Made by a program: the position numbers and the translations under genes. A stretch of DNA of 64,000 bases, taken from UHGV virus genome UHGV-0311442. The stretch is one strand, 5' to 3'. Below, one piece after another: positions 1-64,000 of the stretch (positions are counted from its first letter, which is position 1; every line of letters starts with the position of its first letter). The notes beneath the pieces are model-generated. The model did not search any database, was not told the origin of the DNA, and saw only the letters and a list, made by a program, of their open reading frames with translations. This DNA is from a virus.

Positions 1-2689
1 AGTTAATTGCACCCCAAACCATGTCTTGCGTCAGTTCGAACTTACGGTTACTGCCCGGTGCGTTATTGTAGTTACGCATCGCTCTGACCATCGCAGTATA
101 GATGTGGTAGGCAATCCTCTGATTTCCTAAGAACATCATTTCATCGCCGTTAATCTCTGGTAAAGAGTGGTCAGTTTGTAACAGTTCGTTAGAACGTTCC
201 AACAAGCCAATAAAGGTTTCCGGTTCACCCATTTTCCTGAGGATACGTGCGTGCATGTCGTCAACAAACGCGGACCGCATCTGTTTCAGCTCGTTGATGT
301 ACCGTGGTGTTAGGCCATCTGCATCACGTAATAAGTTCAGGTAAATGTCTTCACGGTCTGCTTCTGATTCGGTATAAGCAACCAGGTGTTTGAGATAGCG
401 ATCCAAACCATGCAGAATCATCTTCTGCTGATCGTTATCGCATGTAACTAAAAGTTTACAGTCTTGCAGTCGAATAATACTGTCGTAGGCATTCTTATCA
501 ACACGCTGCCCTGCGGGAACCAACTCGTACTGGATACCGAAATGTTTCAACATTCCCTGGAGTCCAAGGTAGAACGAGAAGATAAAACCAAGCGACAAAG
601 ATTTACCCATCAAAGACAGCTCGGTCATTTCGCGAGGCACTTTCTGGTTATTAAAGCCCAGTACCTCTGCGATAGTTCCCACCGGTTCAACTTTGTTTCC
701 GTTCACACCGTAAAGCATGGATTTGTCATCCATTGCCAGGATTGTTTCACTACGCGGACGTTTCGCCACTGGCAAAAGTTTGGCAGCATCGGCGTCTCTG
801 AGTTGTTCGTCGTTAAAGAAGTTAACGGCTTCTTTGTAGTCGAAGTTCCACATATAGCCGTTCGCATTAAAGCTGGCAATACGACGTGCAATCTCCGTAT
901 ACTGACGCGGCAGATGTTGCGTAGGATCGAACACATTTGCTAAACGTGCATCGGTGACTTCGGTGTTTGTCGGGTCAACAGCACGTGTGATAATCGCGTT
1001 GGTTAACCAACGACCGTAATCGTTCGCGACCTTATCACTACGACGGACAAAGTTTTTACCGTAAGCGGTAGTCAGTGCGACAGTATCCGGTGCAACCTTA
1101 CGAATCGGTAAGTCCACACGTTGCCGACGCATGGTGTATTCGACACCATTAGCTACCCAAGTACCGTCCTCGGTCAAGCCTGGGATAGAGAAGCGAACGG
1201 TTGTTGGCTCACCACCGACTGGCTGAACACGTAAAGTGTGGTGCTCGATAGTTCCTGTAACAGAAACTTCTTTTTCCACCGTGTGGTTGTGAACCGCCAG
1301 ACCCAAACGTTGCGAACTGGCGACCGCCGCCAGCACGTCTTTGGTCATCATGGTCTGGTTGTATTGTTTCACCATCTGGTCGGTGACGTTCTCGGCCCAC
1401 CCTTCGTCGGTAACAAGTCGCTGAACCTTTTTCGGCTCGGCTTTAACGACGACATCTTTCTCGTGAACAGTAAGCGCTTCCCCGTAGGTTTCTTTCGGGT
1501 TATACGGGTTAGGTAGCTGAACGAAACGTTTAGACGATTCTGACAGGAACTGATATGCTTTAGAACTTAAGCGGCCCGCTTCAGCTAAGCGTTGTGCTTC
1601 CTGTTTAATAATCTCGTCATGTGGGATGACTTTCTCGACAACAATTGTCGTCGGTTTGACGTCTTCCTTCGGTTCTTCAATAACGACGTCTTCTTTTTCA
1701 TCGAAGGCGTTATCGGATTCCACCACAGCGTCATTAACAACGTCGTCATCGTCGACAACATCAACGGTTTCTTCTTCGACGTCTTTAAGGAAAACACGCT
1801 CGTCGCCTTCAGGCGTTAGGAATTCCGCTTCGTACGCGTTAGACGGTGCTTGTGTCATTACACGCACCAGCGTACGGTAGAACATCCTGGCCATTTGGTC
1901 GTCACTTAAACGACCGCCGGACGACTTACGCATTTTCTCTACAACACCCATGTTCATGGACGTAAAGCCCGTGTTGTGGGTGAAGATAAAGTTCATTCGT
2001 GACAGCTGAGTTAAATCCATTCCCGCGAATAAGGAATCGGATTGTTTTCCATAAGCCCAAGCAAACAATTCTAATAACCACAGCAAGTTGAAGTCCTGGA
2101 ACTTCTCAATCTTGCTCTTAACACGGTCGTTATAGGTTGTTTGAAACTTCTGGAACGAAGGCAATGTCGAACCCAGTTCAATAACGAAATAGTTCTGACG
2201 CATGTATTCTTGCGTGTCGTATTTGAACTGGTTAATCATCAATAGTTGGATGTTACGCAATCTATCGTACCAGGCTAACTGGGTGTCAGGATAGTAGTAG
2301 TGCGACAACATCGGTGTGTAGTTCTCGATCAGGAGAACTTTTAAGTCTTTGCGAACCAGATCGTCTGAGGTAAGACGACGCATCGGGCGGTTTGCACGGT
2401 GGTAAGCAAAGATAGCACGTTCTTGCCCCTGAACAGGTTTGTTGCGCGGATGACCGCTAATACCGTCTTCCGGTAATTTAAAGTGGTGACGAACCTGTGC
2501 AGGTTTTTCTAACGGTTGAATAATCTCGAGTGTTGCAGGTGGCGCTAATACCACCTGGTCGAGATCAATGACATGGAGTACAGAACCACGTGGTATCTGT
2601 AGCTTCTCGAGCGGGATAATCCTCGGATTACCAAACTCGTCAGTTTTACGCACCGAGAAGCGTTGGTTAAACTGTTTAATGAGCAGCAT
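1..2689 (-). CDS. Large protein truncated by the window edge (at least 896 aa); probable RNA polymerase large-subunit fragment by synteny
   Basis: Uninterrupted minus-strand frame from ATG at 2687-2689 to position 1; absent from the ORF track because it has no in-window stop. Starts 10 nt after the stop of the beta-prime-like ORF. Product is inference from position only. Confidence 0.45.
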   Translation of the reverse strand, partial: MLLIKQFNQRFSVRKTDEFGNPRIIPLEKLQIPRGSVLHVIDLDQVVLAPPATLEIIQPLEKPAQVRHHFKLPEDGISGHPRNKPVQGQERAIFAYHRANRPMRRLTSDDLVRKDLKVLLIENYTPMLSHYYYPDTQLAWYDRLRNIQLLMINQFKYDTQEYMRQNYFVIELGSTLPSFQKFQTTYNDRVKSKIEKFQDFNLLWLLELFAWAYGKQSDSLFAGMDLTQLSRMNFIFTHNTGFTSMNMGVVEKMRKSSGGRLSDDQMARMFYRTLVRVMTQAPSNAYEAEFLTPEGDERVFLKDVEEETVDVVDDDDVVNDAVVESDNAFDEKEDVVIEEPKEDVKPTTIVVEKVIPHDEIIKQEAQRLAEAGRLSSKAYQFLSESSKRFVQLPNPYNPKETYGEALTVHEKDVVVKAEPKKVQRLVTDEGWAENVTDQMVKQYNQTMMTKDVLAAVASSQRLGLAVHNHTVEKEVSVTGTIEHHTLRVQPVGGEPTTVRFSIPGLTEDGTWVANGVEYTMRRQRVDLPIRKVAPDTVALTTAYGKNFVRRSDKVANDYGRWLTNAIITRAVDPTNTEVTDARLANVFDPTQHLPRQYTEIARRIASFNANGYMWNFDYKEAVNFFNDEQLRDADAAKLLPVAKRPRSETILAMDDKSMLYGVNGNKVEPVGTIAEVLGFNNQKVPREMTELSLMGKSLSLGFIFSFYLGLQGMLKHFGIQYELVPAGQRVDKNAYDSIIRLQDCKLLVTCDNDQQKMILHGLDRYLKHLVAYTESEADREDIYLNLLRDADGLTPRYINELKQMRSAFVDDMHARILRKMGEPETFIGLLERSNELLQTDHSLPEINGDEMMFLGNQRIAYHIYTAMVRAMRNYNNAPGSNRKFELTQDMVWGAIN

Positions 2690-2698
2690 TGCTTAGCC

Positions 2699-4318
2699 TT
2701 ATGGGTTCTTTAATAACGCTTGCGTTGCACGTTTAATCACGTTGTTGATAGGATTGATTTTAAAGTTCCCATCAGAATCGAACCAGTAGTTTTTCGAGTG
2801 TATCCAATTCCGGTTTTCCTCGAGCGCTTCCTGGGACATAGGCGCGTTAAACGACCCGGTATCGCCGTCGTAGTCACCCCCTAAGCCACCTAGACGTGAG
2901 GGGTGTGGTGCCATAGACTCAACGAAGGTAGGAACCGACCGGTCAGGGTAGCTGATAGCCCCTCGGGGTTTTTCAGTTTCCCAGTCATCTTCCAGTTCTT
3001 TTAAGTATAAAGATGACGTGGTGGTCTCCAATCTTATGGTCGATGAATACGTCGAGCCTCGGCCTGTAACGGGATAACGTGTAACGAAACCGAAATAATC
3101 GTTCCAAAGTTCGTAGCCCGACAAATAAAGCAATTCGACGAGCGTCATACCGTGGACGAATTTTCGGTCAAACGTTTTAGGAAGTTCTTCAATATCGTAG
3201 AACACCTTAAAATGTTTGGTGTCTTGGTAAACCAACGCAACGTAGTGGGTGTCGTCCAACATAATCGGTTGATGGCGAAGCTCGCGAGCTTCCATTCGGT
3301 TGATTAAGGATTCAATCCCATCGTCGGTGGTAAAGGTGTCGTATACACGACCACCTACTTCCAAGAATTCACGTTTAAGGGTTTTGGTGTTTACGCCGTA
3401 AAGGTTGCCGTCACCAGCACGGATGTTACCGAGGTAACGTTCACGTATCTGGTATTGGGCGACAGGGAGTAATGCTTTTAAACCCTGGTATAAACCAATT
3501 TTGGTGTCGGTGGGACGAATAGCGTCTTCACGACCCATGCACTTAGACCCCGTCGAGAACGAGGACAGTACGTTACGTGTCCCGTTCATTAATTTACGAG
3601 ACGTCACTTTACGACGTTGGAAACCCCCTTTACCGTCTTGGATGTTAAAGAAATACATCCAGATATCGTTGAAGGTTTGTTGCAGCTTCCAGCGTACGGG
3701 GTTAGTTAATTCAACACGGGTTGCTCGGTCAGGGATCGCTCTGGCGAGTGATACCAACCGACGATACATCCCGCCGATTTCTTCTTCCTGCTCTCTACCA
3801 TCTTGTCGAATTACTAAATCGCGTAAACCCGCGGGTAACACGAGAACGTATCGACTAAGACTAACGGGACGGAATTTCAAAAAGAAATCCACGGTTTCGT
3901 CACGTTGTAGGGACTCGTTACGCTTAGGTTTTAAATCGTTATAGTGACTGAGGAAGAAGTTAAAACCGGTATCTGCGCCTGGGTCTCCCGGCAAGGCCGG
4001 TTCGAAATCTTTTTCTTTTTCGCTCCACGTTGCGTAGCGTTTTCCAGAACAAATTTCTTCGTAGAGTTGTTTGAGTTGGAATAACGCCAAACACACCGTC
4101 GGCGAAATGATATCGAGTTTAATATCGATATAAGAGAAAGTAGAGTCTCGCGCTTCACTCCCCGTGAGTCCAAATATCTCTGTAGAGTAAAGACCTTCGG
4201 GGTGAAAGTTTTTTGTTAACCCCTGGAAAGTATCCGTGGTCGTGACGGGTCGTAATCGCGACACAAGAGACTTGTTTACATTGAGCAGATAAAAGTCAAC
4301 CCAATTAAGTTTATTCAC
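2699..4318 (-). CDS. Multisubunit RNA polymerase beta-prime-like subunit, N-terminal fragment (split gene)
   Basis: 539 aa, GTG start with AGGAG 8 nt upstream. Contains GGDYDGD (compare beta-prime NADFDGD catalytic loop), preceded by RYPVTGRGSTYSSTIRL and N-terminal EIFG...IDIKLDIISPTV resembling beta-prime regions. No zinc finger. Confidence 0.6.
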   Translation of the reverse strand: MNKLNWVDFYLLNVNKSLVSRLRPVTTTDTFQGLTKNFHPEGLYSTEIFGLTGSEARDSTFSYIDIKLDIISPTVCLALFQLKQLYEEICSGKRYATWSEKEKDFEPALPGDPGADTGFNFFLSHYNDLKPKRNESLQRDETVDFFLKFRPVSLSRYVLVLPAGLRDLVIRQDGREQEEEIGGMYRRLVSLARAIPDRATRVELTNPVRWKLQQTFNDIWMYFFNIQDGKGGFQRRKVTSRKLMNGTRNVLSSFSTGSKCMGREDAIRPTDTKIGLYQGLKALLPVAQYQIRERYLGNIRAGDGNLYGVNTKTLKREFLEVGGRVYDTFTTDDGIESLINRMEARELRHQPIMLDDTHYVALVYQDTKHFKVFYDIEELPKTFDRKFVHGMTLVELLYLSGYELWNDYFGFVTRYPVTGRGSTYSSTIRLETTTSSLYLKELEDDWETEKPRGAISYPDRSVPTFVESMAPHPSRLGGLGGDYDGDTGSFNAPMSQEALEENRNWIHSKNYWFDSDGNFKINPINNVIKRATQALLKNP

Positions 4319-4347
4319 GCTAAATCTCCTGATACGGATTAAACGTT

Positions 4348-7300
4348 ATGGCTAAAAAAGGTAAAGATGATTTCGATGAAATCGATCTTGATAACATGGA
4401 CGACTGGGACGATTTTGATGAGCCCCCTCGTCAACAAGACCAATCGCGTAACCCGGTCATGGACACATTTCGTGCTGCCCGTAAGTCGGCGTTGTCGACT
4501 ATCTGGCCCGAAAACAAACGTGATCAGGTTATTTTAAAAGGGATGCCTAAACCTGCGGCAGAAGCCTACGAAGGCTATCAAAACGTTAAAGCTGCAGGTC
4601 AAGACATTCTGGCCCATACGAAAGACGAGATTGAAAAGACGTCTCGCGTCGTCAAGATGCAAGCGAGACAGTTAGGTCCAACACTGAAACGGTATTTACC
4701 GGAATCCGTAACACGGAAAATCGACAAGTGGGCACGTAACGATCAAATCGACTATGGGAATTACGATCCTAAACAAGCGATGATGGATCGTGAGCTGGAC
4801 AGCGTGTTCTCAGGCGCACCGCAAACAGCGGACCAGCAACGTGAGGCGCAAGAGGGGATGGTTGAAGACCGCTTGCGCGACACGATTAAGGACATGAAGT
4901 CCGACGCACTGTTCCAGACCGTAATCGGTATTGCAAAAGACGTCAACTTAACGACTAGCCTAAGTCGTGGCGTGTTGTTGAATGTTCAGCGTAAGCAGTT
5001 AGAGCTGCAATATCGGACGCTGTTTGCTTTGCAGGATATTGCGAAACTCAAACAAGACGAGTTTGCACGCAACACCCCGGCATTAGAAGCCATCGTTAAG
5101 AACACGGCACTACCCGACTACGCGAAGGAAGAGTTTTCTGAAATTCGTTGGGCTAATGTAAAACGTAAAGCTGCGGAGTGGATGAACCCCTTACACTACG
5201 CAGATAATTTCATTGGCCAGATTCGCGAAAACGCGAAGAAGAAAATCTCGAACATCTTTAGTGATGGTCGTGGGATTCTAGAACAAGTTCTAGGGATGGC
5301 TCAGGAAGATGACTTTGACATGTCGGACAGCTCATCGTTGTCTCCTGACCGTCGTAACACAAACTCGCGCAATAAAGCGGCAGGTTTTGCAGGTGGTTGG
5401 TTAGCAAAACGTCTCCTACAACCACAGATCGAGCGACTTCAGAACTGGACGCGTGGCGAGCTAGAGAAAAACCCAGAAGTCATGAAACGCCTACAGTTGG
5501 CGAAGTATGGCTTTGGAAATTTGTCGTCTATTTCTAACTCGGCAATAGCGGGAGAAACAAGCGGCCCGTTAGCTGATCTGTTTCGACTAATGCACGATTT
5601 GGGGCTAGTTAACCCGCTACGTCGCGAAACGTTAGCATTAGACGATCGCTCTGCGGAATCTCTTTCTGCTGCGGCGAAGTTCGATCGTAAAGCTTACCTT
5701 AGTATCACAGAAGTTATTCCGACGTTACTGTCCGAGATTAACAAATCTATTCGTCGTGGGTATGGCGAACACCACGATCAGGTTTATGACTTGACCACGC
5801 GTGGTATGGTCGATCGTAAGGTTATTGGCAATCGTGTACGTAAGGCCGTTGCTAATGACGATCAGCGCAAACGTTTACAGACGTACATCAACGACACTGT
5901 CGACTTTATCGATAAAGATAAAACGCTTGATAGGAAAACACGTCAAGCGTTAGCGGACTACATCGAGTCTCGTGCCTCAGAAGGGAAAGCGTTCGATGTA
6001 GGGTCTTTATTGAAAGACCCGATGCACATGTATCGTTACATGAACGCAAACGCTGTGGAAGCGATTCAGGGTGTTTTAGAAGCCCGTTCTGCGGAACTGG
6101 TTGGTGGACACCATGAACTGAGTAACGCGATTTCAAACAAAATCGCCGCTATCCAGTCAACGATTCGCGCACGACAGGACACTGTTGATGCTGCGTCTGT
6201 GATTTACGGCGAGAATGCACTTCGTGATTCCGGTATTTTTAAATACGATGCGAAGAAAGACATTTTCGAGGTCGATAAGGACATTAACGATCCCTATACG
6301 TTATTTAATGACCTGTCGATGGGTAAGACCCGCTCTGGACGTTCGTTAACCCGTGAGCAAGAGATTCAGCGTAAATTGCAAAACGGTTCTGCGCTGGGTG
6401 ATTACTTGCGACGGATGGGTGCAGGCGCAGAGCCGAGCTTTGAAGACAAAGAACTGTCCAATGTACGTGGCGGTGGAAAAGGAGGTCGTGGTCGCGGTTT
6501 AAGCGCACGCCAACTCGCTGCGGTACTTTATGGAGAGAAATCCACTAACTTTGTTGAACTGTTAAGCAGTCGTCCAGACACGAACGCCGGGTTGGAACAG
6601 CAATTCGACCGTTTGATTGATGCTGTACGTAAACAGCCCGAATCTAGCATCGTGCAAGACATCCTCAAACACGTTAAGAACATGGATGAGGAAGGTATTC
6701 TTCTAGCCAGTTTAGGCGGTAGTCGTGATGACGGTGACGAACCTGAAAGTTCGGGTGAATCAGGCCGTAAACGTCGTCGTAAGCGCAAACGTATTGTACT
6801 AGGCGAGACAGGTTTGTTACGTCGCTGGGCTGGGGTGCTTTGGGATACCGGTTCTGGTGTAGGACGGTTTGGTAAGAATCTGTTCCTACGTGGGAAAGAT
6901 CGCCTACAAGCATTAGGTGGTTTTATTCGTGGGAAATTCTCAGGCGGTTCCTCCGAAGGTCCTGGCGTATTTAGCCGACTGAAAGGGTTAGTAACTGGTA
7001 CATTATCGACGGGTTGGAATTCTGCTGTAGCTTTCGGTAAAGGCGTTTTAGGCGTTCGCGACATCTACGATGAACGTGGTAACGTCGTATTACAAGGAAG
7101 TCGTTTAGAAGCTGGGGAATATTACCAGGCTGACCCGAAAACTGAGAAGCTGATTCAACTTAAAACTCTCGACGATATTAAACTGGGACGTGACATCGTC
7201 GACGAAGCGGGTAATTTAATCTTAGCTGCTGCTGATTTGGCTGCCGCAGGTAAACTGCGTTTCTACAAAGGCGGTAAAGTTCAAGCGCTTTTCCAGTACA

Positions 7301-10300
7301 TTTCTGGGAAGGCAGGAACGGCGGTAAACAAAGCTGTGACTTTACCGAAGAAACTTCTGGGTTTCATTTCGCCTAAAGCGGCTTCGTTGTTCGAGAAAGC
7401 ACGCGAGTGGTTAAATGAGGTTCCAGAGGGTGCAGAGAAAACCCGTTTACAAAGCATGATTTCCCGCGTAACGGGAATGCCAGCTCGTCTGTGGAACAAT
7501 GCAAAACGTGGGTTTGAGAAGCTCAAAGAGTTGGCTTCTGATAATCCGTTGACACGTTGGTGGCAGAACCGTAAGGAAGGGGGTTCTGGTGGTGGGTTTA
7601 GTGTGTTCTCATGGTCGAATGGCCGTAAAACTAACCACATCTTAATCCGTATCTACAAACTCCTTAACCGGAGATTGCCAGGTGAACCTGAAGATGACAC
7701 CTGGACAGAACAGATGGAGCGGAATACGGGGGCCAGTTCAGTTAAAGGATTATTCCAACGTGCTAAGGACATACGCGAAGGGTTCCGTGAACATTTTCAA
7801 GGGTTCCGGGATTGGCGTGGTCGGATGCGTGACAGAATGTCCCGTTACCGTAGTGCGGTAGGTGGTCGTCTTTCTCGTTGGGGTGGTGCAGCACGTGATT
7901 GGTTTGACCGTTTCCGTGGTCGTGCAAGCGATATGGTCGATACCTTCCGTGATCCGCGTTACGACATTGGAACACGTTATCGAATGGAGAGTCGTTTAGC
8001 AGGACGCGATGACGACGTTGCTGAGTTTTATCGTCAACACATCTACGCAAGAGGCAAGGTGTCTAAAACACGTATCATCGATGCGGCAAAAGAAGACTTG
8101 GATACCGTAACGGATAGCGCTGGACGTGTGATTAATAAAGGGAAACAGAAAGCCCGTAGCGTTGGGTCGGTTTTACTGGAACGCCTGAACCGAATGGTTA
8201 ATCTTCAGGAAATGTCGTGGTTTAATACCATGCGTGATTCTGCGGAAAAAGCAGGTGCTTCGGATGGTTTGTTAAGAACCATGTTCAGTAAGTTCGGTCA
8301 ACGTAACAAGCCACCTGCCAGTGATGAAAAACGCGATTACTTCCAGTTCTTCCGACGCCGTCGTCGCTCTAAGGAAGAGGAAAAGGCTAAGAAAGAGGCT
8401 GAGAAGAAAGGCGGTAAACGTGGGGTAATGGATTTCCTTAAAGGACTGCCGTTGGTAGGGCCGATTGTGAGTATTTTAGGCACAGTGGGTTCAATCTTAG
8501 GTAAAGTCGCAAAATGGGGAATCTTTAAGCCGGTTGGGTTTGCAGGTAAAGCGTTGTGGAACGTTGGTAAGTTTGCTGTGACCCGTTTGGCTGTTCCTGC
8601 GGTGAGTGCTGTCGCGACGGCAGCATCTGCAGTGGTAACTGCGGTTGGCTGGCCGATTATCGGTTTGGTCGCTGCAGGCGCTGCGCTGTCTTGGTTTGCG
8701 TATAAAACTGCAACCCGTGTGAATGCTCAGTATCTGGATAACATGCGATTGGCACAGTACGGATTTAGAGATCACGATGAGTGGTCTTCCGACGATGGCG
8801 CAAAAGCACGTTATTTAGAAGACAACTTGAAACCGTACATCTCTTATACAGAGAATGGCCAAGCACAGTTGCGTGGTTTGTCCGGTGACGACGTGAAGAA
8901 ACTGGCCGAAGGGTTTGGTACTAACGTAGAAGACAAAGGCGAAATGCTGGCGTTTACTGCGTTTATGTTACAACGTTTTGTGCCGATCTATTTACGTTGG
9001 ATTACGGCACTGAAATCCATGGATAATGATATCGCGTTAGCAGATGTCGGTAATCCTGCGAAAGTGTCGAAAGCGGACATGCTTACCATCTTTAACAAAA
9101 TGAAGATGACAAAAGATGCGCCTGCTTTTAAATCACTGACAGACCCCCGTAAAGTTAACCAAGGCTGGTTCTCTAAAGCGTGGGATTTCGTGACCTTCAC
9201 ACCGGCAGAATTTTTGTCAGGTGAAGAAGTTGTCGAAGCACAAGATCGTGTTTTCCGGTCTATCAACATGCGCCGTGACGATAAGCGTAAGGAAACAACT
9301 GGAGCCGGTGCTGTGCCTGAAGGACATAAAGTTGCTTCTGTGGCAGAATCTTCGCAGGTACTCGCGAAGAACGATACCGAGCGTAACGAAACTGTTGCTA
9401 AAGCTGAGGGTTGGGAAGACGGTACTGAACAGGTTCAAATTCAAGTTGACTGGAGAGCATTACCTGAGAAGAAAGATTTGGACGCGATGGAATCCGTCCG
9501 TTGGAAATCTTACGGTGTGAAATCTGTTAATGAGACAACACGTACCCTCTTTAGGTTGCTTGAGAAAGAAGTGTTGAAAGACACGGATATCAAAAATTGC
9601 ATTTATAAGGGCGATTGGAAGAAAGCAATTTCTGCGATTGCGCCTGATGCAATTGGTGGCCCAAAAGAGGAGCGTTACAAGAACTGGTTCTATAATCGAT
9701 TCTTACCTGTATTCATGACCTACGTTTATGGTGTAAAACGCTACGTACCTCATGCAGATCCGTTGGATTTGAAACTCACAGGGGGTTTCCTCTATGAGCT
9801 GGCACTGATGATGCGTGGTGCTTACAACATGAAAGGGGGTATCCGTCAGTCTGTGTGGGAAATCGCATTTAACCCGTTAGGAGGCGATGCGAATACCGAT
9901 GCAGGTTCAGTGAGGGAAGAATTAGCAACGCTGAAAGAGTTGTCTAAAGAACCCGATCTGGCTGTAAGGAACATGCTCAAAGAAACACCGAGCACACCTA
10001 AGCGTATGACATGGAAATCGCCAGCGACAAACTCCAGTGTCCATCAGACGAATGAAGATAACAAAGAGCGTTATAAGGGAATTAACAGCTATGGCGAAGC
10101 TTCAAACGACGGATACTTACCGAAAGGTGGTCAGTCCTACGGTACGCCAGGTGACTTATCACAAGTTGTTGGCGATATGGGTATAGGGAACTATGCGAAG
10201 TATTCCACTGGACAATCTGGCATCACCCTCGGTGAGTTACAAGACGGTGATTACAAATCGTTAGTGACTAAATACCCAAGGGAAATGCTTGGCAAACCGA

Positions 10301-11514
10301 TGCAGTCAAATACTGAAGCCATCAAGTCATTGATTATTGACGCGGCAAACATGGTGGGTGTTCCACCATCTGTTGCGATTGCAATGGCACAAGCAGAATC
10401 TGGCTTACAGTATGGCAACTATCCTGGCGCATCCTCTGGTAGACCGAGAAGTAATAAGATGTCTGCCGCTGGCCTGTTCCAATTTACCAATGGCACTTGG
10501 AATGGGGTTATGAAGCAGTACGCCCGAAGATACGGTATTCCACAAACCGACCAGTTCGACCCGTGGGCTAACGCAATCTTAGGTGTTAACTTCATTAGAG
10601 ACAACATCAAGACCGCACAAAAGGATCTGGGTGGAATTGCCCCACCTCCGGCAGTAGCGTACCTATACCACTTCTTAGGCCCAGGTGGTGGTGCTGAGTT
10701 CCTTAAAGCCTGGAAAACCAATCCTAACGGGTCGCCCGACAAAGTGAAGTACATCACACCTGCCGTTCTTAACGGTAATGAAGGTGTTTTCTATATCATG
10801 AACGGGAAGAAACGCGTTAGGATGCGTACGATCGGTGAGGTTGTCGAGGAACTGAACCGCCGTATGGGTGCGGTTGGAACCAACGAGATTGCAGCAAATC
10901 CTGCGTCTGCGAAAAACATGACGAAAGGGTTATCACCAGTTCCATCGTCTCCTGCAATTGCTGCTGGCGCAGCTAACGATCCGTCTATTGCTGGTCCGGC
11001 AGATAACCTGCCAGCCGCGAACGAGGCGAATCGTGACTCCGCTTTAGCAGACAAAGGTGCGATGGGCGCTGAAGATATTAAAGCTGCAACGGGTGGTGGT
11101 CCGGCTGTGCCGAGTCCTGGCGGTGACGTCACGCCAAGTGATGCGTCTGTCGTTGTTGAAACGGTGGGTCAAAATGCGCGTGCTGACGGTCTGGGCGAAG
11201 AGGAAGTTGCCAAAGTAAAAGAAGGTGCTAGACAGCAAATGGAGAAATCCGCACGTCCTGCACCAACGGTAACGTCTGATGCACAGACTACACCAACAGT
11301 GAACAGTGGTGATCCGATCAGCGTACAGCAGCTGGCGGTTGCAAAAGAGTCTGCGGGCTATCTGAGAGAGATTGTAACAATTCTTCGTCAGAGACCACAG
11401 GCTATGCAGCCATCCCCAGCGACCTCGGCAGCTTCTGCTCCGGGTTCAGCATCACGTAACATCGCGGTTGAACAACCTGCCCGCCAACTCGACGTTGGTC
11501 GTAAACGGGCGTAA
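4348..11514 (+). CDS. Giant virion/ejection protein with transmembrane segments and lytic transglycosylase (SLT) domain
   Basis: 2388 aa, ATG at 4348. Acidic N-terminus (DDFDEIDLDNMDDWDDFDE), poly-basic GRKRRRKRKR, hydrophobic segment cluster (about nt 8420-8710), SLT motif AMAQAESGLQYGN...AAGLFQF...YLYHF (about nt 10300-10790), Ala/Pro-rich tail. Confidence 0.85.
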   Translation: MAKKGKDDFDEIDLDNMDDWDDFDEPPRQQDQSRNPVMDTFRAARKSALSTIWPENKRDQVILKGMPKPAAEAYEGYQNVKAAGQDILAHTKDEIEKTSRVVKMQARQLGPTLKRYLPESVTRKIDKWARNDQIDYGNYDPKQAMMDRELDSVFSGAPQTADQQREAQEGMVEDRLRDTIKDMKSDALFQTVIGIAKDVNLTTSLSRGVLLNVQRKQLELQYRTLFALQDIAKLKQDEFARNTPALEAIVKNTALPDYAKEEFSEIRWANVKRKAAEWMNPLHYADNFIGQIRENAKKKISNIFSDGRGILEQVLGMAQEDDFDMSDSSSLSPDRRNTNSRNKAAGFAGGWLAKRLLQPQIERLQNWTRGELEKNPEVMKRLQLAKYGFGNLSSISNSAIAGETSGPLADLFRLMHDLGLVNPLRRETLALDDRSAESLSAAAKFDRKAYLSITEVIPTLLSEINKSIRRGYGEHHDQVYDLTTRGMVDRKVIGNRVRKAVANDDQRKRLQTYINDTVDFIDKDKTLDRKTRQALADYIESRASEGKAFDVGSLLKDPMHMYRYMNANAVEAIQGVLEARSAELVGGHHELSNAISNKIAAIQSTIRARQDTVDAASVIYGENALRDSGIFKYDAKKDIFEVDKDINDPYTLFNDLSMGKTRSGRSLTREQEIQRKLQNGSALGDYLRRMGAGAEPSFEDKELSNVRGGGKGGRGRGLSARQLAAVLYGEKSTNFVELLSSRPDTNAGLEQQFDRLIDAVRKQPESSIVQDILKHVKNMDEEGILLASLGGSRDDGDEPESSGESGRKRRRKRKRIVLGETGLLRRWAGVLWDTGSGVGRFGKNLFLRGKDRLQALGGFIRGKFSGGSSEGPGVFSRLKGLVTGTLSTGWNSAVAFGKGVLGVRDIYDERGNVVLQGSRLEAGEYYQADPKTEKLIQLKTLDDIKLGRDIVDEAGNLILAAADLAAAGKLRFYKGGKVQALFQYISGKAGTAVNKAVTLPKKLLGFISPKAASLFEKAREWLNEVPEGAEKTRLQSMISRVTGMPARLWNNAKRGFEKLKELASDNPLTRWWQNRKEGGSGGGFSVFSWSNGRKTNHILIRIYKLLNRRLPGEPEDDTWTEQMERNTGASSVKGLFQRAKDIREGFREHFQGFRDWRGRMRDRMSRYRSAVGGRLSRWGGAARDWFDRFRGRASDMVDTFRDPRYDIGTRYRMESRLAGRDDDVAEFYRQHIYARGKVSKTRIIDAAKEDLDTVTDSAGRVINKGKQKARSVGSVLLERLNRMVNLQEMSWFNTMRDSAEKAGASDGLLRTMFSKFGQRNKPPASDEKRDYFQFFRRRRRSKEEEKAKKEAEKKGGKRGVMDFLKGLPLVGPIVSILGTVGSILGKVAKWGIFKPVGFAGKALWNVGKFAVTRLAVPAVSAVATAASAVVTAVGWPIIGLVAAGAALSWFAYKTATRVNAQYLDNMRLAQYGFRDHDEWSSDDGAKARYLEDNLKPYISYTENGQAQLRGLSGDDVKKLAEGFGTNVEDKGEMLAFTAFMLQRFVPIYLRWITALKSMDNDIALADVGNPAKVSKADMLTIFNKMKMTKDAPAFKSLTDPRKVNQGWFSKAWDFVTFTPAEFLSGEEVVEAQDRVFRSINMRRDDKRKETTGAGAVPEGHKVASVAESSQVLAKNDTERNETVAKAEGWEDGTEQVQIQVDWRALPEKKDLDAMESVRWKSYGVKSVNETTRTLFRLLEKEVLKDTDIKNCIYKGDWKKAISAIAPDAIGGPKEERYKNWFYNRFLPVFMTYVYGVKRYVPHADPLDLKLTGGFLYELALMMRGAYNMKGGIRQSVWEIAFNPLGGDANTDAGSVREELATLKELSKEPDLAVRNMLKETPSTPKRMTWKSPATNSSVHQTNEDNKERYKGINSYGEASNDGYLPKGGQSYGTPGDLSQVVGDMGIGNYAKYSTGQSGITLGELQDGDYKSLVTKYPREMLGKPMQSNTEAIKSLIIDAANMVGVPPSVAIAMAQAESGLQYGNYPGASSGRPRSNKMSAAGLFQFTNGTWNGVMKQYARRYGIPQTDQFDPWANAILGVNFIRDNIKTAQKDLGGIAPPPAVAYLYHFLGPGGGAEFLKAWKTNPNGSPDKVKYITPAVLNGNEGVFYIMNGKKRVRMRTIGEVVEELNRRMGAVGTNEIAANPASAKNMTKGLSPVPSSPAIAAGAANDPSIAGPADNLPAANEANRDSALADKGAMGAEDIKAATGGGPAVPSPGGDVTPSDASVVVETVGQNARADGLGEEEVAKVKEGARQQMEKSARPAPTVTSDAQTTPTVNSGDPISVQQLAVAKESAGYLREIVTILRQRPQAMQPSPATSAASAPGSASRNIAVEQPARQLDVGRKRA

Positions 11515-11521
11515 CAGTAAT

Positions 11522-11551
11522 CGGGGGTAGTTACCTACCCCCTACTTTTTT
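11522..11551 (+). terminator. Rho-independent terminator-like hairpin after the giant gene
   Basis: Stem GGGGGTAG/CTACCCCC, loop TTAC, followed by TACTTTTTT. Confidence 0.5.
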
Positions 11552-11562
11552 AGAGGTATAAA

Positions 11563-13734
11563 GTGGACGCTAGAACAGCTAACGACTCAAGCTGGGTCAA
11601 AAGCCTCTTTAACGGCGTGTTGGATGGCCGAGATGAACGTTTCCTGGCCTTGCGACGCTACTCCAACGGTATGTTATCGTTCGAGGACACCACGTTAGGT
11701 GGCAGTAAAGCGATTAACACACCGCCCCAATTTACATGGTTTGCAGATCCGCCATCGACTGGCGCATTTGCACAACCCGACAACCCGAGAGCCGAAACCA
11801 AAACATTCTCTAATAACCGAGAAACAGGTTCGTATAAACTCGGTACTTATTTCTACGAAAGTATTAATCAGAATTCGTTTTATGTTCACTGTCGGTTCGG
11901 TAAACCGAAATATCTGGGTATGGCCGCATTCTTTGCGAACATGTACGACTCCAACCTAGCGTACTTGGCCCGCACTGGTGACTATCCAGGTATGATGAGA
12001 ACGATGGTTTCGTATTTAGGTGCAGCCGCAATATGGGCCACTGTAGGCACCGTTGCTTTTGCAGTTATTCTCATCACGCCACGAATTCTAAAAGCGGTGT
12101 TGAACAAACAAACATCGCGTTACTATTACGTCAAGCCAACGATGCATTTGTATTTACGTGCCGTGCAAAACATTCTAAACACGCAACTCATTTATCGTCG
12201 TTTGGTTCCCACAGGCGTGCTCGGTAATTTCAAACTACAAGAAAATACCGATGATGGTACAAATTCATACAGCAATGATAAACAAGACTGGTATGCTTCG
12301 TTACCTACTATCTGGAAAGATAACGGGGAGTTTGACGTCTACCGAATGATAAACCGCTATCAAACATTAGCGAATTATCAGACCAAAGCCATAGAGCAAA
12401 TGCGCGTTGAAAGCGGTGGGGACGAAGAAGCATTTGCAAGAAAACTACGTGCGTTTTATAACGAAGGGATGTACTCCAAACGCGTTATTAATGATGCGGG
12501 TAGTTTCGAAGTTTCATTGCATGACTTAGAAACGGTTGCTCAAAAAGACAACGCTTATAAAGCGCCTTTTGAAAATATTAACGATCAAGAGTCTAAGTTG
12601 GTTGAAGGGATCACTGGCACACTGACCGCTGGCGGTACCGCAGATGAAATCGATGCGAACACAAAGAAACTTCGAGAATCGATGGCAGCAAACATGGCTG
12701 CTGCGGAAAAGGCTGAAAACGAAATCGGTGGTGAGGATGTCCCTGATATAGCTAAGATACAAGAATGGGCAGATGCGGGTTCTAAAGAAAACGTAGGGAC
12801 CTTCTTTAAAGATTTCGTCGAAATGGGTAAAAACTATATCGATGGTATTAAGGAAAATGCGCTTTCTGAAATCCGTAACGGCTCACAATGGGTGTCGTGG
12901 CGTATCGACGCTAAAGACACGGTTTCTCGTTCGTTCTCCAACTCTACAAAAGAGCCAGAGATTTCAGGCACCGTTAACTCGTTAACCGCGAAAGCACGTT
13001 CGTTAGAGGTCAACCTTTCCGGCGGTCAAACGGGTTTCAGCGCCGTAGATGCTTTAGTTTCCGGGATTAAGTCCGCGATGCGTGGCGTTGCCGACACCTT
13101 ACATTTGACAGGGATCATGTCGTTGTACAACTCTTCGGTAATTGACTTTCCGGAGGTGTGGGATAGTTCGGATGCATCGGGAGATGACATTACGTTAACG
13201 ATACCGTTACGTTGTTGGTCTGGCAACGACTTGGATATCTTCCAAGACTTGCTCGTTCCACTGTCATTCTGGATCGCTGCGGTTTGTCCGCTGGCTACAG
13301 GTAAACAATCTTTTACTCACCCGTTCTATTTAGAGTGTTACTCACAAGGACGCTTTTCTTTCCGTAATGCGATGGTGACGTCAATGTCACTGCAATTCGG
13401 TGTGGGTGGTTTAGGTTGGCGGCCAGGTGATTCCGTTCCGCTGTCTTGCGACATCTCTGTTACTATTCGTGACTTGACTCGCGTTATGTACATGCCCATT
13501 GTTACCGACACAGGTGTGTGGGATGATGATAACAAATTCAGTGAATTTATGGCGTGTTTAGGTGGTGCTACGTTGTACGAGCGTACTAACGGTATTGCAC
13601 GTGCCAAGATTAATGCGAGCATCTGGGCACAAAACTGGGCATCTGCGTGGTCACAGGGTAGTTTTATTAACTCGGCACTGGATGTTATCCCAGCACGCCA
13701 GATCGCGAACATCTTCTTGCCGCAAGCACGTTAA
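11563..13734 (+). CDS. Hypothetical protein, probable virion component (723 aa)
   Basis: Long ORF with GTG start and AGAGG upstream, directly after the giant virion gene; one hydrophobic segment (AAAIWATVGTVAFAVILI). Product unknown. Confidence 0.6.
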   Translation: MDARTANDSSWVKSLFNGVLDGRDERFLALRRYSNGMLSFEDTTLGGSKAINTPPQFTWFADPPSTGAFAQPDNPRAETKTFSNNRETGSYKLGTYFYESINQNSFYVHCRFGKPKYLGMAAFFANMYDSNLAYLARTGDYPGMMRTMVSYLGAAAIWATVGTVAFAVILITPRILKAVLNKQTSRYYYVKPTMHLYLRAVQNILNTQLIYRRLVPTGVLGNFKLQENTDDGTNSYSNDKQDWYASLPTIWKDNGEFDVYRMINRYQTLANYQTKAIEQMRVESGGDEEAFARKLRAFYNEGMYSKRVINDAGSFEVSLHDLETVAQKDNAYKAPFENINDQESKLVEGITGTLTAGGTADEIDANTKKLRESMAANMAAAEKAENEIGGEDVPDIAKIQEWADAGSKENVGTFFKDFVEMGKNYIDGIKENALSEIRNGSQWVSWRIDAKDTVSRSFSNSTKEPEISGTVNSLTAKARSLEVNLSGGQTGFSAVDALVSGIKSAMRGVADTLHLTGIMSLYNSSVIDFPEVWDSSDASGDDITLTIPLRCWSGNDLDIFQDLLVPLSFWIAAVCPLATGKQSFTHPFYLECYSQGRFSFRNAMVTSMSLQFGVGGLGWRPGDSVPLSCDISVTIRDLTRVMYMPIVTDTGVWDDDNKFSEFMACLGGATLYERTNGIARAKINASIWAQNWASAWSQGSFINSALDVIPARQIANIFLPQAR

Positions 13735-13750
13735 TGTTTGAGAGGAAATA

Positions 13751-14314
13751 ATGGCTAATACGCTATTAGGTAAATCAGGAAAACAACTGGTTTATGAGTT
13801 ATTAGTAAAAAAGAATCCTGGTTTGGTAGAGAAAGGTATTACAATCGATAAGTTGAATTTTGGCACACCGTCACATATTCCTGCGGTAGAAACACCAGAA
13901 ACTCAATTTACGCGATTAAATACCCAACTTAGCGTCCAGGGAATTATTGAACAGAAAACGTTTGGTAAAATTGACGTTATTTATCGTCGGTTGGATTTAG
14001 AGCACCTCTTAGGTGACTTTGTAGTTTCTGTTGCGGGTATTAATGCGGCTACGGTATCTGAGGTACTACAGCTTTTTCGCACTAAGTACAATTTGCAGAT
14101 TACCGACGATGAAGTTGAGAACCCAACAGCTGCACCAGACAGCAAAGATAAAACCATCATTATCATGAATGGGAGATCTTTGGCGTGGACAGGTCGGCTG
14201 GAGGTGTACTTAACAGAGCTGCCGTCCGACGGTAAGGATATTTCGAAGTTGATTAAAGTCACCGAACTTGACGGCTTGACGTATATCTCTTCTGGAATTG
14301 TTCCAGGCGCTTAA
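13751..14314 (+). CDS. Hypothetical protein (187 aa)
   Basis: ATG with GAGAGG upstream; followed by a bidirectional terminator. Confidence 0.55.
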   Translation: MANTLLGKSGKQLVYELLVKKNPGLVEKGITIDKLNFGTPSHIPAVETPETQFTRLNTQLSVQGIIEQKTFGKIDVIYRRLDLEHLLGDFVVSVAGINAATVSEVLQLFRTKYNLQITDDEVENPTAAPDSKDKTIIIMNGRSLAWTGRLEVYLTELPSDGKDISKLIKVTELDGLTYISSGIVPGA

Positions 14315-14337
14315 AAAAAGAAAAAAAAATAAGAAAG

Positions 14338-14378
14338 TTAACCTACCTCCGAAAGGAGGTAGGTGCTTTTATTTATTT
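14338..14378. terminator. Bidirectional rho-independent terminator between convergent genes
   Basis: Stem ACCTACCTCC/GGAGGTAGGT, loop GAAA, A-run upstream and T-rich run downstream. Confidence 0.7.
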
Positions 14379-15203
14379 CGCCAAGTCTGCTTCTTTTACA
14401 AAGATGCCGTCGGCGTTCAGGTAACCTTTACGGTCTTTGATTTCGTGCCACGCCAAAGAGAAACAATGGCGAATGTTAAGACGGTAGTAAAGAGCCAGTT
14501 TTGCAAGACGGTGCAAAGCCCAACTTAACGTAACGGTGTCCAGTTCAGTACATAAGAACGCAGTAGCGAAGATTTCAGTAGCCTCTAAATACAACTGGTG
14601 TGGATATTTGGTATCGTTTAAACGTTCTTCAACGTCAGCGACATCGTCTACCTGCAACTGTAAACCGTGATCGATGACTTCACCGGTTGACATTCCGCAA
14701 GTCTCTCTGTCTTTATCCAGTTCCAGGATGTTTACCAGAACCACCAATGCATCCCCGATACCGTCCATGATCAGTTCAGGTTTGTTTTTACTGATACCTG
14801 TTGCGATTTCACCAAACTCTTCAAAGAACTTCGTGATTTGTGTTTCCACTTTACCGTTGTCGAGGATACCACGTTCCTTAGACCAACCTTTAACACGCTC
14901 TACACAGTTCTCGATAGAATAGACCGGAACCGCTACGGTGTGCATTACCGTACCGTTAAATTCGGCACCTGTAAGTTTAAGCGGCGCTTCAATCGTTTCA
15001 ATATCCAGTTCCTGATTGCCGGTGTGGCGTTTACCTTCTACACGAACACGGTTAGTACCAGGATTTACTCCGATGGTGTAGATAGCATCAAACTGAATCG
15101 CTTTCTCGTCCATAGCGCGTAGTTGTGTGTTAACTTCTTCCAGGAAGTTACCTGGGTTAAGAACGATGTTGTAGATAGCGTTGATGTTAAAACGTTCGCC
15201 CAT
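14373..15203 (-). CDS. MazG-like nucleoside triphosphate pyrophosphohydrolase domain protein with unknown N-terminal domain
   Basis: 276 aa; FFEEFGEIA...ELIMDGIGDALVVLVNILEL matches the MazG EExxE / D-x4-L pattern; ATG with GGAG upstream. Confidence 0.45.
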   Translation of the reverse strand: MGERFNINAIYNIVLNPGNFLEEVNTQLRAMDEKAIQFDAIYTIGVNPGTNRVRVEGKRHTGNQELDIETIEAPLKLTGAEFNGTVMHTVAVPVYSIENCVERVKGWSKERGILDNGKVETQITKFFEEFGEIATGISKNKPELIMDGIGDALVVLVNILELDKDRETCGMSTGEVIDHGLQLQVDDVADVEERLNDTKYPHQLYLEATEIFATAFLCTELDTVTLSWALHRLAKLALYYRLNIRHCFSLAWHEIKDRKGYLNADGIFVKEADLAK

Positions 15204-15214
15204 TTTAAATCTCC

Positions 15215-15262
15215 TAACAAAAAAATAATAAAGTAAAAAAGGGTGCTTGCATAAGCACCCCA
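15215..15262 (-). terminator. Rho-independent terminator (minus strand)
   Basis: Stem GGGTGCTT/AAGCACCC, loop GCAT, at 15241-15260; A-run on the plus strand just upstream gives a T-run on the minus-strand transcript. Confidence 0.6.
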
Positions 15263-15269
15263 GGAACTG

Positions 15270-15632
15270 TTAAATTTTGCAAGCCCCGCCTGAGCAGTTA
15301 TCGTCTTCCGTGGTCGGGTCGGCTCCCTTCTCTACGGTTGCTTCCGGGTCTAAGCCAGGGATTGCAAATTCGTCAGTTTCTTTAACGGTTTCTACTTTAA
15401 CTTCTTCGGTCATTTTAGTTCCCAATTTTCTTACAAAGGAGTTAGCAATTTCGATTTTAAGATTGGCAAAAGGTGATAGTAGCATTGCCAACCGTGGTAG
15501 ACTTGGCGGTGCCTCTTTATATTGTACAACGCGCACCTTCGACCTACCAGGACCCTTACGTACACGGTTGTAGCCAATAAAATATACAGTACCTGTAAAG
15601 TATCTCAGGCTGTGAAAGCGTGGTTTCTTCAT
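15270..15632 (-). CDS. Hypothetical protein (120 aa)
   Basis: ATG with AAGGAAG upstream. Confidence 0.5.
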   Translation of the reverse strand: MKKPRFHSLRYFTGTVYFIGYNRVRKGPGRSKVRVVQYKEAPPSLPRLAMLLSPFANLKIEIANSFVRKLGTKMTEEVKVETVKETDEFAIPGLDPEATVEKGADPTTEDDNCSGGACKI

Positions 15633-15821
15633 CGCACTTCCTTTTCGAACGGGTTAGTTTCAAGGAACTTGGAATAATCAAGTTGGATTACTTGGAAACG
15701 TTTACGCCCTTTGTTCGGCCCTTTACAATAACGTGTGTTAAAAGTACGGAACTTCTTCGGCTCGAAATACGCTATTGTGAAATTAAGAACATCGTCCAAC
15801 ATAAATTTTCCTTATCGTTAA

Positions 15822-16268
15822 CTAACCCATTAAATGTATTACAACGTCTTTAGTTACTGAGTTTGCTAGTAAGCGGAAAAACTTCATGTAACGGAACATG
15901 CTAAAGAAAACCCCAGCGTCGTCTACAATGACAAGACTGTATTTTTCTTTTTCTGTACCCATCTGATAACCAATGATTTGCGTGATATTCTCAGGCAAGT
16001 CTTCGAGACCCAAACGGAATAGCACATCGTCCTCTAAGAACCCTTTTGGGTTAACGAATAACACTTTCCCTTTATGGTTCTTAGCTAACTCGACACCGAA
16101 GTCTGTAAGTCCTGTCTGCCTGCCTGTACCGTAGCGGATAGTACGAAATTCAGATAAGGCATTGGGACCATAACGATCGGTAAACGGATTATCTTTAGAA
16201 TCCAGATCGGTTAAACCTTTTGATAATTCTTCTACTACGATGTTATAGTTAACATGAGTTTTAGACAT
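15822..16268 (-). CDS. Hypothetical protein (148 aa)
   Basis: ORF with ATG start in the minus-strand gene block; no motif recognised. Confidence 0.5.
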   Translation of the reverse strand: MSKTHVNYNIVVEELSKGLTDLDSKDNPFTDRYGPNALSEFRTIRYGTGRQTGLTDFGVELAKNHKGKVLFVNPKGFLEDDVLFRLGLEDLPENITQIIGYQMGTEKEKYSLVIVDDAGVFFSMFRYMKFFRLLANSVTKDVVIHLMG

Positions 16269-16297
16269 TTTATCGTTCCTTTTAGTTAAGTGGTAGT

Positions 16298-17332
16298 TTA
16301 CACCGCGACAGGCATGGCGATGTGCGGGTGTGATTGGTAACCGACTACTTCAAAGTCCTCGTATTTGTAGTCGAAGATAGATTCGGGTTTACGTTTAATA
16401 ACCAATTTAGGTAACGGGTACGGCTCACGAGTCAGCTGGAGTTTTATTTGATCGAGGTGGTTCAGATATAAATGCACATCGACTCCACTATAAACTAACT
16501 CATCGGGAACCATATTCAATTGTTGGGCAACCATATGAGTTAGCAGAGCGTATGACGCGATGTTGAACGGTTTTCCTAATGCGACATCGTTGCTCCGCAT
16601 CATGTAAAAACATGAAAGCTTACGGCGTGGAATACCTTCACGATCTAAAGTTTCATGAAGACGTTCTTCATCATCAATATCTTCGTGATTAATAAGTGGT
16701 GCGTTCGCAAATTTTTCCGGTTCATTTGCTTCGTACCAATCCAGTCGCTCAAGCAGTGTCATTTCCGTTGTGTAGAATTGGAAATAGTTGTGGCATGGGT
16801 TAAGTGCCATATCGTCCAGGTCACCTACATTCCAGGCACTAACAATAATACGTCGGGAGTCAGGGTCTTCACGAAGTTGCTGGATAACTTTGCTGATCTG
16901 GTCATGTGCTTTCTCATAGACCAAATACGTCGTACCATCTTCCTTCATATTCCCAATATACTTGTAACCCCGCTGCATTAGTTGTTGTGTACGTCTTACG
17001 TCATGACACTCCACAACTTTACAGTCACGCCATTCGCGCCACTGTTTACCATAAACTGGTCCTAAGTTCCCCTCTTCGTCACTCCATTCGTTCCAAATTT
17101 TTACCCCGTTCTCTTGCAGGTACTTCACGTTAGTGTCACCATTTAAGAACCACAGCAGTTCATGAATGATACTTTTCAGGTGAACCTTTTTCGTAGTAAC
17201 TAATGGGAAACCTTCTTTTAGGTCGAAACGTAGTTGGCGACCAAATACAGAAAGTGTCCCTACGCCTGTACGGTCTTTCTTGACAACACCGTTATCCAGA
17301 ATGTCTTGCATTAATGCTAAATACTGTTTCAT
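16298..17332 (-). CDS. thyA: Thymidylate synthase (ThyA type) with two in-frame insertions
   Basis: 344 aa aligning along its length with enterobacterial ThyA: [42 protein letters not shown], active-site [29 protein letters not shown]. About 80 extra residues in two insertions. Confidence 0.9.
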
Positions 17333-17640
17333 TAGATTTTGTCCTTTTCGAGTTCAGTTAAAATTTCAAACAGGTCTGCGTTGGATTGCAGTACGATTTC
17401 ACTGCCTTCTGCTACAACGGTAATTGAAGGCTTCTTACCACGTAGTAAGAACTCCCAACGCATTGTTCTTACGTGGCTGTCAAGTAACTGTTTTAATTTG
17501 TGGTTAACTTCAACTTCCAATTTGCCCAGTAACTGTGGTGTAATGCTTTCACCTGAGTTTTTGTTATAAAGTGTACGCACTAAAGAACGTAAAGAATAGC
17601 CAATGCACTGCGAAATTGCCCAACCCGAATAGTTTTCCAT
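17332..17640 (-). CDS. Hypothetical protein (102 aa)
   Basis: ORF with ATG start; its stop overlaps the thyA start. Confidence 0.45.
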
Positions 17641-17641
17641 G

Positions 17642-18187
17642 TTAATCCTTCAAAATGTCTTTAAGTTTTAGTTTTGTATAGAACGGAGAACTACTTAGTT
17701 CTTCTGTCCAACTTATACGTCCGTTCTGTAGAACCCGGTCGAAGATTAGGCCGTTCATCTTTACAATTCTGGCCAATTGATAAAAGAGCGTCGCGAGATG
17801 TAGACGCCGCTCCATTTGTGCGCGAGCGGTACAACTTCGTACCGCTTTGATAGCAAGTACCGCTTCTGGCATCAACGTAACCGCGATTGACTCAGGATGT
17901 TCGTTTTTCCATTTCTTAATGGCTAGTAGTCGGTGTAGCGATTTTTCAAGGGGACGTAAATCCCCGTTATTCATCACGTAAACTAGAGCAGCAATATCCC
18001 ACAAGGCGATACCCACCGCTTTAGCAACAAACAACCCGTCGTGTGTTGTCGTGGACTCACAGACTTTGCCAATACTTCCATAAACACGTGCAGTCCATGC
18101 GTCTGTCTGTTCGCCAGGTTTTATACCCGCGTTATCCAGAAAGTGTTTAAATGCATTAACGTGATCAGTTAACTGTATTTGTTTCAT
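17642..18187 (-). CDS. Hypothetical protein (181 aa)
   Basis: ORF with ATG start, tightly packed with neighbours. Confidence 0.5.
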   Translation of the reverse strand: MKQIQLTDHVNAFKHFLDNAGIKPGEQTDAWTARVYGSIGKVCESTTTHDGLFVAKAVGIALWDIAALVYVMNNGDLRPLEKSLHRLLAIKKWKNEHPESIAVTLMPEAVLAIKAVRSCTARAQMERRLHLATLFYQLARIVKMNGLIFDRVLQNGRISWTEELSSSPFYTKLKLKDILKD

Positions 18188-18201
18188 TTCCGATACCCGA
18201 T

Positions 18202-18750
18202 TTAGTCACGAGACTTTATTTTAAGGTACGCAACCGCAGCTCCCATGATTGCAATACCGGCACCCCAACCTATCTTTTCTACTACAGTCAAATCAGACCA
18301 TTTCTTCTCTTCCGTAGTAGACGAGTCAGTATTCGCTGAGAAGGCTTGTGCCCTCATGCGTTCCGTCTCAACATTGTTACGTTCGGCTTCGTCTTCTACC
18401 TGTTTCAACAACGCTTCGCGGTTTAGGTACTTGGCGTTTATCTCCGCAGCTCTGGCATTCATTTCCGCAGCCTTTTGACGTTTCCGTTCTTCAATTTTCC
18501 TAATCAGATCTTCTAAATAGAGCCTCGTTTCTTCCACAGCCTGCTCATAGACGTCTATGCGATCGGGAAGAACTCTCCTGTGGTTGGATTTGTTGCGAAC
18601 GGAGGCAATCATGTGGAGTTTCCGTTCGTATTTTGGTTCGAGAAGATAGGCTATGCTTTTGGTCTTCTCATGAAGTCCGCGACCAGTACCGCCGAGTTTT
18701 TCCACAAGTTCTTCTACAGAAATTGCAAGATCGAGAATATATCCACGCAT
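18202..18750 (-). CDS. HEPN-like protein with coiled-coil and C-terminal transmembrane anchor
   Basis: Start refined to ATG at 18748-18750 (GGAGA upstream; track start is a non-ATG codon at 18801). R-x4-H motif in ASVRNKSNHRR, charged coiled-coil region, C-terminal hydrophobic segment GWGAGIAIMGAAVAYL. Confidence 0.4.
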   Translation of the reverse strand: MRGYILDLAISVEELVEKLGGTGRGLHEKTKSIAYLLEPKYERKLHMIASVRNKSNHRRVLPDRIDVYEQAVEETRLYLEDLIRKIEERKRQKAAEMNARAAEINAKYLNREALLKQVEDEAERNNVETERMRAQAFSANTDSSTTEEKKWSDLTVVEKIGWGAGIAIMGAAVAYLKIKSRD

Positions 18751-18810
18751 AATTGTTTCTCCGCTTAAACGTAGTCTTGGGAGACATAAGTCTGTTCCCA
18801 ACTGTAAAAA

Positions 18811-19164
18811 TCATTTCAACAAAACAAGATGAATTTGGTATTCGTCATCCGCAGGAGAAGAATAATCGCCGGTTTCAGGAAACGATAAATCCCCTAGTAG
18901 ACTGTGGAAGGATAATCCGTGTACAGCTTCAACTTTTCGTACAAGCGGAAAACCTGTTCTTTTAATCCAATTGTAATCGACAAACAAAACACCACCAGGA
19001 CTTCCCGAGCCTGACCATACGCGAATATCCACAGTCTTTCCTGAGAAGTTGGCAAGAACGGTGCGTAGTTTTAATAGCACACCGCGTGTGAGGGGTACTT
19101 CAATAACAGATTCAGGGAATCTAAAACCGAATCCGTTGGGAGTATTAAAGAACTGAGCTTGCAT
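18811..19164 (-). CDS. Hypothetical protein (117 aa)
   Basis: ATG with AAGGAG upstream. Confidence 0.5.
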   Translation of the reverse strand: MQAQFFNTPNGFGFRFPESVIEVPLTRGVLLKLRTVLANFSGKTVDIRVWSGSGSPGGVLFVDYNWIKRTGFPLVRKVEAVHGLSFHSLLGDLSFPETGDYSSPADDEYQIHLVLLK

Positions 19165-19180
19165 GGTAAATTCTCCTTTA

Positions 19181-19222
19181 GGGTAAAAAATGAAAATACC
19201 CTACTCCTGTCTAGGAGTAGGG
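19181..19222 (-). terminator. Rho-independent terminator (minus strand)
   Basis: Stem CCCTACTCC/GGAGTAGGG, loop TGTCTA, at 19199-19222; A-rich run on the plus strand just upstream. Confidence 0.65.
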
Positions 19223-19228
19223 TAGGTG

Positions 19229-19888
19229 TTACATACGGGTAACTGAATCCCAGTAATCGCGAAGATATTCTTGATCCTCAGGATCTTTCGGTGTAGCCGG
19301 AATGTGGCCGTCAAACTCAAACGGAATTACAGACAGAACATCCGCAATCTCGTAACGCTCGACTTCCAGTTCAACTTTCACCCAGTCACCGACGCTGGTA
19401 CTACTACGCATCTCGGTGAGGAGATCGTTAAAGTCACCCGAAACTTCAATTGCGGGGTGTCCGGTGGTGATACTGAAAATATCAATATCCCAATGCTTAG
19501 CACCTTTATCGGCTAATTCGCCCGGTTCTAAGTGGATACGCTTCACCAGGTGCGCCAAATAACCGTCCTTGTAAAAAGAGAGTGCAGAACTAATACCGAT
19601 ATCCGAATTCTCTTCAACCTTTCCGTCCAGGAATTTACGCTTAAGCGTTAGCTGTGCTGTACCGTCTTCTTTAATACGGATACGGCGACGCCCGCCTTCT
19701 ATCGGCATGAGGATGTCCATGAACATCTTAGTGGACTGTGCGTGTAGCCAATCCCATCCCGCTTGCGTAGGTTTAACCCAGACGCAATATTCCTTTTCCA
19801 CTTCGCGTTTAATGGATTCGCCCGCAACGCGAATAACCTCTTCTTCCTGCGCTTTTTCCAATTGCGCAAGGGTATCGAATAATCCCAT
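19229..19888 (-). CDS. CYTH-like (triphosphate tunnel metalloenzyme) domain protein
   Basis: 219 aa; N-terminal REVEKEY (ExExK-aromatic), then GGRRRIRIKEDG (RxR) and AQLTLKRK, the usual CYTH motif order. Confidence 0.4.
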   Translation of the reverse strand: MGLFDTLAQLEKAQEEEVIRVAGESIKREVEKEYCVWVKPTQAGWDWLHAQSTKMFMDILMPIEGGRRRIRIKEDGTAQLTLKRKFLDGKVEENSDIGISSALSFYKDGYLAHLVKRIHLEPGELADKGAKHWDIDIFSITTGHPAIEVSGDFNDLLTEMRSSTSVGDWVKVELEVERYEIADVLSVIPFEFDGHIPATPKDPEDQEYLRDYWDSVTRM

Positions 19889-20730
19889 TAGATTAATCCC
19901 ATACTTTCACTGACGCTCGTAATGTCGAACGTTGTGTCGTTAAAGTCGATGTTTTCTACAATAGAAACCACCAGATTAGGAAGCCATTCCGAATGGGGTG
20001 GTGTAATAACCCGGCCGTTCATAACGTAGTAATGCAAGAACGGTAATCCCATCGAATGGCAGTACGATAACACATTACCTAAGCAGCTTCCGTCAAACTT
20101 CAAGAGTCGGAGCTTACGCAATAATGCGTTTTGAAATGCACCGTTCGCGTAATTGCTAAACTCGCCAGGCCGATAATCCGTGCCCCCGTAGATACTCGCC
20201 TTTAATCGACGACCGTGTTGTATACATTCAGCCCCAGTCAGGGTGCGTAATAAACGGATGTCAGGATATTCAGTTTCCAAACGACCCAACGCGTTTATTC
20301 CGTAGCCCTTGTAGAACAGATAGTCTACGATCCTTAAATAATGATAGTAGCCTTCTAACGTTAAAAACTGACCATGTATCGTGTCGAATTTCGCACCGTT
20401 AGGTTGCGCGTAGAAGTTACTGATCATTTTCCCTACGGTAGTACGACCGTTAGAGTAAAGGTTAAGATGGTTGATACCATCGGTAAAAGGGAGTTTTTCG
20501 GGTAACGCACAAACGTAGCCTAAACGACGAAGGTATAGGACATAAACAAAGCGCTCATCAGGAGTAAGCACGATGTTTGACGCGTTAACGTATCCATTAG
20601 GATTATTTCGCCCAGGTTGATAACCCAGCGTTAATGCCAGAGCGTGATTGTCTTCGCCCTGACTTTTGATCTTCTTTAATACGGAACGCAGTAATTGTGG
20701 TTCGGACATAACCGGCCTCTTAAATAGCAA
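19888..20730 (-). CDS. Hypothetical protein (about 270-280 aa)
   Basis: ORF in the minus-strand block; true start may be an internal Met. Confidence 0.5.
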   Translation of the reverse strand: MLFKRPVMSEPQLLRSVLKKIKSQGEDNHALALTLGYQPGRNNPNGYVNASNIVLTPDERFVYVLYLRRLGYVCALPEKLPFTDGINHLNLYSNGRTTVGKMISNFYAQPNGAKFDTIHGQFLTLEGYYHYLRIVDYLFYKGYGINALGRLETEYPDIRLLRTLTGAECIQHGRRLKASIYGGTDYRPGEFSNYANGAFQNALLRKLRLLKFDGSCLGNVLSYCHSMGLPFLHYYVMNGRVITPPHSEWLPNLVVSIVENIDFNDTTFDITSVSESMGLI

Positions 20731-22021
20731 AATAGTCTTCCACGATTTTATCGGTAGACTGGTAACTTACACTGCCCGCAGCAATCACGTAATTACGTTT
20801 CTCAGTGGTCAGTAGCGCCTGAATCGCATTTACGCCTGCATAGGTGTAAAGTTTAAGTTCAGTCATTTCCGGCGTGATGTTTTTCGCTTTGTCCCACTTT
20901 GCATCTAATCCTTTAAATAGCGTTAATAGACGAGTACCATACGTTTTGAAACTGACACCAGGTTCAACCCGTAGGTTAGCCATGAGGTTCTGGATAACGG
21001 TGGCTGCGATCTGGGTCCCTTGTCCCGGTTGCAGTTTATCCAGATAGTATTCCGTTGAATCGAGATTACCTGTCGCTGCCGCCTGAATCATCAACTCGCC
21101 GTACAGTACCTCTTTCGCTTGTGCATCAGTAATCGCTTGAAGCATCGGCTCAATTTTAGCCGGTAAACCATAACTGTTCAGTTTGGTAGATAGGCCATAA
21201 ATCAGCGCTGAAGAGGTATTAATGTCTAACGTGGAGAAACTGTCGCTGCCTTTAAAGCTGTTAATCAGGTTATCGATGGCTAAGAAGTCGTCTAAGTCTT
21301 TGTAGCTGTCGAAAGTATGTTGTACGTCATCAACGATCGAGGTGATTTGATAACGCATACTGTTGACTTCAGACATAAACCCGTTGACTTCTTGGCTAAC
21401 TTCCGAGGGGAGTTTAGCCAGTTGCCCAGCAATGTTCATCGTCCCTTCGAGACGTTTTTTCACCGAGTTAAAGTCAGTACCGATACCTGATAAAACAGAG
21501 TCGGTTAAGCTGCCGATGCTGTCCCACCCTTTACCTAACAGCTTCCCCATTCCACCTGGACTTAGGTAGTCTAACGCCTTTAGACCATCTTCATCCTTTT
21601 TCTTAAAGGGTTCAGAAACGTCACGCTTTTGTGGGTCGAGGACAGGAAGCGTTTCTTTGGTGTTAGATGCAAAACCGGGAACCTTTTGTCCTGGCGACAC
21701 CCCCGAGGCTGAACTCCCCGCAGTCTTAGTTCCCCCAACACTGGCGGTATCACTACCGCCAAAAAGGTTACCAATTTTGCTGGTCAGCTCGTTACCACCG
21801 CTAAGCAGTTTGTTGAATGTTTCACCAGCACGTTCTGATAATCGGTTGACGTTATCGACCGTGTTCTTAATACCACGCTCCGCATTTTCCACCGTTGTTT
21901 GTACGCGGTTTGCGGCGTTCTTTGCCGTATTAACGGAATTATCGATTGCCGACTGACCTTTATTTATCTGACTGGTTATTTGGTCGATTTTCATTCTGGT
22001 CTCCAATTTGGTATTCGTCAA
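20720..22021 (-). CDS. Hypothetical protein with coiled-coil N-terminus (433 aa)
   Basis: Long ORF; N-terminal 100 aa rich in Q/N/K/E heptad-like sequence, Gly/Ser-rich linker. Confidence 0.55.
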   Translation of the reverse strand: MTNTKLETRMKIDQITSQINKGQSAIDNSVNTAKNAANRVQTTVENAERGIKNTVDNVNRLSERAGETFNKLLSGGNELTSKIGNLFGGSDTASVGGTKTAGSSASGVSPGQKVPGFASNTKETLPVLDPQKRDVSEPFKKKDEDGLKALDYLSPGGMGKLLGKGWDSIGSLTDSVLSGIGTDFNSVKKRLEGTMNIAGQLAKLPSEVSQEVNGFMSEVNSMRYQITSIVDDVQHTFDSYKDLDDFLAIDNLINSFKGSDSFSTLDINTSSALIYGLSTKLNSYGLPAKIEPMLQAITDAQAKEVLYGELMIQAAATGNLDSTEYYLDKLQPGQGTQIAATVIQNLMANLRVEPGVSFKTYGTRLLTLFKGLDAKWDKAKNITPEMTELKLYTYAGVNAIQALLTTEKRNYVIAAGSVSYQSTDKIVEDYFAI

Positions 22022-22805
22022 GGTTTACCGTGACCTGAACTTCGTAGATTTTATTGTCTTTCTGACGCCTTAAAGTCAAAAGGATTTCGAAACTACGAAC
22101 ATCAATTGCCTTGAGTACCCTCATAAACCATTTCCAGGAAAACTTCTTTTTTAACCTTAGATTGTGCTGCATGTTGTGTCGCAAATCATTTCGTTTCGAC
22201 GGTGTTTGCTCACAGTTAGCAGGATCGTTAACGAAGTTTGTGGAAAGACGGTACCACCAGTCCGCATTCATTTTCATGTTTGCGAAGATAGTCCAAGTTA
22301 ACCGAGATAACGGATGTACCATCATCTTTGCGGTCTCACCACAGTTCTGGAAATAACGGTTCAGTTGCGCAGTTGCAGACTCTTTAGGTCGTTCGTCGTT
22401 ATCTTCGAACAAATCCCGAGCGAGATCTTCACGCACGCGTGTGGTAATTTCAGATACGGTTTTTGTTTTGAAGTGTCCTCGGTAAGTGGTTACACAAATC
22501 CGCAGTGTCTCCACTCCGGTAATCACCAACCCTTCTGTAAAACCTCGCCAGGTAAGATCGACAGGTAGTGCAGGGATGTTACCTGAACTCAGCTTCGTGG
22601 AGATACGTTGTATTCGATCGTCCATCGTTGCTTTTGAACGTGTTTTAAATTCTGGAGACAGAATATGTTTGGCGACGGCGAGTTTATAATCCGAAGGCTT
22701 CCATCCGATCAATTCTTTATAATTCCAATATAGTGTTTGAAGTGGTCCGCCTGCACGTTCGTCTTCAGCGTCCACGACCACACTTACTTTTTTGCTATCC
22801 ATCAC
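21960..22805 (-). CDS. Hypothetical protein (281 aa)
   Basis: ORF with ATG start. Confidence 0.5.
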   Translation of the reverse strand: MMDSKKVSVVVDAEDERAGGPLQTLYWNYKELIGWKPSDYKLAVAKHILSPEFKTRSKATMDDRIQRISTKLSSGNIPALPVDLTWRGFTEGLVITGVETLRICVTTYRGHFKTKTVSEITTRVREDLARDLFEDNDERPKESATAQLNRYFQNCGETAKMMVHPLSRLTWTIFANMKMNADWWYRLSTNFVNDPANCEQTPSKRNDLRHNMQHNLRLKKKFSWKWFMRVLKAIDVRSFEILLTLRRQKDNKIYEVQVTVNLDEYQIGDQNENRPNNQSDK

Positions 22806-22835
22806 ATCACCTTGTTACAAGGGGTTACTGGTTTA

Positions 22836-23384
22836 TTAAATAGGACGTTCTAAAAGGTAGTGTTCAATCAACGTTTCCAACTCCCGGAATAAATGCGCAG
22901 TTTGATTTACCAGCGCTTTGTCTTCGTCGGACTCCGGTTTAAGGAACGCCGATTCATAGGGTTGAATTAGCGCGAGTAATTTACCCAGCTTATAAGCGGC
23001 AACCTCAGGACTGGACGTCCCAAAATAAGTGTCTAGCCATCGGTATTCCGCCAAGTCGTTTCGTTTATTTAAAGCGTCAGGTAATGGTAGCCATTCGATT
23101 GAACTCCTGTTAATTGCTCGTTGGTATTCATTAATGAGAAATGCCAAACGTTGATAAACGAGATCAATGTTATTAATACGCAATTCGAGGAAACCGCGAA
23201 GGCTGGGACGAAAGGGTTCTTCATTTATGTTTAAAGGCAACGTAAGCAATTGTAAGCCGGTAAAGACTCTGACATAGGGGTTGTGGGTGTTCTTATGGAA
23301 CTCCTGCTTCAGAGACTCTCTGAGGGCTTTTAAACGATTATTCTCTAACCGTTGTTTAAAACGAGTTATTATTCCTGTTAACAT
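22836..23384 (-). CDS. Hypothetical protein (182 aa)
   Basis: First gene of a minus-strand run; divergent from the plus-strand gene at 23456. Confidence 0.5.
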   Translation of the reverse strand: MLTGIITRFKQRLENNRLKALRESLKQEFHKNTHNPYVRVFTGLQLLTLPLNINEEPFRPSLRGFLELRINNIDLVYQRLAFLINEYQRAINRSSIEWLPLPDALNKRNDLAEYRWLDTYFGTSSPEVAAYKLGKLLALIQPYESAFLKPESDEDKALVNQTAHLFRELETLIEHYLLERPI

Positions 23385-23412
23385 AATTCACTCCTAAAGA
23401 ATGTCTCACGTA

Positions 23413-23423
23413 GATAATATCTG
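23413..23423. promoter_or_regulatory. Copy of recurrent AT-rich motif GATAATATCTG in a divergent intergenic region
   Basis: Same motif recurs at 32529-32539, 42021-42031, 50241-50257 and 54527-54543, always in non-coding or gene-end positions. Confidence 0.3.
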
Positions 23424-23455
23424 TCTGACTTCTTTTTGAAATTGAGGTAGTAAGA

Positions 23456-23920
23456 ATGGCTGACGAAGAAGTGAAATATCAGGCGTTTGATGGAGATGTG
23501 GACGACGAAGAATCGCTTCTCCGCCAAACGCAACAAGCCCGTGTACGGATTGTGAATCTCATCTTAGACGATCCACAAGCACACAAAGACTTGAAAACGG
23601 TAGACCGGTTAGGGTCTTTGCTTAACGACGTTGATAAACAAATCATTTCCAAACGTCGCGTCGCCGCTGCACAGAAAAACAGCGAAGCTAACCAAGATTT
23701 GGCGAATGCACTTAATAGCATCCTCATGCAACGTGGCAACATCAAAATACGTCGTCACGATGAGGAAATCGAAGAAACCCAGGGCTACCAGCCCCCCGTT
23801 CCTGTTATTCCTGATGTTGAAGTAACAGAAGGGGAGCTGGCACCAGTAGGTGAACAAATCGATGTTAAGTCCATTATGACGGCGGCGTTTGCACGTCCTG
23901 AGCAGGGCGAGCAAGACTAA
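23456..23920 (+). CDS. Hypothetical acidic protein (154 aa)
   Basis: Isolated plus-strand ORF with ATG start, D/E-rich. Confidence 0.5.
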   Translation: MADEEVKYQAFDGDVDDEESLLRQTQQARVRIVNLILDDPQAHKDLKTVDRLGSLLNDVDKQIISKRRVAAAQKNSEANQDLANALNSILMQRGNIKIRRHDEEIEETQGYQPPVPVIPDVEVTEGELAPVGEQIDVKSIMTAAFARPEQGEQD

Positions 23921-24596
23921 ATAAAGCGGCATCTCGTGGGTCGACACCGACCCACTCTGCCATAAACCGGATATGTTCCTTAAACGGGTTAACCCCGTCT
24001 TGTTTGATTTGTTCAACCAACACTCCGGTCAGTTCTGGTGTGAGCATGGCAGGGTGTGTGATGGTAAAGCTCGGAATCGGTTTTTTCAAGTGTGTGGCGT
24101 TAAGCTTAATCCACTCGAACCAATCGTACATTATCCAGCAATCCCACGCCAATGACAATCTCCCCGGTGTGAGATCTTCTAACGACCAAGACACTAATTC
24201 AACTTGTACGTTATTGTAGTACATCCGAAACAGATTCAAAAAGGCTTGAAGTTCTTCGCCCGTTAAATCCGTATAAGGCCACGTATTGATGGTCAGAGTG
24301 GGTTTTTCAATTGGCGAATGCATTTCGATTTCAAGCAACATACACTCGAATTCGTTTTTCATTGTTGCCAATAATTCAGTAGGCTGCGCATTAATCAACG
24401 CGCGCTTATCCCGCTTCCGCCACTCTTCATCCCATTTTTCAAATCCAAGTACGCCAGCCCAAGCTTCTGTATAGCGACGACGATAAACGTCGTAGTCTAG
24501 CAATGTTAAGCTTTCAGGCTTAACGGCTTTTACCCAACCTAAACGCGTATCAAATAACGTATCAATATCGATTAAGAAACGCCGAGATAATCTCAT
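23874..24596 (-). CDS. Hypothetical protein (240 aa)
   Basis: ORF in the minus-strand block. Confidence 0.5.
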   Translation of the reverse strand: MRLSRRFLIDIDTLFDTRLGWVKAVKPESLTLLDYDVYRRRYTEAWAGVLGFEKWDEEWRKRDKRALINAQPTELLATMKNEFECMLLEIEMHSPIEKPTLTINTWPYTDLTGEELQAFLNLFRMYYNNVQVELVSWSLEDLTPGRLSLAWDCWIMYDWFEWIKLNATHLKKPIPSFTITHPAMLTPELTGVLVEQIKQDGVNPFKEHIRFMAEWVGVDPRDAALFSLARPAQDVQTPPS

Positions 24597-25261
24597 GACG
24601 GATGGCCTATGTTGTTACCGATATGCATCGCTTTTAGGTACGCCGACCACGTACGCGTTGCTTTAGAACTCGTTCGCTCCGCCCCAGGCAAATCAATACG
24701 CCCTTTACCGGTTTGGCGCAACGATTGATAGAAAGCACGTTGTAGTGCGTCGTTACCACCACGCGCCCACAAGAACTCTTTCAGTGTCCAGTCGTGACCA
24801 TCGGAGTACATGATGTATGCCTCTGGGAAGGACACCCCGGATGCTTTAGAAGGTCCGACGACTTGACCGGAGAGTTTATCGCGAACTTTGTCGTTTTTCG
24901 CAACCGCCATTTTCTTTTCTTGCATCTGTGTCTGACGACGGACAGGCAAGCGTAAGACTAAGTGAGGGTAACGAGTACGGTGATAGACACCCGTTTTTGG
25001 TTCTGTTAGCCAGAGTCGTTGTTCCAGGTTTACCCCGAGAATTTTGCACACCTCGATATTGCGCAGGTGGTCAATTTCGACTTTACTTCCCACCGGGTTG
25101 TAAATAGGTAAACCGTTACGAAGTCGGTTAAACTGTTCGTCGGTCATTCGTGCGAAGGCTTTCTTCGCGGCTTCGGCATTAATGCCAGAAGGGTCTACCA
25201 ACTTTAAGATTTGTAAGGCGTAGGCTTCCGCCTTTTTACGCCGTGCTGGTTCGAGTTTCAT
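24593..25261 (-). CDS. Hypothetical protein (222 aa)
   Basis: ORF; its stop overlaps the downstream gene start. Confidence 0.5.
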   Translation of the reverse strand: MKLEPARRKKAEAYALQILKLVDPSGINAEAAKKAFARMTDEQFNRLRNGLPIYNPVGSKVEIDHLRNIEVCKILGVNLEQRLWLTEPKTGVYHRTRYPHLVLRLPVRRQTQMQEKKMAVAKNDKVRDKLSGQVVGPSKASGVSFPEAYIMYSDGHDWTLKEFLWARGGNDALQRAFYQSLRQTGKGRIDLPGAERTSSKATRTWSAYLKAMHIGNNIGHPS

Positions 25262-25535
25262 TGTCTACCGCCTTACGTAAATTGGATAACGTTTCTGCTT
25301 CAAGCAGGTCAATCCAGTAGCTAATAGCTTCCGTGTTTTCAGGAAGTTCGGAACGTACTGGCGCATACCCGTAACGCACTAATAGATTCGAGTAATACTC
25401 AGCGACCTTTAAACAAAAAGATTCCAGATCGGGAAACGGAAGAGTGAAGGCTTCACGAAATTCGGCCGCTGTTTCTAAATTAACACTTGCCAATCCTTCA
25501 CTTAAGCGTTCCACAATCTCCGTTTGATAACGCAT
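25236..25535 (-). CDS. Hypothetical protein (99 aa)
   Basis: ORF with ATG start and GGAG upstream. Confidence 0.45.
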   Translation of the reverse strand: MRYQTEIVERLSEGLASVNLETAAEFREAFTLPFPDLESFCLKVAEYYSNLLVRYGYAPVRSELPENTEAISYWIDLLEAETLSNLRKAVDNETRTSTA

Positions 25536-25546
25536 GATGACTCCTT

Positions 25547-25593
25547 AGGTCGGGTAGGGTAATCCCTACCCGAGCCTATTTATTTCTTTTTCG
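25547..25593. terminator. GC-rich hairpin with plus-strand T-run; orientation atypical for the surrounding minus-strand genes
   Basis: Stem CGGGTAGGG/CCCTACCCG, loop TAAT, followed on the plus strand by GCCTATTTATTTCTTTTT; overlaps the 3-prime end of the 498-aa gene. Confidence 0.4.
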
Positions 25594-27076
25594 TCAGGAA
25601 CTTCGGTTCTAGCCCATCGACAGCCATACCCAGAATAGTACGTGCAGTCAATGTACGTTTACCACCTTTGGTTTCCTGGTCTTTAAACATCCAGTATTCT
25701 ACCGTGTTGTCCAGAATTTCATTCCAGTCCCACTTCTCGTCAATCATTTTGTAAATCTCACCCATGCTGAGATGATACTTCATTTCAAGACGATGGTAGT
25801 TGTTTTGCATATAAGCAATTGCCGCCGTGATCTCTAAAGCGCGACGTAAGCGTGCGTTATCAGAAATCATATCACGGATCGTCGTGCGTTGGAATTTCAC
25901 ACCAGGTAGAATGTCCAGTTCTTTGATGGAACCGCCACTACCGCTTGATGTGAAACCAAAGTCTGACTTCTTCAGCGTGTCACTTAAATAGTGCCACAGG
26001 CTCAGGTGATATAACAGACCCATTTCCTGAGAGAAGATCATCTGAAATTTCACACCGGTGTGACCACCCTTCGCACGATACTGGGTAAAGGTGATAATCT
26101 TCAAGTCGTTTACCGACGCATTCATCGCTTTAGAACGTGACGTCGGATAAAGTTCTTCGTTAACACCCGTCTGCGCGTTATAGCTCTGGTCTTTTTTCAG
26201 CTCCCCTGATTTCGTCGCGACGATAAAAGAGTTTGTTAAAAAGCTAAGCTGACGGCGAGGAATACCTGCGAATTTTAAATCGTCGTTGGCATCGTCAAGA
26301 ATTTTCGCATTTGCTTTTTGTGCCTGACGACCACCTGCCATCGCTTTCCCAGAGTCATCGGCCATCTGTGCCACGAAGCCCATGTAAAAACCACCGCGTG
26401 CAAACGCAGACGGCCAGCGGCTCATCATATTCGATTTTTGCAACGCGTCGTGGGCGTTCAGGATGTTCTGATCAGAATCCCCAATATCCGTTTTTGCGTG
26501 CTTGTCTTCCAGCGAACTGGAATGCCACTCTGACAGGGAGTCGATAGAATAAAGCCAGGGGTCCAGGATTTCTTTTAACTTACGACGAACCGGATCGGGG
26601 AACGGTGTTACGCGGGTTTTACCAGACATATACTGTTTGAAGCGTTTTTCAACTTCATCACGAATATAATCACTGTAATACTGTTCCCCAGGCATTACGT
26701 CAGAACCGACCAGGTTATAACGACCTTCGTGGATAAGCTCCAGTACGGATGTTCCGTCGTCGATACCGTTGGCGTTCATGGCAGAGATGTACCCAGTTTC
26801 TAAACGATCGAGGGCAGCGGACACTTCTGTATCGTACTTAGAACCCCACTCTGCTTTATAACGTTGCAGGATTTGGAAGATACAGAAATCTAACAAGGTG
26901 GATTTAAAGGTGTTACCGCGACCTGCGAAACCCATGATGTGGGCAAAACCACCGTTAAGGTAGTACAAACCATCTTCACCTTTTTCGTAGTTACCTAAGG
27001 CATGATCCATGATGGTGTAAACGTTAAAACGTGGACGAATTACTTCACCGATAACTTGCTTAGTTGGGCCTGCCAT
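25580..27076 (-). CDS. Hypothetical protein (498 aa)
   Basis: Long ORF with ATG start; AGRGNTFKST resembles a P-loop but is not a canonical Walker A. Confidence 0.6.
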   Translation of the reverse strand: MAGPTKQVIGEVIRPRFNVYTIMDHALGNYEKGEDGLYYLNGGFAHIMGFAGRGNTFKSTLLDFCIFQILQRYKAEWGSKYDTEVSAALDRLETGYISAMNANGIDDGTSVLELIHEGRYNLVGSDVMPGEQYYSDYIRDEVEKRFKQYMSGKTRVTPFPDPVRRKLKEILDPWLYSIDSLSEWHSSSLEDKHAKTDIGDSDQNILNAHDALQKSNMMSRWPSAFARGGFYMGFVAQMADDSGKAMAGGRQAQKANAKILDDANDDLKFAGIPRRQLSFLTNSFIVATKSGELKKDQSYNAQTGVNEELYPTSRSKAMNASVNDLKIITFTQYRAKGGHTGVKFQMIFSQEMGLLYHLSLWHYLSDTLKKSDFGFTSSGSGGSIKELDILPGVKFQRTTIRDMISDNARLRRALEITAAIAYMQNNYHRLEMKYHLSMGEIYKMIDEKWDWNEILDNTVEYWMFKDQETKGGKRTLTARTILGMAVDGLEPKFLTKKK

Positions 27077-27091
27077 TTAGCGCTCCGATAA

Positions 27092-27391
27092 TTAACGATT
27101 CTTGGTCGGAAGAAGGAGACGGCGGTTGTGCCAGAATTCAAAGTAGGTTTCTACCCACTCAGTAACTTCTTCCGCATTTTCAGGATAAGGGTTTTCAATA
27201 GACTCGAAACGGCGTTTGTTACGCTCGTCAATTTCCAGTTCCATAACACGTTTACCGCTCGGGCACGACGTTACGCTCAAGACTTTTCCAACTTGAATAG
27301 GCTTACCGTTCTGACCTTTTTTAACTGGGGACAGATAAATTTCCGGTTCTAAACGCGGTGTGGTGTTTCGAGTCAGTAATTTGATTTTCAT
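27092..27391 (-). CDS. Hypothetical protein (99 aa)
   Basis: ORF in the minus-strand block. Confidence 0.45.
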   Translation of the reverse strand: MKIKLLTRNTTPRLEPEIYLSPVKKGQNGKPIQVGKVLSVTSCPSGKRVMELEIDERNKRRFESIENPYPENAEEVTEWVETYFEFWHNRRLLLPTKNR

Positions 27392-27489
27392 CGAGCTTTA
27401 CCTTTATGGAAGAGTCTCGGTCATAAGGTTTGGGTGAACTGTAAAAAGACTTTACTATGTAACCCTGACTTATAATCCGAGGTTTTAGA

Positions 27490-28245
27490 ATGAATGTAAA
27501 TCCACTTGCAGCGTTATCTAGCTTCGCCGCTAAAGCGTCTGCAATCTTACCGAAAGGGTTTAGCGGCCCTCAACAAGAGATTGCATTAACCACTTATGAC
27601 GAGATGTCGGACGTTTCCAAGTGGATGCAACAAGAAAAATTCCTACACTTTGCGGGAATGTTGGTTATCGTTCCACCAGGGTTTAATACCTACGTGATGG
27701 ATCATTTGAACCGCTTAGAATCTGTATGGAGTTCACTACAAAACATCTATACGGGTATTCTGCTACCGGTCGATAAACAACTTTCGGCCCTTACACATGA
27801 TGTGGGGGTACTGTCATTACCGATTGGTTTCCGTTACAAAAACGTTAATTTGCCGTTACGTAATGTTAACCCGAAAGACCTGGTTAACTTATTAGCGAAA
27901 TCGTACACTAATAACGTTATTGACCAGCGACCAATTGAGAAGACGTACCACAGCGCGTCTGAGATTGACGTTGCGTTCAATCGTGCTAAAGCCCTGAACG
28001 TTGAAATCACAAAACGTCTACGGACGAACATCGACAAGTCAATCGAGTCCATTCGCACTACGTCAGAAATCTTGTCCGAACAAAACATTCATCCGAATGT
28101 AGCAAAAGAACTGACGATGATGTTAGATTTTGCATCCGATTGGGTGGAGCTGTTTGGTTTGTTCATGAAACAGGTTAACGAGTTAATCGAATGTCTGAAC
28201 GTTACTGCCGAACGCTTAAAAGCGCTTAAGGCAAACAAAAAATAA
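27490..28245 (+). CDS. Hypothetical protein (251 aa)
   Basis: Isolated plus-strand ORF with ATG start, followed by a bidirectional terminator. Confidence 0.55.
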   Translation: MNVNPLAALSSFAAKASAILPKGFSGPQQEIALTTYDEMSDVSKWMQQEKFLHFAGMLVIVPPGFNTYVMDHLNRLESVWSSLQNIYTGILLPVDKQLSALTHDVGVLSLPIGFRYKNVNLPLRNVNPKDLVNLLAKSYTNNVIDQRPIEKTYHSASEIDVAFNRAKALNVEITKRLRTNIDKSIESIRTTSEILSEQNIHPNVAKELTMMLDFASDWVELFGLFMKQVNELIECLNVTAERLKALKANKK

Positions 28246-28298
28246 AAAAGTAAAGTTACCCCTAGACCACACGGTCTAGGGGTAAACTATTTATTTCC
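28236..28298. terminator. Bidirectional rho-independent terminator
   Basis: Stem CCCCTAGACC/GGTCTAGGGG, loop ACAC, A-run upstream and TAAACTATTTATTT downstream. Confidence 0.7.
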
Positions 28299-29190
28299 CA
28301 CGATAAAATCCAGAAATGTAACTCGGCGCTATCCATCGCCATTCGCGCCAGCGCATTTCTGACATTTTACCACACCATACACGCTTCCAATGCGCACGAC
28401 GGATATGTGCGGCGCAATAAATCGCCAAACAAACCTCGTGTCCTTCCTTGCGTTGCTGCTCTATATCTTCCCATTGTACCGGACTTACGTCTAAAACGAC
28501 TGCTTCACTACGTGGGCGAATTTCTGTATCAGGAACATAACGAATGGACCTTCCGCGAAATTCTTTTTTCTCGCGCTCAGTTCGTTTAATTCGTGATGAA
28601 AGATATAACCCGATGTAGACGGCGTCGAGTAGTCGCTGATTCTCCTTAACCGAAGTAAGGAGCGGCTTTAACTCCACGAAATCATCATTACTTTTATCGA
28701 TCGTGTAAATCTCAAACTCCATGTATACCGACTCGTCATGTTCTTCGCATGACATCACAAAGAGAACTTCTTCACCTTCGTAAAGACGTCTTCCGATAAA
28801 TAACGTGATCGGACATTCGTCGAGATTTACGGTAACCGAGAAAGTAAATGAAGGGATGGTTTCTATCCAGAAGTACGGGATATTTTTTAGTCTCTCAGTT
28901 TTTGCTAAGAGTGCCATCAGTTCTTCATCCGAGATGATTTCAACAGCAGCGTATTGCCATCCTAGTCCCAGGGACTGCTTAATCAGTCTGGGAATCTGTT
29001 CGGTAACGCCATACTCACGATAGGTCGGATCTTTAACTGGCATAAACGTTACAGGTATTTGACGTTTATGCTCGTTAATGAACCGAATAAAGCGGCACTG
29101 ATCCAATCCGTGAATTGTTTGGTGTGCCTTTTCTATCTGTTCGCTCATGCGTCTTAGCGCTTTCCCGTAAAGTCTATTATTCGTTGTCAT
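28291..29190 (-). CDS. Hypothetical protein, paralog A of a tandem pair sharing a C-terminal AHIRRAHW motif
   Basis: Start refined to ATG at 29188-29190 (AGGAGC upstream), about 300 aa. C-terminus CAAHIRRAHWKRVWCG...WREWRWIAPSYISGFY matches the neighbour's AAHIRRAHWRRYWVGP...LYWIPPTFVRGYV. Confidence 0.6.
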   Translation of the reverse strand: MTTNNRLYGKALRRMSEQIEKAHQTIHGLDQCRFIRFINEHKRQIPVTFMPVKDPTYREYGVTEQIPRLIKQSLGLGWQYAAVEIISDEELMALLAKTERLKNIPYFWIETIPSFTFSVTVNLDECPITLFIGRRLYEGEEVLFVMSCEEHDESVYMEFEIYTIDKSNDDFVELKPLLTSVKENQRLLDAVYIGLYLSSRIKRTEREKKEFRGRSIRYVPDTEIRPRSEAVVLDVSPVQWEDIEQQRKEGHEVCLAIYCAAHIRRAHWKRVWCGKMSEMRWREWRWIAPSYISGFYRGK

Positions 29191-29215
29191 TTTAATGCTC
29201 CTAAACACTTTTAGC

Positions 29216-30142
29216 TTAATTGTGGGGTACGTAGCCACGGACAAATGTCGGTGGAATCCAGTAAAGTTTTCTCTTCCTTTCACCATTTCTAGGACCGACC
29301 CAATATCTGCGCCAGTGCGCGCGACGAATATGTGCGGCCTTGGCGTGTTTGATACCTTCCATGGTTTTCAAGTCAGTGTTAAACCCTTTTAGATAATTCA
29401 CTTGTCCTGGCGTGATATCTATCTTAACATCGCGTTCACGAGGTTTAACGTCGTAACTAATACTACCGTTCTTTTTGATTTCCTTGAACTTAATATCATT
29501 AAAAGACTCCCTGTAATTAGGCGGGATTAGCGTACAGAGAAATATCAACGATATGGCGGTTTTGGCCAGTGATAGCCATAACGTCTTCTCTTGTTCGGTC
29601 TGTACGCCAGTTGTATAATCGATTTCAACAAGCCCGTTTCCAACACTACATATCTCTAACGAGCAGGTGGCGATCGTGGTAACGCCTTCTGTTAACCCGT
29701 AATCAGTATTTGTAGCAATTATAATAAACCTTCTATTCCCATTTTTTCGATAACCGAGAAAGAAAGTCTCATCTTCTTTACCTACATCGATTGCTACAGT
29801 CCAAGTAGGTATAAAGTCTAACCACTCTTCAGGGAATTTACTGGGCATCTCAGTCTCGAAAACAAGTTCTCTAAGTGCTCGATTGGATATTAAGGAAGCG
29901 CCCCCGTATAGCCATCCAATTGCCAATGTTTGTGCGTGAAGGGAACGGGGATCTTTGAGACCTAACTCAGCGTCGTATGGTATAAAGGCATTAGTTAAAT
30001 GCTTACGATTCTTTTTTATCCATTTCGAGACGGGATTTTCTTTTGTTTGATTTTCTTCCATGACATTTTCTAGATGCTGACTCCCCATTTGTCTAAGGCA
30101 GTCTTTAATACCTTTTACTTTTTTACTTTTGTACAAATACAT
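29216..30142 (-). CDS. Hypothetical protein, paralog B of the same pair
   Basis: 308 aa, ATG with AGGAGA upstream; shares an internal LGWQY/IGWLY segment and the C-terminal motif with paralog A. Confidence 0.6.
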   Translation of the reverse strand: MYLYKSKKVKGIKDCLRQMGSQHLENVMEENQTKENPVSKWIKKNRKHLTNAFIPYDAELGLKDPRSLHAQTLAIGWLYGGASLISNRALRELVFETEMPSKFPEEWLDFIPTWTVAIDVGKEDETFFLGYRKNGNRRFIIIATNTDYGLTEGVTTIATCSLEICSVGNGLVEIDYTTGVQTEQEKTLWLSLAKTAISLIFLCTLIPPNYRESFNDIKFKEIKKNGSISYDVKPRERDVKIDITPGQVNYLKGFNTDLKTMEGIKHAKAAHIRRAHWRRYWVGPRNGERKRKLYWIPPTFVRGYVPHN

Positions 30143-30159
30143 GGTATATTCTCCTAAAA

Positions 30160-30195
30160 TGGTTAAAAATAAAGTTACCCTAGCCGAAGCTAGGG
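30160..30195 (-). terminator. Rho-independent terminator (minus strand)
   Basis: Stem CCCTAGC/GCTAGGG, loop CGAA; A-rich run on the plus strand upstream. Confidence 0.55.
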
Positions 30196-30201
30196 TGTCT
30201 A

Positions 30202-30690
30202 TTAGTCGATTTTGACGTAATCAGGATAATTAGCTTTTAGCCACTCCCACAGGTGCAGCGCGAGCATACCCTGGTCGTAACTAATGATTTCCACAATACC
30301 GTGTGAGTGTGCTTCATTACTCCAAATTTGACTATAGAAACGACGCCACTCACCTTCTGCATAAGGTAGCACAGTTCCTGGGATAAAACCGTTGTGGTAT
30401 TCGTTAATTAGCGATTGTAAAGTTTCAATGCGGATTCCGTATAATCGGCTATCGATGAACGATTTTGTAATCCCACCAAAGAAACCAACAAAGAAATTAT
30501 CCAGATTCATCATAAGTCTGGATCTGTAATTACCTACAATGTAGTCGGCGGCTGCCGCAGCCATCCACGGAGTATCGACGACTCTTGGCGTCAGTTTATC
30601 GTGGATTGTTGTACGTACACGGACGGTGTGGTTAAGAAATTCATGAATCATGTCGGAGTTTTTCAAAGCGATTATCTGATTTAAGTTCAT
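30202..30690 (-). CDS. Hypothetical protein (162 aa)
   Basis: ORF with ATG start. Confidence 0.5.
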   Translation of the reverse strand: MNLNQIIALKNSDMIHEFLNHTVRVRTTIHDKLTPRVVDTPWMAAAAADYIVGNYRSRLMMNLDNFFVGFFGGITKSFIDSRLYGIRIETLQSLINEYHNGFIPGTVLPYAEGEWRRFYSQIWSNEAHSHGIVEIISYDQGMLALHLWEWLKANYPDYVKID

Positions 30691-30691
30691 T

Positions 30692-31216
30692 TTATTGTCC
30701 TAATATTGGGGTGAGTCTGTCTGCGGTGTTTAACAACGCTTTTGTAATTTCGTAGTCGGTTTCTTTCAGGATGGCGATACAAACGGTGATGTAAACTTCG
30801 ATTGCTAACATGATTTCTTGTTCGGACAGCAACGGTTCGGTACCGCCAATCCCGTAACGCTGCGCCGCATACTCAATTTCAAGTTTCAAACGTTTCCATA
30901 ATGCCTTGTCGTCGGTTAAACGTGCACAGGCACGATCAAAACGTCTTTTATAAACGCCGATCTTGTGGTCAATTTCACGACGCAGTTGGTCGGCTGCTAC
31001 GCCATCATCAAGAGTGATGGTGACATTGTCAACTAAACAGTAATGCACTGTGTGTCGTAAGTTGTGTAATGTGGCGACAGTAACGACCCGCTCCTGATGG
31101 TCGCTAAAGCCGTGAGCACCACAGAGCTTGCGTGCAACCGCGCCAGAGATTTTCTCCTCTAGCGCTATCGGTGTGGCAATGGTTGTTTTCTTACGAAGCT
31201 GAATTAAAATATCCAC
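30692..31216 (-). CDS. Hypothetical protein (174 aa)
   Basis: ORF separated by 1 nt from the upstream gene. Confidence 0.5.
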   Translation of the reverse strand: MDILIQLRKKTTIATPIALEEKISGAVARKLCGAHGFSDHQERVVTVATLHNLRHTVHYCLVDNVTITLDDGVAADQLRREIDHKIGVYKRRFDRACARLTDDKALWKRLKLEIEYAAQRYGIGGTEPLLSEQEIMLAIEVYITVCIAILKETDYEITKALLNTADRLTPILGQ

Positions 31217-31218
31217 GA

Positions 31219-31791
31219 TTATACTCCTTTAGGTTGACCGTATTTTGATGACAGGTAGATGAGCTCAGCATGGCAGACTTTCTCAACTAACCCGAGTGTC
31301 TCAAGGAAAATATCCCGGATACGGGACATTGTTTCGTTGGTAAGAATATCGCTCCAACACGTTGTGTCTATTATATCCGTCGTTGAAGATTGTCGCTGCA
31401 ATATGGCGACATATACCTCGTCGAGGGTATCTGGAGCATTATTCTGTAAGTAATGCGCGGCATGTAGAAAGGCTTTCTCAAGAATCAGGTGAATATCCGT
31501 ATCAGGATCAGTTACCCGCACTAAATGTGGGTATGTCATGGCCGAATGGATTTTTCGTTCTAACTGTTCAATGAGATTATTCACCATCGCTTCTGAATCC
31601 AGGATAGTAATTTCGGCCCCACTGTGTTCTTCAGAAATCTTGTTCTCATGTACTGCTATCGCGTCGTGCAGTTCAAACGCAACGCGGCTACGCATCTCAC
31701 TTAACAGTTTGTTTAATTTACCCCGTGACTCGCTGAGTGAGAAATCGATAAGTATTTTCATGTTAATAGCCCTGATAAATGATGTCGTCAC
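31219..31791 (-). CDS. Hypothetical protein (about 180-190 aa)
   Basis: ORF; start may be the internal Met (MKILIDFS). Confidence 0.5.
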   Translation of the reverse strand: MTTSFIRAINMKILIDFSLSESRGKLNKLLSEMRSRVAFELHDAIAVHENKISEEHSGAEITILDSEAMVNNLIEQLERKIHSAMTYPHLVRVTDPDTDIHLILEKAFLHAAHYLQNNAPDTLDEVYVAILQRQSSTTDIIDTTCWSDILTNETMSRIRDIFLETLGLVEKVCHAELIYLSSKYGQPKGV

Positions 31792-32500
31792 GGTCTTTAC
31801 GTAACTGGCAGTATGTTACGTCAGCACCGTTAGGGATTTGTACGCCAGCGTCTTCAAGATAAATAACACCAGTCTGATTACAGAAATAAAAAGACCACAA
31901 GTACGGATTGCCTTGACAACTGTTTTCACGATGATCGAAGGGCCAATAACCGCGATACAATTCGTCGTAATCGCCGCGCTCGATACCAAAAGCAATCATT
32001 TCTTTTTCCCACAATCTGCTTTCGGCGTCGTAAATCGAAAACCAGAAACCGACGAGGTTCTTTGTCCGTTTAACGTTCATTAAGTCGTTATAAATGGGGA
32101 AGAGTGCTTTATTGAAACTTTCTAACATCTCTGGAGAGAGTAGAAAGTTCACGTAGTATTCTAGCCATTGATAAACGGCTTCCCAGACATCTTCAGAAGA
32201 GAAATGCTCGAATACGGCGTCATCACAATCGTAGTTATCGAAGACCCCTGAGAGATCTATTATGACGTCGCGAAGGTCAAAGTTTCGGTTGGTATTGACA
32301 GCCTCAATAACTTCGGAGATAAGACGAGTAAAGACGTTTGTGCAGGCAGTCTGTGCGGTATAAAAGAATTCTCCTTGTGCGGTTGACCACTTCGGGTCCT
32401 TCAAATGTTCATTGAAGTATTGTGGCCAAATTTTATAAAAGATTCCCTCGAACAACGAGGGATTGATACGTTGTAATTGAGGGACATAAACTTTTAGCAT
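31763..32500 (-). CDS. Hypothetical protein (245 aa)
   Basis: ORF with ATG start. Confidence 0.5.
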   Translation of the reverse strand: MLKVYVPQLQRINPSLFEGIFYKIWPQYFNEHLKDPKWSTAQGEFFYTAQTACTNVFTRLISEVIEAVNTNRNFDLRDVIIDLSGVFDNYDCDDAVFEHFSSEDVWEAVYQWLEYYVNFLLSPEMLESFNKALFPIYNDLMNVKRTKNLVGFWFSIYDAESRLWEKEMIAFGIERGDYDELYRGYWPFDHRENSCQGNPYLWSFYFCNQTGVIYLEDAGVQIPNGADVTYCQLRKDRDDIIYQGY

Positions 32501-32536
32501 TTTAATAACTCCAATGGTGTTACACCTGGATAATAT

Positions 32537-33205
32537 CTATCTAAGAATATTTTTAGCGAAAAAAGGATCGACTGTAAACTCCTTCACCTGTGAGTCATAA
32601 CCCGAATGTATTTGATCGCTACTGAGCAAATACTGGTCTAAATCGTGCGGAAGAATCCAAGAATCGCCTTGCTTAAAAATACCATAATCTGCTGTTCCTG
32701 CGGAAAAAATGATTTCCTCTGGAAACGAATAGATGTGGCGTAAGGCAAGATCGGATGGCTTTAACACGATTAATCGAACGGGATGTTGACTGACTGCCTC
32801 TTTAATAAACTGTTCACGATTAAACCAAATTATTTTTTCGGGGTAAGTTTCGAATTCAGCCCATGTCCGCGTGATAACTAATTTGGAAATCTTTCTCAAT
32901 TCTTCAGAATGCTCTGCGTAGCCAATACACTCCTTGCGTACTTCATGATTTTCTACCGATGCTGTGAATTTTTGGAATAGGTGTTGTTGGAAAAAGCCGT
33001 TCTCCGGGATATCACAACCCGCGTTGTATAGTGCAATGATCTCCCACAACAACGAAAGAGAAAACACAAATGCTAACTTTTCCACCACTTCCCAATCTTC
33101 GGAGTAAGGGGCTTTAAAGCCCCAATACTGCCGTGCGTTATACATAAAGTGAGTTTGTAAAAACCGGGGGGCTTTTGACAAGACCTCACTATAAACGATC
33201 AGCAT
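32537..33205 (-). CDS. Hypothetical protein (222 aa)
   Basis: ORF overlapping the upstream RNase H fusion gene by a few nt. Confidence 0.5.
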   Translation of the reverse strand: MLIVYSEVLSKAPRFLQTHFMYNARQYWGFKAPYSEDWEVVEKLAFVFSLSLLWEIIALYNAGCDIPENGFFQQHLFQKFTASVENHEVRKECIGYAEHSEELRKISKLVITRTWAEFETYPEKIIWFNREQFIKEAVSQHPVRLIVLKPSDLALRHIYSFPEEIIFSAGTADYGIFKQGDSWILPHDLDQYLLSSDQIHSGYDSQVKEFTVDPFFAKNILR

Positions 33206-34719
33206 TCAAGCTCCTTATCCGTCAGTATTCGTTTGTTTGAATAATAGCCGCACCACAACCCATGATATTTTTCCCCGATATAAACCAACGCATATTCGAT
33301 ATACTGCCGTTCTGGACGCCGTACCGCCACGTAGAAACGCCCTTCTGGTTCTTTCATACGGTTGATTTCCGTACGCGTCGGTATGTCGATACCACGAGTA
33401 AGGATAGTTTTAACCTTGTTTTTGCTACCAGGGATATGGATAGTTACGTCAAAACCTTTATCTACATTACGATAAAAGTCTTTCTTCGGCTTACCCTTCT
33501 CATCGTAAAGCAGGTCAGTAATGTCGTTCATTACGACTGAGTTTTTCCCCTCCATGGCATCGCGTAACCAACCTGCAAGCTCATCACGAATCGTAATGCA
33601 GCGATAAGACAATAACGCGGGACGAAGAATTCGTGTAATCGAAAGATCTTCAAACATCCATAGGTTTTTGTCTTCGCTAAAATGCATCCGATCGACAGGA
33701 ATACCGTTAGCTGCGGCTTCTGCGAACTTCTTACGTTTTACGAATAAGTTAAAAACAACGGCGATGGGATCAAACTGACGTAAACGGGGCACCCCTTCCC
33801 ATGCTTTCGCAGAGTGGGTATTTACCAACTCGTATACGTTGTTCCATGGTTCTTTGGTAAACATTACGCAGAATTGTGCGTCTGGAATGTACTTACCAAC
33901 GAAGACGATATCGTCCTTCTGTTTTGCATGGTTCCCACCGAACATGTAATAAAGTTTATTACCGTTAACTGTAACCGTGGGATGCGGTTCGTTCACCATC
34001 GGGTAACAGAACTTCGTAACACAGATATCGGGAAAAGCAGACAAATTGACACCTTCACCAACAACTTCTGGTTGCTGTTCTTCCTCAGGCATCTCGTCTT
34101 TTGACCAATACGGTGTATAGTCTAGCCCCTCACCTCGAGCCGAGATACTTGAACCTTTCCGTGCTAACTCGTCGGCACGCTCGTTTCCATAACGCCCTGA
34201 GTGACCTTTAATTTTAAGGACACGAACGCCTTTCCCTTCTTTCTTTAACCGCTGTTTAACCTCCCACATCCGTTGGATTAATTCCAAATTCGCAATGGGT
34301 GTGCCGTCCGCACGACGCCAGCCGCGTGCTGCCCAACCATCAATCCAATCGTTATACGTGTTGACAACGTAAGATGCGTCGATATAGATAACATAGTTTT
34401 TGGCAACGAAAGGGGCGTGTTCGAAGACGGTCAGGAAAGCCACGAGTTCTGCAACGTCGGAGTGTGACATTTTTGGTACAGGCACAACACCGTCAATAAA
34501 CTCCACGGTTTCTGGTAAAGGTGGAAGTTTTTCATCCTTGTTTATCTGGCGGTATCCTGACGTCGTAATCCCCTCGGGAATAGAGGGATGGCGGTAAACC
34601 CGACCATCCTCAATCGTTTCACGATTAAATAAGTATCCATGAATCCCCGCTCCTGTACCGAGCGGGGAGGTCAAATGGCTACCATCCGTGTAAATTACTG
34701 CAACATCAACGTTCTTCAT
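33199..34719 (-). CDS. Ribonuclease HI domain fused to a 300-aa C-terminal domain of unknown function
   Basis: 506 aa. N-terminal about 200 aa carry RNase HI motifs in order: AVIYTDGS, SDVAELVAFLTVFE, IYIDASYV, WIDGWAARGWRRADGTP, IKGHSGRYGNERADELA. Remaining 300 aa unassigned. Confidence 0.75.
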   Translation of the reverse strand: MKNVDVAVIYTDGSHLTSPLGTGAGIHGYLFNRETIEDGRVYRHPSIPEGITTSGYRQINKDEKLPPLPETVEFIDGVVPVPKMSHSDVAELVAFLTVFEHAPFVAKNYVIYIDASYVVNTYNDWIDGWAARGWRRADGTPIANLELIQRMWEVKQRLKKEGKGVRVLKIKGHSGRYGNERADELARKGSSISARGEGLDYTPYWSKDEMPEEEQQPEVVGEGVNLSAFPDICVTKFCYPMVNEPHPTVTVNGNKLYYMFGGNHAKQKDDIVFVGKYIPDAQFCVMFTKEPWNNVYELVNTHSAKAWEGVPRLRQFDPIAVVFNLFVKRKKFAEAAANGIPVDRMHFSEDKNLWMFEDLSITRILRPALLSYRCITIRDELAGWLRDAMEGKNSVVMNDITDLLYDEKGKPKKDFYRNVDKGFDVTIHIPGSKNKVKTILTRGIDIPTRTEINRMKEPEGRFYVAVRRPERQYIEYALVYIGEKYHGLWCGYYSNKRILTDKELEC

Positions 34720-34721
34720 TC

Positions 34722-35456
34722 TTAATCCCTGGTTAATTGATCACGAATCTGCGGCGCAACATACTCGCCAGTTTTCAGTTCTTCGTGACAGGCTTTGGCG
34801 CGTTCAAACCCGTATTGGCGGGTGACCAAAGCGAGGTGATAAATACGTGCCGTAGTGTAGGCTTCTTTTGCTGCATCCCACATTGCGTGGTGCTCAAAAG
34901 CGGGCTTACCGCGCGTCCAATAAACTTGCTCTACCGTTAAGTCGGGTTCGAAACCAAACGCAAAAGCTAAACGCTCTGCGGTACGATCGCTATCTAACGC
35001 GCTAAATTTACGGAACTTCCCTGGCGGGATATCGCATTGTGCGAATGCGTTCATGAAAACCGGCGCATCGAAGTCGGGACCGCGCATGGTAATAACAAAC
35101 TCATGCTTTGCGGTGATCTCTCCGAGCCATTTTTGCATCGCCCACAGCGCGTCTGGCAATGCTGTTGTTCCACCCCAGGCTTCTTCATACGCTTCACGAG
35201 ATGGTGCGTATTCGGGTTCACCTTTACCTTCCCACCAACCAACGGTTTGTGGGTCTTCGTGGAAAATGGCTTTTGCTTTAGGATCGTTAGGATCAATACG
35301 GATGTATGAAGAACCGACCATTTTCAAGGTAGGGACGTCAAAAGCCACTAAACCTGCACTCAACAGATAAGCATCAGGACGTAACGATTTGGTTTCTGCA
35401 TCAGCACCAATAACCAGTGTCGGTGTGTACGGGGTGACAATTTTTGGGTAGGTCAT
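34722..35456 (-). CDS. DEDDh 3-prime to 5-prime exonuclease, oligoribonuclease-like
   Basis: 244 aa; Exo I LVIGADAETKSL (DxE), Exo II PDFDAPVF, Exo III HHAMWDAAKEAY (H-x4-D), resembling Orn/RNase T family. Confidence 0.6.
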   Translation of the reverse strand: MTYPKIVTPYTPTLVIGADAETKSLRPDAYLLSAGLVAFDVPTLKMVGSSYIRIDPNDPKAKAIFHEDPQTVGWWEGKGEPEYAPSREAYEEAWGGTTALPDALWAMQKWLGEITAKHEFVITMRGPDFDAPVFMNAFAQCDIPPGKFRKFSALDSDRTAERLAFAFGFEPDLTVEQVYWTRGKPAFEHHAMWDAAKEAYTTARIYHLALVTRQYGFERAKACHEELKTGEYVAPQIRDQLTRD

Positions 35457-35495
35457 GTTGAATTCTCCTGTTAGTCTACATTAAAATAGTCGTAA

Positions 35496-35542
35496 ACGTT
35501 AAAAAGAAAGACCCTCCTGTACCACGAAAGGGTACAGGAGGG
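35496..35542 (-). terminator. Rho-independent terminator (minus strand)
   Basis: Stem CCCTCCTGTACC/GGTACAGGAGGG, loop ACGAAA; A-rich run on the plus strand upstream. Confidence 0.6.
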
Positions 35543-35546
35543 AGTG

Positions 35547-36005
35547 TCAGTACAAACACGATGTCAAGTATTGGTTATACGAATCGAGCAGTGTCTGACG
35601 GTCGGAACGGTAATTCCACAACAAATTATTGAGTTTACGCGATAAATCACGGCTAATCTCTTGGGGCGTTAAAGAACTTTCATCAAGAGATAAGCGTTCA
35701 GGTACAACATGTAACTTCGGTAACTCATAACGTTCACAAAGTGGAGCCAGCATTGGTGGGCTCCAGCCACGTTTAACGGCTTGTTGGTTTAAATTTCGGG
35801 TGTAGACATAAACGTAGTAAGCATAGGTGTTGACATCCGCAACATACTCACGCATTGCATTATTGTCAATTTTCCAATTCACCATTATTGGCGGTGTAGG
35901 AGGAAGTTCCAGTGGCCTATAAGCTGGACGTTTAACTTCGTCGCCGTAGCTATTACTCACCAACCCCACGAACACCATCATGATGAATAACAGCATTTTC
36001 ATCAA
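35547..36005 (-). CDS. Secreted Pro-rich protein with N-terminal signal peptide (152 aa)
   Basis: N-terminus MMKMLLFIMMVFVGLVSNSYG then PAYRPLELPPTPP; no lipobox Cys. Confidence 0.5.
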   Translation of the reverse strand: MMKMLLFIMMVFVGLVSNSYGDEVKRPAYRPLELPPTPPIMVNWKIDNNAMREYVADVNTYAYYVYVYTRNLNQQAVKRGWSPPMLAPLCERYELPKLHVVPERLSLDESSLTPQEISRDLSRKLNNLLWNYRSDRQTLLDSYNQYLTSCLY

Positions 36006-36509
36006 TCACTCCTTAGAAGACGTTAGCGTCTTTATGATCTCCTGTCGAAAACTGTTCGCATTTAAATTGCCAACAGGTCTCGCCGAAGCCTCTTTACGTT
36101 GTTCTGGTGTTGAAGCTGGATTAACAGGAGTTTCTGGTTTTGTCGAAGACAGATCCTTCGCCGTACCGCTCGCTTTCGATGAATTAAACGTGCTTTCATA
36201 TGGCGGTTTCTGGCCGAGGCAAACGAAGAGCCTGTCGTATAACTTCCCATTATCTTCTTTTAGTTTATCTCGATCTTGTTTCATCTCTTGGTAAGACTGC
36301 GACATATAAGTGTCATGAGACTGCACTGCAACGAGCGCGTGAAACTGTTGTACATAGGCGTAGGAGACGAAGCCAGAATACGACAACAAGATCGTGATGA
36401 TTAAAGTCATTATCTTGCTTGCTCTTGATACGTTTTCTCCTTCTCCTGGTTTAAATGCTTCCATTAACATCTGAAGGAAGAACGGAAGCACTTTAAAAAA
36501 TGAACCCAT
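36006..36509 (-). CDS. Membrane protein with one internal TM helix and coiled-coil region (167 aa)
   Basis: Hydrophobic segment IMTLIITILLSYSGFVSYAYV then charged heptad-like segment; abuts the downstream secreted protein gene. Confidence 0.5.
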   Translation of the reverse strand: MGSFFKVLPFFLQMLMEAFKPGEGENVSRASKIMTLIITILLSYSGFVSYAYVQQFHALVAVQSHDTYMSQSYQEMKQDRDKLKEDNGKLYDRLFVCLGQKPPYESTFNSSKASGTAKDLSSTKPETPVNPASTPEQRKEASARPVGNLNANSFRQEIIKTLTSSKE

Positions 36510-36534
36510 TGCTCACCTCGGAGTATTTTTAATT

Positions 36535-37908
36535 ATGTTAGACTTACAAGGTTTTATTCAGATACCGGCACTGTTTGACAATCAGGACGGCGTCACCGCT
36601 CCGGTGGGCGAGCTGTCGGATTTGACACTCTCGTACGCGAAGAGTAAACAGACGTTTACTAAAACCAATTTGCAAGTTCAATTGGTGACTTTTACGTCTA
36701 AACGAGAAAAACAGACGGTTGTTGTGCCAGCCGAGTTTTCTGATCATATTCTAACCGTTTCTCAATGGATTTACCAGCAAGCCATCTTGGGGAATCTGAG
36801 AAATGACGAACTCGAATTCCAGCGCCTGTTATTAGGCCAATTCCAATCAACCATTTCTGGTGTTCAGTCTGGTGCGATGATACAGACGAACAGTAACTGG
36901 TTCCCACGTTGGGTGAGCTGGAAATATGAAGTAACGGCAGATCAAGTACAAGATGACACTGATGTAGATAATCAGATCATTGTTTGGTTCTCGGATGAAG
37001 ACTTCGATCAAGATTACACAGGGTTCGAAATCGAAGTACAGATGCCGATTTCACCAATCGACACATTTTTGTCGACCAAGTCAGTCGTTGAAAAGGCGAT
37101 GGAAGGGTTTAACCTTACCGAACACCATAAGAAAATCAATGAGTTAATGGCAGGGTTTCCTTACACCGCTATCCAAACCAACTACTATACTTGGCACGAT
37201 CAAGAAAACTACGAGTCCACCCTAGTTGTCCCAATGTCGGTTATTATTTACGGACGTGCGGGGAAAAACCCAACGAAAATAAAGCAGGCGTTGCGAGAAC
37301 ATATTCTCGCTAATTCCAGCTTTACTGTCCCTGTCGGGGTAAAAGTATTTCCCGAGATTTTCACTACCACGAAATTTACAATTGTTCCCGGATGGAAAAT
37401 TCGTGGAATACCCAATGAGGAAGATGTGGCGGCGCTTTATTCCCCCATCCTTCCATATGATTTCTGGGTCAAAGCTATCAGTCGGTTTGGAGAATGGGCA
37501 GACCTGACGGTAGCAGAAAGAAATACTAAAACGATCAGTAAACCTACAACAGACGTAACTGACTTACCAACAGTTTATAAATCATTAAACTGTGTTGTAA
37601 TCAGTGGGCCGGAAAACGATACACGGAAAGCGACCTTACACGAAACTATCCCGGATTATGCGTTAATTGCGACGACTAACCCTGATATTGCGCGTATGTC
37701 GAAAACAACGACCGAATGGTTGGCGTTATTCTTCCAGGCACTTATTGCTGCGGAAGAATACCACCCGTATCAAACCAGCTTAGATGTTGTAAAACTGGTC
37801 GATGAGGCCGACCCTGATAACTACTTCTGGGTGTTTGAATACGACAACGTAGAATATCGTATCCTGTCTCGGAAAGCGAAATGGTACACCGAGTTAGACG
37901 AGGAGTAA
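36535..37908 (+). CDS. Hypothetical protein (457 aa), plus-strand island
   Basis: ATG at 36535, 25 bp from the divergent minus-strand gene start. Confidence 0.6.
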   Translation: MLDLQGFIQIPALFDNQDGVTAPVGELSDLTLSYAKSKQTFTKTNLQVQLVTFTSKREKQTVVVPAEFSDHILTVSQWIYQQAILGNLRNDELEFQRLLLGQFQSTISGVQSGAMIQTNSNWFPRWVSWKYEVTADQVQDDTDVDNQIIVWFSDEDFDQDYTGFEIEVQMPISPIDTFLSTKSVVEKAMEGFNLTEHHKKINELMAGFPYTAIQTNYYTWHDQENYESTLVVPMSVIIYGRAGKNPTKIKQALREHILANSSFTVPVGVKVFPEIFTTTKFTIVPGWKIRGIPNEEDVAALYSPILPYDFWVKAISRFGEWADLTVAERNTKTISKPTTDVTDLPTVYKSLNCVVISGPENDTRKATLHETIPDYALIATTNPDIARMSKTTTEWLALFFQALIAAEEYHPYQTSLDVVKLVDEADPDNYFWVFEYDNVEYRILSRKAKWYTELDEE

Positions 37909-37911
37909 TGA

Positions 37912-38535
37912 ATGGCTACGCGTTTACCACTCCAGGTACCGGTCAACACCACGGGACTGTTCAAAGTAAAAACACCATTTACTTTGGCCGAGACGGTCAT
38001 TTATACGGTAGAAGCGTCACGTACCTTCCCAGATTTAGTACGTCAGAATATTGACGTTTATAACTCGTATTACCAGCCAGTAGGGCTAGGACGTGAAGAA
38101 TATTTAGCAGATGCGAATGTTAGTGCGTCGATTCTGACATTTAAATCTCGGGACGGTCAAGTTGTATATATACCTGACACCTACCTGGAATCATACCCAG
38201 GTTTATCCGGGATCACGTATCAACGAAATGTGTTAGTGGTAGATTTGGCACTGGTACCGGATTACGTGAAAGTGTCGTCTATAACAAAAGACGTTTCAGA
38301 TATTCTCACGCATACACTAGGGATTGAGCCGAAAGTTGAAATTACAACACTCGAGTATGAGGGGAAGGTAACGGAGGAACAACACTTGCAGATGGAAGCG
38401 GCACGAAAAAATAAAATTCGTGAATCTATTCCATTAGGTGAGAAAGTTGCTGCGTTGACAGAAGAGAACAAAAAATTAAAAGAGTTAAACAACCAAATGT
38501 TAGAGATTCTTAAAGCTAACGGGTTAGTTAATTAA
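37912..38535 (+). CDS. Hypothetical protein with C-terminal coiled coil (207 aa)
   Basis: ORF 3 nt after the previous gene; C-terminus EENKKLKELNNQMLEILK. Confidence 0.55.
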   Translation: MATRLPLQVPVNTTGLFKVKTPFTLAETVIYTVEASRTFPDLVRQNIDVYNSYYQPVGLGREEYLADANVSASILTFKSRDGQVVYIPDTYLESYPGLSGITYQRNVLVVDLALVPDYVKVSSITKDVSDILTHTLGIEPKVEITTLEYEGKVTEEQHLQMEAARKNKIRESIPLGEKVAALTEENKKLKELNNQMLEILKANGLVN

Positions 38536-38580
38536 AAAAGATTACCCTACTCCTTCGGGAGTAGGGTAGCTTTTATTTTA
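38534..38580. terminator. Bidirectional rho-independent terminator
   Basis: Stem CCCTACTCC/GGAGTAGGG, loop TTCG, A-run upstream and T-run downstream. Confidence 0.75.
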
Positions 38581-39129
38581 AATGTCGACTTCTAGTTTAC
38601 GGTAATCGATGACGCCTTGAGCAATCATAGCAGCAACATCGTTCCAAGTACGAAAAATGAAGTAAACGGTATCCCCGTTTAAATAGATATTGGATTCTTT
38701 ATCCGGGAAATCATCTTCACTGAGGTAGTAGTAGGGTTTGTCGAATGGGAAGTCACGTTCATCAGAGGAACCAAGTACCGCATAACGATTGCCACAATCA
38801 AACAGAATCTTCCAACCAGACATTTCACTATTAGCGTCAATACGATCGTCGATTTCAACGGTAATAGGAGAATGATCAAGAAAGCTGATTGTAACCTCCC
38901 CGTTATGTTGTCGTTTGAATCGATGAATATCTGTAGGCACAATTTCAGATGCTGCTATAAGGGAATAAAGTTGCGTTACGGTGATCTTTTTGTAAACACT
39001 ATCGCCATCCCACAAACGATCAAATAAGAAATTAGCCAGGAAATTTATATCCTTTAAACGTGAACGGAAAACAGAGCCACGACGAATACCGTAAGCCAGA
39101 TGAGTTAAATATTCAGACGATGGAAACAT
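38578..39129 (-). CDS. Hypothetical protein, member of a tandem paralog pair (183 aa)
   Basis: N-terminus MFPSSEYLTHLAYGIRR and internal GDTVYFIFRTWNDV match the neighbour's MTFPSEVIYELANTLRR and GGVVYFILSNWSHV. Confidence 0.55.
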   Translation of the reverse strand: MFPSSEYLTHLAYGIRRGSVFRSRLKDINFLANFLFDRLWDGDSVYKKITVTQLYSLIAASEIVPTDIHRFKRQHNGEVTISFLDHSPITVEIDDRIDANSEMSGWKILFDCGNRYAVLGSSDERDFPFDKPYYYLSEDDFPDKESNIYLNGDTVYFIFRTWNDVAAMIAQGVIDYRKLEVDI

Positions 39130-39145
39130 TTTAATACTCCTAAGG

Positions 39146-39184
39146 TGGAAAAAAGAATTAACCCTACTCCCGGAGGAGTAGGGG
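39146..39184 (-). terminator. Rho-independent terminator (minus strand)
   Basis: Stem CCCTACTCC/GGAGTAGGG, loop CGGA; A-run on the plus strand upstream. Confidence 0.65.
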
Positions 39185-39191
39185 ATTTAAA

Positions 39192-40124
39192 TTACTTTTT
39201 GGTTTGACCCAGGTTTTCAAGAACCAGCTCACGAATGTACTTCTGAGTACGTTTCTTCGGTGGTAAAGCCATAAGGGTGTCAACGATTCCCTGGCCGCCG
39301 ATAACCTTGCTGACGAGTTGTTGAACTTGGAAGAGTTCTGCTTCTTCGTCGCTAATTTCGTTAGCTTGGTCTTTCTGACACAATGCTTCTACCAGGTCAG
39401 CTACGGATATTTCATTTTCGTCACCAGGGAAATCCAGGTTTAACGATTCGAAAACATCACGCTTAACGAGCACAGATTTCAGATCATCGTAGTTTTCACA
39501 AACGGCGACTTCTGTGCCAGGTACCGTTTCTTCTTCGTCTTGATCTTCATTCTCAGCGGAGAGGTAACTTACTTCTGTTGCGTGGAATGTTGCGTCAGCT
39601 TTTCTCAGGACGTAGCTCACATGCGACCAATTGCTCAGGATGAAGTAGACAACACCCCCATTTAATCCGATATTGCCCTGGCGAAGTTCGAGAGCAATTT
39701 CCAGGCGGCGTGAAATCTGCCCCAAGTCAAAGAAAGACTCGTCGCGTGCCGCAACAACTTCGTACTGATTCACCCCTTGTTCTACAACAACGAACCAGTT
39801 ATCCGGGAGAGGATACGGGTTGCGCATGAAAGAAAGTTCGTTCCCTACGCCTGGGTCAACAGTAACGGATGTATGGCGCATTCCCATGGAGAAGTTGAAC
39901 GTATCCCCATTTAGAACCGCAATTGCACCGTCAATCGGAAGAATTTTGGTGGTACGATCAATAGAGAAAATCTCTTTCTGCGCAATTGAAGGCTGATTAC
40001 TGCCTAGGAAATGGTTACGCAGAAAAGCAGCGGTTGGGCCTAAGCTGGCTTGCAGTATATGGTAGTTATAACGACGACGCAGCGTGTTAGCCAGTTCGTA
40101 AATTACTTCAGATGGAAAAGTCAT
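39192..40124 (-). CDS. Hypothetical protein, larger paralog of the pair, acidic C-terminal half (310 aa)
   Basis: Shares N-terminal and central segments with the 183-aa neighbour; D/E-rich C-terminal region. Confidence 0.55.
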   Translation of the reverse strand: MTFPSEVIYELANTLRRRYNYHILQASLGPTAAFLRNHFLGSNQPSIAQKEIFSIDRTTKILPIDGAIAVLNGDTFNFSMGMRHTSVTVDPGVGNELSFMRNPYPLPDNWFVVVEQGVNQYEVVAARDESFFDLGQISRRLEIALELRQGNIGLNGGVVYFILSNWSHVSYVLRKADATFHATEVSYLSAENEDQDEEETVPGTEVAVCENYDDLKSVLVKRDVFESLNLDFPGDENEISVADLVEALCQKDQANEISDEEAELFQVQQLVSKVIGGQGIVDTLMALPPKKRTQKYIRELVLENLGQTKK

Positions 40125-40177
40125 TTTAATAGTCCTCTTTTAGGTTTGTTCAAATCAACTAAGGGTTATGTAAAAAG

Positions 40178-40657
40178 TTAAAATAATGGCAAGTTACGCC
40201 ATTGCCCTACCGAGTAAAAAGCTTTTGGATGTTTACGGATATACGCTTTCGCTTCTTCTGGCAACCAACGATCGCCTACCAGTTTTTGTTGTGCAACAAT
40301 TACCGCCATCAACAAATACGGATTTTTCGCACCGGGGAACTTTGCATTGGTTTCTAGCGCAATATCCAACATTGACGACCAGCCCAATAATTTATGTTGC
40401 GCCGGTAAACGTTCTTCAATATACATCAGCCATTTCATGATTTGTTTAGGCTTATACGGACAGGTATAATTCGCCCAACAGACCATGACGAACTTAATAG
40501 CCTTCGCAATCACCCATACAGGGACAGTCACGAAAAGGCAGAAAATGGCCAACTGCGAGGCGGGCGCTTCGACAAAAGTAATCGCCACAAGGACCATAAA
40601 CAATTCAAGTACCACAAACCAAAAACGCGTTGGATAACGCCAAATGAATTTTATCAT
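40178..40657 (-). CDS. Integral membrane protein with multiple hydrophobic segments; holin candidate
   Basis: 159 aa with at least three hydrophobic stretches; two genes downstream of the secreted lytic transglycosylase in the same transcriptional direction. Confidence 0.35.
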   Translation of the reverse strand: MIKFIWRYPTRFWFVVLELFMVLVAITFVEAPASQLAIFCLFVTVPVWVIAKAIKFVMVCWANYTCPYKPKQIMKWLMYIEERLPAQHKLLGWSSMLDIALETNAKFPGAKNPYLLMAVIVAQQKLVGDRWLPEEAKAYIRKHPKAFYSVGQWRNLPLF

Positions 40658-40680
40658 AACTCTGTTCCTTTAGGGAATGA

Positions 40681-40718
40681 AAATAAAAGTACCCCTTACT
40701 CCGTATAGGGTAAGGGGT
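40681..40718 (-). terminator. Rho-independent terminator (minus strand)
   Basis: Stem CCCCTTAC/GTAAGGGG with 10-nt loop; A-rich run on the plus strand upstream. Confidence 0.5.
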
Positions 40719-40723
40719 AGAGG

Positions 40724-41233
40724 TTAGAAGAACGGCTGGTTTGGAATGACAGCGTACTCTAAAATGAACATGTGTTCTGGGGCGTCTTCTTTACGCCAGA
40801 CTTTGTGCGTCGTCACAAGTTTTTCCAGAATCGTTAAAAAACTACGCTGGCAGTATGTGTTTTCACCAAGCAGTAGATTTTGAAGTTCTACAGTAGCGTC
40901 CATATACGCCTGTTTAAAGACTAAACTACGATTATACTGTCCGGTAAAATTCCAAAGCAAGACTTTCCCTTCTTCGGTTTCTTTTACCGTTGGCCGTAAA
41001 CCACAAATCCACAACAAGGCAAGGTTGACGTTCCAGTCAAACTCTAAACCTTCTTCTTCGTCATCACCGAATGCTGTGGGTAAAGCATCGTAAAATTCGT
41101 GTTTCTCTGCGAATTCTTCATCTGACTTAATCTCGTCTTCGATGCTGCTTCGGACGATACTGTAAACGTCTTTCGCGGTCAATTGTGCGGCTTTTGTAAT
41201 GCCTTTATACCAATCGGTTACTACGATGCTCAA
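40724..41233 (-). CDS. Hypothetical protein (169 aa)
   Basis: ORF between the lytic transglycosylase and the membrane protein. Confidence 0.5.
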   Translation of the reverse strand: MSIVVTDWYKGITKAAQLTAKDVYSIVRSSIEDEIKSDEEFAEKHEFYDALPTAFGDDEEEGLEFDWNVNLALLWICGLRPTVKETEEGKVLLWNFTGQYNRSLVFKQAYMDATVELQNLLLGENTYCQRSFLTILEKLVTTHKVWRKEDAPEHMFILEYAVIPNQPFF

Positions 41234-41955
41234 AGGGTAACTCCTCTATTGATTGGAAAACTCGTGTTTATCGTATCCCAAATTTTACTAACTTCCGCCA
41301 ATTGAATCTGACGTGGTGTTTTCTTCGCAAACGCAAGCTGACGTGGGGCCGAGCCCACAACAACAGGCACATCGATTTTCGCGCTATAGAACGCGGCGTC
41401 TTTCATAAAGCCTGCCATTTCTCGTTGTGCTGCTCGAGATTTGCTTTTGATTCGCGTGTGAGCGCCACTTTCACCCCAGTGGTAAGCTAACGCAACTTCA
41501 GCCATGGTGGGCTTGCGTTTGAGTCGTTTGGTTAACCCCTTTTCAAGATGTTTAACATACGCGGCAGCCAGCAAAACAGCATTACGCGGATTATACAAAT
41601 CGGCGTTCTGACTAAGACCTAATTCTTTTCCATAAAGCCTTAGCAGATTACGCTTGGTACTTGGAAGCATCTGTACCAGGCTGTGTGCTCGTGAGCTTTT
41701 GTTGTAAGCCTTGGGATCAAAACGCGATTCACGATAAATCAGCGTAATCATCAGCTTAGGATCAACGCCTTGCTTTCGAGAGATTTCCACAATTAACGGG
41801 CTGACTTTTTCGAACCGATGTTGGATTTGTGTAAACTCACGCTGATGCTTAGATTGCGGCGTTGATGTTGACGCCTGTGCGTTAAACGCGAAAAGTGTTA
41901 CCAGTAAAAGAAAGAAGATACGAAACATTTTGTTTCTCCAGTTGGATTTATACAT
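41230..41955 (-). CDS. Secreted or signal-anchored soluble lytic transglycosylase; endolysin candidate
   Basis: N-terminal hydrophobic segment MFRIFFLLLVTLFAFNAQA, then SLT motif LIYRESRFDPKAYNKSSRAHSLVQMLPST. Start may be the internal Met at about 41928. Confidence 0.6.
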   Translation of the reverse strand: MYKSNWRNKMFRIFFLLLVTLFAFNAQASTSTPQSKHQREFTQIQHRFEKVSPLIVEISRKQGVDPKLMITLIYRESRFDPKAYNKSSRAHSLVQMLPSTKRNLLRLYGKELGLSQNADLYNPRNAVLLAAAYVKHLEKGLTKRLKRKPTMAEVALAYHWGESGAHTRIKSKSRAAQREMAGFMKDAAFYSAKIDVPVVVGSAPRQLAFAKKTPRQIQLAEVSKIWDTINTSFPINRGVTL

Positions 41956-42020
41956 TTCCGTATTCCGTAAGACGAAATGACGGCGCGGACAGCTAATACT
42001 CCTTTGTTGTGTGCCCTAAT

Positions 42021-42031
42021 GATAATATCTA
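42021..42031. promoter_or_regulatory. Copy of recurrent motif GATAATATCTA
   Basis: Overlaps the stop of the macro-like gene, upstream (in minus orientation) of the lytic transglycosylase gene. Confidence 0.3.
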
Positions 42032-42589
42032 TTTAAAAGAGTTTGGAATTAATGACTCTGCTTCTCGGTACAGCTTATCGGGTAAGTATAACGTGTAGTG
42101 TTGTCTCCTCGGTTCAAGTTTTTTGTAAAGCCACAAAAAGATTTCTTGTCTTTCCCAGGAATCTAACCACCCATTTGCCATCCCCAGTGGAGGGATAGCA
42201 ACGCTGGTATCCAGTTCCTCAACACAATCTGCTAATGCGGTAATGCCCGCAGTAACATAAGAAACCTGGGACTTTAAACGCCAATGTGTTTTCGTTGGGA
42301 GCAAGATGCACTTTTCATCAGGGTAAACGTAAACGCTTCCAATCTTAATTTCGTCTTCGCGACACCGCTTACGGTAATCTTGATAAAGGTTGGGGTAGCG
42401 TTCACGGCACGCCAGTGCAATACCGCGACCCATCGCTCCTACGCAGTTAATGGTAACGACTTTATAGTCTTCGGGCGCATTAAAAAGATCGTTACCAATT
42501 TCAGATTCTTTACGTACCGTTAACATAACGAAACGCCCGGAGTTGATGTGTAGTATTAAAACGTGTACCGCCGATTGATAACTCGACAA
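42029..42589 (-). CDS. Macro-domain-like protein (putative ADP-ribose binding or processing)
   Basis: YKVVTINCVGAMGRGIALA fits the Gly-rich macro loop pattern and SVAIPPLGMANGWLD fits the second macro motif; probable start at internal Met near 42526. Confidence 0.4.
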   Translation of the reverse strand: MSSYQSAVHVLILHINSGRFVMLTVRKESEIGNDLFNAPEDYKVVTINCVGAMGRGIALACRERYPNLYQDYRKRCREDEIKIGSVYVYPDEKCILLPTKTHWRLKSQVSYVTAGITALADCVEELDTSVAIPPLGMANGWLDSWERQEIFLWLYKKLEPRRQHYTLYLPDKLYREAESLIPNSFK

Positions 42590-42613
42590 GTATAGCGATA
42601 TATGTTTTACCCA

Positions 42614-42982
42614 TTAGCGATTTTTCGTAATCCATTGTTTGACCGCCGCTTCTAAACCTTCGTGTTGTAAGCCCAGGCGTTGCATAGTCAGCGCCAAGTT
42701 GAGCGTGTGCACAACCTGTTCACGGAACTGATGATCGTTCATGCGGTCCCAGACCTTCTCTACCGAAATATTGTGTTTCCAGAGCAAATAAGCTTCGCGA
42801 CACGATGCGCGACGAACCAAGCTGGGTTTAACAAAAGGCAACTCGATTTCAGGCAAGTAACCTAAAAGCTTAACTAGCGGCGTTACCTGCGTCTTACCGA
42901 AGTCACCGCACTGATAACAAATTTGTAGAATATCAATTTCATTCAACGGTATACCGTAAATTGATGGGTTCTCTGTGAACAT
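42614..42982 (-). CDS. Hypothetical protein (122 aa)
   Basis: ORF with ATG start. Confidence 0.45.
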   Translation of the reverse strand: MFTENPSIYGIPLNEIDILQICYQCGDFGKTQVTPLVKLLGYLPEIELPFVKPSLVRRASCREAYLLWKHNISVEKVWDRMNDHQFREQVVHTLNLALTMQRLGLQHEGLEAAVKQWITKNR

Positions 42983-43250
42983 TCATATTCTCCTCAGGCT
43001 CGAAATGTGTTTCGGGTGGCAACGTCCCTAAAGCCCCTTGGATACAAGCTGTCAGCGTAGGTTTGCCGAAACAGACCTTACCTATTGTCCCCACATTGGG
43101 ATGCTGTAAGAACGCTTTTGCACGTTCGTATTCCTTCCAACAAATACTCGTATCCAAACCACCCACTCCGTACGATTTTAACATAATTAGCTCTCTTGAC
43201 GTAAATTTCTCACACTCATAGTGAGGTACGTCAAGAGAGCTTGATTGTTT

Positions 43251-43700
43251 TTAGAATGTTTTGCTAAAATCGACCCACTCACGATCGTGCGAGTAAACCG
43301 CCTGATAGCCGCGTCGGATGAAATACTCTTTTGCTTCTTTACATTTCGCATACATGCCAGTAACAATCTCGCCGAAAACTTCATCAGCTGCAATTGCTTT
43401 GAAAATCTCTTTCATTACACCCCGTTGACGGTAGTCTGGGAGCACGTATACTGAACGTATCTTAAGTGAACCGTTACGATTCCGATAACTACAGTATCCT
43501 ACCGCGACGTCATCCTGATACACCAGAACTATGCAGTTACCTTCGATCAGTTGCCGAGCTTTTAATTTCGGTACCGACGTTTTGATTTTCAGTAACGTGG
43601 CCTGGTGGTCTAAGTAACGGTAGTGCAGTTTGAGTAAATCGGCAGCTTGTCGCTCACCGACTTTAGAAGATGCGTTCAACAAATAAATTTCCATTTGCAA
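43251..43700 (-). CDS. GNAT-family N-acetyltransferase
   Basis: 149 aa; VAVGYCSY...IRSVYVLPDYRQRGVMKEIF matches the GNAT acetyl-CoA-binding motif A. Confidence 0.65.
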   Translation of the reverse strand: MQMEIYLLNASSKVGERQAADLLKLHYRYLDHQATLLKIKTSVPKLKARQLIEGNCIVLVYQDDVAVGYCSYRNRNGSLKIRSVYVLPDYRQRGVMKEIFKAIAADEVFGEIVTGMYAKCKEAKEYFIRRGYQAVYSHDREWVDFSKTF

Positions 43701-43725
43701 ACCTTAGAGACGCAAAAAAGTAAAA

Positions 43726-43854
43726 TTAAAACCAACGCGCGATGACGAAAGCCGCAGCGGCTAATATGGCTGTGGTGATTATTAACCCACCCCATGAAAG
43801 TTCCGCGTCGTATAGTGCGGATATCGCTACATTCGTAGCGTTTATCGTGGTCAT
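43726..43854 (-). CDS. Small hydrophobic peptide (42 aa)
   Basis: ATG with GGAGCAGAAA upstream; MTTINATNVAISALYDAELSWGGLIITTAILAAAAFVIARWF; below ORF-track size cutoff. Confidence 0.3.
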   Translation of the reverse strand: MTTINATNVAISALYDAELSWGGLIITTAILAAAAFVIARWF

Positions 43855-43911
43855 TTTCTGCTCCTATCAATACCCTCACACCGGAGGGTATCTTCTGGAT
43901 TATTTGGGTGG

Positions 43912-44010
43912 TTAATCTTCGAACGCCCAACGGTGTCGTTTAATCAGCCAGTTTAAACCTTTACCAATTAACCACAACGAGCCAAGTGTTAACAGAACCC
44001 CTACAACCAT
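43912..44010 (-). CDS. Small hydrophobic peptide (32 aa)
   Basis: ATG with AGGAGAGG upstream; MVVGVLLTLGSLWLIGKGLNWLIKRHRWAFED. Confidence 0.3.
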   Translation of the reverse strand: MVVGVLLTLGSLWLIGKGLNWLIKRHRWAFED

Positions 44011-44020
44011 ATTCCCTCTC

Positions 44021-44200
44021 CTAATTCCGCCATTCGCATTCGCGTTGACGCCAAATTGAACCCCACGATAGTTTAATCAGATAAGATGAAACTACCCATA
44101 AAATCATCACCACACAAAACATGACATAAAGAACCGCTAGAATGGACATGAAGCCAAACCCTGCCGCATCCACAATACGACGGAACCAATCAGTTTGCAT
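44021..44200 (-). CDS. Small membrane protein (59 aa)
   Basis: ATG at 44198-44200 with AAGGAG upstream; hydrophobic core FGFMSILAVLYVMFCVVMILWVVSSYLI. Confidence 0.4.
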   Translation of the reverse strand: MQTDWFRRIVDAAGFGFMSILAVLYVMFCVVMILWVVSSYLIKLSWGSIWRQRECEWRN

Positions 44201-46694
44201 AAACAATTTTTACTCCTTCGTTATACACCGCAGGCAATGTCACCCCTTCCGGTTCGATGACACAGTACGATGCTTCATTAAGTTTAGAATGAACCTCGGC
44301 TTCGTGGGAGACTACCAACAGTTGTGAAAATTCTCCTGAGTTTGCTAACGTTTTAATAAAGCCGACCAGGTTGTTACGGTGCTCCTCATCCATGCCCTCC
44401 GAAGGTTCATCCAAAAGCAACGGAAACTGATGCAACTTCAGCGCTTTGTACGCAGTCAGTCTGAACATCAGATTAAATATCGCACGCTGCGCCTTTGACC
44501 CTTTACGCACGTCAGGAACAGGCTCAGGATGCGTTTTTAGCTGGACAGGAAAAGTATAATCCAAATCGCCGTCAGTGAGATCACAAGGCATAACACGCAT
44601 GGGGTACGTCCAGACCTGTTCGATATAACGCGTCATTAACTCTGTGATTCTAACGATAGCGTTGTAAAAATACTTTCTAAGTACACCCTTTTCTGGCGAG
44701 AAGGCTTGAATCATCAGTTTGTTATTGAACTGCTGGGCTTGTAAGTCAGCAAGTTCGCGTTCCAAACTGTTGAGCTGGTTCAATTCATTTTCCATCTGAC
44801 GATAACGTTCGCGTGCGGTTGTAAAAGCATCCAGCTTCCCTTCTCGTGTACGTAAGAGTTCCTCGACGACCGTATTTGTCAACGTAACCTTAACGTCACT
44901 CTCTAACCGTTCGAATAACGCACTGAAATCATCTACAGCACGTTTAACATTCACTAGATAGGTAAGTGTCGTGTTAGCCAGTTCGTGCTCTCTACGACGC
45001 ATTGAGAGCATCTCTGTGGCTTTACCTAATCGCGACTGTTGGAAGGCGATCTTTTGTTGTAAAGCACCATCGACGTTACCAACGGCCGCTACGGCATCCT
45101 GCCATTCTTTTTCCGCCTTCACTAACCGTTGTCTGGTTTCATGGTACTCAATAGCAGAGTACAACTCACCGTCAAACGCTGCGCATAGACTCCCGAACTG
45201 CTCGCGAGACTCTGTGAAAACGTTACGTTCTTGCAAACGCTTAAAGAACATACTCAAAACAGGGTCCTTTGAATACGTCAGTACAATCTCACGAACCTGC
45301 CGCATATAAGTTACATCAGATTCTAATTCAACACGATCGCGTAATAAGGTCTCTAACTGCGTTTGCAGTTCCGTGCGCTGCTGTTGCTGTCCACGAATCG
45401 AAGACTCAAGTTCAGGCAAAGAACGCGTAACGCCTGGTCGAAACTTAAACCGACACTGCGGACAATCCACTTCCGCTGTTTCTAAGTAGTGGTTACGTTC
45501 GTGATTTAAATTCTGTAAAACGTTCTCCACTCGCTGGAGTCTATCCCGCAACCCGGCGGTTTTTTGATCCATCACCAGAAGCCGTTCTTCCAAAACATTG
45601 AGTTTTTCGGTCGAATGAATTGCGTCCAGCGTTGTTCCTAACCGTTGTCCCCAAACACGCGCGTCGGTAGCCGCACGAAGTTGGTCTAAATTGACGTTAT
45701 CGTTAAATAGACCCGGAAAGAGATGTTCAGTGTCCCATTTGGTAAGTAACTCACGTAAACGTGCCAGCGTATTCTTGAGACCTTCGTGATTCCGCATCAG
45801 GTAGTCCTGTCGTGTCGACTCATCCATCAATAACGACAAGTCTTTATTCAACATCGATACCTCTGTTTCAGTAGACACGACAGCTTCGCGGGCGGTCGCC
45901 TCGTTTTGTCGTGCGACCTGTATCTGTTCATCAGTAGGCAGACCACCACGATGTTGTAATATTGCGTCGATGGTTGGACCCAAGCTGTTTAATGACGCTT
46001 GGATTGTTTCGATGGTGACGCCGCGATTTAATCCTGGCAACTGTTCGATTTCTCGGTTCAGTTCACGTAAATCCGATTCCAAACCTTTTAATCTCGTCGC
46101 TAACTGCTGCCGTTCTTCCTCGTTCTCAATAACACGCGTCCGTAATTCGGCGATCTTACGGCTGGTGATTTCAATACCCCCATTTAAGGCAGTAAGGTTT
46201 TTACGTAAACGTTGATAAAACCCTAACGCGTAAGTGAGGTCAGAGGTGCTTAAACGGTAAAACCACTTGCGACGTAATTCGGTTCCCGCATCGGTTAACA
46301 AGACCTCACCATTTAATAGTTCTTTAATTTCTTTCGTAATACCCGTGATTTCTTCAACACGGGAGTTGTAGACTTTCGCATTACCTTGCTCGACGATCTT
46401 TGCCCCCGTGGTCAGGTTCTCAATATCACAAACCAAAGAGTTGCCTTTACGGGCAACTTTGAATCGATAGCGTTGATCGCCGACTAAACAGTAATTCGTG
46501 TAAGAACCGCCGTCCCTGAATTCAGTTTTAGCTGGTGCTAAGGGTAAGAACACAGACAGTAGACTGGTTTTCCCGCAGCCGTTCCCACCCAGGATAATTG
46601 TTGTTGGAGACTGGATAGTGAAATCGAAGGTTTCAATTTCATGTAACCCCATCCCCGTAAAACCTTTGAGTATAATGCGTTCAACTTTTAGCAT
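44190..46694 (-). CDS. Rad50/SbcC-like ATPase with coiled coil and CxxC zinc hook
   Basis: Start refined to ATG at 46692-46694 (GGAGGTG upstream; track start is TTG at 46769). Walker A GGNGCGKTS, long coiled coil with central CPQC, C-terminal LLLDEPSEGMDEEH and VVSHE. Confidence 0.75.
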   Translation of the reverse strand: MLKVERIILKGFTGMGLHEIETFDFTIQSPTTIILGGNGCGKTSLLSVFLPLAPAKTEFRDGGSYTNYCLVGDQRYRFKVARKGNSLVCDIENLTTGAKIVEQGNAKVYNSRVEEITGITKEIKELLNGEVLLTDAGTELRRKWFYRLSTSDLTYALGFYQRLRKNLTALNGGIEITSRKIAELRTRVIENEEERQQLATRLKGLESDLRELNREIEQLPGLNRGVTIETIQASLNSLGPTIDAILQHRGGLPTDEQIQVARQNEATAREAVVSTETEVSMLNKDLSLLMDESTRQDYLMRNHEGLKNTLARLRELLTKWDTEHLFPGLFNDNVNLDQLRAATDARVWGQRLGTTLDAIHSTEKLNVLEERLLVMDQKTAGLRDRLQRVENVLQNLNHERNHYLETAEVDCPQCRFKFRPGVTRSLPELESSIRGQQQQRTELQTQLETLLRDRVELESDVTYMRQVREIVLTYSKDPVLSMFFKRLQERNVFTESREQFGSLCAAFDGELYSAIEYHETRQRLVKAEKEWQDAVAAVGNVDGALQQKIAFQQSRLGKATEMLSMRRREHELANTTLTYLVNVKRAVDDFSALFERLESDVKVTLTNTVVEELLRTREGKLDAFTTARERYRQMENELNQLNSLERELADLQAQQFNNKLMIQAFSPEKGVLRKYFYNAIVRITELMTRYIEQVWTYPMRVMPCDLTDGDLDYTFPVQLKTHPEPVPDVRKGSKAQRAIFNLMFRLTAYKALKLHQFPLLLDEPSEGMDEEHRNNLVGFIKTLANSGEFSQLLVVSHEAEVHSKLNEASYCVIEPEGVTLPAVYNEGVKIVYAN

Positions 46695-46772
46695 ACCCAC
46701 CTCCATAAAGACGGAGTGTGGTGTAAAAAGAAAAAAATAAAGAAAGGGAGAACCCGAAGGTTCTCCCAAACG

Positions 46773-47381
46773 TTATTTGGTGTACAGGTGATAACCCATT
46801 GAAGTCCAATAATCGACGTTCTTCGTGTTTTCTACCCAAACCTGTCCCGCCTTTGTGGCTAAGACTTCCATTGTCAATGTACAGATCAGATTTGTTACCG
46901 GGATACAATTTCCAGGTGTAACATCATCCAGATAAACCGGATATAAAAACGGCGATTTAATGGATTGGTACGGGTAAGAATAGTGGCTACCGACCTTCCA
47001 CCCTTCTTCTACAGGACAGAGATTAAAAGTGCGTGTTTCAGGAACTGCGTTTTCAGAGATCCAGTTAACAACATCGGCTTTAATTCGATCGTGGTCGATA
47101 TAGTAGAACACAACACGTTGTGGGATACTTGTGGTACCAGCCGGGTCTAAAGCCTCCAACGCCTTAAAAGGCGACGTTAACAATGTTGTACTGTTCTCAA
47201 GCGCGTAAACCAACTTTTCGTAAGCAGTCGGTGTTTTACGTTTAAAATATTCCCGTAAGCGAGGGTATGCCAGGAAGCCCTCTACTTCTTCTTCCATTAA
47301 GTCAATGAATAAAGGCGTATGCGAAAAGCGTTCTGCATTTTGCATCGCTTCAAGAAAACGAACTAATGTAATTTCGTTCAT
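46773..47381 (-). CDS. Hypothetical protein (202 aa)
   Basis: ORF upstream of the Rad50-like gene; no metallophosphatase motifs. Confidence 0.5.
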   Translation of the reverse strand: MNEITLVRFLEAMQNAERFSHTPLFIDLMEEEVEGFLAYPRLREYFKRKTPTAYEKLVYALENSTTLLTSPFKALEALDPAGTTSIPQRVVFYYIDHDRIKADVVNWISENAVPETRTFNLCPVEEGWKVGSHYSYPYQSIKSPFLYPVYLDDVTPGNCIPVTNLICTLTMEVLATKAGQVWVENTKNVDYWTSMGYHLYTK

Positions 47382-47401
47382 CTGGTCTTTCCTTTTAGAT
47401 C

Positions 47402-47430
47402 AAAAAAAGAAGCCCCGAGTAAACGGGGCC
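47402..47430 (-). terminator. Rho-independent terminator (minus strand)
   Basis: Stem GCCCCG/CGGGGC, loop AGTAAA; A-run on the plus strand upstream. Confidence 0.55.
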
Positions 47431-47437
47431 GGGCTAA

Positions 47438-47914
47438 TTACAGCCCTAAGTGCGTGAGTGATAAAATAGGTTGTGTTTCACCTTTAATCGTCGCGAAGGA
47501 ACGATACATTTCTGCGTTACTTGAAAAAACTTCGTTAGCAACGATACATTCACCCGTCTCTAAAGAAAGGAGATAAATGTAGTCGCTCCATACGCTTTGT
47601 ACCAACACCCACTCAAGTGCGGTATCATTTTCGCGTGTTGTTCGCAGGTGGTGAAAGTAAGGACGGATTGCATCAACTGCCGCATTAAAACGACGGTGAT
47701 AAATTCGGGTTAAATCAAAGGTCCAGATTGTTTCCAGGTCGACTGGATGTAGTGTGCGCACCGTTTCGATAATTGTCGACTGATCATTAAGGCGCGAGGC
47801 TTCGGCGATACGCAGCAGTTTCCAGGCCACCGTTAAGTTGTGGCGAATTTGTTCAGGTTTAGCCGACAGGTCATGATGAAATTGCGCAGCTTGGTAAACG
47901 TTAGATAATTGCAT
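47438..47914 (-). CDS. Hypothetical protein (158 aa)
   Basis: ATG with AAAGGAG upstream. Confidence 0.5.
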   Translation of the reverse strand: MQLSNVYQAAQFHHDLSAKPEQIRHNLTVAWKLLRIAEASRLNDQSTIIETVRTLHPVDLETIWTFDLTRIYHRRFNAAVDAIRPYFHHLRTTRENDTALEWVLVQSVWSDYIYLLSLETGECIVANEVFSSNAEMYRSFATIKGETQPILSLTHLGL

Positions 47915-47942
47915 TTTAATACTCCTTTAGGTAAACATGTCG

Positions 47943-47971
47943 TAAAAAGGACCCCGGACGTACCGGGGTCA
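47943..47971 (-). terminator. Rho-independent terminator (minus strand)
   Basis: Stem GACCCCGG/CCGGGGTC, loop ACGTA; A-run on the plus strand upstream. Confidence 0.55.
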
Positions 47972-47980
47972 AGACTACAC

Positions 47981-48370
47981 TCAATGATCTAATTCAATAG
48001 CACCAGCCATCTTGCCCCGTTCTTCGATAACAATCAGATAACGGTCGCGAGATTTGCTTTTAGCGAGAGTTAAGACAACAGTAGGGTCGCATGTTTTCGT
48101 GGTGATAGGAAGAACCTCTCTTTCGACGGAATCGAGCAGAAAGTAATAACCTGCGGGACACATTGTGCCACCGTCAGCTTTTACCAGAATATAGCGCCCG
48201 TCTGCGCCGACTTCTTGGCAGATTGTTTCACCGACTTCGCAAACTTCAAACCCCGGAGGATTGTACTGATAATCGGTATTGTTGTTTGGGGTTAGCAGTA
48301 AATCGTTAACTTGAGTAGATGCTGCTACACTCAGGGAGAAGAAGAATGCTAAAACGCAGACGAGACGCAT
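47981..48370 (-). CDS. Secreted Cys-containing protein S1 (129 aa)
   Basis: Signal peptide MRLVCVLAFFFSLSVAAS; CEVGETICQE and GRYILVKADGGTMC match S2. Confidence 0.55.
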   Translation of the reverse strand: MRLVCVLAFFFSLSVAASTQVNDLLLTPNNNTDYQYNPPGFEVCEVGETICQEVGADGRYILVKADGGTMCPAGYYFLLDSVEREVLPITTKTCDPTVVLTLAKSKSRDRYLIVIEERGKMAGAIELDH

Positions 48371-48380
48371 GAGTTACTCC

Positions 48381-48791
48381 TTAAATTTTAAGTTTATCCA
48401 TAGCTACAACGATAGGTTTTTCCGAAGTGTCTAATATCCCTACCATTGGCACACCATCTACGACTTCGAAGAATGGTTTGTTATTACCAGAGCATAGACG
48501 TTTGTCGTTGTATTCGAGACGTTGGGCCTTCCACGTTTCGAGGTTGAGTACAGACATTGGGCTGTCGTAGCACCAGGCACCACCTTGCTCAACGATGAAT
48601 ACGTATCTGCTACCTTTGTATTTAAACAGACTCTTCGCCTGACAGTACAACCCGTCAATTTCCGTACAATAGAAATCATCGGTGCTATTGACGTATTTAA
48701 TATTGTCTGGCAACTGAATCGTCTTTGCTGTAGCGTTGACAGAGAACAGAACAGCCATTGCAATGAGAAGAGTGTTGATGATAGTTTTCAT
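48381..48791 (-). CDS. Secreted Cys-containing protein S2 (136 aa), paralog of S1
   Basis: Signal peptide MKTIINTLLIAMAVLFSVNATA; CTEIDGLYCQA and SRYVFIVEQGGAWC match S1. Confidence 0.55.
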   Translation of the reverse strand: MKTIINTLLIAMAVLFSVNATAKTIQLPDNIKYVNSTDDFYCTEIDGLYCQAKSLFKYKGSRYVFIVEQGGAWCYDSPMSVLNLETWKAQRLEYNDKRLCSGNNKPFFEVVDGVPMVGILDTSEKPIVVAMDKLKI

Positions 48792-48802
48792 GATAAAAGT
48801 CC

Positions 48803-49288
48803 TTAGTATTTAGATTGTTCTACGTATTTCTTAACCAGGTAAGCGAATTCAGCAACACCGATATCACCGAACCAAATCAGGTAACCGGGGTCGATGTTGT
48901 AGTAATAGCCGACGAGTTTCTTGGTGTGTGGGTTGTATAGCGTTACGATGTATTCCCAACCACAAGCGTTAGCTTTACAACCGCCGCTTTCAATCCAGAT
49001 TTTGTTGTTGATATTTACCGGATACATGTTACCGCCAGGGCCATCCATGTAACCTTTAGAGCCGAACATACCATCCAGTCCCACAGGGTCTAGTGTTTTA
49101 TCAACAACGGCTTTAAACGACTTATCGGTATCGTACAAGTCGTTGATGTTTGGGCACGCATTTGGCTGACCTTCCCAAGCGTTTCCATCGCAGGTAAGCA
49201 ATTCGTCTACGGAGGCCGCATCTACAGTTGGCGTGGCACCGATAAACAAGAAAACCAGAAAGAACATCAGTGTATGTAAACGTTTCAT
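48803..49288 (-). CDS. Secreted protein S3 (161 aa) with CKxxxC disulfide-loop motif
   Basis: Signal peptide MKRLHTLMFFLVFLFIGATPTVDA; GGCKANACGWEYIV weakly recalls the Ivy CKPHDC loop context. Confidence 0.5.
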   Translation of the reverse strand: MKRLHTLMFFLVFLFIGATPTVDAASVDELLTCDGNAWEGQPNACPNINDLYDTDKSFKAVVDKTLDPVGLDGMFGSKGYMDGPGGNMYPVNINNKIWIESGGCKANACGWEYIVTLYNPHTKKLVGYYYNIDPGYLIWFGDIGVAEFAYLVKKYVEQSKY

Positions 49289-49306
49289 TGTAACTACTCC
49301 TTTAGA

Positions 49307-49699
49307 TTATTCGGCAGGACGATTTAAGGTAACGCGTCCGATTAATTCGGCGTTGTGAAAGAAGTCCACAGCGGTATAATTACCAACGGATAATGGGTGA
49401 ATACTAACTGACATTACTTTCGGTTGTTCGCAAGCAATATCGGTTAGACGTTGGTAGACTTGCGCACGGGTGTCAGCAATGAGTAACCCCGTACACGCTT
49501 CACCACGCACTAAACGATAAACTTGCAGTTTACCGAAACTGCGCATTAACGTAGGCGTCTCATCCGGGTTGATAATCGGTGAGTCAGGAGCCGGTTCGTA
49601 ATAGCGGACATCCGAATCACCGAAAGCATAAGTGCCAGTAATTCCGACCGCACAGAAAATAATGATAGTATAAAGTATAGTTCTGATATTCATTTTCAC
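49307..49699 (-). CDS. Secreted protein S4 (130 aa)
   Basis: Signal-peptide-like N-terminus MKMNIRTILYTIIIFCAVGITGTYA; two Cys in mature part. Confidence 0.5.
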   Translation of the reverse strand: MKMNIRTILYTIIIFCAVGITGTYAFGDSDVRYYEPAPDSPIINPDETPTLMRSFGKLQVYRLVRGEACTGLLIADTRAQVYQRLTDIACEQPKVMSVSIHPLSVGNYTAVDFFHNAELIGRVTLNRPAE

Positions 49700-49721
49700 G
49701 CACTCTAAAAAAGATTAATAG

Positions 49722-50183
49722 TTATTTGTTAGGACGGGTGTGCCCACAGTTTTGGAAGAAAGTTTCAGATAAACGATCGCCTTCTACGGTAAAGTTAGCG
49801 GCATCGTTACCATTGATACTCACACTGAAAGTTTTGGCATTACCGATAGCATTAACGAAAGCAACCCAAGCGTGTTCTGCCTTGTCACTACCGTCCACGG
49901 TAGGGATGTTATAGGTTTTGCCGTTTACGACAATATCCATCGTGTTATCTTCAGCGTTAGTTGCACCTACGGGTTCCCCGTAATACCAAACCATGCGACC
50001 GTAAAATTTGCGATTCGCAGTTTCAGTGTCACAGTTGATAGACAGTCCGTTTCCGGCGGTGTCTTCAATTTCGTAAACTGCCTGGCCAGGGTTTTGTATT
50101 TGTTCCCAGCTGTTGATAGCGGCGTGTGCAGTATTGAAACCGATTACGAAAAGGGCGATTAAAAAGGAAGTGAAGATTTTCAT
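49722..50183 (-). CDS. Secreted protein S5 (153 aa)
   Basis: Signal peptide MKIFTSFLIALFVIGFNTAHAA; first gene of the secreted-protein run. Confidence 0.5.
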   Translation of the reverse strand: MKIFTSFLIALFVIGFNTAHAAINSWEQIQNPGQAVYEIEDTAGNGLSINCDTETANRKFYGRMVWYYGEPVGATNAEDNTMDIVVNGKTYNIPTVDGSDKAEHAWVAFVNAIGNAKTFSVSINGNDAANFTVEGDRLSETFFQNCGHTRPNK

Positions 50184-50232
50184 TGTTTTGCTCCTTTATG
50201 GCGTTAATGTATAAAGAGTTAATCGTAACTCT

Positions 50233-50257
50233 CACCTAAGTAATATATATCTGAAAT
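50233..50257. promoter_or_regulatory. Conserved 25-mer CACCTAAGTAATATATATCTGAAAT upstream of the secreted-protein operon
   Basis: 23 of 25 positions identical to CACTTAAGTAAAATATATCTGAAAT at 54519-54543; reverse complement contains TATATTAC. Confidence 0.4.
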
Positions 50258-50277
50258 TATTTTTAATATTAACGAAC

Positions 50278-50310
50278 AAAAAATAAAAGGTGGGGGTAAA
50301 CCCCCACCGA
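50278..50310 (-). terminator. Rho-independent terminator (minus strand)
   Basis: Stem GGTGGGGG/CCCCCACC, loop TAAA; A-run on the plus strand upstream. Confidence 0.65.
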
Positions 50311-50312
50311 TG

Positions 50313-50891
50313 TTATACATCGAACCGGTACTGCCGGGAGTTAATGAGGAACTCGGTATTCAGCTCAATCCATTCGAGTAAATCACCCAACGGTAATCGG
50401 TTTGGGTTTTCTAACTCAATAGACGCTACCGGATAAGAGTTTACTAATTCCGTAATTGCCTCAATACCCTCTTGCGTTCCGTCGTCTTCTAAGGTGATTG
50501 TAAACGGCATATCGGTACGATCCGCATTAGGATTGTACAAACTGACTTTCGTTGCTTGGACAAACGCAGTCAGGTCGTCACGTATAATGCGTGTATCAGG
50601 CGCTAGAACTACCCAGAGATGTTGTCCTGGCTGGAGTTTACGTTTTGCGTAGTTTAAGAACGGGTTAGCCGGTAAGCTTTCCAAACCACTGCAAATGTTC
50701 CGTAAATGAATCCCTCGTGGGTCTTTATAGTCCACGCTGAAGATTCCTACCGGTTCCTTCGCTGCCTGTTTTATCAGAAAGACCAATACCGTGTCCGCTC
50801 TTTCTGGTAAGGAAAGCTCTATTCCCTCAAGCTCCCCATCGACGAGGTTTTCCAACCAAACGTCTTTTCGCATTTCTATTAATCGGTACAC
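50313..50891 (-). CDS. Hypothetical protein (192 aa)
   Basis: ORF with ATG start. Confidence 0.5.
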   Translation of the reverse strand: MYRLIEMRKDVWLENLVDGELEGIELSLPERADTVLVFLIKQAAKEPVGIFSVDYKDPRGIHLRNICSGLESLPANPFLNYAKRKLQPGQHLWVVLAPDTRIIRDDLTAFVQATKVSLYNPNADRTDMPFTITLEDDGTQEGIEAITELVNSYPVASIELENPNRLPLGDLLEWIELNTEFLINSRQYRFDV

Positions 50892-50903
50892 GGTACCACC
50901 TCA

Positions 50904-51677
50904 CTATTGATTAAGTTTTACATCGGCAATAAACAGCAATTGTTTACCATGTTGCTGCACTTCTTTCCAACCTAGTTTCATAGCAGCGTCAACAACATCT
51001 AACATGCTGTAACGGGACATCAACGCGGTTGATTTTGTTCCTGACATTAAATAAAGCGGCTCATTAGGGCAACGGTCTCGAGCATCAGGAAGTTCTCGAA
51101 TAACCGCTGAGCCTTCGGGTGCGGTAACAACGTGAATCACGGTAAATGGTCTCTTATGCGTTAAATAGATACGAAATCCAACGTGTTCAGATTCATGAAA
51201 GATTTTCTTCACAACCACATCTTTTAGTGTTGTCTGAACATCATCCCCAGGTAATATCGTGGATTCACGAGAAACGAAACAACGACTATTTTCAATCGTG
51301 GAGAAATAATTACGTATCGGCAAACTGGCGTTATGATCGCGCAGTTTTTTGCTCAATAGATCGAAGTTCAGTTCTTTAACTTTTTCTAACCACTCTTTGG
51401 CTTGTTGAATGTAATAACTACCAACAGCGCGATAAGTTAATACCTTACCTGTGCTCACTTTCCAAAGCTTGATGCTTAGTGAATTTGGCTTATAGCGACG
51501 ATACTCACCCTGCGTATGGTTGATGCGCTCGTAACGCTCTACATCATCAACTGGTGCAGATTCGACCGATTGTAATTGCAGCGTACGATCTAATCTATCG
51601 GCAAATAGTAGTGATGATAGCGGGCCTTCGATCATATACGGTTCGGTTTTAAAGATATCGTCTAAATGGACTTTCAT
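50904..51677 (-). CDS. Paralog family member 1 (257 aa) with C-terminal GW...QLLF(I/V)AD module
   Basis: C-terminus AAMKLGWKEVQQHGKQLLFIADV; N-terminus MKVHLDDIF matches member 4 (MKELLDDIF). Confidence 0.55.
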   Translation of the reverse strand: MKVHLDDIFKTEPYMIEGPLSSLLFADRLDRTLQLQSVESAPVDDVERYERINHTQGEYRRYKPNSLSIKLWKVSTGKVLTYRAVGSYYIQQAKEWLEKVKELNFDLLSKKLRDHNASLPIRNYFSTIENSRCFVSRESTILPGDDVQTTLKDVVVKKIFHESEHVGFRIYLTHKRPFTVIHVVTAPEGSAVIRELPDARDRCPNEPLYLMSGTKSTALMSRYSMLDVVDAAMKLGWKEVQQHGKQLLFIADVKLNQ

Positions 51678-51689
51678 TTCTATTTCCTT

Positions 51690-51720
51690 CTTAACAAAAG
51701 CCGCGACTAAAGCGCGGCAG
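51690..51720 (-). terminator. Rho-independent terminator (minus strand)
   Basis: Stem GCCGCG/CGCGGC, loop ACTAAA; A-rich run on the plus strand upstream. Confidence 0.5.
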
Positions 51721-51744
51721 TTAGAGAAAGTGTAGTTTCACTTA

Positions 51745-52896
51745 TTAAAGGTCAGCAACAAACAGCAGCTGACTGCCGTACGGTTCGACAGATTTCCAAC
51801 CGTAATCTTTACCGATCGTCGTTAGATGGCCGGTATTTAACTTTTTGTCAACCATCCGCAGACGCATCATTAGCGTATTGGATTCTGCCGCATCGAGTAA
51901 CAACGCAGGTTCTTTTTCAGTGCGGTCATCCGCTTTCGGGAAGAAACTGTAATACTGACTTTTGGGCAGTTCGATTGTCAACGTATAGTTTTTCTTTGTA
52001 ATGAATAACGCCATCCCTTCGAAATTACAATCGAAACGATATTCCCAACCCGCCTCGGCTAAAACGTCTTTTAGCATTTCCATGACTTTAAGCTGGTTAA
52101 CGCTAGGCAGTCGGTAAGCTGCAAGGTTACTTGGAAATATGCGTATACCGTCGACGACACTATCGGTGGTTTCGTCAATAAGTTCAGGATAACGTTGCGA
52201 GAAAATATGATCGCTCTTGCTTTTCTCTTCGATGTCACGAATGAATTGGGCTATTTCGTCTCTTAAGCCAGACACTTGATTTTCTCCTTCGACTTCAATA
52301 ATCTGGTGGGGTTCGCCGCTAATTAAAATGTGGTAAACGATGTCGTCGGTAGAACGGTAAGTGAGTTTGATAGCTTTATCACTTAACATTTCGTAGCGGA
52401 AGAAACTTTCGTACCAAGTTGACCCGAAATCGTTTCGTGTAAGTTCCTGCTCAACTTTGATGGTTTTTGCTTCAAAACCAATTAACCCACTTAATAACGC
52501 GTGTTCTGGTTTAGTTAAAATGTTCGCACCGTGAAAGGGCACTTTCTCAAGCTGAAAACATAAATTACTGACTTTACCACTTGGGAAGACCTTAAACATA
52601 ATCTTCCGGCTGCTACTCTTTTCCCTAACAACGAGTTTACGGTAATTTAGTCCACAATTTGTGTAAACCGCGAACTTGTAACCTTCAATTTCTTCATCGT
52701 AAGTACAGACATCGACAGGTGCGATAATCTCATTGTATTCAGTAAGTACACAGCAGCCCAAGTTATAACCAAACAACTCACGTTGTAATGAAGATTCGAT
52801 GGTTAAGCTTGGTAGTGACCAAGTCCGATTATAGCATCTGTCCATCAGTTCTTTTAGGATCTTGGCATGTCCTGGCTTAGAAATAATATTTCGCAT
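51745..52896 (-). CDS. Paralog family member 2 (383 aa), module present twice
   Basis: C-terminus GKDYGWKSVEPYGSQLLFVADL plus internal AEAGWEYRFDCNFEGMALFITKK. Confidence 0.55.
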   Translation of the reverse strand: MRNIISKPGHAKILKELMDRCYNRTWSLPSLTIESSLQRELFGYNLGCCVLTEYNEIIAPVDVCTYDEEIEGYKFAVYTNCGLNYRKLVVREKSSSRKIMFKVFPSGKVSNLCFQLEKVPFHGANILTKPEHALLSGLIGFEAKTIKVEQELTRNDFGSTWYESFFRYEMLSDKAIKLTYRSTDDIVYHILISGEPHQIIEVEGENQVSGLRDEIAQFIRDIEEKSKSDHIFSQRYPELIDETTDSVVDGIRIFPSNLAAYRLPSVNQLKVMEMLKDVLAEAGWEYRFDCNFEGMALFITKKNYTLTIELPKSQYYSFFPKADDRTEKEPALLLDAAESNTLMMRLRMVDKKLNTGHLTTIGKDYGWKSVEPYGSQLLFVADL

Positions 52897-52926
52897 TTTT
52901 ACTCTCCTTTAGGGTTTTTTTGTTAC

Positions 52927-53481
52927 TTAAGCAGGGTAAGCTAAAAACAACAACTGCTGGCCGAGTTTACGTACAGTATACCAACCGTGGGCTTTAGCGA
53001 CCGCGATCAACGTTTCCCAGTCATCAACATCACACTGCTCATTCCGAAGTCTTGTAAAGAGTGCCTCGGCTTCGCTTTGGTTTAATAACTTACCTGGGTT
53101 GTCTGGGGTGCAGTCAGTAGGGGTTGGAAAGAAAGTATACTGACGCGCTAGGAGAAAATCGACCAGATACTTGGTATTTTCTTTATAAACCAGCGTGGAA
53201 GACTTTCCTTCGTGGAAGAAGCTGCCTGTTTTCCAAGCGCTATCCCCCAGTAAGCTCTGAAGGTAATCTGTAAAGCCCGTTCTGAAAGGGATATGGTTTT
53301 TACGTGTGATGTTACGACGCAGCGGGGTTTCCTCTACAGCTTGTACACCCACCCCTACTATCATCGCACCTGGCTGAATAATGCTATTGGTCAGTACGGT
53401 ATAAGGACGGACAAAGAAATGTTCGCCTACGCCTTTTTCAAGGGTTTGGATAATTTCATTTTTCAGTTCAGTTTGAAACAT
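52927..53481 (-). CDS. Paralog family member 3 (184 aa)
   Basis: C-terminus AVAKAHGWYTVRKLGQQLLFLAYPA. Confidence 0.55.
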   Translation of the reverse strand: MFQTELKNEIIQTLEKGVGEHFFVRPYTVLTNSIIQPGAMIVGVGVQAVEETPLRRNITRKNHIPFRTGFTDYLQSLLGDSAWKTGSFFHEGKSSTLVYKENTKYLVDFLLARQYTFFPTPTDCTPDNPGKLLNQSEAEALFTRLRNEQCDVDDWETLIAVAKAHGWYTVRKLGQQLLFLAYPA

Positions 53482-53510
53482 GGTATATTCTCCTTTTTCG
53501 GTTTTCTTAA

Positions 53511-54248
53511 TTACGCGGTTTTAATTAACAGCAGATAGTCCTTCGTAATCTCAGCACAACCCCACCCTCTCATCGCGGCGATTTTACGAAGATCAATTTT
53601 CTCGTGATATCTCAATAAGGGATCGCCTGAGTTAATCTCAACCAGGTGTGTGGCTTTAGAAATCGTTTCTACATCAGGGATCTGTTTTGCTAAGTCGGAT
53701 GCAATTAACTCGATGATACGGTATCCCTCTAACACAGAAACATAGATGCGCAAACCATATAGCGTGCCTTCGTCTTCTAATGGACAAAGATCGATGCCGG
53801 GTCCAAGCAGTGATAACTCGACGTTATCGGGAAGGTTTTCTGCATTTCGGAGTAACCCTATCCCATTTCTAAACAGAGGGAAGTAAGAGAATAGTGGTGG
53901 TAAAGCCCAACCGTTCCCAATAAGCACATCAGCGATACTCGTAGGTGTGTTCGCAAGAAGACGAATGTGGTCAGCCACAACTTCAAGTTCGGCGTCACTG
54001 ATCAACTTATAGATTAACATGACACTGGTTTCGGTATTAATAACAAAGAAGACGCGGTTGGCGTAACTGCCTATCACGTATTCGTCAATCATACAGTCGA
54101 TAACGTCACTGTCTGGATAATCTTCAGGTTTAATTGTTCCAGCATCGATTAACTTAGCAGGTTGCGATTGTTTTATTAGTTCGTTAACCACCGTAGAAGA
54201 AAGTTCTAAACTGGTGTTGGTAAAGATATCGTCTAATAATTCTTTCAT
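53511..54248 (-). CDS. Paralog family member 4 (245 aa), degenerate module
   Basis: C-terminus AAMRGWGCAEITKDYLLLIKTA; N-terminus MKELLDDIF matches member 1. Confidence 0.5.
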   Translation of the reverse strand: MKELLDDIFTNTSLELSSTVVNELIKQSQPAKLIDAGTIKPEDYPDSDVIDCMIDEYVIGSYANRVFFVINTETSVMLIYKLISDAELEVVADHIRLLANTPTSIADVLIGNGWALPPLFSYFPLFRNGIGLLRNAENLPDNVELSLLGPGIDLCPLEDEGTLYGLRIYVSVLEGYRIIELIASDLAKQIPDVETISKATHLVEINSGDPLLRYHEKIDLRKIAAMRGWGCAEITKDYLLLIKTA

Positions 54249-54340
54249 GATTTACTCGCTAATCCCAATGAAGGGAAGGCTATTATTATGGATTGTAAAA
54301 GAGGTATAAGGAAGTCACTACGTTCCTCTGGGAAGAGTAT

Positions 54341-54410
54341 GTCGGTATACTCCGTATACCTCCGCTATTTATATCCGTATACATAATGCCCCCTACCCCC
54401 TACCGGTATC
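54341..54410. promoter_or_regulatory. Cluster of GTATAC-containing palindromic repeats in a 320-bp divergent intergenic region
   Basis: CGGTATAC (54343-54350), CCGTATAC (54352-54359 and 54375-54382), CCGGTATC (54403-54410); ACATAATG occurs twice (54381-54388, 54431-54438). Confidence 0.4.
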
Positions 54411-54487
54411 CCGAGTAGCAGAATAAAGGGACATAATGTAATTTTTAGTAACCTTTAACGAAAGGTACTAAAAGGGTAACGTGTCCG

Positions 54488-54517
54488 TAGGGACTGAACT
54501 GGTACTTCAGTCCCTAT
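54488..54517. promoter_or_regulatory. Stem-loop in the divergent intergenic region
   Basis: Inverted repeat GGGACTGAA/TTCAGTCCC with 7-nt loop, just upstream of the conserved 25-mer. Confidence 0.35.
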
Positions 54518-54518
54518 T

Positions 54519-54543
54519 CACTTAAGTAAAATATATCTGAAAT
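54519..54543 (+). promoter_or_regulatory. Conserved 25-mer CACTTAAGTAAAATATATCTGAAAT, candidate promoter element for the plus-strand gene at 54569
   Basis: Near-identical copy of the element at 50233-50257; ends 25 nt before the ATG at 54569. Confidence 0.4.
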
Positions 54544-54568
54544 CAATTCCGATCTAAGGAACGTCCCG

Positions 54569-55534
54569 ATGGAGAAATCCAGTGTTGATTTTTTCTCAAT
54601 TGGTATCGTCGCGGAAGACAAACCCCGTGGTACAGATCGGGTAAAAGTGATACCAATTGAAACTAACTTTGCTAACCCTACCGTGGTGCAATCTGTTTCT
54701 TCAGCAACTGAAAAGACGCATGAAACGTCTGGTGCAACAGATAACCTAACCATTAAGACGGGTAACACGATAACAGCAAAGTGGTGGAAGTTTAACTCCA
54801 ACCGAATTAATTCCCCTGACGTTAAACGAGAAGACTACGTTATCTTGTTACGTTTGGGGAAAACCGATATTTATTTTTGGATTGATCTGAACTTCGCTAA
54901 CGTTAAGCGATTAGAAGATGCGGTTTATGCGTGGTCGGCTGACCCTGAAAACCAAATGGCGGATGACTTGTCCAATGCGTATGTGTTGAACGTTTCGACG
55001 ATTGACAAACATATCACGCTAAGAACAAGTATGGTGAATGGCGAGAAAGCGGCGTGGTTGTTTCAGTTTGATAATGCAAACGGTACGTGGCAGTGCGTTG
55101 ACCATAAAGGAAACAAGTATTACATTAACTCGGTTGAAGATGATCTCGGGTTTGAGAATGCGATGCTTTCAAAAGTGAACATCAACAAAGAAGATGCGTT
55201 CATTTATTCAAAGCGTTCTATTAACCTGGAAACGAAAACGATTAATGAAAAATGCGAAGTTCGCAATACAGAAGCAGCGAAATCCGTTACGTTTAAAACA
55301 CAAACCTGGTTAACGGAAGCGGGAAGTTCGACAACGTTTAAAACGCCGAACTTTAAACAAGAAGGGAAGGAAGCGATGTTCACCGGTAATTTGGAAATCG
55401 CTAAGAACTTCAAATACGGTGGTACGGGTGAAGGTGTGGGTGTCTTTACGGTTAAAGATGCTGTTATTTCCGGTATTACCTTTAGCGTTCACATTCACCA
55501 AGGTAAACATGGTCCGACATCACCTCCGCAATAA
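54569..55534 (+). CDS. Hypothetical protein, probable tail-module component (321 aa)
   Basis: Plus-strand ORF with ATG start and AAGGAACG upstream, at the edge of the tail-fibre gene block. Product unknown. Confidence 0.5.
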   Translation: MEKSSVDFFSIGIVAEDKPRGTDRVKVIPIETNFANPTVVQSVSSATEKTHETSGATDNLTIKTGNTITAKWWKFNSNRINSPDVKREDYVILLRLGKTDIYFWIDLNFANVKRLEDAVYAWSADPENQMADDLSNAYVLNVSTIDKHITLRTSMVNGEKAAWLFQFDNANGTWQCVDHKGNKYYINSVEDDLGFENAMLSKVNINKEDAFIYSKRSINLETKTINEKCEVRNTEAAKSVTFKTQTWLTEAGSSTTFKTPNFKQEGKEAMFTGNLEIAKNFKYGGTGEGVGVFTVKDAVISGITFSVHIHQGKHGPTSPPQ

Positions 55535-55740
55535 TTCCCCTTTTTCTTACGTTGTTTTTATATATTGTGACCTGACGTTGGTAAAACTTTTTATCAACAC
55601 TTTTCTTAAACCCATCGTTTAGTTAAGCAGGCCACTTTTTTCGCGCACTCTACTCCTCCCTACGGGGAGGAGCTATCTTATGCTTCGGTTGTAACACACG
55701 TCGGTCTTAGACCACCTTCCTTTTGAAATGGAGAGCTGTT

Positions 55741-55950
55741 ATGTCTATTAAAGAGTTCTCTTCTGCTGAGCATATTCCAGAAGAGTTTAAGAAAATCGGT
55801 AACGTTAGCGCCTTCGGCGATACCGTTGATCATGTAACTGGTAAGCTGGCTGCTGAAGCCGAAAAAATTGGCGGCGACGCATTCAAAGTTATCGGTATTT
55901 CCGGCAACAACAAACTGCACGGTAACGCGATTGTCTACAAAAAAGACTAA
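55741..55950 (+). CDS. BhsA/YcfR-like (DUF1471 family) small protein lacking a signal peptide
   Basis: 69 aa, ATG at 55741 (track start 55723 is TTG). GGDAFKVIGISGNNKLHGNAIVYK closely resembles the BhsA C-terminus GAKSFRITSVTGPNTLHGTAVIYK; in-frame stop 30 nt upstream excludes a leader. Confidence 0.55.
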   Translation: MSIKEFSSAEHIPEEFKKIGNVSAFGDTVDHVTGKLAAEAEKIGGDAFKVIGISGNNKLHGNAIVYKKD

Positions 55951-55951
55951 G

Positions 55952-56010
55952 CGAAAAAAAAACGTGCTACTCCTACCCTCTAAGAGGGTAGGAGGTTACT
56001 TTATTTTTTT
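55952..56010. terminator. Bidirectional rho-independent terminator
   Basis: Stem CTCCTACCCTC/GAGGGTAGGAG, loop TAA, A-run upstream and T-run downstream. Confidence 0.75.
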
Positions 56011-57263
56011 CGTGCTCTAAAGCGATGCATTTCTAAATACACTTTTTCCCAGGGACCGAATGGACCAACGATTGCTTGAGCATCGTTAATCTTCTTCTGA
56101 TTATACCACCGGGCTTCACGAAAGACGTAGTTTTGACTGTCGAATTCGGTGGTGTTAAATACCCACTCACCTTCCTCCCACGTAGGCCAATAACCTACCG
56201 TCTTACCAAATCGATTATTTAAGTACCCTAATGGTTTTTCAGAATCAGGATCGTTAGGGTCCTTGAGATAACAACGTCCCCAAACTGCGTTATGGGATAC
56301 ACCCACAACCTCTTCTTCTAAATACGGATTATCTACCGTAAAGATAAAAGAGGATTCGTGGAGTAAAAGTGCCTTTAATGTTTCGGGGTTGCGAATACGT
56401 TGGACATTAGTAGGTGTTGATAAATCCCCCACACCGATGGCGTCCCAGTCGTAATAGCGACGGGTTTCCAGAACGGTCCGTGCAAGATCAAAATTCGGTA
56501 AAGAAATCATGATAGCACGGTCGGAGAAATAACCGCCCGGGGGCAACCAACGTAACATCCCGCCTATGACGAAACCCACGGTTTTTCCCGTAATAGATTC
56601 GGGCAGCGATATCATTAACGTAGAGTAATAGTCGCGTGTAGTGTCGAGCTTGTTTAGGGTAAGGTTGGCAATGGGGTAAGTTTTAACATTCCCTAACTGA
56701 CCAAAAACCATACAACCAATATCTGGCGTACAGGCTCTCCGTACGATTTTACCGGCCCCGGGTAATCGCACACCTACGGTATCCGTCTGGTGTGGTACCC
56801 ACTGACCGTTGATGTTGTAGAGCACACTATTACGGTATTTGTCCTTCCACTTGTCCTCACAAACGACGACAACGTCATCAGCATCGTCTAAGCTGAAATC
56901 TTGACTGTGATGGTACCCCGGCGGACACAGATATGTCTCGACAGGCACATCGGCATTAATTGATTGGTAGTGTGCCCAACTGAATTCCAGTTTCGGCAAT
57001 CCGGCCTTTAGAGTGGGGATGACGTTTCCGGCTTTTTCATTTAACCAATCTTGTAAAGTGTCTGTTCGGTTTTGTAGTTCGGCAAGATGGTATTGACTGA
57101 CTAACGTATAGTCTTTACCAAGTGCACTTAAACCGATCTCAAAGGTGTGGTAGTCTGAACACAACGTATTTAAGGGTTGCGTGACATCGATGGCTCCCCA
57201 GGTACGGGACTCTCGAGAGAAGCCAAAAGCGCTGTCGGGCCGCACTTGATAAGCAGTAGTCAC
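56001..57263 (-). CDS. Hypothetical protein, possible baseplate or tail component (420 aa)
   Basis: Long ORF divergent from the tail-fibre-like genes. Product unknown. Confidence 0.55.
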   Translation of the reverse strand: MTTAYQVRPDSAFGFSRESRTWGAIDVTQPLNTLCSDYHTFEIGLSALGKDYTLVSQYHLAELQNRTDTLQDWLNEKAGNVIPTLKAGLPKLEFSWAHYQSINADVPVETYLCPPGYHHSQDFSLDDADDVVVVCEDKWKDKYRNSVLYNINGQWVPHQTDTVGVRLPGAGKIVRRACTPDIGCMVFGQLGNVKTYPIANLTLNKLDTTRDYYSTLMISLPESITGKTVGFVIGGMLRWLPPGGYFSDRAIMISLPNFDLARTVLETRRYYDWDAIGVGDLSTPTNVQRIRNPETLKALLLHESSFIFTVDNPYLEEEVVGVSHNAVWGRCYLKDPNDPDSEKPLGYLNNRFGKTVGYWPTWEEGEWVFNTTEFDSQNYVFREARWYNQKKINDAQAIVGPFGPWEKVYLEMHRFRARKK

Positions 57264-57331
57264 AGCTCTTTTCCTCTATAGATTCAAGTCATAGTATGAA
57301 CTTCGACGCCCACGGACTATAGGAGTAGAGA

Positions 57332-60300
57332 ATGGCTGTCGTCCTAGACCCACACTTCAAAAAACCGGGGAATAAAATAACCGGTGAAGCGGTCGCCGTC
57401 TTTGGTACGAAATACCGAATGTTGGTACCTGCCCACGCCCCTTTTTTCACCACATCCCTGGTGGTCAAGAGCGGCGGCAAAACACTGACCATAGGCGACG
57501 ATTACGTTATTACGCACCCGTACGAGACCGGTATGTTGCGCACAGCCTATCTCATTCACGGGATGATTTGGATTGTTAATGACAAATACAAATCGAATTT
57601 TACGGTAGATTACCACGCCGTTGGTTGTGGTCAGGCTACCCAACAACAGATTACCGCAGAACGCGAACTCAATAAAGATAAATACCCGTCTGCGTGTCAG
57701 TGGGACACCGTCATCGGGGACGTTTACTTTCCACCGGTCGATATCCAGTTCGATTGGGAGAATTGGAAAGGTGAACTGGAATTAATGCAGGCTATTGCTG
57801 GATTAGGCGATTCGTTAGGGGAAGTCGTGAGTCGGCTTAACCCCATCGCACGCAATACCCTGGATTTAGAATACCGTGCTAATAGCAAGGTTATCACTTC
57901 CGAGCAGTATGCCGTATACGACAATAAAGGTGGCTTCACCTACAACACTGCCCGTCATCGTTATAGCTTGAGTTATAAAACTGCAACCTTTAACGACTAC
58001 GCCCTGTCAGTGAAACACAGAATTCCTGCTATTCTGCCAGACATGACGAAATTGAATCCAAACGAACAGATCGATTGGATGCTCTGTTATGCTAACGGCG
58101 GTGCAAGTATTCTACGGCTGCAGCTAAAACAGCGCAAAATCTCACTGGTCTTAACGGTCGCTATTGGTAGCGGTTCAACAAACTACGATTATACGTTAAT
58201 CAACGGCTTAACTGACGATGAGTTAAAAAACGATATCGATTTTAGTGTAACCCGACAACCCGGAAACGGTGTTTACGTCATCGTAGTAAAAACAAATAAA
58301 CAGACCATGGATTACACATTCAATGTCGATACGCCGCCTGATGAGTTCTCGGCAGGGTATTCGAAAACGGATGTTGCTAAATGGTTGAAGTTTAAAACGA
58401 ACATTAATTTAAACTGGTATGCGGCCGAAAACGATTATATTCAAATTCGTTCTTTACCCGGCGCACCAGAACCTGACATCGATAACGATGTTTACCAGTT
58501 AATAGTCAAATACCATCAGTTAGTTGAGCAGCTGTATCGTAACGCGCCTGCACACGAACACGTTACACGTAAGGACAACCCGCACACCGATACGTGGGGT
58601 CCGATCCGTGCGTTAGAGCTGAATGGTATTGCGACAGATGCCGCGTTAGCTTACGGGAAGACGAAACAGCAGTTAACGGATTATGTTAATGCTAAGTACC
58701 CAACACAAGCAACGTTAACCGCACAGAAAAAACTGCTTCGTGAATCGCCGAGCAAGAACGTTAACGGCACGATTACCACACTTCCGGGTTTTACTTCGTT
58801 CACGACGGAAGTTGATCCGGTCTCGATGTCGAAATACGTGAGTCCTTATTTTAGCGAAAGCTATGTTAGTAGTGGTCACAGATATCACGGCGCGCTTCGT
58901 TATACAGGAGCGAAAAGCGGTTTCAGTGCTAACTTTAATGCAGTGCCTGCCAACCTGCAAGATATTGACTTTATTGTTACTGGACGTAAAACAGCGTCTG
59001 GTAATGAAGCGGTCGGTAGGGTTGGTTTACGTTTCTACGAAAATCCTGGTAGTAACTCCGGTAAGTACGTAGAGATTACCGGTGAAGTCTGGTCCGGTAC
59101 TCTTACTATCGAACTGGCGTTGCACGGTTACGGTAGTCCGGTACCGGCAGTTCGGTATATTTCACAAGCTCCTAACCCGGCAATACCGGATGGGGATTTT
59201 ACGCTACGTTTTCAACTGAAGCGTACAGGGAATGTGTTTGACGTCGTTATTACCGTAAACAGTAAAACGTATAGCGGTAGGATTAACTTCAATAACATGG
59301 ACGCTGCGTTAGAAGCATTAGAGAATCAGCACCACTTTAAATCGCTGATCAATAATGTTGCCGACGCCGTTACCATTAGTTCGCAAAACAAAGGTAACAC
59401 GGTTACCATTAAGAAAGCACCGGATGTTGTTGACGAGACACGTTTAGGTGCCCAGTTTGTTGTTGATCCGAAATCCATCAAGTTTATTGGCCAAGGTTCA
59501 ACTGATGTTAACGTGGCTAACAACCCCGTAACGTTCCAAGCAGGTACTAACCAGCTTGTGCTATACCCCGATGACCGAGGATTGTTGTGGCGTGGTAAAA
59601 AACTCTTAGACCCCACCACCGTAGCCCCGTATCTGCCAGGCAATACCGCAGGTGGCACAGGTTTATTCTACGCAAGTTCGACAACAACGGTTACGATCAC
59701 CGGTAGCGGGATAAAAGCCTCGCCGTTCGTAGCGACCTTTATTCTTCCTACCGCGACCGATACAACAGCTCTGGCAGCTTGGCAGTTGACCGATGAGTTC
59801 GGTACCGCTGAAAACCTTGCAGCAACGCCAGCACTGATTGAAAAACTCGATGCGGAGTTCACCGGTAAGTTAGTTGCAGTTAAATCGTACATTAACGACA
59901 TGCAACTTACCAGCTCGGTTACTATCGATAAGATTACCTTTGGTTTAGGTAACGTTGCGAATACGCCTGATGTCGATTTACCGATTTCTACAGCACAACG
60001 TGCGGAGTTAGATAAATACTCGCCTAAAGTTCACCAACACCCGTTTACCGCTTTTGGTACAGGGAACGCAACCACAGCGCAACGTGGTCTGATTAAATTT
60101 GGTCTGGATGTGGATGATGCGACTTTAGCACTCGATGGGAGTGTGGTAATGGCGCAGACTTCCCAGATTGAAAAATTGGAGCGCGCTGTCAGCGGTGTTG
60201 ACTCGGAGGCACGTCTTGACATTATACGTTTTGGTGAGTCTGGTAACGACTTAATAGACGTTACGGTCAAAGACAAAATTCTGGTCACGCTTCCAGCTTC

Positions 60301-61654
60301 AACGTATTTTATCGGTGGTGAAACATACGACGTTCCGTTGATGACGATTAACGTCAGTGAACGTTTTCCGAAATTGAATACAGAAATCTACGCAGGGATT
60401 TTTGTTGATATTGTTGACAACAAAGCGAAGTATATTGTCCACGACAGCTACAGTCAGGCTGAAACGGATACCATGACGCGTGTAGGGTTGATTGGTGTTA
60501 ACGACATTTCTGAGGTGTTCGTTACGGAGATGCGTAATGTCACACGGTTGGGCGATTTCCGTGAACTGAAAGATCATAAAGCCGATGACAACGCACACAT
60601 TCAACGCTCCGCGTCACGTGCAGCGCTTGGGTTAGCTAACTTAACCGTAGGTGCGCCTTGCTGGGCTTCTGGACTCCAGGCAGTAGTACGCGGTGAAGCA
60701 GATTGGCGTTATGTTGTCGATGGGCAGTATAAAGCCTTAGACGGGGTGAAATACGACCAGCTCGCATCCAAGTGGATTTTTGACGCGAAAGGGGTAAGCG
60801 ATAACCTGCACGGGTTTATCCACAGCATGTTCCCAGCTTTTAAGAACGCAGGAATGCGGGTAAGTTGGGAAACAGAAAGTAACGCAAAAACCGGTACGGT
60901 GCTAGAAACTGTTTTAGGATGCTGGAAAAACACCGACGGCGAGTTTATGCGGTTGTCGTTACTTATCACTCGTGGTTATCGTTTAACTGACAGCAACGGT
61001 GAATATTGTTACGCAGGGTTCGGTTTGAACTTCGGTAGCGGGAAATCGGTAGTGTTAGGTTTCACACCAACGAAGCGTGTTACGCCTGCACCGTGGAATA
61101 CGTTACAACCTGACGTAACGTTTACCCACACCCGTGCTGCAAATAACGCAATAACGTTTAACGCAACATTGACCTTAGCGGGCACTACGTATACCATCGT
61201 GGTGTTTTTATCTGCGACTGATAAATACGTAAGTTGCACGGCAGCAGGGGGAGCTACGCAGAAAATCCCTCTAACTGACCGTTTAACTGGGTTCAATATC
61301 GCACCTATCGTTAACGATCCGTATACCCCTATTTACTACGGTTTAGGGGGACTTTATGAGGATGAAGTTCGTGCCAACATCCGTTCTACGGCAGATAGCG
61401 CAACCGCGAATAAAGTCTATGGTACGTTGTTAGACTATATTAGCAACTATTCCTCATTAAATCGTGTGCGCGTTATGGAATTGACCGGTGTCAGTTCAGA
61501 CCCCGAAACGCTTAATGCGTTAGTGGCAACTGAATTTAATAACAACCTGGCGGATTACGCTGCGTTACCGATACCTCCTTATCTTAACAAGGAGCGCGTA
61601 ATGTCGTTTATCGACACCAACAATAAAGTGCAGGCGGTAATCATTCGCGATTAA
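57332..61654 (+). CDS. Large tail-fibre-like structural protein (1440 aa)
   Basis: ATG with AGGAG upstream; PDVDLPISTAQRAELDKYSPKVHQHPF resembles the conserved phage tail-fibre motif (DKP.ST...H.H). Confidence 0.6.
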   Translation: MAVVLDPHFKKPGNKITGEAVAVFGTKYRMLVPAHAPFFTTSLVVKSGGKTLTIGDDYVITHPYETGMLRTAYLIHGMIWIVNDKYKSNFTVDYHAVGCGQATQQQITAERELNKDKYPSACQWDTVIGDVYFPPVDIQFDWENWKGELELMQAIAGLGDSLGEVVSRLNPIARNTLDLEYRANSKVITSEQYAVYDNKGGFTYNTARHRYSLSYKTATFNDYALSVKHRIPAILPDMTKLNPNEQIDWMLCYANGGASILRLQLKQRKISLVLTVAIGSGSTNYDYTLINGLTDDELKNDIDFSVTRQPGNGVYVIVVKTNKQTMDYTFNVDTPPDEFSAGYSKTDVAKWLKFKTNINLNWYAAENDYIQIRSLPGAPEPDIDNDVYQLIVKYHQLVEQLYRNAPAHEHVTRKDNPHTDTWGPIRALELNGIATDAALAYGKTKQQLTDYVNAKYPTQATLTAQKKLLRESPSKNVNGTITTLPGFTSFTTEVDPVSMSKYVSPYFSESYVSSGHRYHGALRYTGAKSGFSANFNAVPANLQDIDFIVTGRKTASGNEAVGRVGLRFYENPGSNSGKYVEITGEVWSGTLTIELALHGYGSPVPAVRYISQAPNPAIPDGDFTLRFQLKRTGNVFDVVITVNSKTYSGRINFNNMDAALEALENQHHFKSLINNVADAVTISSQNKGNTVTIKKAPDVVDETRLGAQFVVDPKSIKFIGQGSTDVNVANNPVTFQAGTNQLVLYPDDRGLLWRGKKLLDPTTVAPYLPGNTAGGTGLFYASSTTTVTITGSGIKASPFVATFILPTATDTTALAAWQLTDEFGTAENLAATPALIEKLDAEFTGKLVAVKSYINDMQLTSSVTIDKITFGLGNVANTPDVDLPISTAQRAELDKYSPKVHQHPFTAFGTGNATTAQRGLIKFGLDVDDATLALDGSVVMAQTSQIEKLERAVSGVDSEARLDIIRFGESGNDLIDVTVKDKILVTLPASTYFIGGETYDVPLMTINVSERFPKLNTEIYAGIFVDIVDNKAKYIVHDSYSQAETDTMTRVGLIGVNDISEVFVTEMRNVTRLGDFRELKDHKADDNAHIQRSASRAALGLANLTVGAPCWASGLQAVVRGEADWRYVVDGQYKALDGVKYDQLASKWIFDAKGVSDNLHGFIHSMFPAFKNAGMRVSWETESNAKTGTVLETVLGCWKNTDGEFMRLSLLITRGYRLTDSNGEYCYAGFGLNFGSGKSVVLGFTPTKRVTPAPWNTLQPDVTFTHTRAANNAITFNATLTLAGTTYTIVVFLSATDKYVSCTAAGGATQKIPLTDRLTGFNIAPIVNDPYTPIYYGLGGLYEDEVRANIRSTADSATANKVYGTLLDYISNYSSLNRVRVMELTGVSSDPETLNALVATEFNNNLADYAALPIPPYLNKERVMSFIDTNNKVQAVIIRD

Positions 61655-61667
61655 GGAGATTTTTTTG

Positions 61668-64000
61668 ATGAAAGCGTATCCTTACGATCCTCGGGGGACG
61701 AAAGCCGAGAATCACTTCTTAGAGGAGCGTATCATCGGGTCAGAAAATAACAACGATCGGGTGGTGATTTTAGACCATCGCCCGTTCTTTGAAGATTTAG
61801 TCGTCAGACAACCAGGTTCAACCACCCCACTGAGTCGTGGGGTGGACTACGAACTGCAATATCAGCTGACGGAACTGGATGACTCGGTAGCAGCCAACGT
61901 GTATTGTGGGGTACACCTTATCAACCCATCCATCAAAGGCATCGTAACCTTTGAAGGGCAAATGCTCGGCGGTACGTTCTACGACCCGTTTGTTGATATT
62001 CTCGATGAACTGGTGAAATATTTGAATAACCCAGTCAGTGCTGACTGGCTGTTATTAGACGGTAGACCATCGTTATATCCAGCGACGCCAGCAGCAACGT
62101 CCTGGGCGGATTTGCTGAACAAAAAATATTTAGCGTCGGCAGTTCACGATATTGAATTGAAAACCGACGACGCTAACCAGCTAATTAAAGACAAATTAGC
62201 TGAAGTTAAAGCGTTAGTGACTGCGTTGGGTAAAGAAATCGAAGCATTTAACTACCCGGCACATATCGCAGCGAAGAACCCGCACGAAACCACATCCGCG
62301 CAGATTAACGCGCATCCTGTTAACTTGAAAACACCCGACACCTTTATGGCGTACGGGTTAAAGTTGAAAGCACTGACGGATGAGCTGAAAGCGTTTCGTT
62401 TACCGCAGTCGGTTATCGATACGTATATCTCTCACTGGATTTCTTCGGAAGTGCGGGGCGTGTTTAACTGTACGGTGTCAGGAAACCGCGCACAGTTCCG
62501 TTCGAAAAACGGTGAGTCCGAAATCATTTTTGCCAACGATGGTTTTACGTTAAAATCCAACGGTTCTGTGGTGTTAGCGGTAGGGCATCTGGAAGGCACA
62601 GGTGCAGGACGCTATATCAACTGGCGTGCCGGTAAAAACACATTACGCATCGAGTCAACAGGCGATGCTTTAGGGATGAACAAACTCACCCTGAACGGTA
62701 ACCCGTTACTGACTACCACGGCGTTGATGGAATACCAACAAGATCCAGATGCGGGTTCTGGTGGCGGTGGCGACCCTGATGACTCGAAGGTGTACATTGA
62801 AGGTCGTAATGGGATTAGCTTTACCGGTAAAGGTTCTCGCGCCGACCCTATCGTGGGGACTATCGACCCAACAAAAGCGACAACCGCCGAAAAAGGCGTC
62901 GCTAAACTTAAAACAGGTAAAGGTACAGAAACGACTGGGGTTGCTGCAACACCGGCTTCGTTAGCACCATACTCGACCGACCTATCGGGGTATGTGGCTA
63001 AAACGACCATGATTAACGGTAAGCCGATGAACGACGGCTCCAGGACAATCACGAAAGCTGATCTGGGGTTAGGGCGAGCGGATAACACCGCAGACGTTGA
63101 CAAGCCGTTGTCTACCGAGTTAAATACGGCGCTTAGTGGTTTAGCGGATGCAGGTCACCACCACGATTGGTCGGAACTAGGCATTTATAAAGCCTCGCAA
63201 ACCGTTTACGGTATCGGTCGTTACGCAACTAACCAGAACGGTTTGGTTGAAAACCGTGCAGTGGTGCCGAACGTCTTAAAAGAACTTTCGGCGCGTTTAG
63301 ATGTGGTCGCCGCGGCGATTGCAAACGCGAAAGAAGGGTCGGTAACAGATTTCGCTGCGGTAAAAGGCGCAGACTGGCGCTTTAATAGCCAGGGTACGGC
63401 AATCTCCGTTCAAGATTTGAAATATTTCTATTTGCTGAACGGTGCGAAAGCTGATAGCGCCGTTACAGGTTCGATTGACCTGCAAACTACGCCGATGTTT
63501 AACTGGTTCTCACCGAACAACCAAATTGAGACGACCTGGCCTACGGGGAAAGTGAGTGCTGGTAAGGGCATTAGCTGGACAGGTATTGAAGAACCACCAC
63601 TAATGGGTTTCCAATCTGTTCCGGTAGGTAAAACTGCCTCACAGATGGGCGACCAGTCAGTTGTTACTGTGTTGGCCAAAACGCGGGTAAGAGCACGCCA
63701 GCCGAAGCTTTGGGTTTATGCCGCTGGAGGTGGCCCGGTTACAGTTTACATTAACGGTATCCAGGCAGCCACAGGCCAGTCTCCGCTCGTTGCAGTGTAC
63801 GAAACATCAGCGGACGTTGAAAACTACACCGTAGCGGTTAAAGCTGAGTGTAGCGACACGGCTAAATCCGCAGCGGTGCAATTCGAAATTTACGACGGTG
63901 ACTACCCCGTTTATTTCAGTGGCCCTGAAACGCACGTAGAGCTTCTCCAAGAGTTTGTTACAACACACGTAGGCATTCGTCATTATCTGTACGTTAACAT
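61668..64000 (+). CDS. Tail-fibre protein, truncated by the window edge (at least 777 aa)
   Basis: ATG at 61668 with AAGGAG upstream, open to the window end; NTADVDKPLSTELNTALSGLADAGHHHDW (about nt 63090-63175) and TKATTAEKGVAKLKTGKG are typical tail-fibre motifs. Confidence 0.65.
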   Translation, partial: MKAYPYDPRGTKAENHFLEERIIGSENNNDRVVILDHRPFFEDLVVRQPGSTTPLSRGVDYELQYQLTELDDSVAANVYCGVHLINPSIKGIVTFEGQMLGGTFYDPFVDILDELVKYLNNPVSADWLLLDGRPSLYPATPAATSWADLLNKKYLASAVHDIELKTDDANQLIKDKLAEVKALVTALGKEIEAFNYPAHIAAKNPHETTSAQINAHPVNLKTPDTFMAYGLKLKALTDELKAFRLPQSVIDTYISHWISSEVRGVFNCTVSGNRAQFRSKNGESEIIFANDGFTLKSNGSVVLAVGHLEGTGAGRYINWRAGKNTLRIESTGDALGMNKLTLNGNPLLTTTALMEYQQDPDAGSGGGGDPDDSKVYIEGRNGISFTGKGSRADPIVGTIDPTKATTAEKGVAKLKTGKGTETTGVAATPASLAPYSTDLSGYVAKTTMINGKPMNDGSRTITKADLGLGRADNTADVDKPLSTELNTALSGLADAGHHHDWSELGIYKASQTVYGIGRYATNQNGLVENRAVVPNVLKELSARLDVVAAAIANAKEGSVTDFAAVKGADWRFNSQGTAISVQDLKYFYLLNGAKADSAVTGSIDLQTTPMFNWFSPNNQIETTWPTGKVSAGKGISWTGIEEPPLMGFQSVPVGKTASQMGDQSVVTVLAKTRVRARQPKLWVYAAGGGPVTVYINGIQAATGQSPLVAVYETSADVENYTVAVKAECSDTAKSAAVQFEIYDGDYPVYFSGPETHVELLQEFVTTHVGIRHYLYVN

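Follow-up and report, generated by a model that had tools for sequence, protein, structure and literature searches.

Does a Rad50/SbcC-like ATPase gene without an Mre11/SbcD gene beside it encode a protein that works alone, or one half of a nuclease whose other half lies elsewhere in the genome, and what are the short hydrophobic open reading frames (ORFs) that follow it? The locus in question lies in a 64-kb stretch of phage DNA (hereafter the window), and an original prediction had described its ATPase as an 'orphan', with the nuclease partner either encoded elsewhere or replaced by a different functional context. Here, we analyzed the ATPase, the genes on both sides of it and the corresponding regions in related phages. 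All features described below are encoded on the minus strand of the window.

Source phage and its lineage

The window is part of the genome of an uncultivated jumbo phage that belongs to the family Chimalliviridae (nucleus-forming, phiKZ-like). A megablast search with the locus yielded zero matches among GenBank phages, and relatives surfaced in protein-level searches, with Erwinia phage Asesino as the nearest isolate (71% aa; 70.9% aa between the ATPase and Asesino gp207). Local synteny with Asesino is kept, including the small ORFs and the genes for a GNAT protein, a Macro domain protein and an SLT lysin. The closest relative found, contig IMGVR_UViG_3300029126_000001, shares 97.6% nucleotide identity with the window and represents the same species, and a further contig (..._113438) shares 94%. 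A protein identical to the ATPase of the window is not on record, and exact 40-mers matched only a contig of 93-94% identity. The lineage is new at the species or genus level, and its probable host is Salmonella.

An SbcC/Rad50-type ATPase with a central zinc hook

The ATPase gene (44190..46694) starts with an ATG at 46694, ends with a stop codon at 44190 and is preceded by a Shine-Dalgarno sequence (GGAGGT) 6 nt 5' of its start. It lies where originally predicted and encodes 834 aa, the earlier length of 835 aa having included the stop codon. The Walker A motif, coiled coils, central CPQC and C-terminal signature and Walker B motifs that had been reported for this protein are all present in its translation and AlphaFold2 model. 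In the translation, the Walker A motif or P-loop GGNGCGKTS comprises residues 36-44 (46563..46589), and 19 orthologs, those of phiKZ and RAY among them, all retain G36, N38, G39, G41 and K42. The C-terminal ATPase motifs (44385..44501) consist of a signature-like GSKAQ (44487-44501) followed by Walker B and the D-loop PLLLDEPSEGMDE (44385-44423), both read from the translation, and an H-loop VVSH (S796, H797; 44304..44315) was located by translation and ortholog alignment. Residues S733, Q736, P758, L759, D762, E763, D769 and E770 are invariant in the 19 orthologs, as are PLLLDE, the D-loop Asp and the SH of the H-loop. GSKAQ is a degenerate signature that replaces SGGQ/E and retains S and Q, and the ortholog alignment shows no clear counterpart of the glutamine in the Rad50 Q-loop; the ATPase cycle may thus differ in detail.

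The AlphaFold2 model (pLDDT 83.4) consists of a head, a helix of ~250 aa (residues 150-405), a hook, a second helix of ~240 aa (residues 426-664) and a second head segment. This fold-back coiled-coil architecture yields a split ABC head, with Walker A in the N-terminal part and the signature, Walker B, D-loop and H-loop in the C-terminal part. The CPQC motif (residues 411-414; 45453..45464) is located between the two helical arms at the apex of the coiled coil, almost exactly in the middle of the 834-aa protein, is followed by F-x-P-G and is the sole CxxC of the ATPase. In 19-41 orthologs, this single CxxC is unchanged, as are Walker A, Walker B, the D-loop and the H-loop. F418, P420 and G421 do not vary either, and C411 and C414 are kept family-wide, phiKZ and RAY included. 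CPQC is thus a predicted zinc-binding hook that takes the place of an SMC hinge.

In agreement with the Rad50/SbcC-like identity proposed originally, the ATPase matches phrog_77 ('SbcC-like', E = 2.5e-91), and the best profile and fold matches come from archaeal and eukaryotic Rad50: the family profile retrieved Rad50 first from the PDB (P. furiosus and M. jannaschii, E = 7e-10), while Foldseek placed C. thermophilum Rad50 at the top for the model (E = 4e-18). Pfam SMC_N reached 34.3 bits, under its cutoff of 40, the NCBIfam Rad50 model matched with E = 2.6e-10 at a score far under its cutoff, and alignment of the ATPase family with a single E. coli SbcC sequence (hhalign) gave a short local match in a coiled-coil segment only. 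The ATPase shares about 27% aa identity with PHIKZ165 over half its length. It is an ortholog of phiKZ gp165 and Asesino gp207 and a core gene of the Chimalliviridae, and in phiKZ no transposon insertions are tolerated in orf165 (PMC12676376).

The fold and sequence matches also include the Lamassu LmuB, JetC and retron PtuA ATPases, as would fit a component of defence or counter-defence, such as a sensor of the LmuB or PtuA type or a protein that serves as a decoy to systems of the host. However, these matches are weaker than those to Rad50, and the gene is a vertically inherited, essential core gene and not part of a variable island, has no effector nuclease adjoining it and co-occurs with an Mre11-type partner; a role in defence is therefore extremely improbable.

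A distant gene for the SbcD-like partner nuclease

The earlier finding that neither neighbouring gene encodes a metallophosphatase can be extended to the whole 64-kb window, in which none of the 56 ORFs has a Pfam Metallophos match, the top tblastn match to the SbcD-like protein of the clade has E = 2.2, and the order of Mre11 motifs is absent from every ORF. The contig of the same species, in contrast, encodes SbcC at 53.7-56.2 kb and an SbcD-like protein at 143.1-144.2 kb, a gap of 87 kb. Because this same-species genome contains an SbcD-like gene, albeit far away, the ATPase gene is not an orphan. The SbcD-like protein matches phrog_100 ('SbcD-like') with E = 1.2e-59, and its Asesino counterpart matches phrog_100 with E = 4e-67. 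Both genes are also present in contig ..._113438, and in IMG/VR the nuclease is encoded by 10/11 ATPase-bearing contigs, the exception being a partial contig of 107 kb. Asesino gp44 is annotated as 'putative nuclease SbcCD D subunit', and phiKZ gp065, which is SbcD-like in RefSeq, is encoded 113 kb from gp165. Of the two options that the original prediction had left standing, a partner encoded elsewhere is hence the supported one, and a different context is not.

The nuclease motifs, compared in 9 orthologs, are DxH (I), GDLF[DE] (II), EGTxSHD (III), MHG (IV) and HDH (V), with D22xH24, G57D58, H101D102, H180 and H212xH214 invariant. Motif III contains GTxSHD, a variant of GNH[DE] in which the canonical Asn is missing. 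Pfam Metallophos matches the nuclease with E = 0.003 and 18.5 bits against a cutoff of 21.5. Its weak PDB and NCBIfam matches are best to Mre11/SbcD, with NCBIfam scores far under the cutoffs, and hhalign of the nuclease family with a single E. coli SbcD aligned the motif V region only (E = 8.7e-5). The partner nuclease has diverged beyond the reach of the Pfam and NCBIfam thresholds, and motif- or Pfam-based scans will consequently miss it. No Nbs1/Xrs2-type partner is known for the phage pair; in its place, the nuclease gene is always followed by the gene for a conserved 278-aa protein, which belongs to a family of unknown function (phrog_3229, phiKZ gp066).

Split arrangement and co-distribution

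Every relative examined (Asesino, SPN3US, phiKZ, RAY and the same-species contig) encodes an SbcD/Mre11-like nuclease, always unlinked from the ATPase gene and separated from it by 87-160 kb. The lack of an adjacent Mre11 gene, from which the orphan status had been deduced, is therefore normal for all Chimalliviridae and gives no ground for calling the ATPase an orphan in future scans. Among GenBank phages, the ATPase is found in 290 records and the nuclease in 305, with identical numbers (ATPase/nuclease) in phages of Pseudomonas (81/81), Erwinia (62/62), Serratia (21/21), Aeromonas (19/19), Klebsiella (16/16) and Ralstonia (13/13), a near-identical distribution as expected for obligate partners. 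SbcC and SbcD have been described as 'practically universally conserved' in jumbo phages (PMC7824862), and 065 and 165 are both core genes with knock-down phenotypes (PMC12571901); the main text of the RAY core-genome paper makes no mention of SbcC or SbcD. The locus is thus that of a known, split SbcCD pair, already catalogued among the core, essential genes of this phage family. Its significance extends little beyond annotation, the useful points being the normality of a distant Mre11 gene, the divergence of the nuclease and the conserved membrane mini-proteins that one sub-lineage encodes directly after its ATPase gene.

[quoted passage not shown] The ATPase and nuclease genes are adjacent in no Chimalliviridae genome examined, Smc5/6, condensin and MukB are the Foldseek runners-up behind Rad50, and both the signature and the Q-loop depart from the canonical motifs, all of which would fit such a role. 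Yet the protein contains a CxxC hook and not an SMC hinge, Rad50 ranks first in both the sequence profile and the fold comparison, the phages that carry the SbcD-like gene are almost exactly those that carry the ATPase gene, and neither a kleisin-like gene nor any other gene for an SMC accessory protein was detected next to the ATPase gene. Furthermore, gene scattering is general in these genomes, as exemplified by the dispersed RNA polymerase subunit genes of Asesino. We thus regard an ATPase acting independently of the nuclease as quite unlikely.

Proposed function and comparison with known systems

Most probably, the phage has its own DNA-end-processing nuclease of the Mre11-Rad50-like (SbcCD) kind, the genes for which lie far apart in Chimalliviridae genomes, and the gene studied here provides its Rad50/SbcC-type ATPase subunit. 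By analogy with Rad50/SbcC and T4 gp46/gp47, two ATPase chains would pair via their zinc-coordinating CPQC hooks and via ATP-dependent engagement of their heads. The heads would associate with DNA ends or hairpins and bring into place a dimeric SbcD-like metallophosphoesterase, encoded about 87-150 kb away, which in turn would cut and resect the ends, and the products could feed recombination-dependent replication and repair of the phage genome in the phage nucleus. While end processing for recombination-dependent replication is established for T4 gp46/gp47, we infer by analogy that the two proteins of the phage studied here form a complex, act as a nuclease and take part in replication.

The pairs phiKZ gp165/gp065 and Asesino gp207/gp44 share length, motifs and hook of the ATPase with the window, and are unlinked. 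T4 gp46/gp47, T5 D13/D12 and E. coli SbcCD likewise combine a coiled-coil ABC ATPase bearing a CxxC hook with a metallophosphoesterase nuclease, and belong to the same PHROGs families as the proteins described here (SbcC-like, phrog_77; SbcD-like, phrog_100). In T4 and T5 the two genes are adjacent and co-transcribed, as are E. coli sbcDC, whereas they are 87-160 kb apart in the relatives of the window. The clade represented by the window also differs from E. coli, T4 and T5 in its signature GSKAQ and in nuclease motif III, which reads GTxSHD instead of GNH[DE]. Cellular SbcC and SbcD show marginal sequence similarity to the phage proteins, and eukaryotic Rad50 has a longer coiled coil than the ATPase of the window.

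Region upstream of the ATPase gene

Upstream of the ATPase gene, a gene for a 202-aa protein (46773..47381) was identified, which belongs to a family of unknown function (phrog_9964). Between the two genes lies a GC-rich hairpin followed by a T-run (46746..46767), which resembles an intrinsic terminator and probably marks the start of a new transcription unit. A scan for sigma-70 promoters found sites no more numerous than in shuffled sequence; because these phages transcribe with their own RNA polymerases, we make no promoter claim. The 202-aa protein has no Pfam or NCBIfam match and just four homologs in a large protein database, and its AlphaFold2 model, of moderate quality (pLDDT 71.5), matched PDB folds with E = 0.07 at best, none of them significantly. 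Its gene adjoins the ATPase gene only within the SPN3US/Asesino group and is absent beside phiKZ gp165 and RAY gp23. The protein was considered as an alternative nuclease partner and rejected, as it lacks nuclease features and its linkage to the ATPase is absent in phiKZ and RAY.

Predicted small membrane proteins encoded downstream

As described originally, three short hydrophobic ORFs of 59, 32 and 42 aa follow the ATPase gene, and each contains a hydrophobic segment with a mean Kyte-Doolittle value > 2.1. Small ORF 1 (59 aa; 44021..44200) has a conserved Y-x-x-F-C and a C-terminal CEWR and matches phrog_16515 (E = 1e-4), small ORF 2 (32 aa; 43912..44010) contains a conserved LGSLWLIGK...GWAF and matches phrog_13448 (E = 6.6e-14), and small ORF 3 (42 aa; 43726..43854) has a C-terminal transmembrane helix ending in RWF. 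No Pfam match was obtained for them at E <= 1, and the PHROG families matched are of unknown function. A Shine-Dalgarno sequence had been proposed for each; good ones precede small ORF 2 (AGGAGAGG) and small ORF 3 (AGGAG), whereas small ORF 1 has just a GGAG, 12 nt upstream. From its ATG, small ORF 1 overlaps the final 11 nt of the ATPase gene, an overlap that is kept in Asesino and SPN3US. Together with the distant GGAG, this overlap suggests that small ORF 1 is translationally coupled to the ATPase gene and does not depend on a strong Shine-Dalgarno sequence of its own.

In comparison with the relative L053, dN/dS values are 0.33, 0.30 and 0.19 for small ORFs 1, 2 and 3, respectively, and an 84-aa alternative frame overlapping small ORF 3 is broken in L053. 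The original prediction had allowed for the case that nothing would speak for translation of the small ORFs; they are instead conserved across genera and under purifying selection, and look like real genes. Using tblastn, they were found only in the SPN3US/Asesino/Machina group, and they are absent beside phiKZ gp165 and RAY gp23. Taken together, the small ORFs are predicted to encode clade-restricted, single-pass membrane proteins that are co-transcribed with the ATPase gene.

This linkage and the translational coupling would be explained if the three peptides and the ATPase formed a functional module, e.g. for membrane anchoring or regulation, a reading favoured by the conserved overlap of small ORF 1 with the ATPase stop codon and by the synteny of the ATPase gene and small ORFs 1 and 2 in three phage genera. 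However, the peptides are limited to the SPN3US/Asesino/Machina group while the ATPase is family-wide, and their number and identity vary between genera from 3 to 5 (3 here versus 4-5 in Asesino/SPN3US). They also evolve much faster than the ATPase, for which dN/dS is about 0.02, albeit in closer comparisons (L058 and L052). In addition, a DNA-end nuclease inside a protein-walled nucleus would have no obvious need for a lipid-membrane anchor, and we consider a shared module improbable. A combined scenario, in which the ATPase is partly uncoupled from the nuclease through separate timing or import and also serves as an SMC-like organiser or end-tether, with the mini-proteins of the SPN3US/Asesino group linking it to a membrane step such as the early infection vesicle, appears very improbable. 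Most likely, the small ORFs encode accessory membrane proteins outside the nuclease machine, and co-transcription is the only link to the ATPase seen here.

A holin or pinholin identity of the small ORFs was also considered and rejected, given that they match no such family and are not adjacent to a lysin gene. Four unrelated genes separate them from the gene for the SLT-domain lysin, which lies another 1.8 kb downstream. One of the membrane mini-proteins is unannotated in the Asesino record.

The SbcC-like ATPase

The ATPase locus sits among consecutive minus-strand genes of the window. Its ORF extends from an ATG at 46694 to 44190 (minus strand), encodes 834 amino acids (aa) and is preceded by GGAGGT 6 nt 5' of the start codon. 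All ATPase motifs of the original prediction were found in its translation, which contains a Walker A motif GGNGCGKTS (46563-46589), a CPQC at residues 411-414 as the sole CxxC (45453-45464), a signature-like GSKAQ (44487-44501), Walker B and D-loop PLLLDEPSEGMDE (44385-44423) and an H-loop VVSH (44304-44315), all on the minus strand. The protein was assigned to phrog_77 of PHROGs ('SbcC-like subunit of palindrome specific endonuclease', E = 2.5e-91), and both Pfam SMC_N (34.3 bits, cutoff 40) and the NCBIfam Rad50 models scored under their cutoffs. Across 19 aligned orthologs, including phiKZ gp165 and RAY gp23, the invariant positions comprise the P-loop residues, the hook cysteines C411 and C414 and the F-x-P-G after them, S733 and Q736, the Asp-Glu pair of Walker B, the Asp of the D-loop and the His of the H-loop, and a PDB search with the resulting profile returned archaeal Rad50 first (E = 7e-10). 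An AlphaFold2 model (41 input sequences, pLDDT 83.4) contains two head halves linked by helical arms of ~250 residues each, which reverse at the CPQC segment. Its top Foldseek match was Chaetomium thermophilum Rad50 (E = 4e-18), followed by Smc5/6, condensin, MukB, Lamassu LmuB and JetC. Because a hook replaces the hinge and Rad50 ranks first by both sequence and fold, the protein is, as judged from sequence and model, a member of the Rad50/SbcC family, and its predicted identity as a Rad50/SbcC-like protein with a zinc hook is upheld by phrog_77, the PDB profile, Foldseek and the invariant C411/C414. The signature motif lacks its two glycines (GSKAQ where Rad50/SbcC has SGGQ/E, residues ~732-736), and the family alignment shows no evident counterpart of the Rad50 Q-loop glutamine (residues ~125-131; LNGE in the window, LTGK in phiKZ, LLGM in RAY). 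These deviations could stem from a modified ATPase cycle or from limits of the alignment.

An unlinked SbcD-like nuclease

The ATPase had been described as an orphan without an adjacent Mre11/SbcD. In agreement with the lack of a metallophosphatase neighbor, no ORF in the 64-kb window matched Pfam Metallophos or had the Mre11 motif order, and tblastn of the window with the SbcD-like protein of this clade found nothing (best E = 2.2). The upstream 202-aa protein (46773-47381, minus strand), proposed for inspection in the original prediction, was rejected as the nuclease partner, as family, domain and fold searches yielded nothing suggestive of this role. It belongs to phrog_9964, a family of unknown function, matched neither Pfam nor NCBIfam, and its model of moderate quality (pLDDT 71.5) had no significant match in a PDB fold search. 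Furthermore, its gene adjoins the ATPase gene only in the SPN3US/Asesino/Machina group and not in phiKZ or RAY, and the two genes are separated by a terminator-like element, a GC hairpin with a T-run (46767-46746, minus strand).

Erwinia phage Asesino encodes a 'putative nuclease SbcCD D subunit' (gp44, 21690-22910), located 148 kb from its ATPase gene gp207. Pfam Metallophos matches gp44 marginally (E = 0.003), and all five phosphoesterase motifs (DxH, GDLF[DE], EGTxSHD, MHG and HDH) are invariant in 9 SbcD-like orthologs. These proteins belong to phrog_100 ('SbcD-like subunit'; the Asesino protein scores E = 4e-67, the IMG/VR copy from the same species 1.2e-59), and their best, weak PDB and NCBIfam matches are Mre11/SbcD. 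The nuclease was identified by tblastn in 305 phage records and the ATPase at the protein level in 290, and the two sets have almost the same make-up by genus, with counts (ATPase/nuclease) for phages of Pseudomonas (81/81), Erwinia (62/62), Serratia (21/21), Aeromonas (19/19), Klebsiella (16/16) and Ralstonia (13/13). Among IMG/VR contigs with the ATPase, 10 of 11 also encode the nuclease, the exception being a 107-kb fragment. ATPase and SbcD-like genes are located at 53.7-56.2 and 143.1-144.2 kb in the same-species contig IMGVR_UViG_3300029126_000001 (225 kb; 97.6% DNA identity to this part of the window), at 169 kb (gp165) and 55-56 kb (gp065, RefSeq name 'SbcD-like...') in phiKZ, and at 29 and 193 kb in RAY. 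The phages with a matching ATPase are nucleus-forming Chimalliviridae, in whose examined genomes the two genes always co-occur and are never adjacent. SbcC and SbcD have been described as 'practically universally conserved' in jumbo phages (PMC7824862), phiKZ orf165 as a conserved, insertion-free 'SbcCD-like ABC ATPase' (PMC12676376), and 065 ('nuclease') and 165 ('SbcC-like nuclease') as core genes with knock-down phenotypes (PMC12571901). As far as the genomes of relatives show, the orphan reading therefore fails, and the partner gene probably lies outside the window. The observed gene is an ordinary feature, namely the SbcC half of the SbcCD pair, which is split and belongs to the core gene set of Chimalliviridae.

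By analogy with the established workings of Rad50-Mre11, E. coli SbcCD and T4 gp46/gp47, we infer complex formation, activity, nuclear localization and a biological role for the phage proteins: the zinc hooks and, in the presence of ATP, the heads would pair two ATPase chains, which would grip DNA ends or hairpins and permit cutting and resection by an SbcD-like dimer. The resected ends would supply the phage recombinase and recombination-dependent replication.

A conserved 278-aa protein (4146-4982 in the SbcD-bearing locus L020, Asesino gp45, SPN3US_0028, phiKZ gp066) is always encoded directly after the SbcD-like gene, and the two reading frames often overlap at stop and start. It belongs to phrog_3229 (E = 1.9e-105), has no Pfam match, is a Chimalliviridae core gene (PMC12571901) and is a candidate third component of the SbcCD-like nuclease.

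Small membrane proteins

The three short ORFs predicted after the ATPase gene are present on the minus strand: ORF 1 (59 aa, 44021-44200), ORF 2 (32 aa, 43912-44010) and ORF 3 (42 aa, 43726-43854). ORF 1 begins inside the ATPase stop region, and the resulting 11-nt overlap is kept in Asesino and SPN3US. Order and frame are kept in contigs at 97.6%, 94% and ~76% DNA identity, and dN/dS against the 76%-identical genome is 0.33, 0.30 and 0.19 for ORFs 1, 2 and 3, respectively, which argues against the ORFs being untranslated. In the same comparison, other reading frames are stop-rich and an 84-aa frame overlapping ORF 3 is broken. Each ORF encodes one hydrophobic segment (mean hydropathy 2.1-2.8) with positive charge on its C-terminal side. 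ORF 1 matches phrog_16515 (E = 1e-4) and ORF 2 phrog_13448 (E = 6.6e-14), both of unknown function, and none of the three matches Pfam. ORFs 1 and 2 are recognizable in Asesino-like and SPN3US-like genomes, and ORF 2 also in a Machina-like genome; the ORF 3 homolog in SPN3US was not detected by blast and was recognized only by eye, comparing ORF lists. Searches of GenBank phages detected the three ORFs in the closest genera only, each time right after the ATPase gene. Genera differ in how many such small ORFs they have (3 to 5). They very probably encode real, predicted single-pass membrane proteins on the same transcript as the ATPase. Because the ATPase is family-wide and the peptides are lineage-restricted and fast-evolving, we regard them as accessory membrane proteins and not as nuclease parts. 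The Asesino ORF 2 homolog (MEVGI.LVLGSLWL.GKAWDWIIKHKGWAF...; 14695-14790 of the Asesino locus, KX397364.2 ~173590-173685, between gp208 and gp209) is left unannotated in GenBank.

Neighboring genes

Just downstream of the small ORFs, the minus strand encodes a GNAT acetyltransferase (43251-43700) and a Macro-domain protein (ADP-ribose-binding or -hydrolyzing, 42029-42589), both syntenic in Asesino, which could function in host takeover or counter-defense. An SLT-domain lytic transglycosylase (41230-41955, minus strand; Pfam SLT E = 1e-14; 'putative endolysin' in Asesino) has a signal-peptide-like N-terminal segment, MFRIFFLLLVTLFAFNAQAST, and may therefore be exported independently of a holin. 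Just upstream of the ATPase block, five successive small genes (129, 136, 161, 130 and 153 aa; 47981-50183, minus strand) start with Sec-type signal peptides and encode predicted secreted or periplasmic proteins. GC-rich hairpins with a T-run follow each of the 129-, 158- and 202-aa genes (47950-47970, 47411-47430 and 46746-46767, minus strand), and 9 terminator-like sites occur in 5 kb compared to 5.0 +/- 2.2 in shuffles, which suggests gene-by-gene termination or RNA-processing signals.

Phage lineage and probable host

Megablast of the locus against GenBank phages gave no match. In protein comparisons, the ATPase shares 70.9% identity with Asesino gp207, 52-60% with its SPN3US-like and Machina-like counterparts and ~22-27% with the orthologs of numerous jumbo phages, among them phiKZ (PHIKZ165) and RAY. 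Asesino shares the local gene order of the window: 158-aa and 202-aa genes, ATPase, small ORFs, GNAT acetyltransferase, Macro-domain protein and SLT lysin. In addition to the same-species contig, an IMG/VR contig (..._113438, 221 kb) is 94% identical to this part of the window at the DNA level. The host is probably Salmonella, since NCBI lists under Salmonella enterica a hypothetical protein with 97% identity to the 202-aa protein, encoded on a contig of 222,779 bp. The window phage is an uncultivated, probably Salmonella-infecting new member of the Chimalliviridae. The 99%-identity cluster of the ATPase comprises 285 member sequences from sequencing-run assemblies; together with the Salmonella-labeled copy of the 202-aa protein, this lineage therefore seems to be frequently carried in Salmonella isolate data.

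Follow-up and report, generated by a model that had tools for sequence, protein, structure and literature searches.

Five adjacent genes for predicted exported proteins behind an early-type promoter motif in an E. coli-infecting relative of SPN3US: a candidate superinfection exclusion cassette

The cassette lies in a 64,000-nucleotide stretch of viral DNA (UHGV-0311442; the window). Its source is an E. coli-infecting relative of the jumbo phages SPN3US and phiEaH2, which use phiKZ-type early promoters. An earlier note on this DNA had described an operon of five minus-strand genes for exported proteins. All five open reading frames, named S1 to S5, were found (Table 1), separated by gaps of 10-22 nt. 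The downstream hairpin starts 11 nt past the S1 stop codon and is terminator-like, marking the end of the operon, while the upstream hairpin is a putative terminator that would close the preceding transcription unit. The succession of terminator, early-type promoter motif, five genes (47981-50183) and terminator is well supported as one transcription unit, and the operon was borne out by gene order, spacing and predicted signal peptides.

Table 1. Features of the cassette and of a nearby muralytic gene.
Feature	Position	Strand	Description
Upstream terminator-like hairpin	50289..50308	-	GGTGGGGG-TTTA-CCCCCACC then T-run; 8 pairs, 7 G-C
Early-promoter-like element	50214..50268	-	core TTTCAGATATATATTAC at 50256-50240, then TTAGGTGAGAG
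S5	49722..50183	-	153 aa; predicted signal peptide, likely cleavage AHA-A; 2 mature Cys; YfjT family
S4	49307..49699	-	130 aa from GTG; predicted signal peptide, likely cleavage TYA-F; 2 mature Cys
S3	48803..49288	-	161 aa; predicted signal peptide, likely cleavage VDA-A; 4 mature Cys (C33, C45, C104, C109); probable divergent Ivy superfamily
S2	48381..48791	-	136 aa; predicted signal peptide, likely cleavage ATA-K; 4 mature Cys
S1	47981..48370	-	129 aa; predicted signal peptide, likely cleavage VAA-S; 4 mature Cys
Downstream terminator-like hairpin	47950..47970	-	GACCCCGG-TACGT-CCGGGGTC then T-run; 8 pairs, 7 G-C
SLT-domain lytic transglycosylase	41230..41955	-	241 aa; Pfam SLT 1.1e-14; predicted signal peptide (heuristic), AQA-S

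The dN/dS of the cassette genes, calculated against related phages and island copies, was 0.04-0.22. The genes are therefore considered real, and chance open reading frames were ruled out. Two codons inside the GTG frame of S4 there is an ATG, at 49693, that would give a protein of 128 aa; this start is more likely, since the gene calls in close relatives have 128 aa and begin with MNIRT.

Signal peptides were scored with a simple home-made heuristic that considers the n-, h- and c-regions and the residues at -3/-1. By this measure a signal-peptide-like amino terminus is encoded by 8 of the 78 putative genes in the window, and five of the 8 make up the S1-S5 run, an arrangement with a chance probability of about 2e-4. 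The claim that all five adjacent genes encode signal peptides was thus upheld, the N-termini being Sec-type by the heuristic: each has a positive n-region, a hydrophobic core of 9-13 residues and small residues at -3/-1. None of the five has a lipobox, and lipoproteins were rejected on this ground; S1, S2 and S4 have cleavage motifs typical of signal peptidase I. Because the signal peptides are of the cleavable Sec type and the mature cysteines are even in number, S1-S5 should act as soluble, disulfide-bonded periplasmic proteins.

A reading in which the five are unsecreted virion or cytoplasmic proteins, with hydrophobic N-termini that anchor them in the membrane or serve as propeptides during assembly, is exceedingly unlikely. 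The signal peptides were judged by the home-made heuristic alone, and S4 has no clear ribosome-binding site. However, the N-terminal architecture, as well as an even number of conserved mature cysteines in each protein, is kept in orthologs that are 30-50% identical, and the signal peptide is conserved across all S3 homologs. Moreover, S3 belongs to a periplasmic family, and the SPN3US orthologs of the cassette proteins, gp180-gp183, are absent from the main text of the SPN3US virion/essential-gene paper.

The earlier note had also placed the operon behind a conserved regulatory element. The element (core 50240-50256) is real; it is the sole part of 47400-50900 that matches SPN3US-like phages in DNA (about 91%). 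It is conserved ahead of the same cassette in 10 related phages, including SPN3US, L010, L013, L015, L018 and L025-L028, and the layout of hairpin followed by promoter recurs in L013 and L015. A family of 31-nt repeats that contain the core has 4 copies in the window. An early-promoter consensus has been published for phiKZ-like phages (PMC7058600, Table 2). In a comparison of consensus sequences, the element (TTTCAGATATATATTACTTAGGTGA) was set beside those of phiKZ (TATATTAC), 201phi2-1 (...TTTRARR_BTATATTACDWHDGTG) and N1M2 (TTTCARRYAKATATTATYWAAGTGWA). The element agrees with the published consensus, which argues that it is indeed regulatory in kind. Both marks of a phiKZ-type (chimallivirus) early promoter were found, namely the consensus match and a position between a terminator and a following operon. 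Early genes in phiKZ-like phages are transcribed by the virion RNA polymerase (PMC11512511), and we infer that the cassette would likewise be transcribed early by this enzyme.

S3 is the only one of the five proteins with an assignment to an inhibitor family. A GGCKANACG loop that weakly recalls the CKPHDC loop of Ivy had been pointed out, and it is present at residues 102-110. Scored directly, S3 falls below the curated Ivy thresholds (PF08816 / NF007443): there was no Pfam match at E<=1, and NCBIfam NF007443 gave 18.6 bits against a cut-off of 180 (E 1.3e-3). An E. coli homolog of S3 matched Pfam Ivy with an E of 7.7e-3 (16.8 bits, cut-off 21). The S3-family profile recovered 53 proteins at E<=1e-3 among 1.84 billion representatives, and 23 of the 28 aligned members matched Pfam Ivy, the best at 7.6e-12. 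When widened, the profile retrieved only Ivy chains from the PDB (1gpq and 1xs0 at 7e-12, 1uuz at 1.9e-9, 4ps6 at 2.5e-9). An AF2 model of moderate confidence (pLDDT 67.5) is predicted to have the Ivy fold, an antiparallel sheet flanked by helices, with Foldseek E values of 0.02-0.3; a Foldseek search of viral predicted structures (BFVD) with the model returned nothing at E<=0.001. Transitive profile homology and the predicted fold together place S3, with good support, as a probable divergent member of the Ivy superfamily, so the suspected resemblance held up through intermediate sequences.

The loop of S3 is in register with that of Ivy (E. coli YkfE, P. aeruginosa PA3902; PF08816; PDB 1GPQ, 1XS0, 1UUZ, 4PS6). 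The cysteine pair (C104-K-A-N-A-C109), the lysine and the loop length are kept, whereas the histidine that Ivy inserts into the active site is missing and the proline and aspartate are also replaced. S3 may therefore act on another target or lack inhibitory activity altogether. The consensus loop of the wider subfamily is CE(A/P)HNC, and alleles in E. coli islands have CKAHAC, CKSNAC, CKSDAC or CKANTC. S3 also differs from Ivy in an extra N-terminal cysteine pair (C33, C45), common to its own subfamily, and in its origin: Ivy is a gene of the bacterial chromosome, while S3 comes from a lytic jumbo phage and stands behind an early-type promoter motif.

S1 and S2 had been proposed as paralogs. 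Their families were aligned by hhalign at 91% (E 1e-6) over 87 columns corresponding to residues 32-119, outside the signal peptide, which supports the paralogy; the C-x-E-x4-C-Q pattern that had been cited for it is only approximate, the segments being CEVGETICQ in S1 and CTEIDGLYCQ in S2. The family of SPN3US gp181 matched that of S2 at 93% (E 3e-7), and the conserved cysteines of the S1/S2/gp181 family (phrog_5248, phrog_8968) correspond to C44, C51, C71 and C94 of S1. By sequence comparison S1 is the ortholog of SPN3US gp183 (47-50% identity to gp183 and phiEaH2 AFQ96652; phrog_5248 at 3.6e-31), and S2 the ortholog of gp182 (30-32% to gp182 and AFQ96651) and a paralog of S1 and gp181. S4 is the ortholog of gp180 (49% identity; 44% to phiEaH2 AFQ96649; phrog_9424 at 1.6e-40). 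S4 matched phrog_5248 over its full length by hmmscan (E 3.2e-3), but a third paralog of S1 and S2 was not supported by hhalign (0.4% and 0.1%). A relation of S1 and S2 to S3 was rejected, as hhalign had aligned the signal peptides only.

S1, S2, S4 and S5 could not be credibly assigned to any family in searches of Pfam, NCBIfam and PADLOC. In the PDB sequences nothing significant was matched by the S1/S2-family profile (best ThreeFoil, 0.017) or by the S4-family profile (best ribosomal S10, 0.87), and the AF2 model of S1, from a 7-sequence alignment, was unusable (pLDDT 46.5). None of the PADLOC-DB defence models was matched at E<=0.1 by S1-S5, by YfjT or by a 180-aa island protein.

S5 resembles YfjT of the E. 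coli K-12 cryptic prophage CP4-57 (BLASTP against a small database, 27% over 135 aa, E 7e-14), and homologs with 75-94% identity to S5 carry precomputed matches to Pfam PF27224 (YfjT). These matches place S5 in the YfjT family. The profile of the S5/YfjT family matched nothing significant among PDB sequences; the best were shark VNAR Ig V domains (0.028-1), and a possible Ig-like fold for S5 is only a lead. In the K-12 prophages CP4-57 and CP4-6, YfjS-YfjT and YafY-YkfB are adjacent pairs of exported proteins, in islands of the same type as those that hold copies of S3 and S2. S1 and S2 were considered as homologs of YfjS/YafY, for which no significant support was obtained. The initial hhalign value of 88% was driven by the signal peptides; after trimming, S1/S2/gp181 and YfjS share a two-cysteine motif of about 50 residues (51 columns, both cysteines aligned) at 13% and E 2e-3, which is not significant. 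S4 against YfjS gave 0.3%. Furthermore, the YfjS/YafY domain PF20494 was not matched at E<=1 by S1, S2 or S4, and these three proteins have none of the L-x-x-C lipobox expected of YfjS and YafY, which are lipoproteins.

In SPN3US and phiEaH2 the orthologous cassette (gp180-gp183; AFQ96649-AFQ96652) occupies the same genomic position, between homologs of gp177/gp179 and of the SMC-like gp184-gp186, with the same promoter motif. Its proteins likewise all carry signal peptides and are all annotated as hypothetical. The two cassettes differ from the present one in that a third S1/S2 paralog, gp181, stands where S3 is found here, and in that S5 is missing. The S4-S2-S1 triad was present in all SPN3US-like jumbo phages examined, S4 in 11 of 11 IMG/VR loci and S1 in all related loci, while S3 and S5 were restricted, among the phages examined, to the E. 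coli-infecting clade; S5, absent from the related phage L010, is accordingly accessory. By this comparison S4-S2-S1 is well supported as the conserved core of the cassette, and S3 and S5 as probable clade-specific additions from a gene pool common to CP4-like chromosomal islands. No tblastn match to S3, S5 or the 180-aa island protein was obtained in 50,697 phage records; the only phage sources of S3-like genes were uncultured contigs and a single record classed as a plasmid. S3 is 63-65% identical between phages in which S4 and S5 are 94-95% identical, and such swapping of alleles fits a specificity under an arms race. A literature search on SPN3US gp180-183 and on signal peptides in SPN3US found nothing relevant, and the words superinfection, periplasm, signal peptide and secreted do not occur in a 2026 review of jumbo phages.

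In about 45% of complete E. coli genomes, CP4-like islands contain S3 and S2, an S4 pseudogene and the promoter motif. Intact S3+S2 pairs were counted in 1,884-2,452 of 5,426 complete E. coli genomes (about 35-45%), including Nissle 1917, CFT073, UTI89, 536 and ATCC 25922. The island S2 homolog is 65-76% identical and directly follows the S3 homolog; the S4 copy is frameshifted and deleted, decaying beside the intact pair. One phage allele of S3 matches island copies at 95% DNA identity (dS 0.17). The island alleles P0011 and P0012, with the loop CKANTC, are 59-61% identical to the present S3. Homologs of S2/gp181, S3 and S5 were found in phage-free bacterial islands of many Enterobacterales, and the early-promoter motif lies about 80 nt upstream of the main, GTPase-headed operon of the islands in at least 28 species. 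The sharing with islands, the YfjT identity of S5, the status of S3 and S5 as additions and the SLT transglycosylase 6 kb away go beyond the earlier note.

The proposal favored here, to which we give an even chance, is that the cassette serves early periplasmic inhibition of muralytic enzymes and thereby superinfection exclusion comparable to that by T4 Spackle. Spackle (gp61.3) is an early, signal-peptide-bearing periplasmic inhibitor of the gp5 tail lysozyme of superinfecting phage (PMC7677548). S3 would use its rigid, disulfide-bridged CKANAC loop to block the active site of a lysozyme-like enzyme or lytic transglycosylase, the target being the enzyme with which a further phage pierces the wall on entry. 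S1, S2, S4 and S5 would be further periplasmic binders of other envelope or phage targets, and E. coli islands may keep S3+S2 as an anti-phage factor through the same activity. The likeness to Spackle is that of a small periplasmic product of an early phage gene that blocks a muralytic enzyme; Spackle, however, is a single gene that is not common to host islands. Homology to Spackle was not detected, and no Spackle structure was among the structural matches of the S3 model. The exclusion model is built on one accessory gene, S3; the core genes S4, S2 and S1 have no family assignment.

Indirect support comes from Hypo_04657 of E. coli O121, an Ivy-like protein whose knockdown raises T7 plating and for which the authors suggest inhibition of phage lysozyme (PHAGEPACK preprint, bioRxiv 10.1101/2024.04.20.590424). 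It is apparently a member of the S3 family, a placement based solely on its loop, CKANTC, the same as in P0011 and P0012. Hypo_04657 is a chromosomal host gene treated in the preprint as an isolated hypothetical protein, with no link drawn to jumbo phages, an adjacent S2 homolog, CP4-like islands or a phage promoter. The phenotype, reported in a preprint, concerns T7 and not a jumbo phage.

Outside the operon, the SLT protein is a further candidate target of S3. In SPN3US-like phages its counterpart is annotated as a putative endolysin or transglycosylase and is likewise conserved within a few kb of the cassette. The cassette, S3 in particular, could thus restrain the phage's own Sec-exported transglycosylase in the periplasm until lysis, in place of the membrane tethering of a SAR endolysin. 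Control of bacterial lytic transglycosylases, besides lysozyme, is attributed to Ivy (Clarke 2010, as cited in PMC3660660), the signal peptide of the putative endolysin is strong and looks cleavable, and the SPN3US-like phages examined have both the S4-S2-S1 triad and the secreted SLT protein. Such a role in lysis timing is nevertheless rather unlikely, if less so than the other alternatives. S3, the only member with the inhibitor fold, is absent from SPN3US, phiEaH2 and L025-L028, which retain the SLT protein; the promoter is of the early class, while control of an endolysin is a late need; and the retention of S3+S2 in E. coli islands that have no endolysin would be left unexplained.

The canonical role of Ivy suggests a fitness cassette that shields the infected cell, or the island-bearing bacterium, from lysozyme of environmental or animal origin and from comparable agents. 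The Ivy relationship itself, the CKAHAC loop of the island L003 allele, which retains the histidine, and the occurrence of the pair in uropathogenic and commensal strains would accord with such protection, as would the presence at the same position in island cassettes of IrmA (PF18673, 4.8e-41), a secreted cytokine-receptor mimic. This is unlikely, however, since the core triad is conserved in phages of the plant pathogen Erwinia, for which vertebrate lysozyme is irrelevant, and an early phage-polymerase promoter in a lytic phage would confer a benefit of minutes only. Moreover, the phage S3 alleles have lost the histidine, and the reported knockdown phenotype is one of phage plating. IrmA in the island cassettes points to interaction with an animal host and not to phage defence.

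It is very unlikely that the exported proteins remodel the envelope for the phage's own early steps, either by altering receptors or outer-membrane and periplasmic machinery or by entering an early infection vesicle with a topologically periplasmic lumen. Early promoter, Sec export and the strict conservation of the triad in all SPN3US-like phages examined would agree with such a role, and relatives are described as enclosing the injected genome in lipid vesicles at an early stage of infection. Nevertheless, S2/gp181, S3 and S5 have homologs that function in phage-free islands and thus would need no phage compartment, the proteins have no transmembrane anchor or known targeting feature, and the idea is pure inference.

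It is also very unlikely that jumbo phages and CP4-like islands are linked in both directions, with the cassette as one side of that link. The islands would have captured S3+S2, the decaying S4 and the promoter as an exclusion module, and the virion RNA polymerase of an invading jumbo phage would activate their periplasmic cassette, perhaps with other genes. If true, host immunity would here be assembled from phage exclusion genes that have been domesticated, and the transcription machinery of the invader would be its trigger.

Early genes of jumbo phages are almost all of unknown function in the literature checked, and the cassette offers a concrete entry point: an early-type promoter motif followed by five small, predicted exported proteins, of which one falls in an inhibitor family whose structure is understood. 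Should S3 block the enzyme with which a phage pierces the wall, the problem that Spackle solves in T4 would have a second and unrelated solution, and the Ivy family would extend from anti-lysozyme defence to conflict between phages and between phage and host. If S3+S2 restrict phages, a pair carried by over a third of complete E. coli genomes would have a bearing on host range in phage therapy. Finally, with a promoter motif common to phage and islands, one may ask whether chromosomal islands can sense infection by jumbo phages.

The five minus-strand genes of the cassette, named S5, S4, S3, S2 and S1 in transcription order, were found as open reading frames exactly where the earlier note had placed them. 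Judged from the sequence, the two hairpins, the AT-rich element between the first of them and the genes, and the genes themselves make up one clean unit. The intergenic gaps are 22, 18, 11 and 10 nt, an AAGGA(G) ribosome-binding site precedes four of the five genes, and all five are under purifying selection (dN/dS 0.04-0.22). For S4 the ATG at 49693 is a more probable start than the GTG at 49699, since the gene calls of close relatives are 128 aa long with the N-terminus MNIRT. In two related phage contigs, L010 (4243-4614) and L018 (1770-2141), a 123-aa gene for a non-secreted protein lies directly after the early promoter, replacing S5 in L010 and preceding it in L018, so that the gene in first position of the operon varies.

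Coordinates of the cassette, its neighbours and the promoter-like motif sites
Feature	Coordinates	Strand	Remark
Five cassette genes, S5 to S1	49722-50183, 49307-49699, 48803-49288, 48381-48791, 47981-48370	minus	
Hairpin, G+C-rich, then T-run	50308-50289	minus	upstream end of unit
Conserved AT-rich element	50268-50214	minus	between first hairpin and five genes
Strong second hairpin	47970-47950	minus	11 nt past last stop codon
Other early-promoter-like copies	23406-23436, 32522-32552, 54518-54548	minus	71-87% identical to copy at 50232-50262
SLT-domain lytic transglycosylase, 241 aa	41230-41955	minus	6 kb from cassette
RNase H domain, Rv2179c-like 3'-5' exoribonuclease, Macro-domain and SMC/SbcC-like neighbours	33199-35456, 42029-42589, 44190-46769		
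Two adjacent genes, hydrophobic N-termini, 152 and 167 aa	35547-36005, 36006-36509	minus	
Island motif sites	L029-L062 contigs; L005 1439, L016 1132, L003 7031, L016 6736		

Signal peptides were scored by a heuristic with three requirements: positive charge in the n-region, a hydrophobic core of 9 or more residues, none of them charged, and small side chains at -3/-1. Each of the five proteins passed, as had been claimed. Only 8 of the 78 putative genes in the window scored positive and five of these eight form the cassette run; under heuristic scoring of 78 putative genes, the chance of such a five-gene run is about 2e-4. No lipobox was found among S1-S5. The mature parts of the five proteins contain 4, 4, 4, 2 and 2 cysteines, counts that fit disulfide-bonded periplasmic proteins. 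The less likely alternative that the cassette proteins are not secreted at all is given hardly any weight.

The claim of a conserved upstream regulatory element also held up, since the cassette promoter (core TTTCAGATATATATTAC, then TTAGGTGA) agrees with the published phiKZ-like early-promoter consensus and recurs before the cassette in SPN3US and in the compared loci L010, L013, L015, L018 and L025-L028. The consensus is TATATTAC in phiKZ, ...TTTRARR_BTATATTACDWHDGTG in 201phi2-1 and TTTCARRYAKATATTATYWAAGTGWA in N1M2/OBP (PMC7058600 Table 2). A 31-nt repeat family that includes the motif has 4 copies within the window, and a hairpin comes after the one near 54.5 kb. Because phiKZ-like early promoters are transcribed by an RNA polymerase injected together with the DNA (PMC11512511), it is reasonable to infer that the cassette is expressed early. 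That the exported proteins remodel the envelope or an early vesicle is a less likely explanation of low probability.

At the DNA level, the only match of the window to known phages is a 55-bp upstream element (SPN3US-like, ~91%). The proteins are 45-50% identical to those of Salmonella phage SPN3US and Erwinia phage phiEaH2, and at the protein level the window is a distant relative of both. The synteny is also as in these phages: a gp177 homolog, the cassette, gp184, gp185 and the SMC-like gp186. The SMC/SbcC-like protein of the window, the homolog of SPN3US gp186, has approximately 830-860 aa. Closer relatives were found among uncultured contigs of 220-228 kb (L010, L013, L018-L021). Locus L015 (NZ_CP173450.1) is a circular record of 221,873 bp filed as 'plasmid p98232-contig_4' of the urinary isolate E. 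coli strain 98232. The cassette recurs there together with its flanking genes, ~80% identical to the window in DNA, and this part of a clinical E. coli assembly is evidently the genome of a jumbo phage. Since the close relatives include this record, the host of the phage is most likely E. coli. The 152- and 167-aa proteins encoded side by side at 35547-36509, for which neither a Pfam match nor a lipobox was found, could be lysis-related, spanin- or holin-like.

S1, S2 and S4 are orthologs of SPN3US gp183, gp182 and gp180, respectively. This triad is present in every SPN3US-like phage among eleven IMG/VR loci, always with signal peptides and with constant cysteine counts. The proposed paralogy of S1 and S2 was borne out by hhalign (91%, E 1e-6) over the region outside the signal peptide; kinship of S4 to S1/S2 was not demonstrable by the same method. 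SPN3US and phiEaH2 have a third S1/S2 paralog, gp181, in the slot held here by S3. S3 and S5 had no matches in 50,697 deposited phage genomes and are confined to the E. coli-phage clade, with S5 absent from L010, and the cassette therefore consists of a conserved triad and two accessory genes. With YfjT of the E. coli K-12 cryptic prophage CP4-57, S5 shares 27% identity over 135 residues (E 7e-14), and precomputed Pfam assignments place close homologs of S5 in PF27224 (YfjT).

Direct comparison of S3 with NCBIfam Ivy (E 1.3e-3) and with PDB 1gpq (E 0.77, both loops aligned in register) gave matches below threshold. When S3 and its nearest homologs were combined into a profile, a search of 1.84 billion representative proteins gave 53 relatives. 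Pfam Ivy matched 23 of the 28 aligned profile members (best 7.6e-12), and the widened profile matched only four entries in the PDB, all Ivy (7e-12 to 2.5e-9). The weak resemblance to Ivy that had been suspected for S3 was thus correct by way of its family profile. The predicted structure model of S3 was of moderate confidence. The S3 loop, CKANAC, is as long as CKPHDC of Ivy and retains its lysine and disulfide, whereas the histidine, proline and aspartate are replaced; in the wider subfamily the loop mostly has a histidine, CE(A/P)HNC. S3 is best placed in the Ivy superfamily as a divergent protein, not as a canonical Ivy.

The SLT protein has a strong, cleavable-looking signal peptide by the heuristic, with cleavage between MFRIFFLLLVTLFAFNAQA and S, and in SPN3US-like phages its annotation reads 'putative endolysin' or 'transglycosylase'. 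An endolysin exported through Sec would require a periplasmic control mechanism, and a signal-peptide-bearing enzyme encoded 6 kb away, a putative endolysin in relatives, would suit a role of the cassette in lysis timing, in which it holds the phage's own transglycosylase in check. However, S3 is missing from relatives that retain the SLT enzyme and the cassette promoter is of the early type, so this role is considered unlikely.

S3 has homologs in chromosomal CP4-like islands of E. coli. These are 59-66% identical to it, and S3 DNA matches 2,323 of 5,426 complete genomes at ~70% identity. The island homologs are flanked on one side by a dynamin-like GTPase/YjcZ/patatin block and on the other by a DUF932-antirestriction-RadC-CbtA/CbeA block. 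Many islands have an S2 homolog, of 136 aa, placed 15 nt downstream of the S3 homolog, as in the phage. Coverage of the pair reaches at least 80% in 1,884 genomes, among them Nissle 1917, CFT073, UTI89, 536 and ATCC 25922, and S3+S2 (48356-49299) is the only part of the window with a full-length chromosomal match. The S4 copy of the islands is frameshifted and internally deleted, its C-terminal 54 residues being 78% identical to S4 of the window. In the phage lineage both S2 and S4 are ancestral, whereas S4 in the islands is in decay; the island variant with the S4 remnant, at least, therefore came from a phage. The first island gene encodes a 180-aa exported protein with a near-perfect early-promoter motif upstream. 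Many E. coli alleles of the S3 homolog (P0007, P0009, P0011, P0012; L016 6806-7483) are annotated as 223-227 aa, with the first ~63 residues of the 180-aa protein fused in frame before the S3 signal peptide. What lay between, the body of the 180-aa gene and the S4 remnant, has apparently been lost by deletion.

Phage L013 and island L016 have 949 bp in common at 88%. Between the L013 allele of S3 and chromosomal copies the DNA identity is 95%, and the dS of 0.17 is lower than the window-vs-L013 dS at each of seven genes compared; the phage-island exchange of S3 appears to be recent. S3 is 63-65% identical between phages with 94-95% identical S4 and S5, and its alleles are apparently swapped.

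A strict promoter pattern, TTTCAGAYAKATATTAYNNNNGTGA, occurred 35 times in one-genome-per-species bacterial contigs (~100,000 species genomes), 28 times in Enterobacterales; from base composition, far fewer than one match would be expected by chance. In most Enterobacterales matches the motif (TTTCAGAYAGATATTATCTNNGTGA) lies ~80 nt upstream of a YfjP/YkfA-like GTPase gene, the head of the CP4-like island operon. Weaker copies were found in K-12 CP4-57 and CP4-6 (L009 19454, L017 7052), and a 59-nt stretch with the motif core is present in 2,585 of 5,426 E. coli genomes, at no more than 4 places each. The islands may use, mimic or merely have inherited a jumbo-phage early promoter. In a reading of low probability, the position of the motif before island operons would let their genes be switched on by the virion RNA polymerase of an invading jumbo phage.

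The GTPase-headed operon continues into a cassette coding for exported proteins. Its make-up varies, and its members are 180-aa-like, YfjS, YfjT, IrmA, gp181-like, S2-like and Ivy-like. The interleukin-receptor mimic IrmA (PF18673, E 4.8e-41) lies 2896 nt downstream of the motif in L030, and gp181-like, S2-like and 322-aa Ivy-like proteins occur in islands of Citrobacter, Klebsiella, Kluyvera and Salmonella diarizonae (L040, L041, L043, L061). IrmA, YfjS and YfjT at the same position in island cassettes could point to a shielding role against innate immunity or lysozyme from outside; however, the S4-S2-S1 triad is conserved in Erwinia phages, and such a role is considered rather improbable.

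Several precedents exist for periplasmic inhibition. Ivy controls lytic transglycosylases besides lysozyme, according to Clarke 2010 as cited in PMC3660660, and T4 Spackle is an early periplasmic blocker of the tail lysozyme of a superinfecting phage (PMC7677548). In a preprint (bioRxiv 10.1101/2024.04.20.590424), an E. coli O121 protein that is Ivy-like and has the loop CKANTC is reported to restrict T7, since its knockdown raises T7 plating; the target proposed there is the cytoplasmic T7 amidase. Island alleles P0011 and P0012 have this loop too, and by this motif the O121 protein may be one of the S3-family island alleles. T7 gp16 has a transglycosylase domain used during entry and would be a more natural periplasmic target than the amidase.

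Because of these precedents, together with a well-supported early-type promoter, Sec-type export signals, Ivy-fold S3, host retention of S3+S2 and rapid allelic turnover, the cassette is proposed to act by early periplasmic inhibition of wall-degrading enzymes, a reading given about an even chance of being right. Early in infection, the periplasm would be loaded with putative inhibitors from the cassette; for the phage the outcome would be exclusion of superinfecting phages, and for the island it would be restriction of phages.

Follow-up and report, generated by a model that had tools for sequence, protein, structure and literature searches.

We conclude, with a probability of roughly 85%, that five short sites in the window analyzed here, the whole 64,000-nucleotide stretch of UHGV virus genome UHGV-0311442, are early promoters of a phiKZ-related jumbo phage (Chimalliviridae type) and that all five fire leftward. 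Promoter elements of this kind have already been described; here they occur in a previously unannotated phage. The sites share a motif with published early promoters, occupy a consistent strand and position relative to genes, are conserved in synteny, and occur in a window that also encodes a subunit of a virion RNA polymerase (vRNAP). A literature search turned up no transcript data, either on this phage or on other phages of the SPN3US or Erskinevirus type, and for this reason the exact transcription start sites (TSSs), the early timing, and the identity of the polymerase proposed below are extrapolated by analogy with phiKZ, 201phi2-1, and AR9.

Two of the sites are the near-identical 25-mers CACCTAAGTAATATATATCTGAAAT at 50233-50257 and CACTTAAGTAAAATATATCTGAAAT at 54519-54543, which are identical at 23 of 25 positions, as an initial sequence-only reading of this DNA had reported. 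A degenerate scan of the window allowing up to three mismatches found these two copies and no third, compared with 0.00 expected from 100 dinucleotide shuffles. The remaining three sites carry the 10-mer GATAATATCT, which occurs three times in the window (23413, 32529, and 42021), always on the plus strand, versus 0.11 expected; none of 100 shuffles gave three copies, and significance is lost when one mismatch is allowed (6 copies versus 3.3 expected). The recurrent core proposed in the sequence-only reading therefore stands in that three exact copies are far above expectation, but the 25-mers do not include the literal 10-mer. The register implied by that proposal was 2 nt off: a gap-free alignment pairs AGATATTATC on the minus strand with ATATATTACT of the 25-mers, and the core sites, rather than sharing a sub-motif in the earlier register, form a distinct subclass with an GATATTAT core within the same promoter family. 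In the minus-strand reading, the five sites can all be aligned gap-free to TTTCAGAYAKATATTAYYTAGGTG, the two 25-mers being a strong, near-consensus subclass (class A) and the three core sites a looser one (class B). All five are on the minus strand, each upstream of a minus-strand gene, and none is inside a coding body. With ~90% of the window coding, they are intergenic or run into the upstream gene by just its final 10 nt. The motif search that had been named as a check, run over the 64-kb window, likewise found no copies in coding bodies.

The suggestion that these are AT-rich early promoters of the phiKZ kind, with TATATTAC in the reverse complement, was borne out by comparison with published consensus strings. 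The early promoters of phiKZ comprise 28-32 sites with an AT-rich consensus containing TATATTAC and are read by the virion RNAP. Consensus strings are available for N1M2, OBP, 201phi2-1, and phiKZ (PMC7058600 Table 2), and the minus-strand reading of our sites agrees with all four (PMC7058600). The strings of Pseudomonas phage OBP (BSHAWWWWWTTTYARRYAKATATTATYWWADTG) and Klebsiella phage N1M2 (TBYAWWWWWTTTCARRYAKATATTATYWAAGTGWA) are themselves bioinformatic predictions. Applied without modification to both strands of the window, the 33-nt OBP string has exactly the five sites as its five best matches (3-4 mismatches), and the unmodified 35-nt N1M2 string matches four of the five at 5-6 mismatches. 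The 201phi2-1 string (TTTRARR_BTATATTACDWHDGTG) comes from ONT-cappable-seq, in which only six such promoters were mapped; the motif lies ~10 bp upstream of mapped TSSs and has conserved -10, -20, and -30 regions. Class-A sites match this string at 2-3 mismatches, differing from it by a C in place of R at the fourth position of TTTRARR. In Bacillus phage AR9, early promoters were mapped by dRNA-seq and primer extension and are chloramphenicol-independent, with the experimentally mapped consensus AAATATATATTAT-6N-G(+1) (PMC5312081). The six best matches of this consensus in the window include the five sites, at 1-3 mismatches, with three unrelated sites tied at 3. The AT core and the 6-nt spacing to a conserved G are common to AR9 and the window sites; AR9 differs, however, in its uracil DNA, in not being nucleus-forming, and in having neither the TTTCAG nor the GGTG flank. 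Papers found by searching the literature for the literal motif strings were all unrelated.

The TATATTAC core of phiKZ is shared exactly at site 1 and with one change at site 2, and as in phiKZ the sites lie between genes and face the same way as operons of small hypothetical genes. Compared with phiKZ, the conserved region is longer, extending over ~35 nt with TTTCAG and TTAGGTG, and is closer to the OBP/N1M2 form. The KATATTATY core of OBP and N1M2 is present exactly in the class-B sites, whereas the 25-mers have C rather than T after ATATTA, as in phiKZ and 201phi2-1. With a position weight matrix (PWM) trained solely on Erwinia phage phiEaH2, the five sites score 26-49.5 and are the only matches in the window; the highest score among 20 shuffles was 15.4. 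This PWM and the unmodified published strings are the independent tests of the motif, the consensus pattern used for mismatch counts and for the phiEaH2 scan having been adjusted at two positions after the sites were seen.

Initiation is predicted at a G located 7 nt after the core, because the mapped AR9 consensus (ATATATTAT-6N-G(+1)), from which TSS positions were derived, sets +1 on the conserved final G of the sites. Among 52 class-A copies retrieved from IMG/VR, the predicted +1 is G in 98%, at a position that the search pattern left unconstrained; the IMG/VR class-B set is contaminated by 14 copies that share one unrelated context, which weakens comparison of the two classes. Site 1 (class A; TTTCAGATATATATTACTTAGGTG; 50233..50256, minus strand) has TATATTAC at 50240-50247 and a predicted TSS at its last G, 50233. 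It shows no mismatches to the consensus pattern, has a PWM score of 49.5 (shuffle maximum 15.4), is the best match of the OBP, N1M2, and 201phi2-1 strings, and is identical to one phiEaH2 copy over 42 of 42 nt. Site 2 (class A variant; TTTCAGATATATTTTACTTAAGTG; 54519..54542, minus strand; predicted TSS 54519) has TATTTTAC at 54526-54533, one mismatch to the consensus pattern, and a PWM score of 34.2, and is kept with 1-3 mismatches in the relatives L007, L129, L130, L133, and L134. The three class-B sites, all on the minus strand with the GATATTAT core, are AGTCAGACAGATATTATCTACGTG (23407..23430; predicted TSS 23407; PWM 34.6), TCTTAGATAGATATTATCCAGGTG (32523..32546; predicted TSS 32523; PWM 33.1), and the weakest copy, TTTTAAATAGATATTATCATTAGG (42015..42038; predicted TSS 42015; PWM 26.0). 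Their predicted TSSs are 23 nt from the ATG of gene 22836-23384, 23 nt from the ATG of gene 31763-32500, and 60 nt from the ATG of the transglycosylase-like gene 41230-41955, respectively.

The motif and its orientation are conserved in relatives. The consensus pattern matches phiEaH2 15 times, compared with ~0.7 matches expected from the window shuffle rate scaled to genome size, and all 15 copies are on the plus strand and co-oriented with the next CDS, with TSS-to-ATG distances of 27-136 nt; the single "intragenic" match sits between two real divergent genes. Each class-B site has a syntenic phiEaH2 copy, at 116300-116323 (for 23407..23430), 107605-107628 (for 32523..32546; before gp130), and 98725-98748 (for 42015..42038; before the transglycosylase gp120), although the flanking proteins are just 40-61% identical. 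Across positions 49000-56000, DNA-level similarity to deposited phages is confined to ~40-55 nt around site 1, a stretch that matches 195 mostly unannotated places in 59 SPN3US-/Erwinia-type jumbo phage genomes. The sequence-only reading considered the orientation of the sites ambiguous; however, 5 of 5 sites in the window (on the minus strand), the phiEaH2 copies, and every IMG/VR copy with an identifiable downstream gene face that gene. Its proposal of an operator or bidirectional element also finds no support, with the plus-strand reading of the sites scoring at background.

We posit that a multisubunit vRNAP, injected with the DNA, would recognize three promoter parts, namely an AT-rich core (TATATTAC or GATATTAT) centered near -10, a TTTCAG block upstream of it, and a tract rich in A, and that transcription would then proceed leftward through operons made up mostly of small genes without known function, up to an intrinsic terminator. 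The polymerase presumed to read these promoters would contain a homolog of phiKZ gp180 encoded at 2699..4318 (minus strand; phrog_2986, E=7e-234). A tblastn search matches this ORF to phiKZ gp180, which the phiKZ record notes as "structural head protein"; the N1M2 homolog is annotated as virion-associated, and the divergent synteny with a gp181-like giant tail protein gene is as in phiKZ. This multisubunit beta/beta' type gene is the sole vRNAP subunit gene seen within the 64 kb. Upstream of site 1, an intrinsic terminator (GGTGGGGGTTTACCCCCACC followed by a T-run; 50289..50308, minus strand) ends the preceding operon ~30 nt before the promoter, a layout also found in SPN3US, phiEaH2, and IMG/VR copies. 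Downstream are seven small minus-strand genes (46773..50183), the first five products of which have signal-peptide-like N-termini, and site 1 is predicted to drive gene 49722-50183 and the small genes that follow. Class-A leaders would measure at least ~50 nt and have a stem-loop at their start, and class-B leaders would span 23-60 nt. Site 2 is atypical in that 271 nt precede the first sizeable ORF; leftward firing would produce a 271-nt structured leader followed by gene 53511..54248 (minus strand), which encodes a 245-aa protein with no family match. ORFs within this leader are 32 aa or shorter and unsupported. One class-B site precedes a transglycosylase-like gene, for which an early function is not obvious; an early promoter before a transglycosylase-like gene has likewise been reported in N1M2 (PMC7058600).

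The sequence-only reading placed site 2 at 25 nt upstream of the plus-strand gene at 54569, which encodes a baseplate-assembly (structural) protein. A role of this site as promoter or operator of that gene, whether exclusive or bidirectional, is very unlikely: the motif is close to the gene, ending 26 nt before the ATG, and its AT core is partly palindromic, but the gene lies behind the promoter, the plus-strand reading of site 2 is at background, and the intergenic region adjacent to the homologs of this gene in phiEaH2, Asesino, and JN03 lacks the motif. Closer relatives have, leftward of the site-2 promoter, a hairpin and then a small ORF preceded by a Shine-Dalgarno sequence, and the co-orientation of all phiEaH2 copies with their own downstream genes also argues for leftward firing. 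We consider it similarly improbable that the sites are binding sites of a regulator or recombination boundaries of gene cassettes. Relative L007, which is 94-97% identical, has an insertion of ~450 nt, such that gene content right after the site-1 promoter differs from that of the window and the promoters flank variable cassettes; such variation is, however, explained more simply as resulting from repetition of the promoter sequence. The strict orientation of the sites, their short and fixed distance from the start codon, and terminator-then-promoter modules are promoter-like rather than operator-like, and identity to experimentally mapped promoters is expected of promoters, not of operators.

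If the sites are promoters, the polymerase that reads them has to be considered. We regard it as unlikely that they are middle or late promoters of the non-virion phage RNA polymerase rather than of the virion enzyme. Their timing in the window phage is argued from analogy, some gene classes of 201phi2-1 do not map neatly to the expected promoter class, and one site is followed by the transglycosylase-like gene. However, phiKZ middle promoters have a weak motif (AT-rich or TACT) at around -22 to -24, and its late promoters have TATG with G at +1 (T(-3)ATG(+1)), whereas the motif here ends in GGTG, AGTG, CGTG, or TAGG and agrees with the early class over 24-35 nt; furthermore, the motif is absent upstream of structural genes, both on the plus strand of the window and in phiEaH2. 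Recognition by the bacterial RNA polymerase as sigma-70 promoters of the host is extremely unlikely. The core TATATT and TATTAC resemble a -10 hexamer with AT-rich sequence upstream, but a scan of 46000-58000 for -35 and -10 consensus hexamers 16-18 nt apart found no site at 50233-50270 or 54519-54560, and sigma-70-like sites are rarer in this interval than in shuffles (13 versus 20.4). The conserved TTTCAG block immediately upstream and the GGTG block downstream do not fit -35/-10 spacing, and host RNAP is not needed in phiKZ-type infection. Promoters of N4-type vRNAPs, which are single-subunit enzymes, are recognized through a DNA hairpin upstream of +1. We rejected this type for the window sites, where hairpins begin at or after the predicted +1 (motif positions 22-24) and the polymerase gene is of the multisubunit type.

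Assignment of these sites as vRNAP early promoters is of use mainly for annotation: it settles which strand is transcribed, where transcription probably starts, and where the boundaries of early operons lie in an uncultured jumbo phage. The SPN3US, Erwinia, and related uncultured lineages all share the ~35-nt promoter in nearly unchanged form, so in each of them it can serve to predict early genes, which are host-takeover candidates. The result leaves the picture of jumbo-phage transcription unchanged; only the 5' hairpins and a conserved leader element might lead to something new.

Class-A early transcripts are predicted to start with a stem-loop, from +1 to ~+25, in which sequence varies and pairing is kept (population statistics are based on 105 promoter copies). 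The site-1 transcript would begin with a 5'-terminal hairpin (GAGAGTTA-cgat-TAACTCTT; 50214..50233, minus strand; -6.9 kcal/mol). For the site-2 transcript, a 5'-proximal hairpin with an 11-bp stem is predicted (54488..54516, minus strand; -17.7 kcal/mol), with compensatory changes in L130, L133, and L134. Further into the site-2 leader is a conserved structured element of ~130 nt (54290..54425, minus strand). Three genera share it at the baseplate locus, and its central stem comes in three compensatory versions. We tentatively speculate that the stem-loop could act in vRNAP promoter clearance or in protection of early mRNA and that the ~130-nt element could be a cis-regulatory RNA or small RNA of SPN3US/Erskinevirus-type jumbo phages, a combination that is possible and potentially new. 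At a permissive threshold, an Rfam search of 54150-54600 gave only a chance U5 match (23 bits versus a gathering score of 40), and ARAGORN found no tRNA or tmRNA in the window. Distant-mode blastn against the phage collection returned nothing for the site-2 context or the leader element, homologs of which were found with gapped patterns in IMG/VR. Two of these pattern matches, L131 and L132, the latter tRNA-like by eye, do not have the flanks of the element and were dropped as chance matches. Two plus-strand readings of the element were also rejected: a late promoter of generic type ((T/G)ATG and then TCGG), as no other intergenic region of phiEaH2 or the window has this k-mer, and a short ORF starting at the (T/G)ATG, the frame of which is by eye not conserved between lineages. 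The ~130-nt element is also present in phages, among them phiEaH2 and SPN3US, that do not have the site-2 promoter.

The two near-identical 25-mers at 50233–50257 (site 1) and 54519–54543 (site 2) lie where the sequence-only reading had placed them, agree at 23 of 25 positions, and have no further copy in the 64 kb (degenerate search allowing ≤3 mismatches; 0.00 expected for the pair). Exact matches to the 10-mer GATAATATCT number three (0.11 expected), at 23413, 32529, and 42021, always on the plus strand; its significance is lost when one mismatch is permitted. It had been taken as a shared core, but it is not literally contained in either 25-mer, and a gap-free alignment requires shifting the proposed register by 2 nt. 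So shifted, the core-site motifs AGTCAGACAGATATTATCTACGTG, TCTTAGATAGATATTATCCAGGTG, and TTTTAAATAGATATTATCATTAGG align with the minus strand readings of site 1 (TTTCAGATATATATTACTTAGGTG) and site 2 (TTTCAGATATATTTTACTTAAGTG). On that strand the motif is the early-promoter consensus of phiKZ-related phages: TBYAWWWWWTTTCARRYAKATATTATYWAAGTGWA (N1M2, predicted), BSHAWWWWWTTTYARRYAKATATTATYWWADTG (OBP, predicted), TTTRARR_BTATATTACDWHDGTG (201phi2-1), and TATATTAC (phiKZ; all PMC7058600 Table 2). The earlier guess at a phiKZ-like early promoter was thus right in kind, as it matches these published strings. In phiKZ, 28–32 early promoters are backed by primer extension, dRNA-seq, and ONT-cappable-seq; for 201phi2-1, transcription start sites (TSSs) have been mapped ~10 bp downstream of the motif; and in AR9 the mapped early consensus is AAATATATATTAT-6N-G(+1), with transcripts that are chloramphenicol-independent (PMC5312081). 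The injected virion RNA polymerase is credited with these promoters (review PMC7598289). The five window sites are predicted early promoters of this already described class, and what is new here is only further members of it together with two side observations, on 5' hairpins and on the site-2 leader.

The source of the window is a jumbo phage. The PHROG families matched by the window ORFs cover virion structural proteins, a baseplate-assembly protein, and a beta-like RNA polymerase subunit, as well as SbcC-like, UvsX-like, and ribonuclease proteins. By protein, the closest annotated relatives are the Erwinia phages phiEaH2 and Stratton (baseplate protein 73% identical), followed by the SPN3US group (~62%); within IMG/VR, contigs L007 (94–97% identical) and L005 (93%) are close and L018 is a syntenic relative at ~70% identity. 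In a search of 49000–56000, the sole DNA-level likeness to deposited phages was a stretch of ~55–80 nt coinciding with site 1, which matches 195 mostly unannotated places in 59 SPN3US-/Erwinia-type jumbo phage genomes. In phiKZ, gp180 is a subunit of the virion RNA polymerase. Its homologue in the window, ORF 2699–4318, adjoins a giant gp181-like tail protein in the same divergent arrangement as in phiKZ; the phiKZ record notes gp180 as a structural head protein, and the homologue in N1M2 carries a virion-associated annotation.

Two positions of our first scanning pattern had been adjusted after the sites were known, and we therefore repeated the test with unmodified inputs. Across both strands of the window, the five best matches to the published OBP string are exactly the five sites (3–4 mismatches). 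The N1M2 string finds four of the five, and the experimental AR9 consensus places all five within its six best matches (three unrelated sites tie, each with 3 mismatches). A PWM trained on phiEaH2 sites alone scores the five at 49.5, 34.6, 34.2, 33.1, and 26.0, against a maximum of 15.4 over 20 shuffles, and no other window position rises above background with this PWM.

The five copies share one orientation, leftward on the minus strand. The sequence-only reading had also considered an operator or a bidirectional element, and both are contradicted by this strict orientation. It had further held that equal frequency of the motif in coding regions would count against a promoter; none of the five lies within a coding body of a window that is ~90% coding, an outcome in favor of the promoter, and two extend into the final 10 nt of the gene upstream. 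A sigma-70 promoter was rejected because a consensus scan of 46000–58000 shows no such site at site 1 or site 2, and an nvRNAP middle or late promoter because the published motifs differ and the window motif avoids structural genes.

The full phiEaH2 genome and annotation, scanned with the adjusted pattern (≤4 mismatches), yield 15 matches versus ~0.7 expected from the window shuffle rate scaled to genome size. All 15 lie on the major coding strand and are co-oriented with the next CDS, 12 are fully intergenic (the genome is 91.6% coding), and predicted TSS-to-ATG distances are 27–136 nt. The lone "intragenic" match, at 116300, falls inside annotated gp142 (record 115984–116877; 15984–16877 of comparison sequence L021). 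Because the divergent window genes 22836–23384 (−) and 23456–23920 (+) map to phiEaH2 116374–116874 (+) and 116270–115818 (−), on either side of the match and on opposite strands, with the early promoter between them, the gp142 annotation appears to be an artefact covering two real divergent genes. Three phiEaH2 sites, before the transglycosylase gene, the gp130 homologue, and the gp142 C-terminal homologue, are syntenic with the window core sites, and the flanking proteins are merely 40–61% identical between the two phages.

An IMG/VR scan with only the first 18 positions fixed returned 105 distinct contexts, in which the unconstrained positions 19–25 are conserved as T-A-G-G-T-G-A (52–74% each) and upstream positions −10 A, −8 T, and −5 A are conserved at ~77–79%, which puts the functional unit at ~35 nt. 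With the spacing seen in AR9, transcription would begin on the final G of the 24-mer, placing the predicted minus strand starts at 50233, 54519, 23407, 32523, and 42015; G occupies this position in 98% of the IMG/VR class-A copies. Motif positions 10 and 17 covary (Fisher p = 3e-10 over 105 phylogenetically non-independent contexts), defining class A, with T at 10 and C at 17 (TATATTAC; both 25-mers), and class B, with G at 10 and T at 17 (GATATTAT; the three core sites). Class A is near-invariant over at least 24 nt across distant phages and has leaders of ~50 nt; class B is looser, with shorter leaders. The two classes may be of unequal strength or timed differently.

Beginning at motif position 22, a 36-nt segment folds more stably than its shuffles (mean z: −1.34, all 105 IMG/VR copies; −1.97, class A; +0.27, a control segment farther along), and the first paired base falls at motif positions 22–24 in 71 of 105 copies. 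Stem sequences vary among copies with pairing retained. In the window, minus strand stem-loops are predicted at 50214–50233 (site 1) and 54488–54516 (site 2), at ~+1 to +25 of the predicted early transcripts, and in relatives the site-2 stem carries compensatory changes. We found no mention of 5'-terminal stem-loops in the early-promoter literature cited here.

An intrinsic terminator at 50289–50308 on the minus strand lies ~30 nt ahead of site 1. The segment 50289–50314 (−) reads GGTGGGGG-TTTA-CCCCCACC-TTTTAT and resembles the conserved phiKZ motif BCCYCCCCHWWDGGGRRGGBYTTAT (PMC10914365), except that its G and C arms have traded places. Terminator-like hairpins of the form CCCTACTCC-loop-GGAGTAGGG occur at 39149–39183 and 38544–38579; in SPN3US, phiEaH2, and several IMG/VR jumbo phages the same stem directly precedes early-promoter copies, seemingly as a terminator motif conserved in this phage group. 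The ATG of gene 49722–50183, which heads a run of small genes, is 50 nt past site 1. Five small proteins encoded at 47981–50183 (−) have signal-peptide-like hydrophobic N-termini (e.g., MKIFTSFLIALFVIGFNTAHA), in agreement with the "secreted-protein operon" that had been predicted from sequence. Directly downstream of the site-1 promoter, L007 (9531–9981, versus window 50196–50228) carries a ~450-nt insertion with an extra small gene, whose new leader resembles another promoter copy of the same contig (L002). This points to cassettes being exchanged at promoter repeats, the variation being most simply a by-product of the repeated promoter sequences.

Site 2 had been noted 25 nt upstream of the plus strand gene at 54569, the baseplate gene, but its motif faces away from that gene. 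Since the early motif was not found in the intergenic region beside the baseplate gene of phiEaH2, Asesino, or JN03, this gene is independent of it. In four closer relatives (L129, L130, L133, and L134), the site-2 promoter is followed by a hairpin, an SD-preceded ORF of ~25 aa, and the homologue of gene 53511–54248. The small ORF reads MSTEKKSGLDEVIELFKRYNPAIPR or MFAEQKDGIEEVVRLFRHYSPYLPR in L130, L133, and L134, corresponding to window ~54430–54485; L129 retains only a degraded form, and neither the window nor L007 has it. The site-2 leader (271 nt, folding z = −5.3) contains an element of ~130 nt at 54290–54425 (−) whose conservation spans three genera: the window's own lineage, Erskinevirus (phiEaH2 83870–83990, Asesino, L018), and Seoulvirus (JN03). 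Its location is the same in each, between the baseplate-assembly gene and the divergent operon, and this holds even beside a non-homologous leftward gene. The element matches no Rfam or tRNA model. It runs in the order TTAC..TTCTGCTA, two G5 runs, CGGAGGT-hairpin-ACCGACAT, and AGGAACGTAGTGAC.TCCTTAT; its central stem exists in three compensatory versions, and the leftward strand gives it the more stable consensus fold (−19.0 versus −10.7 kcal/mol).
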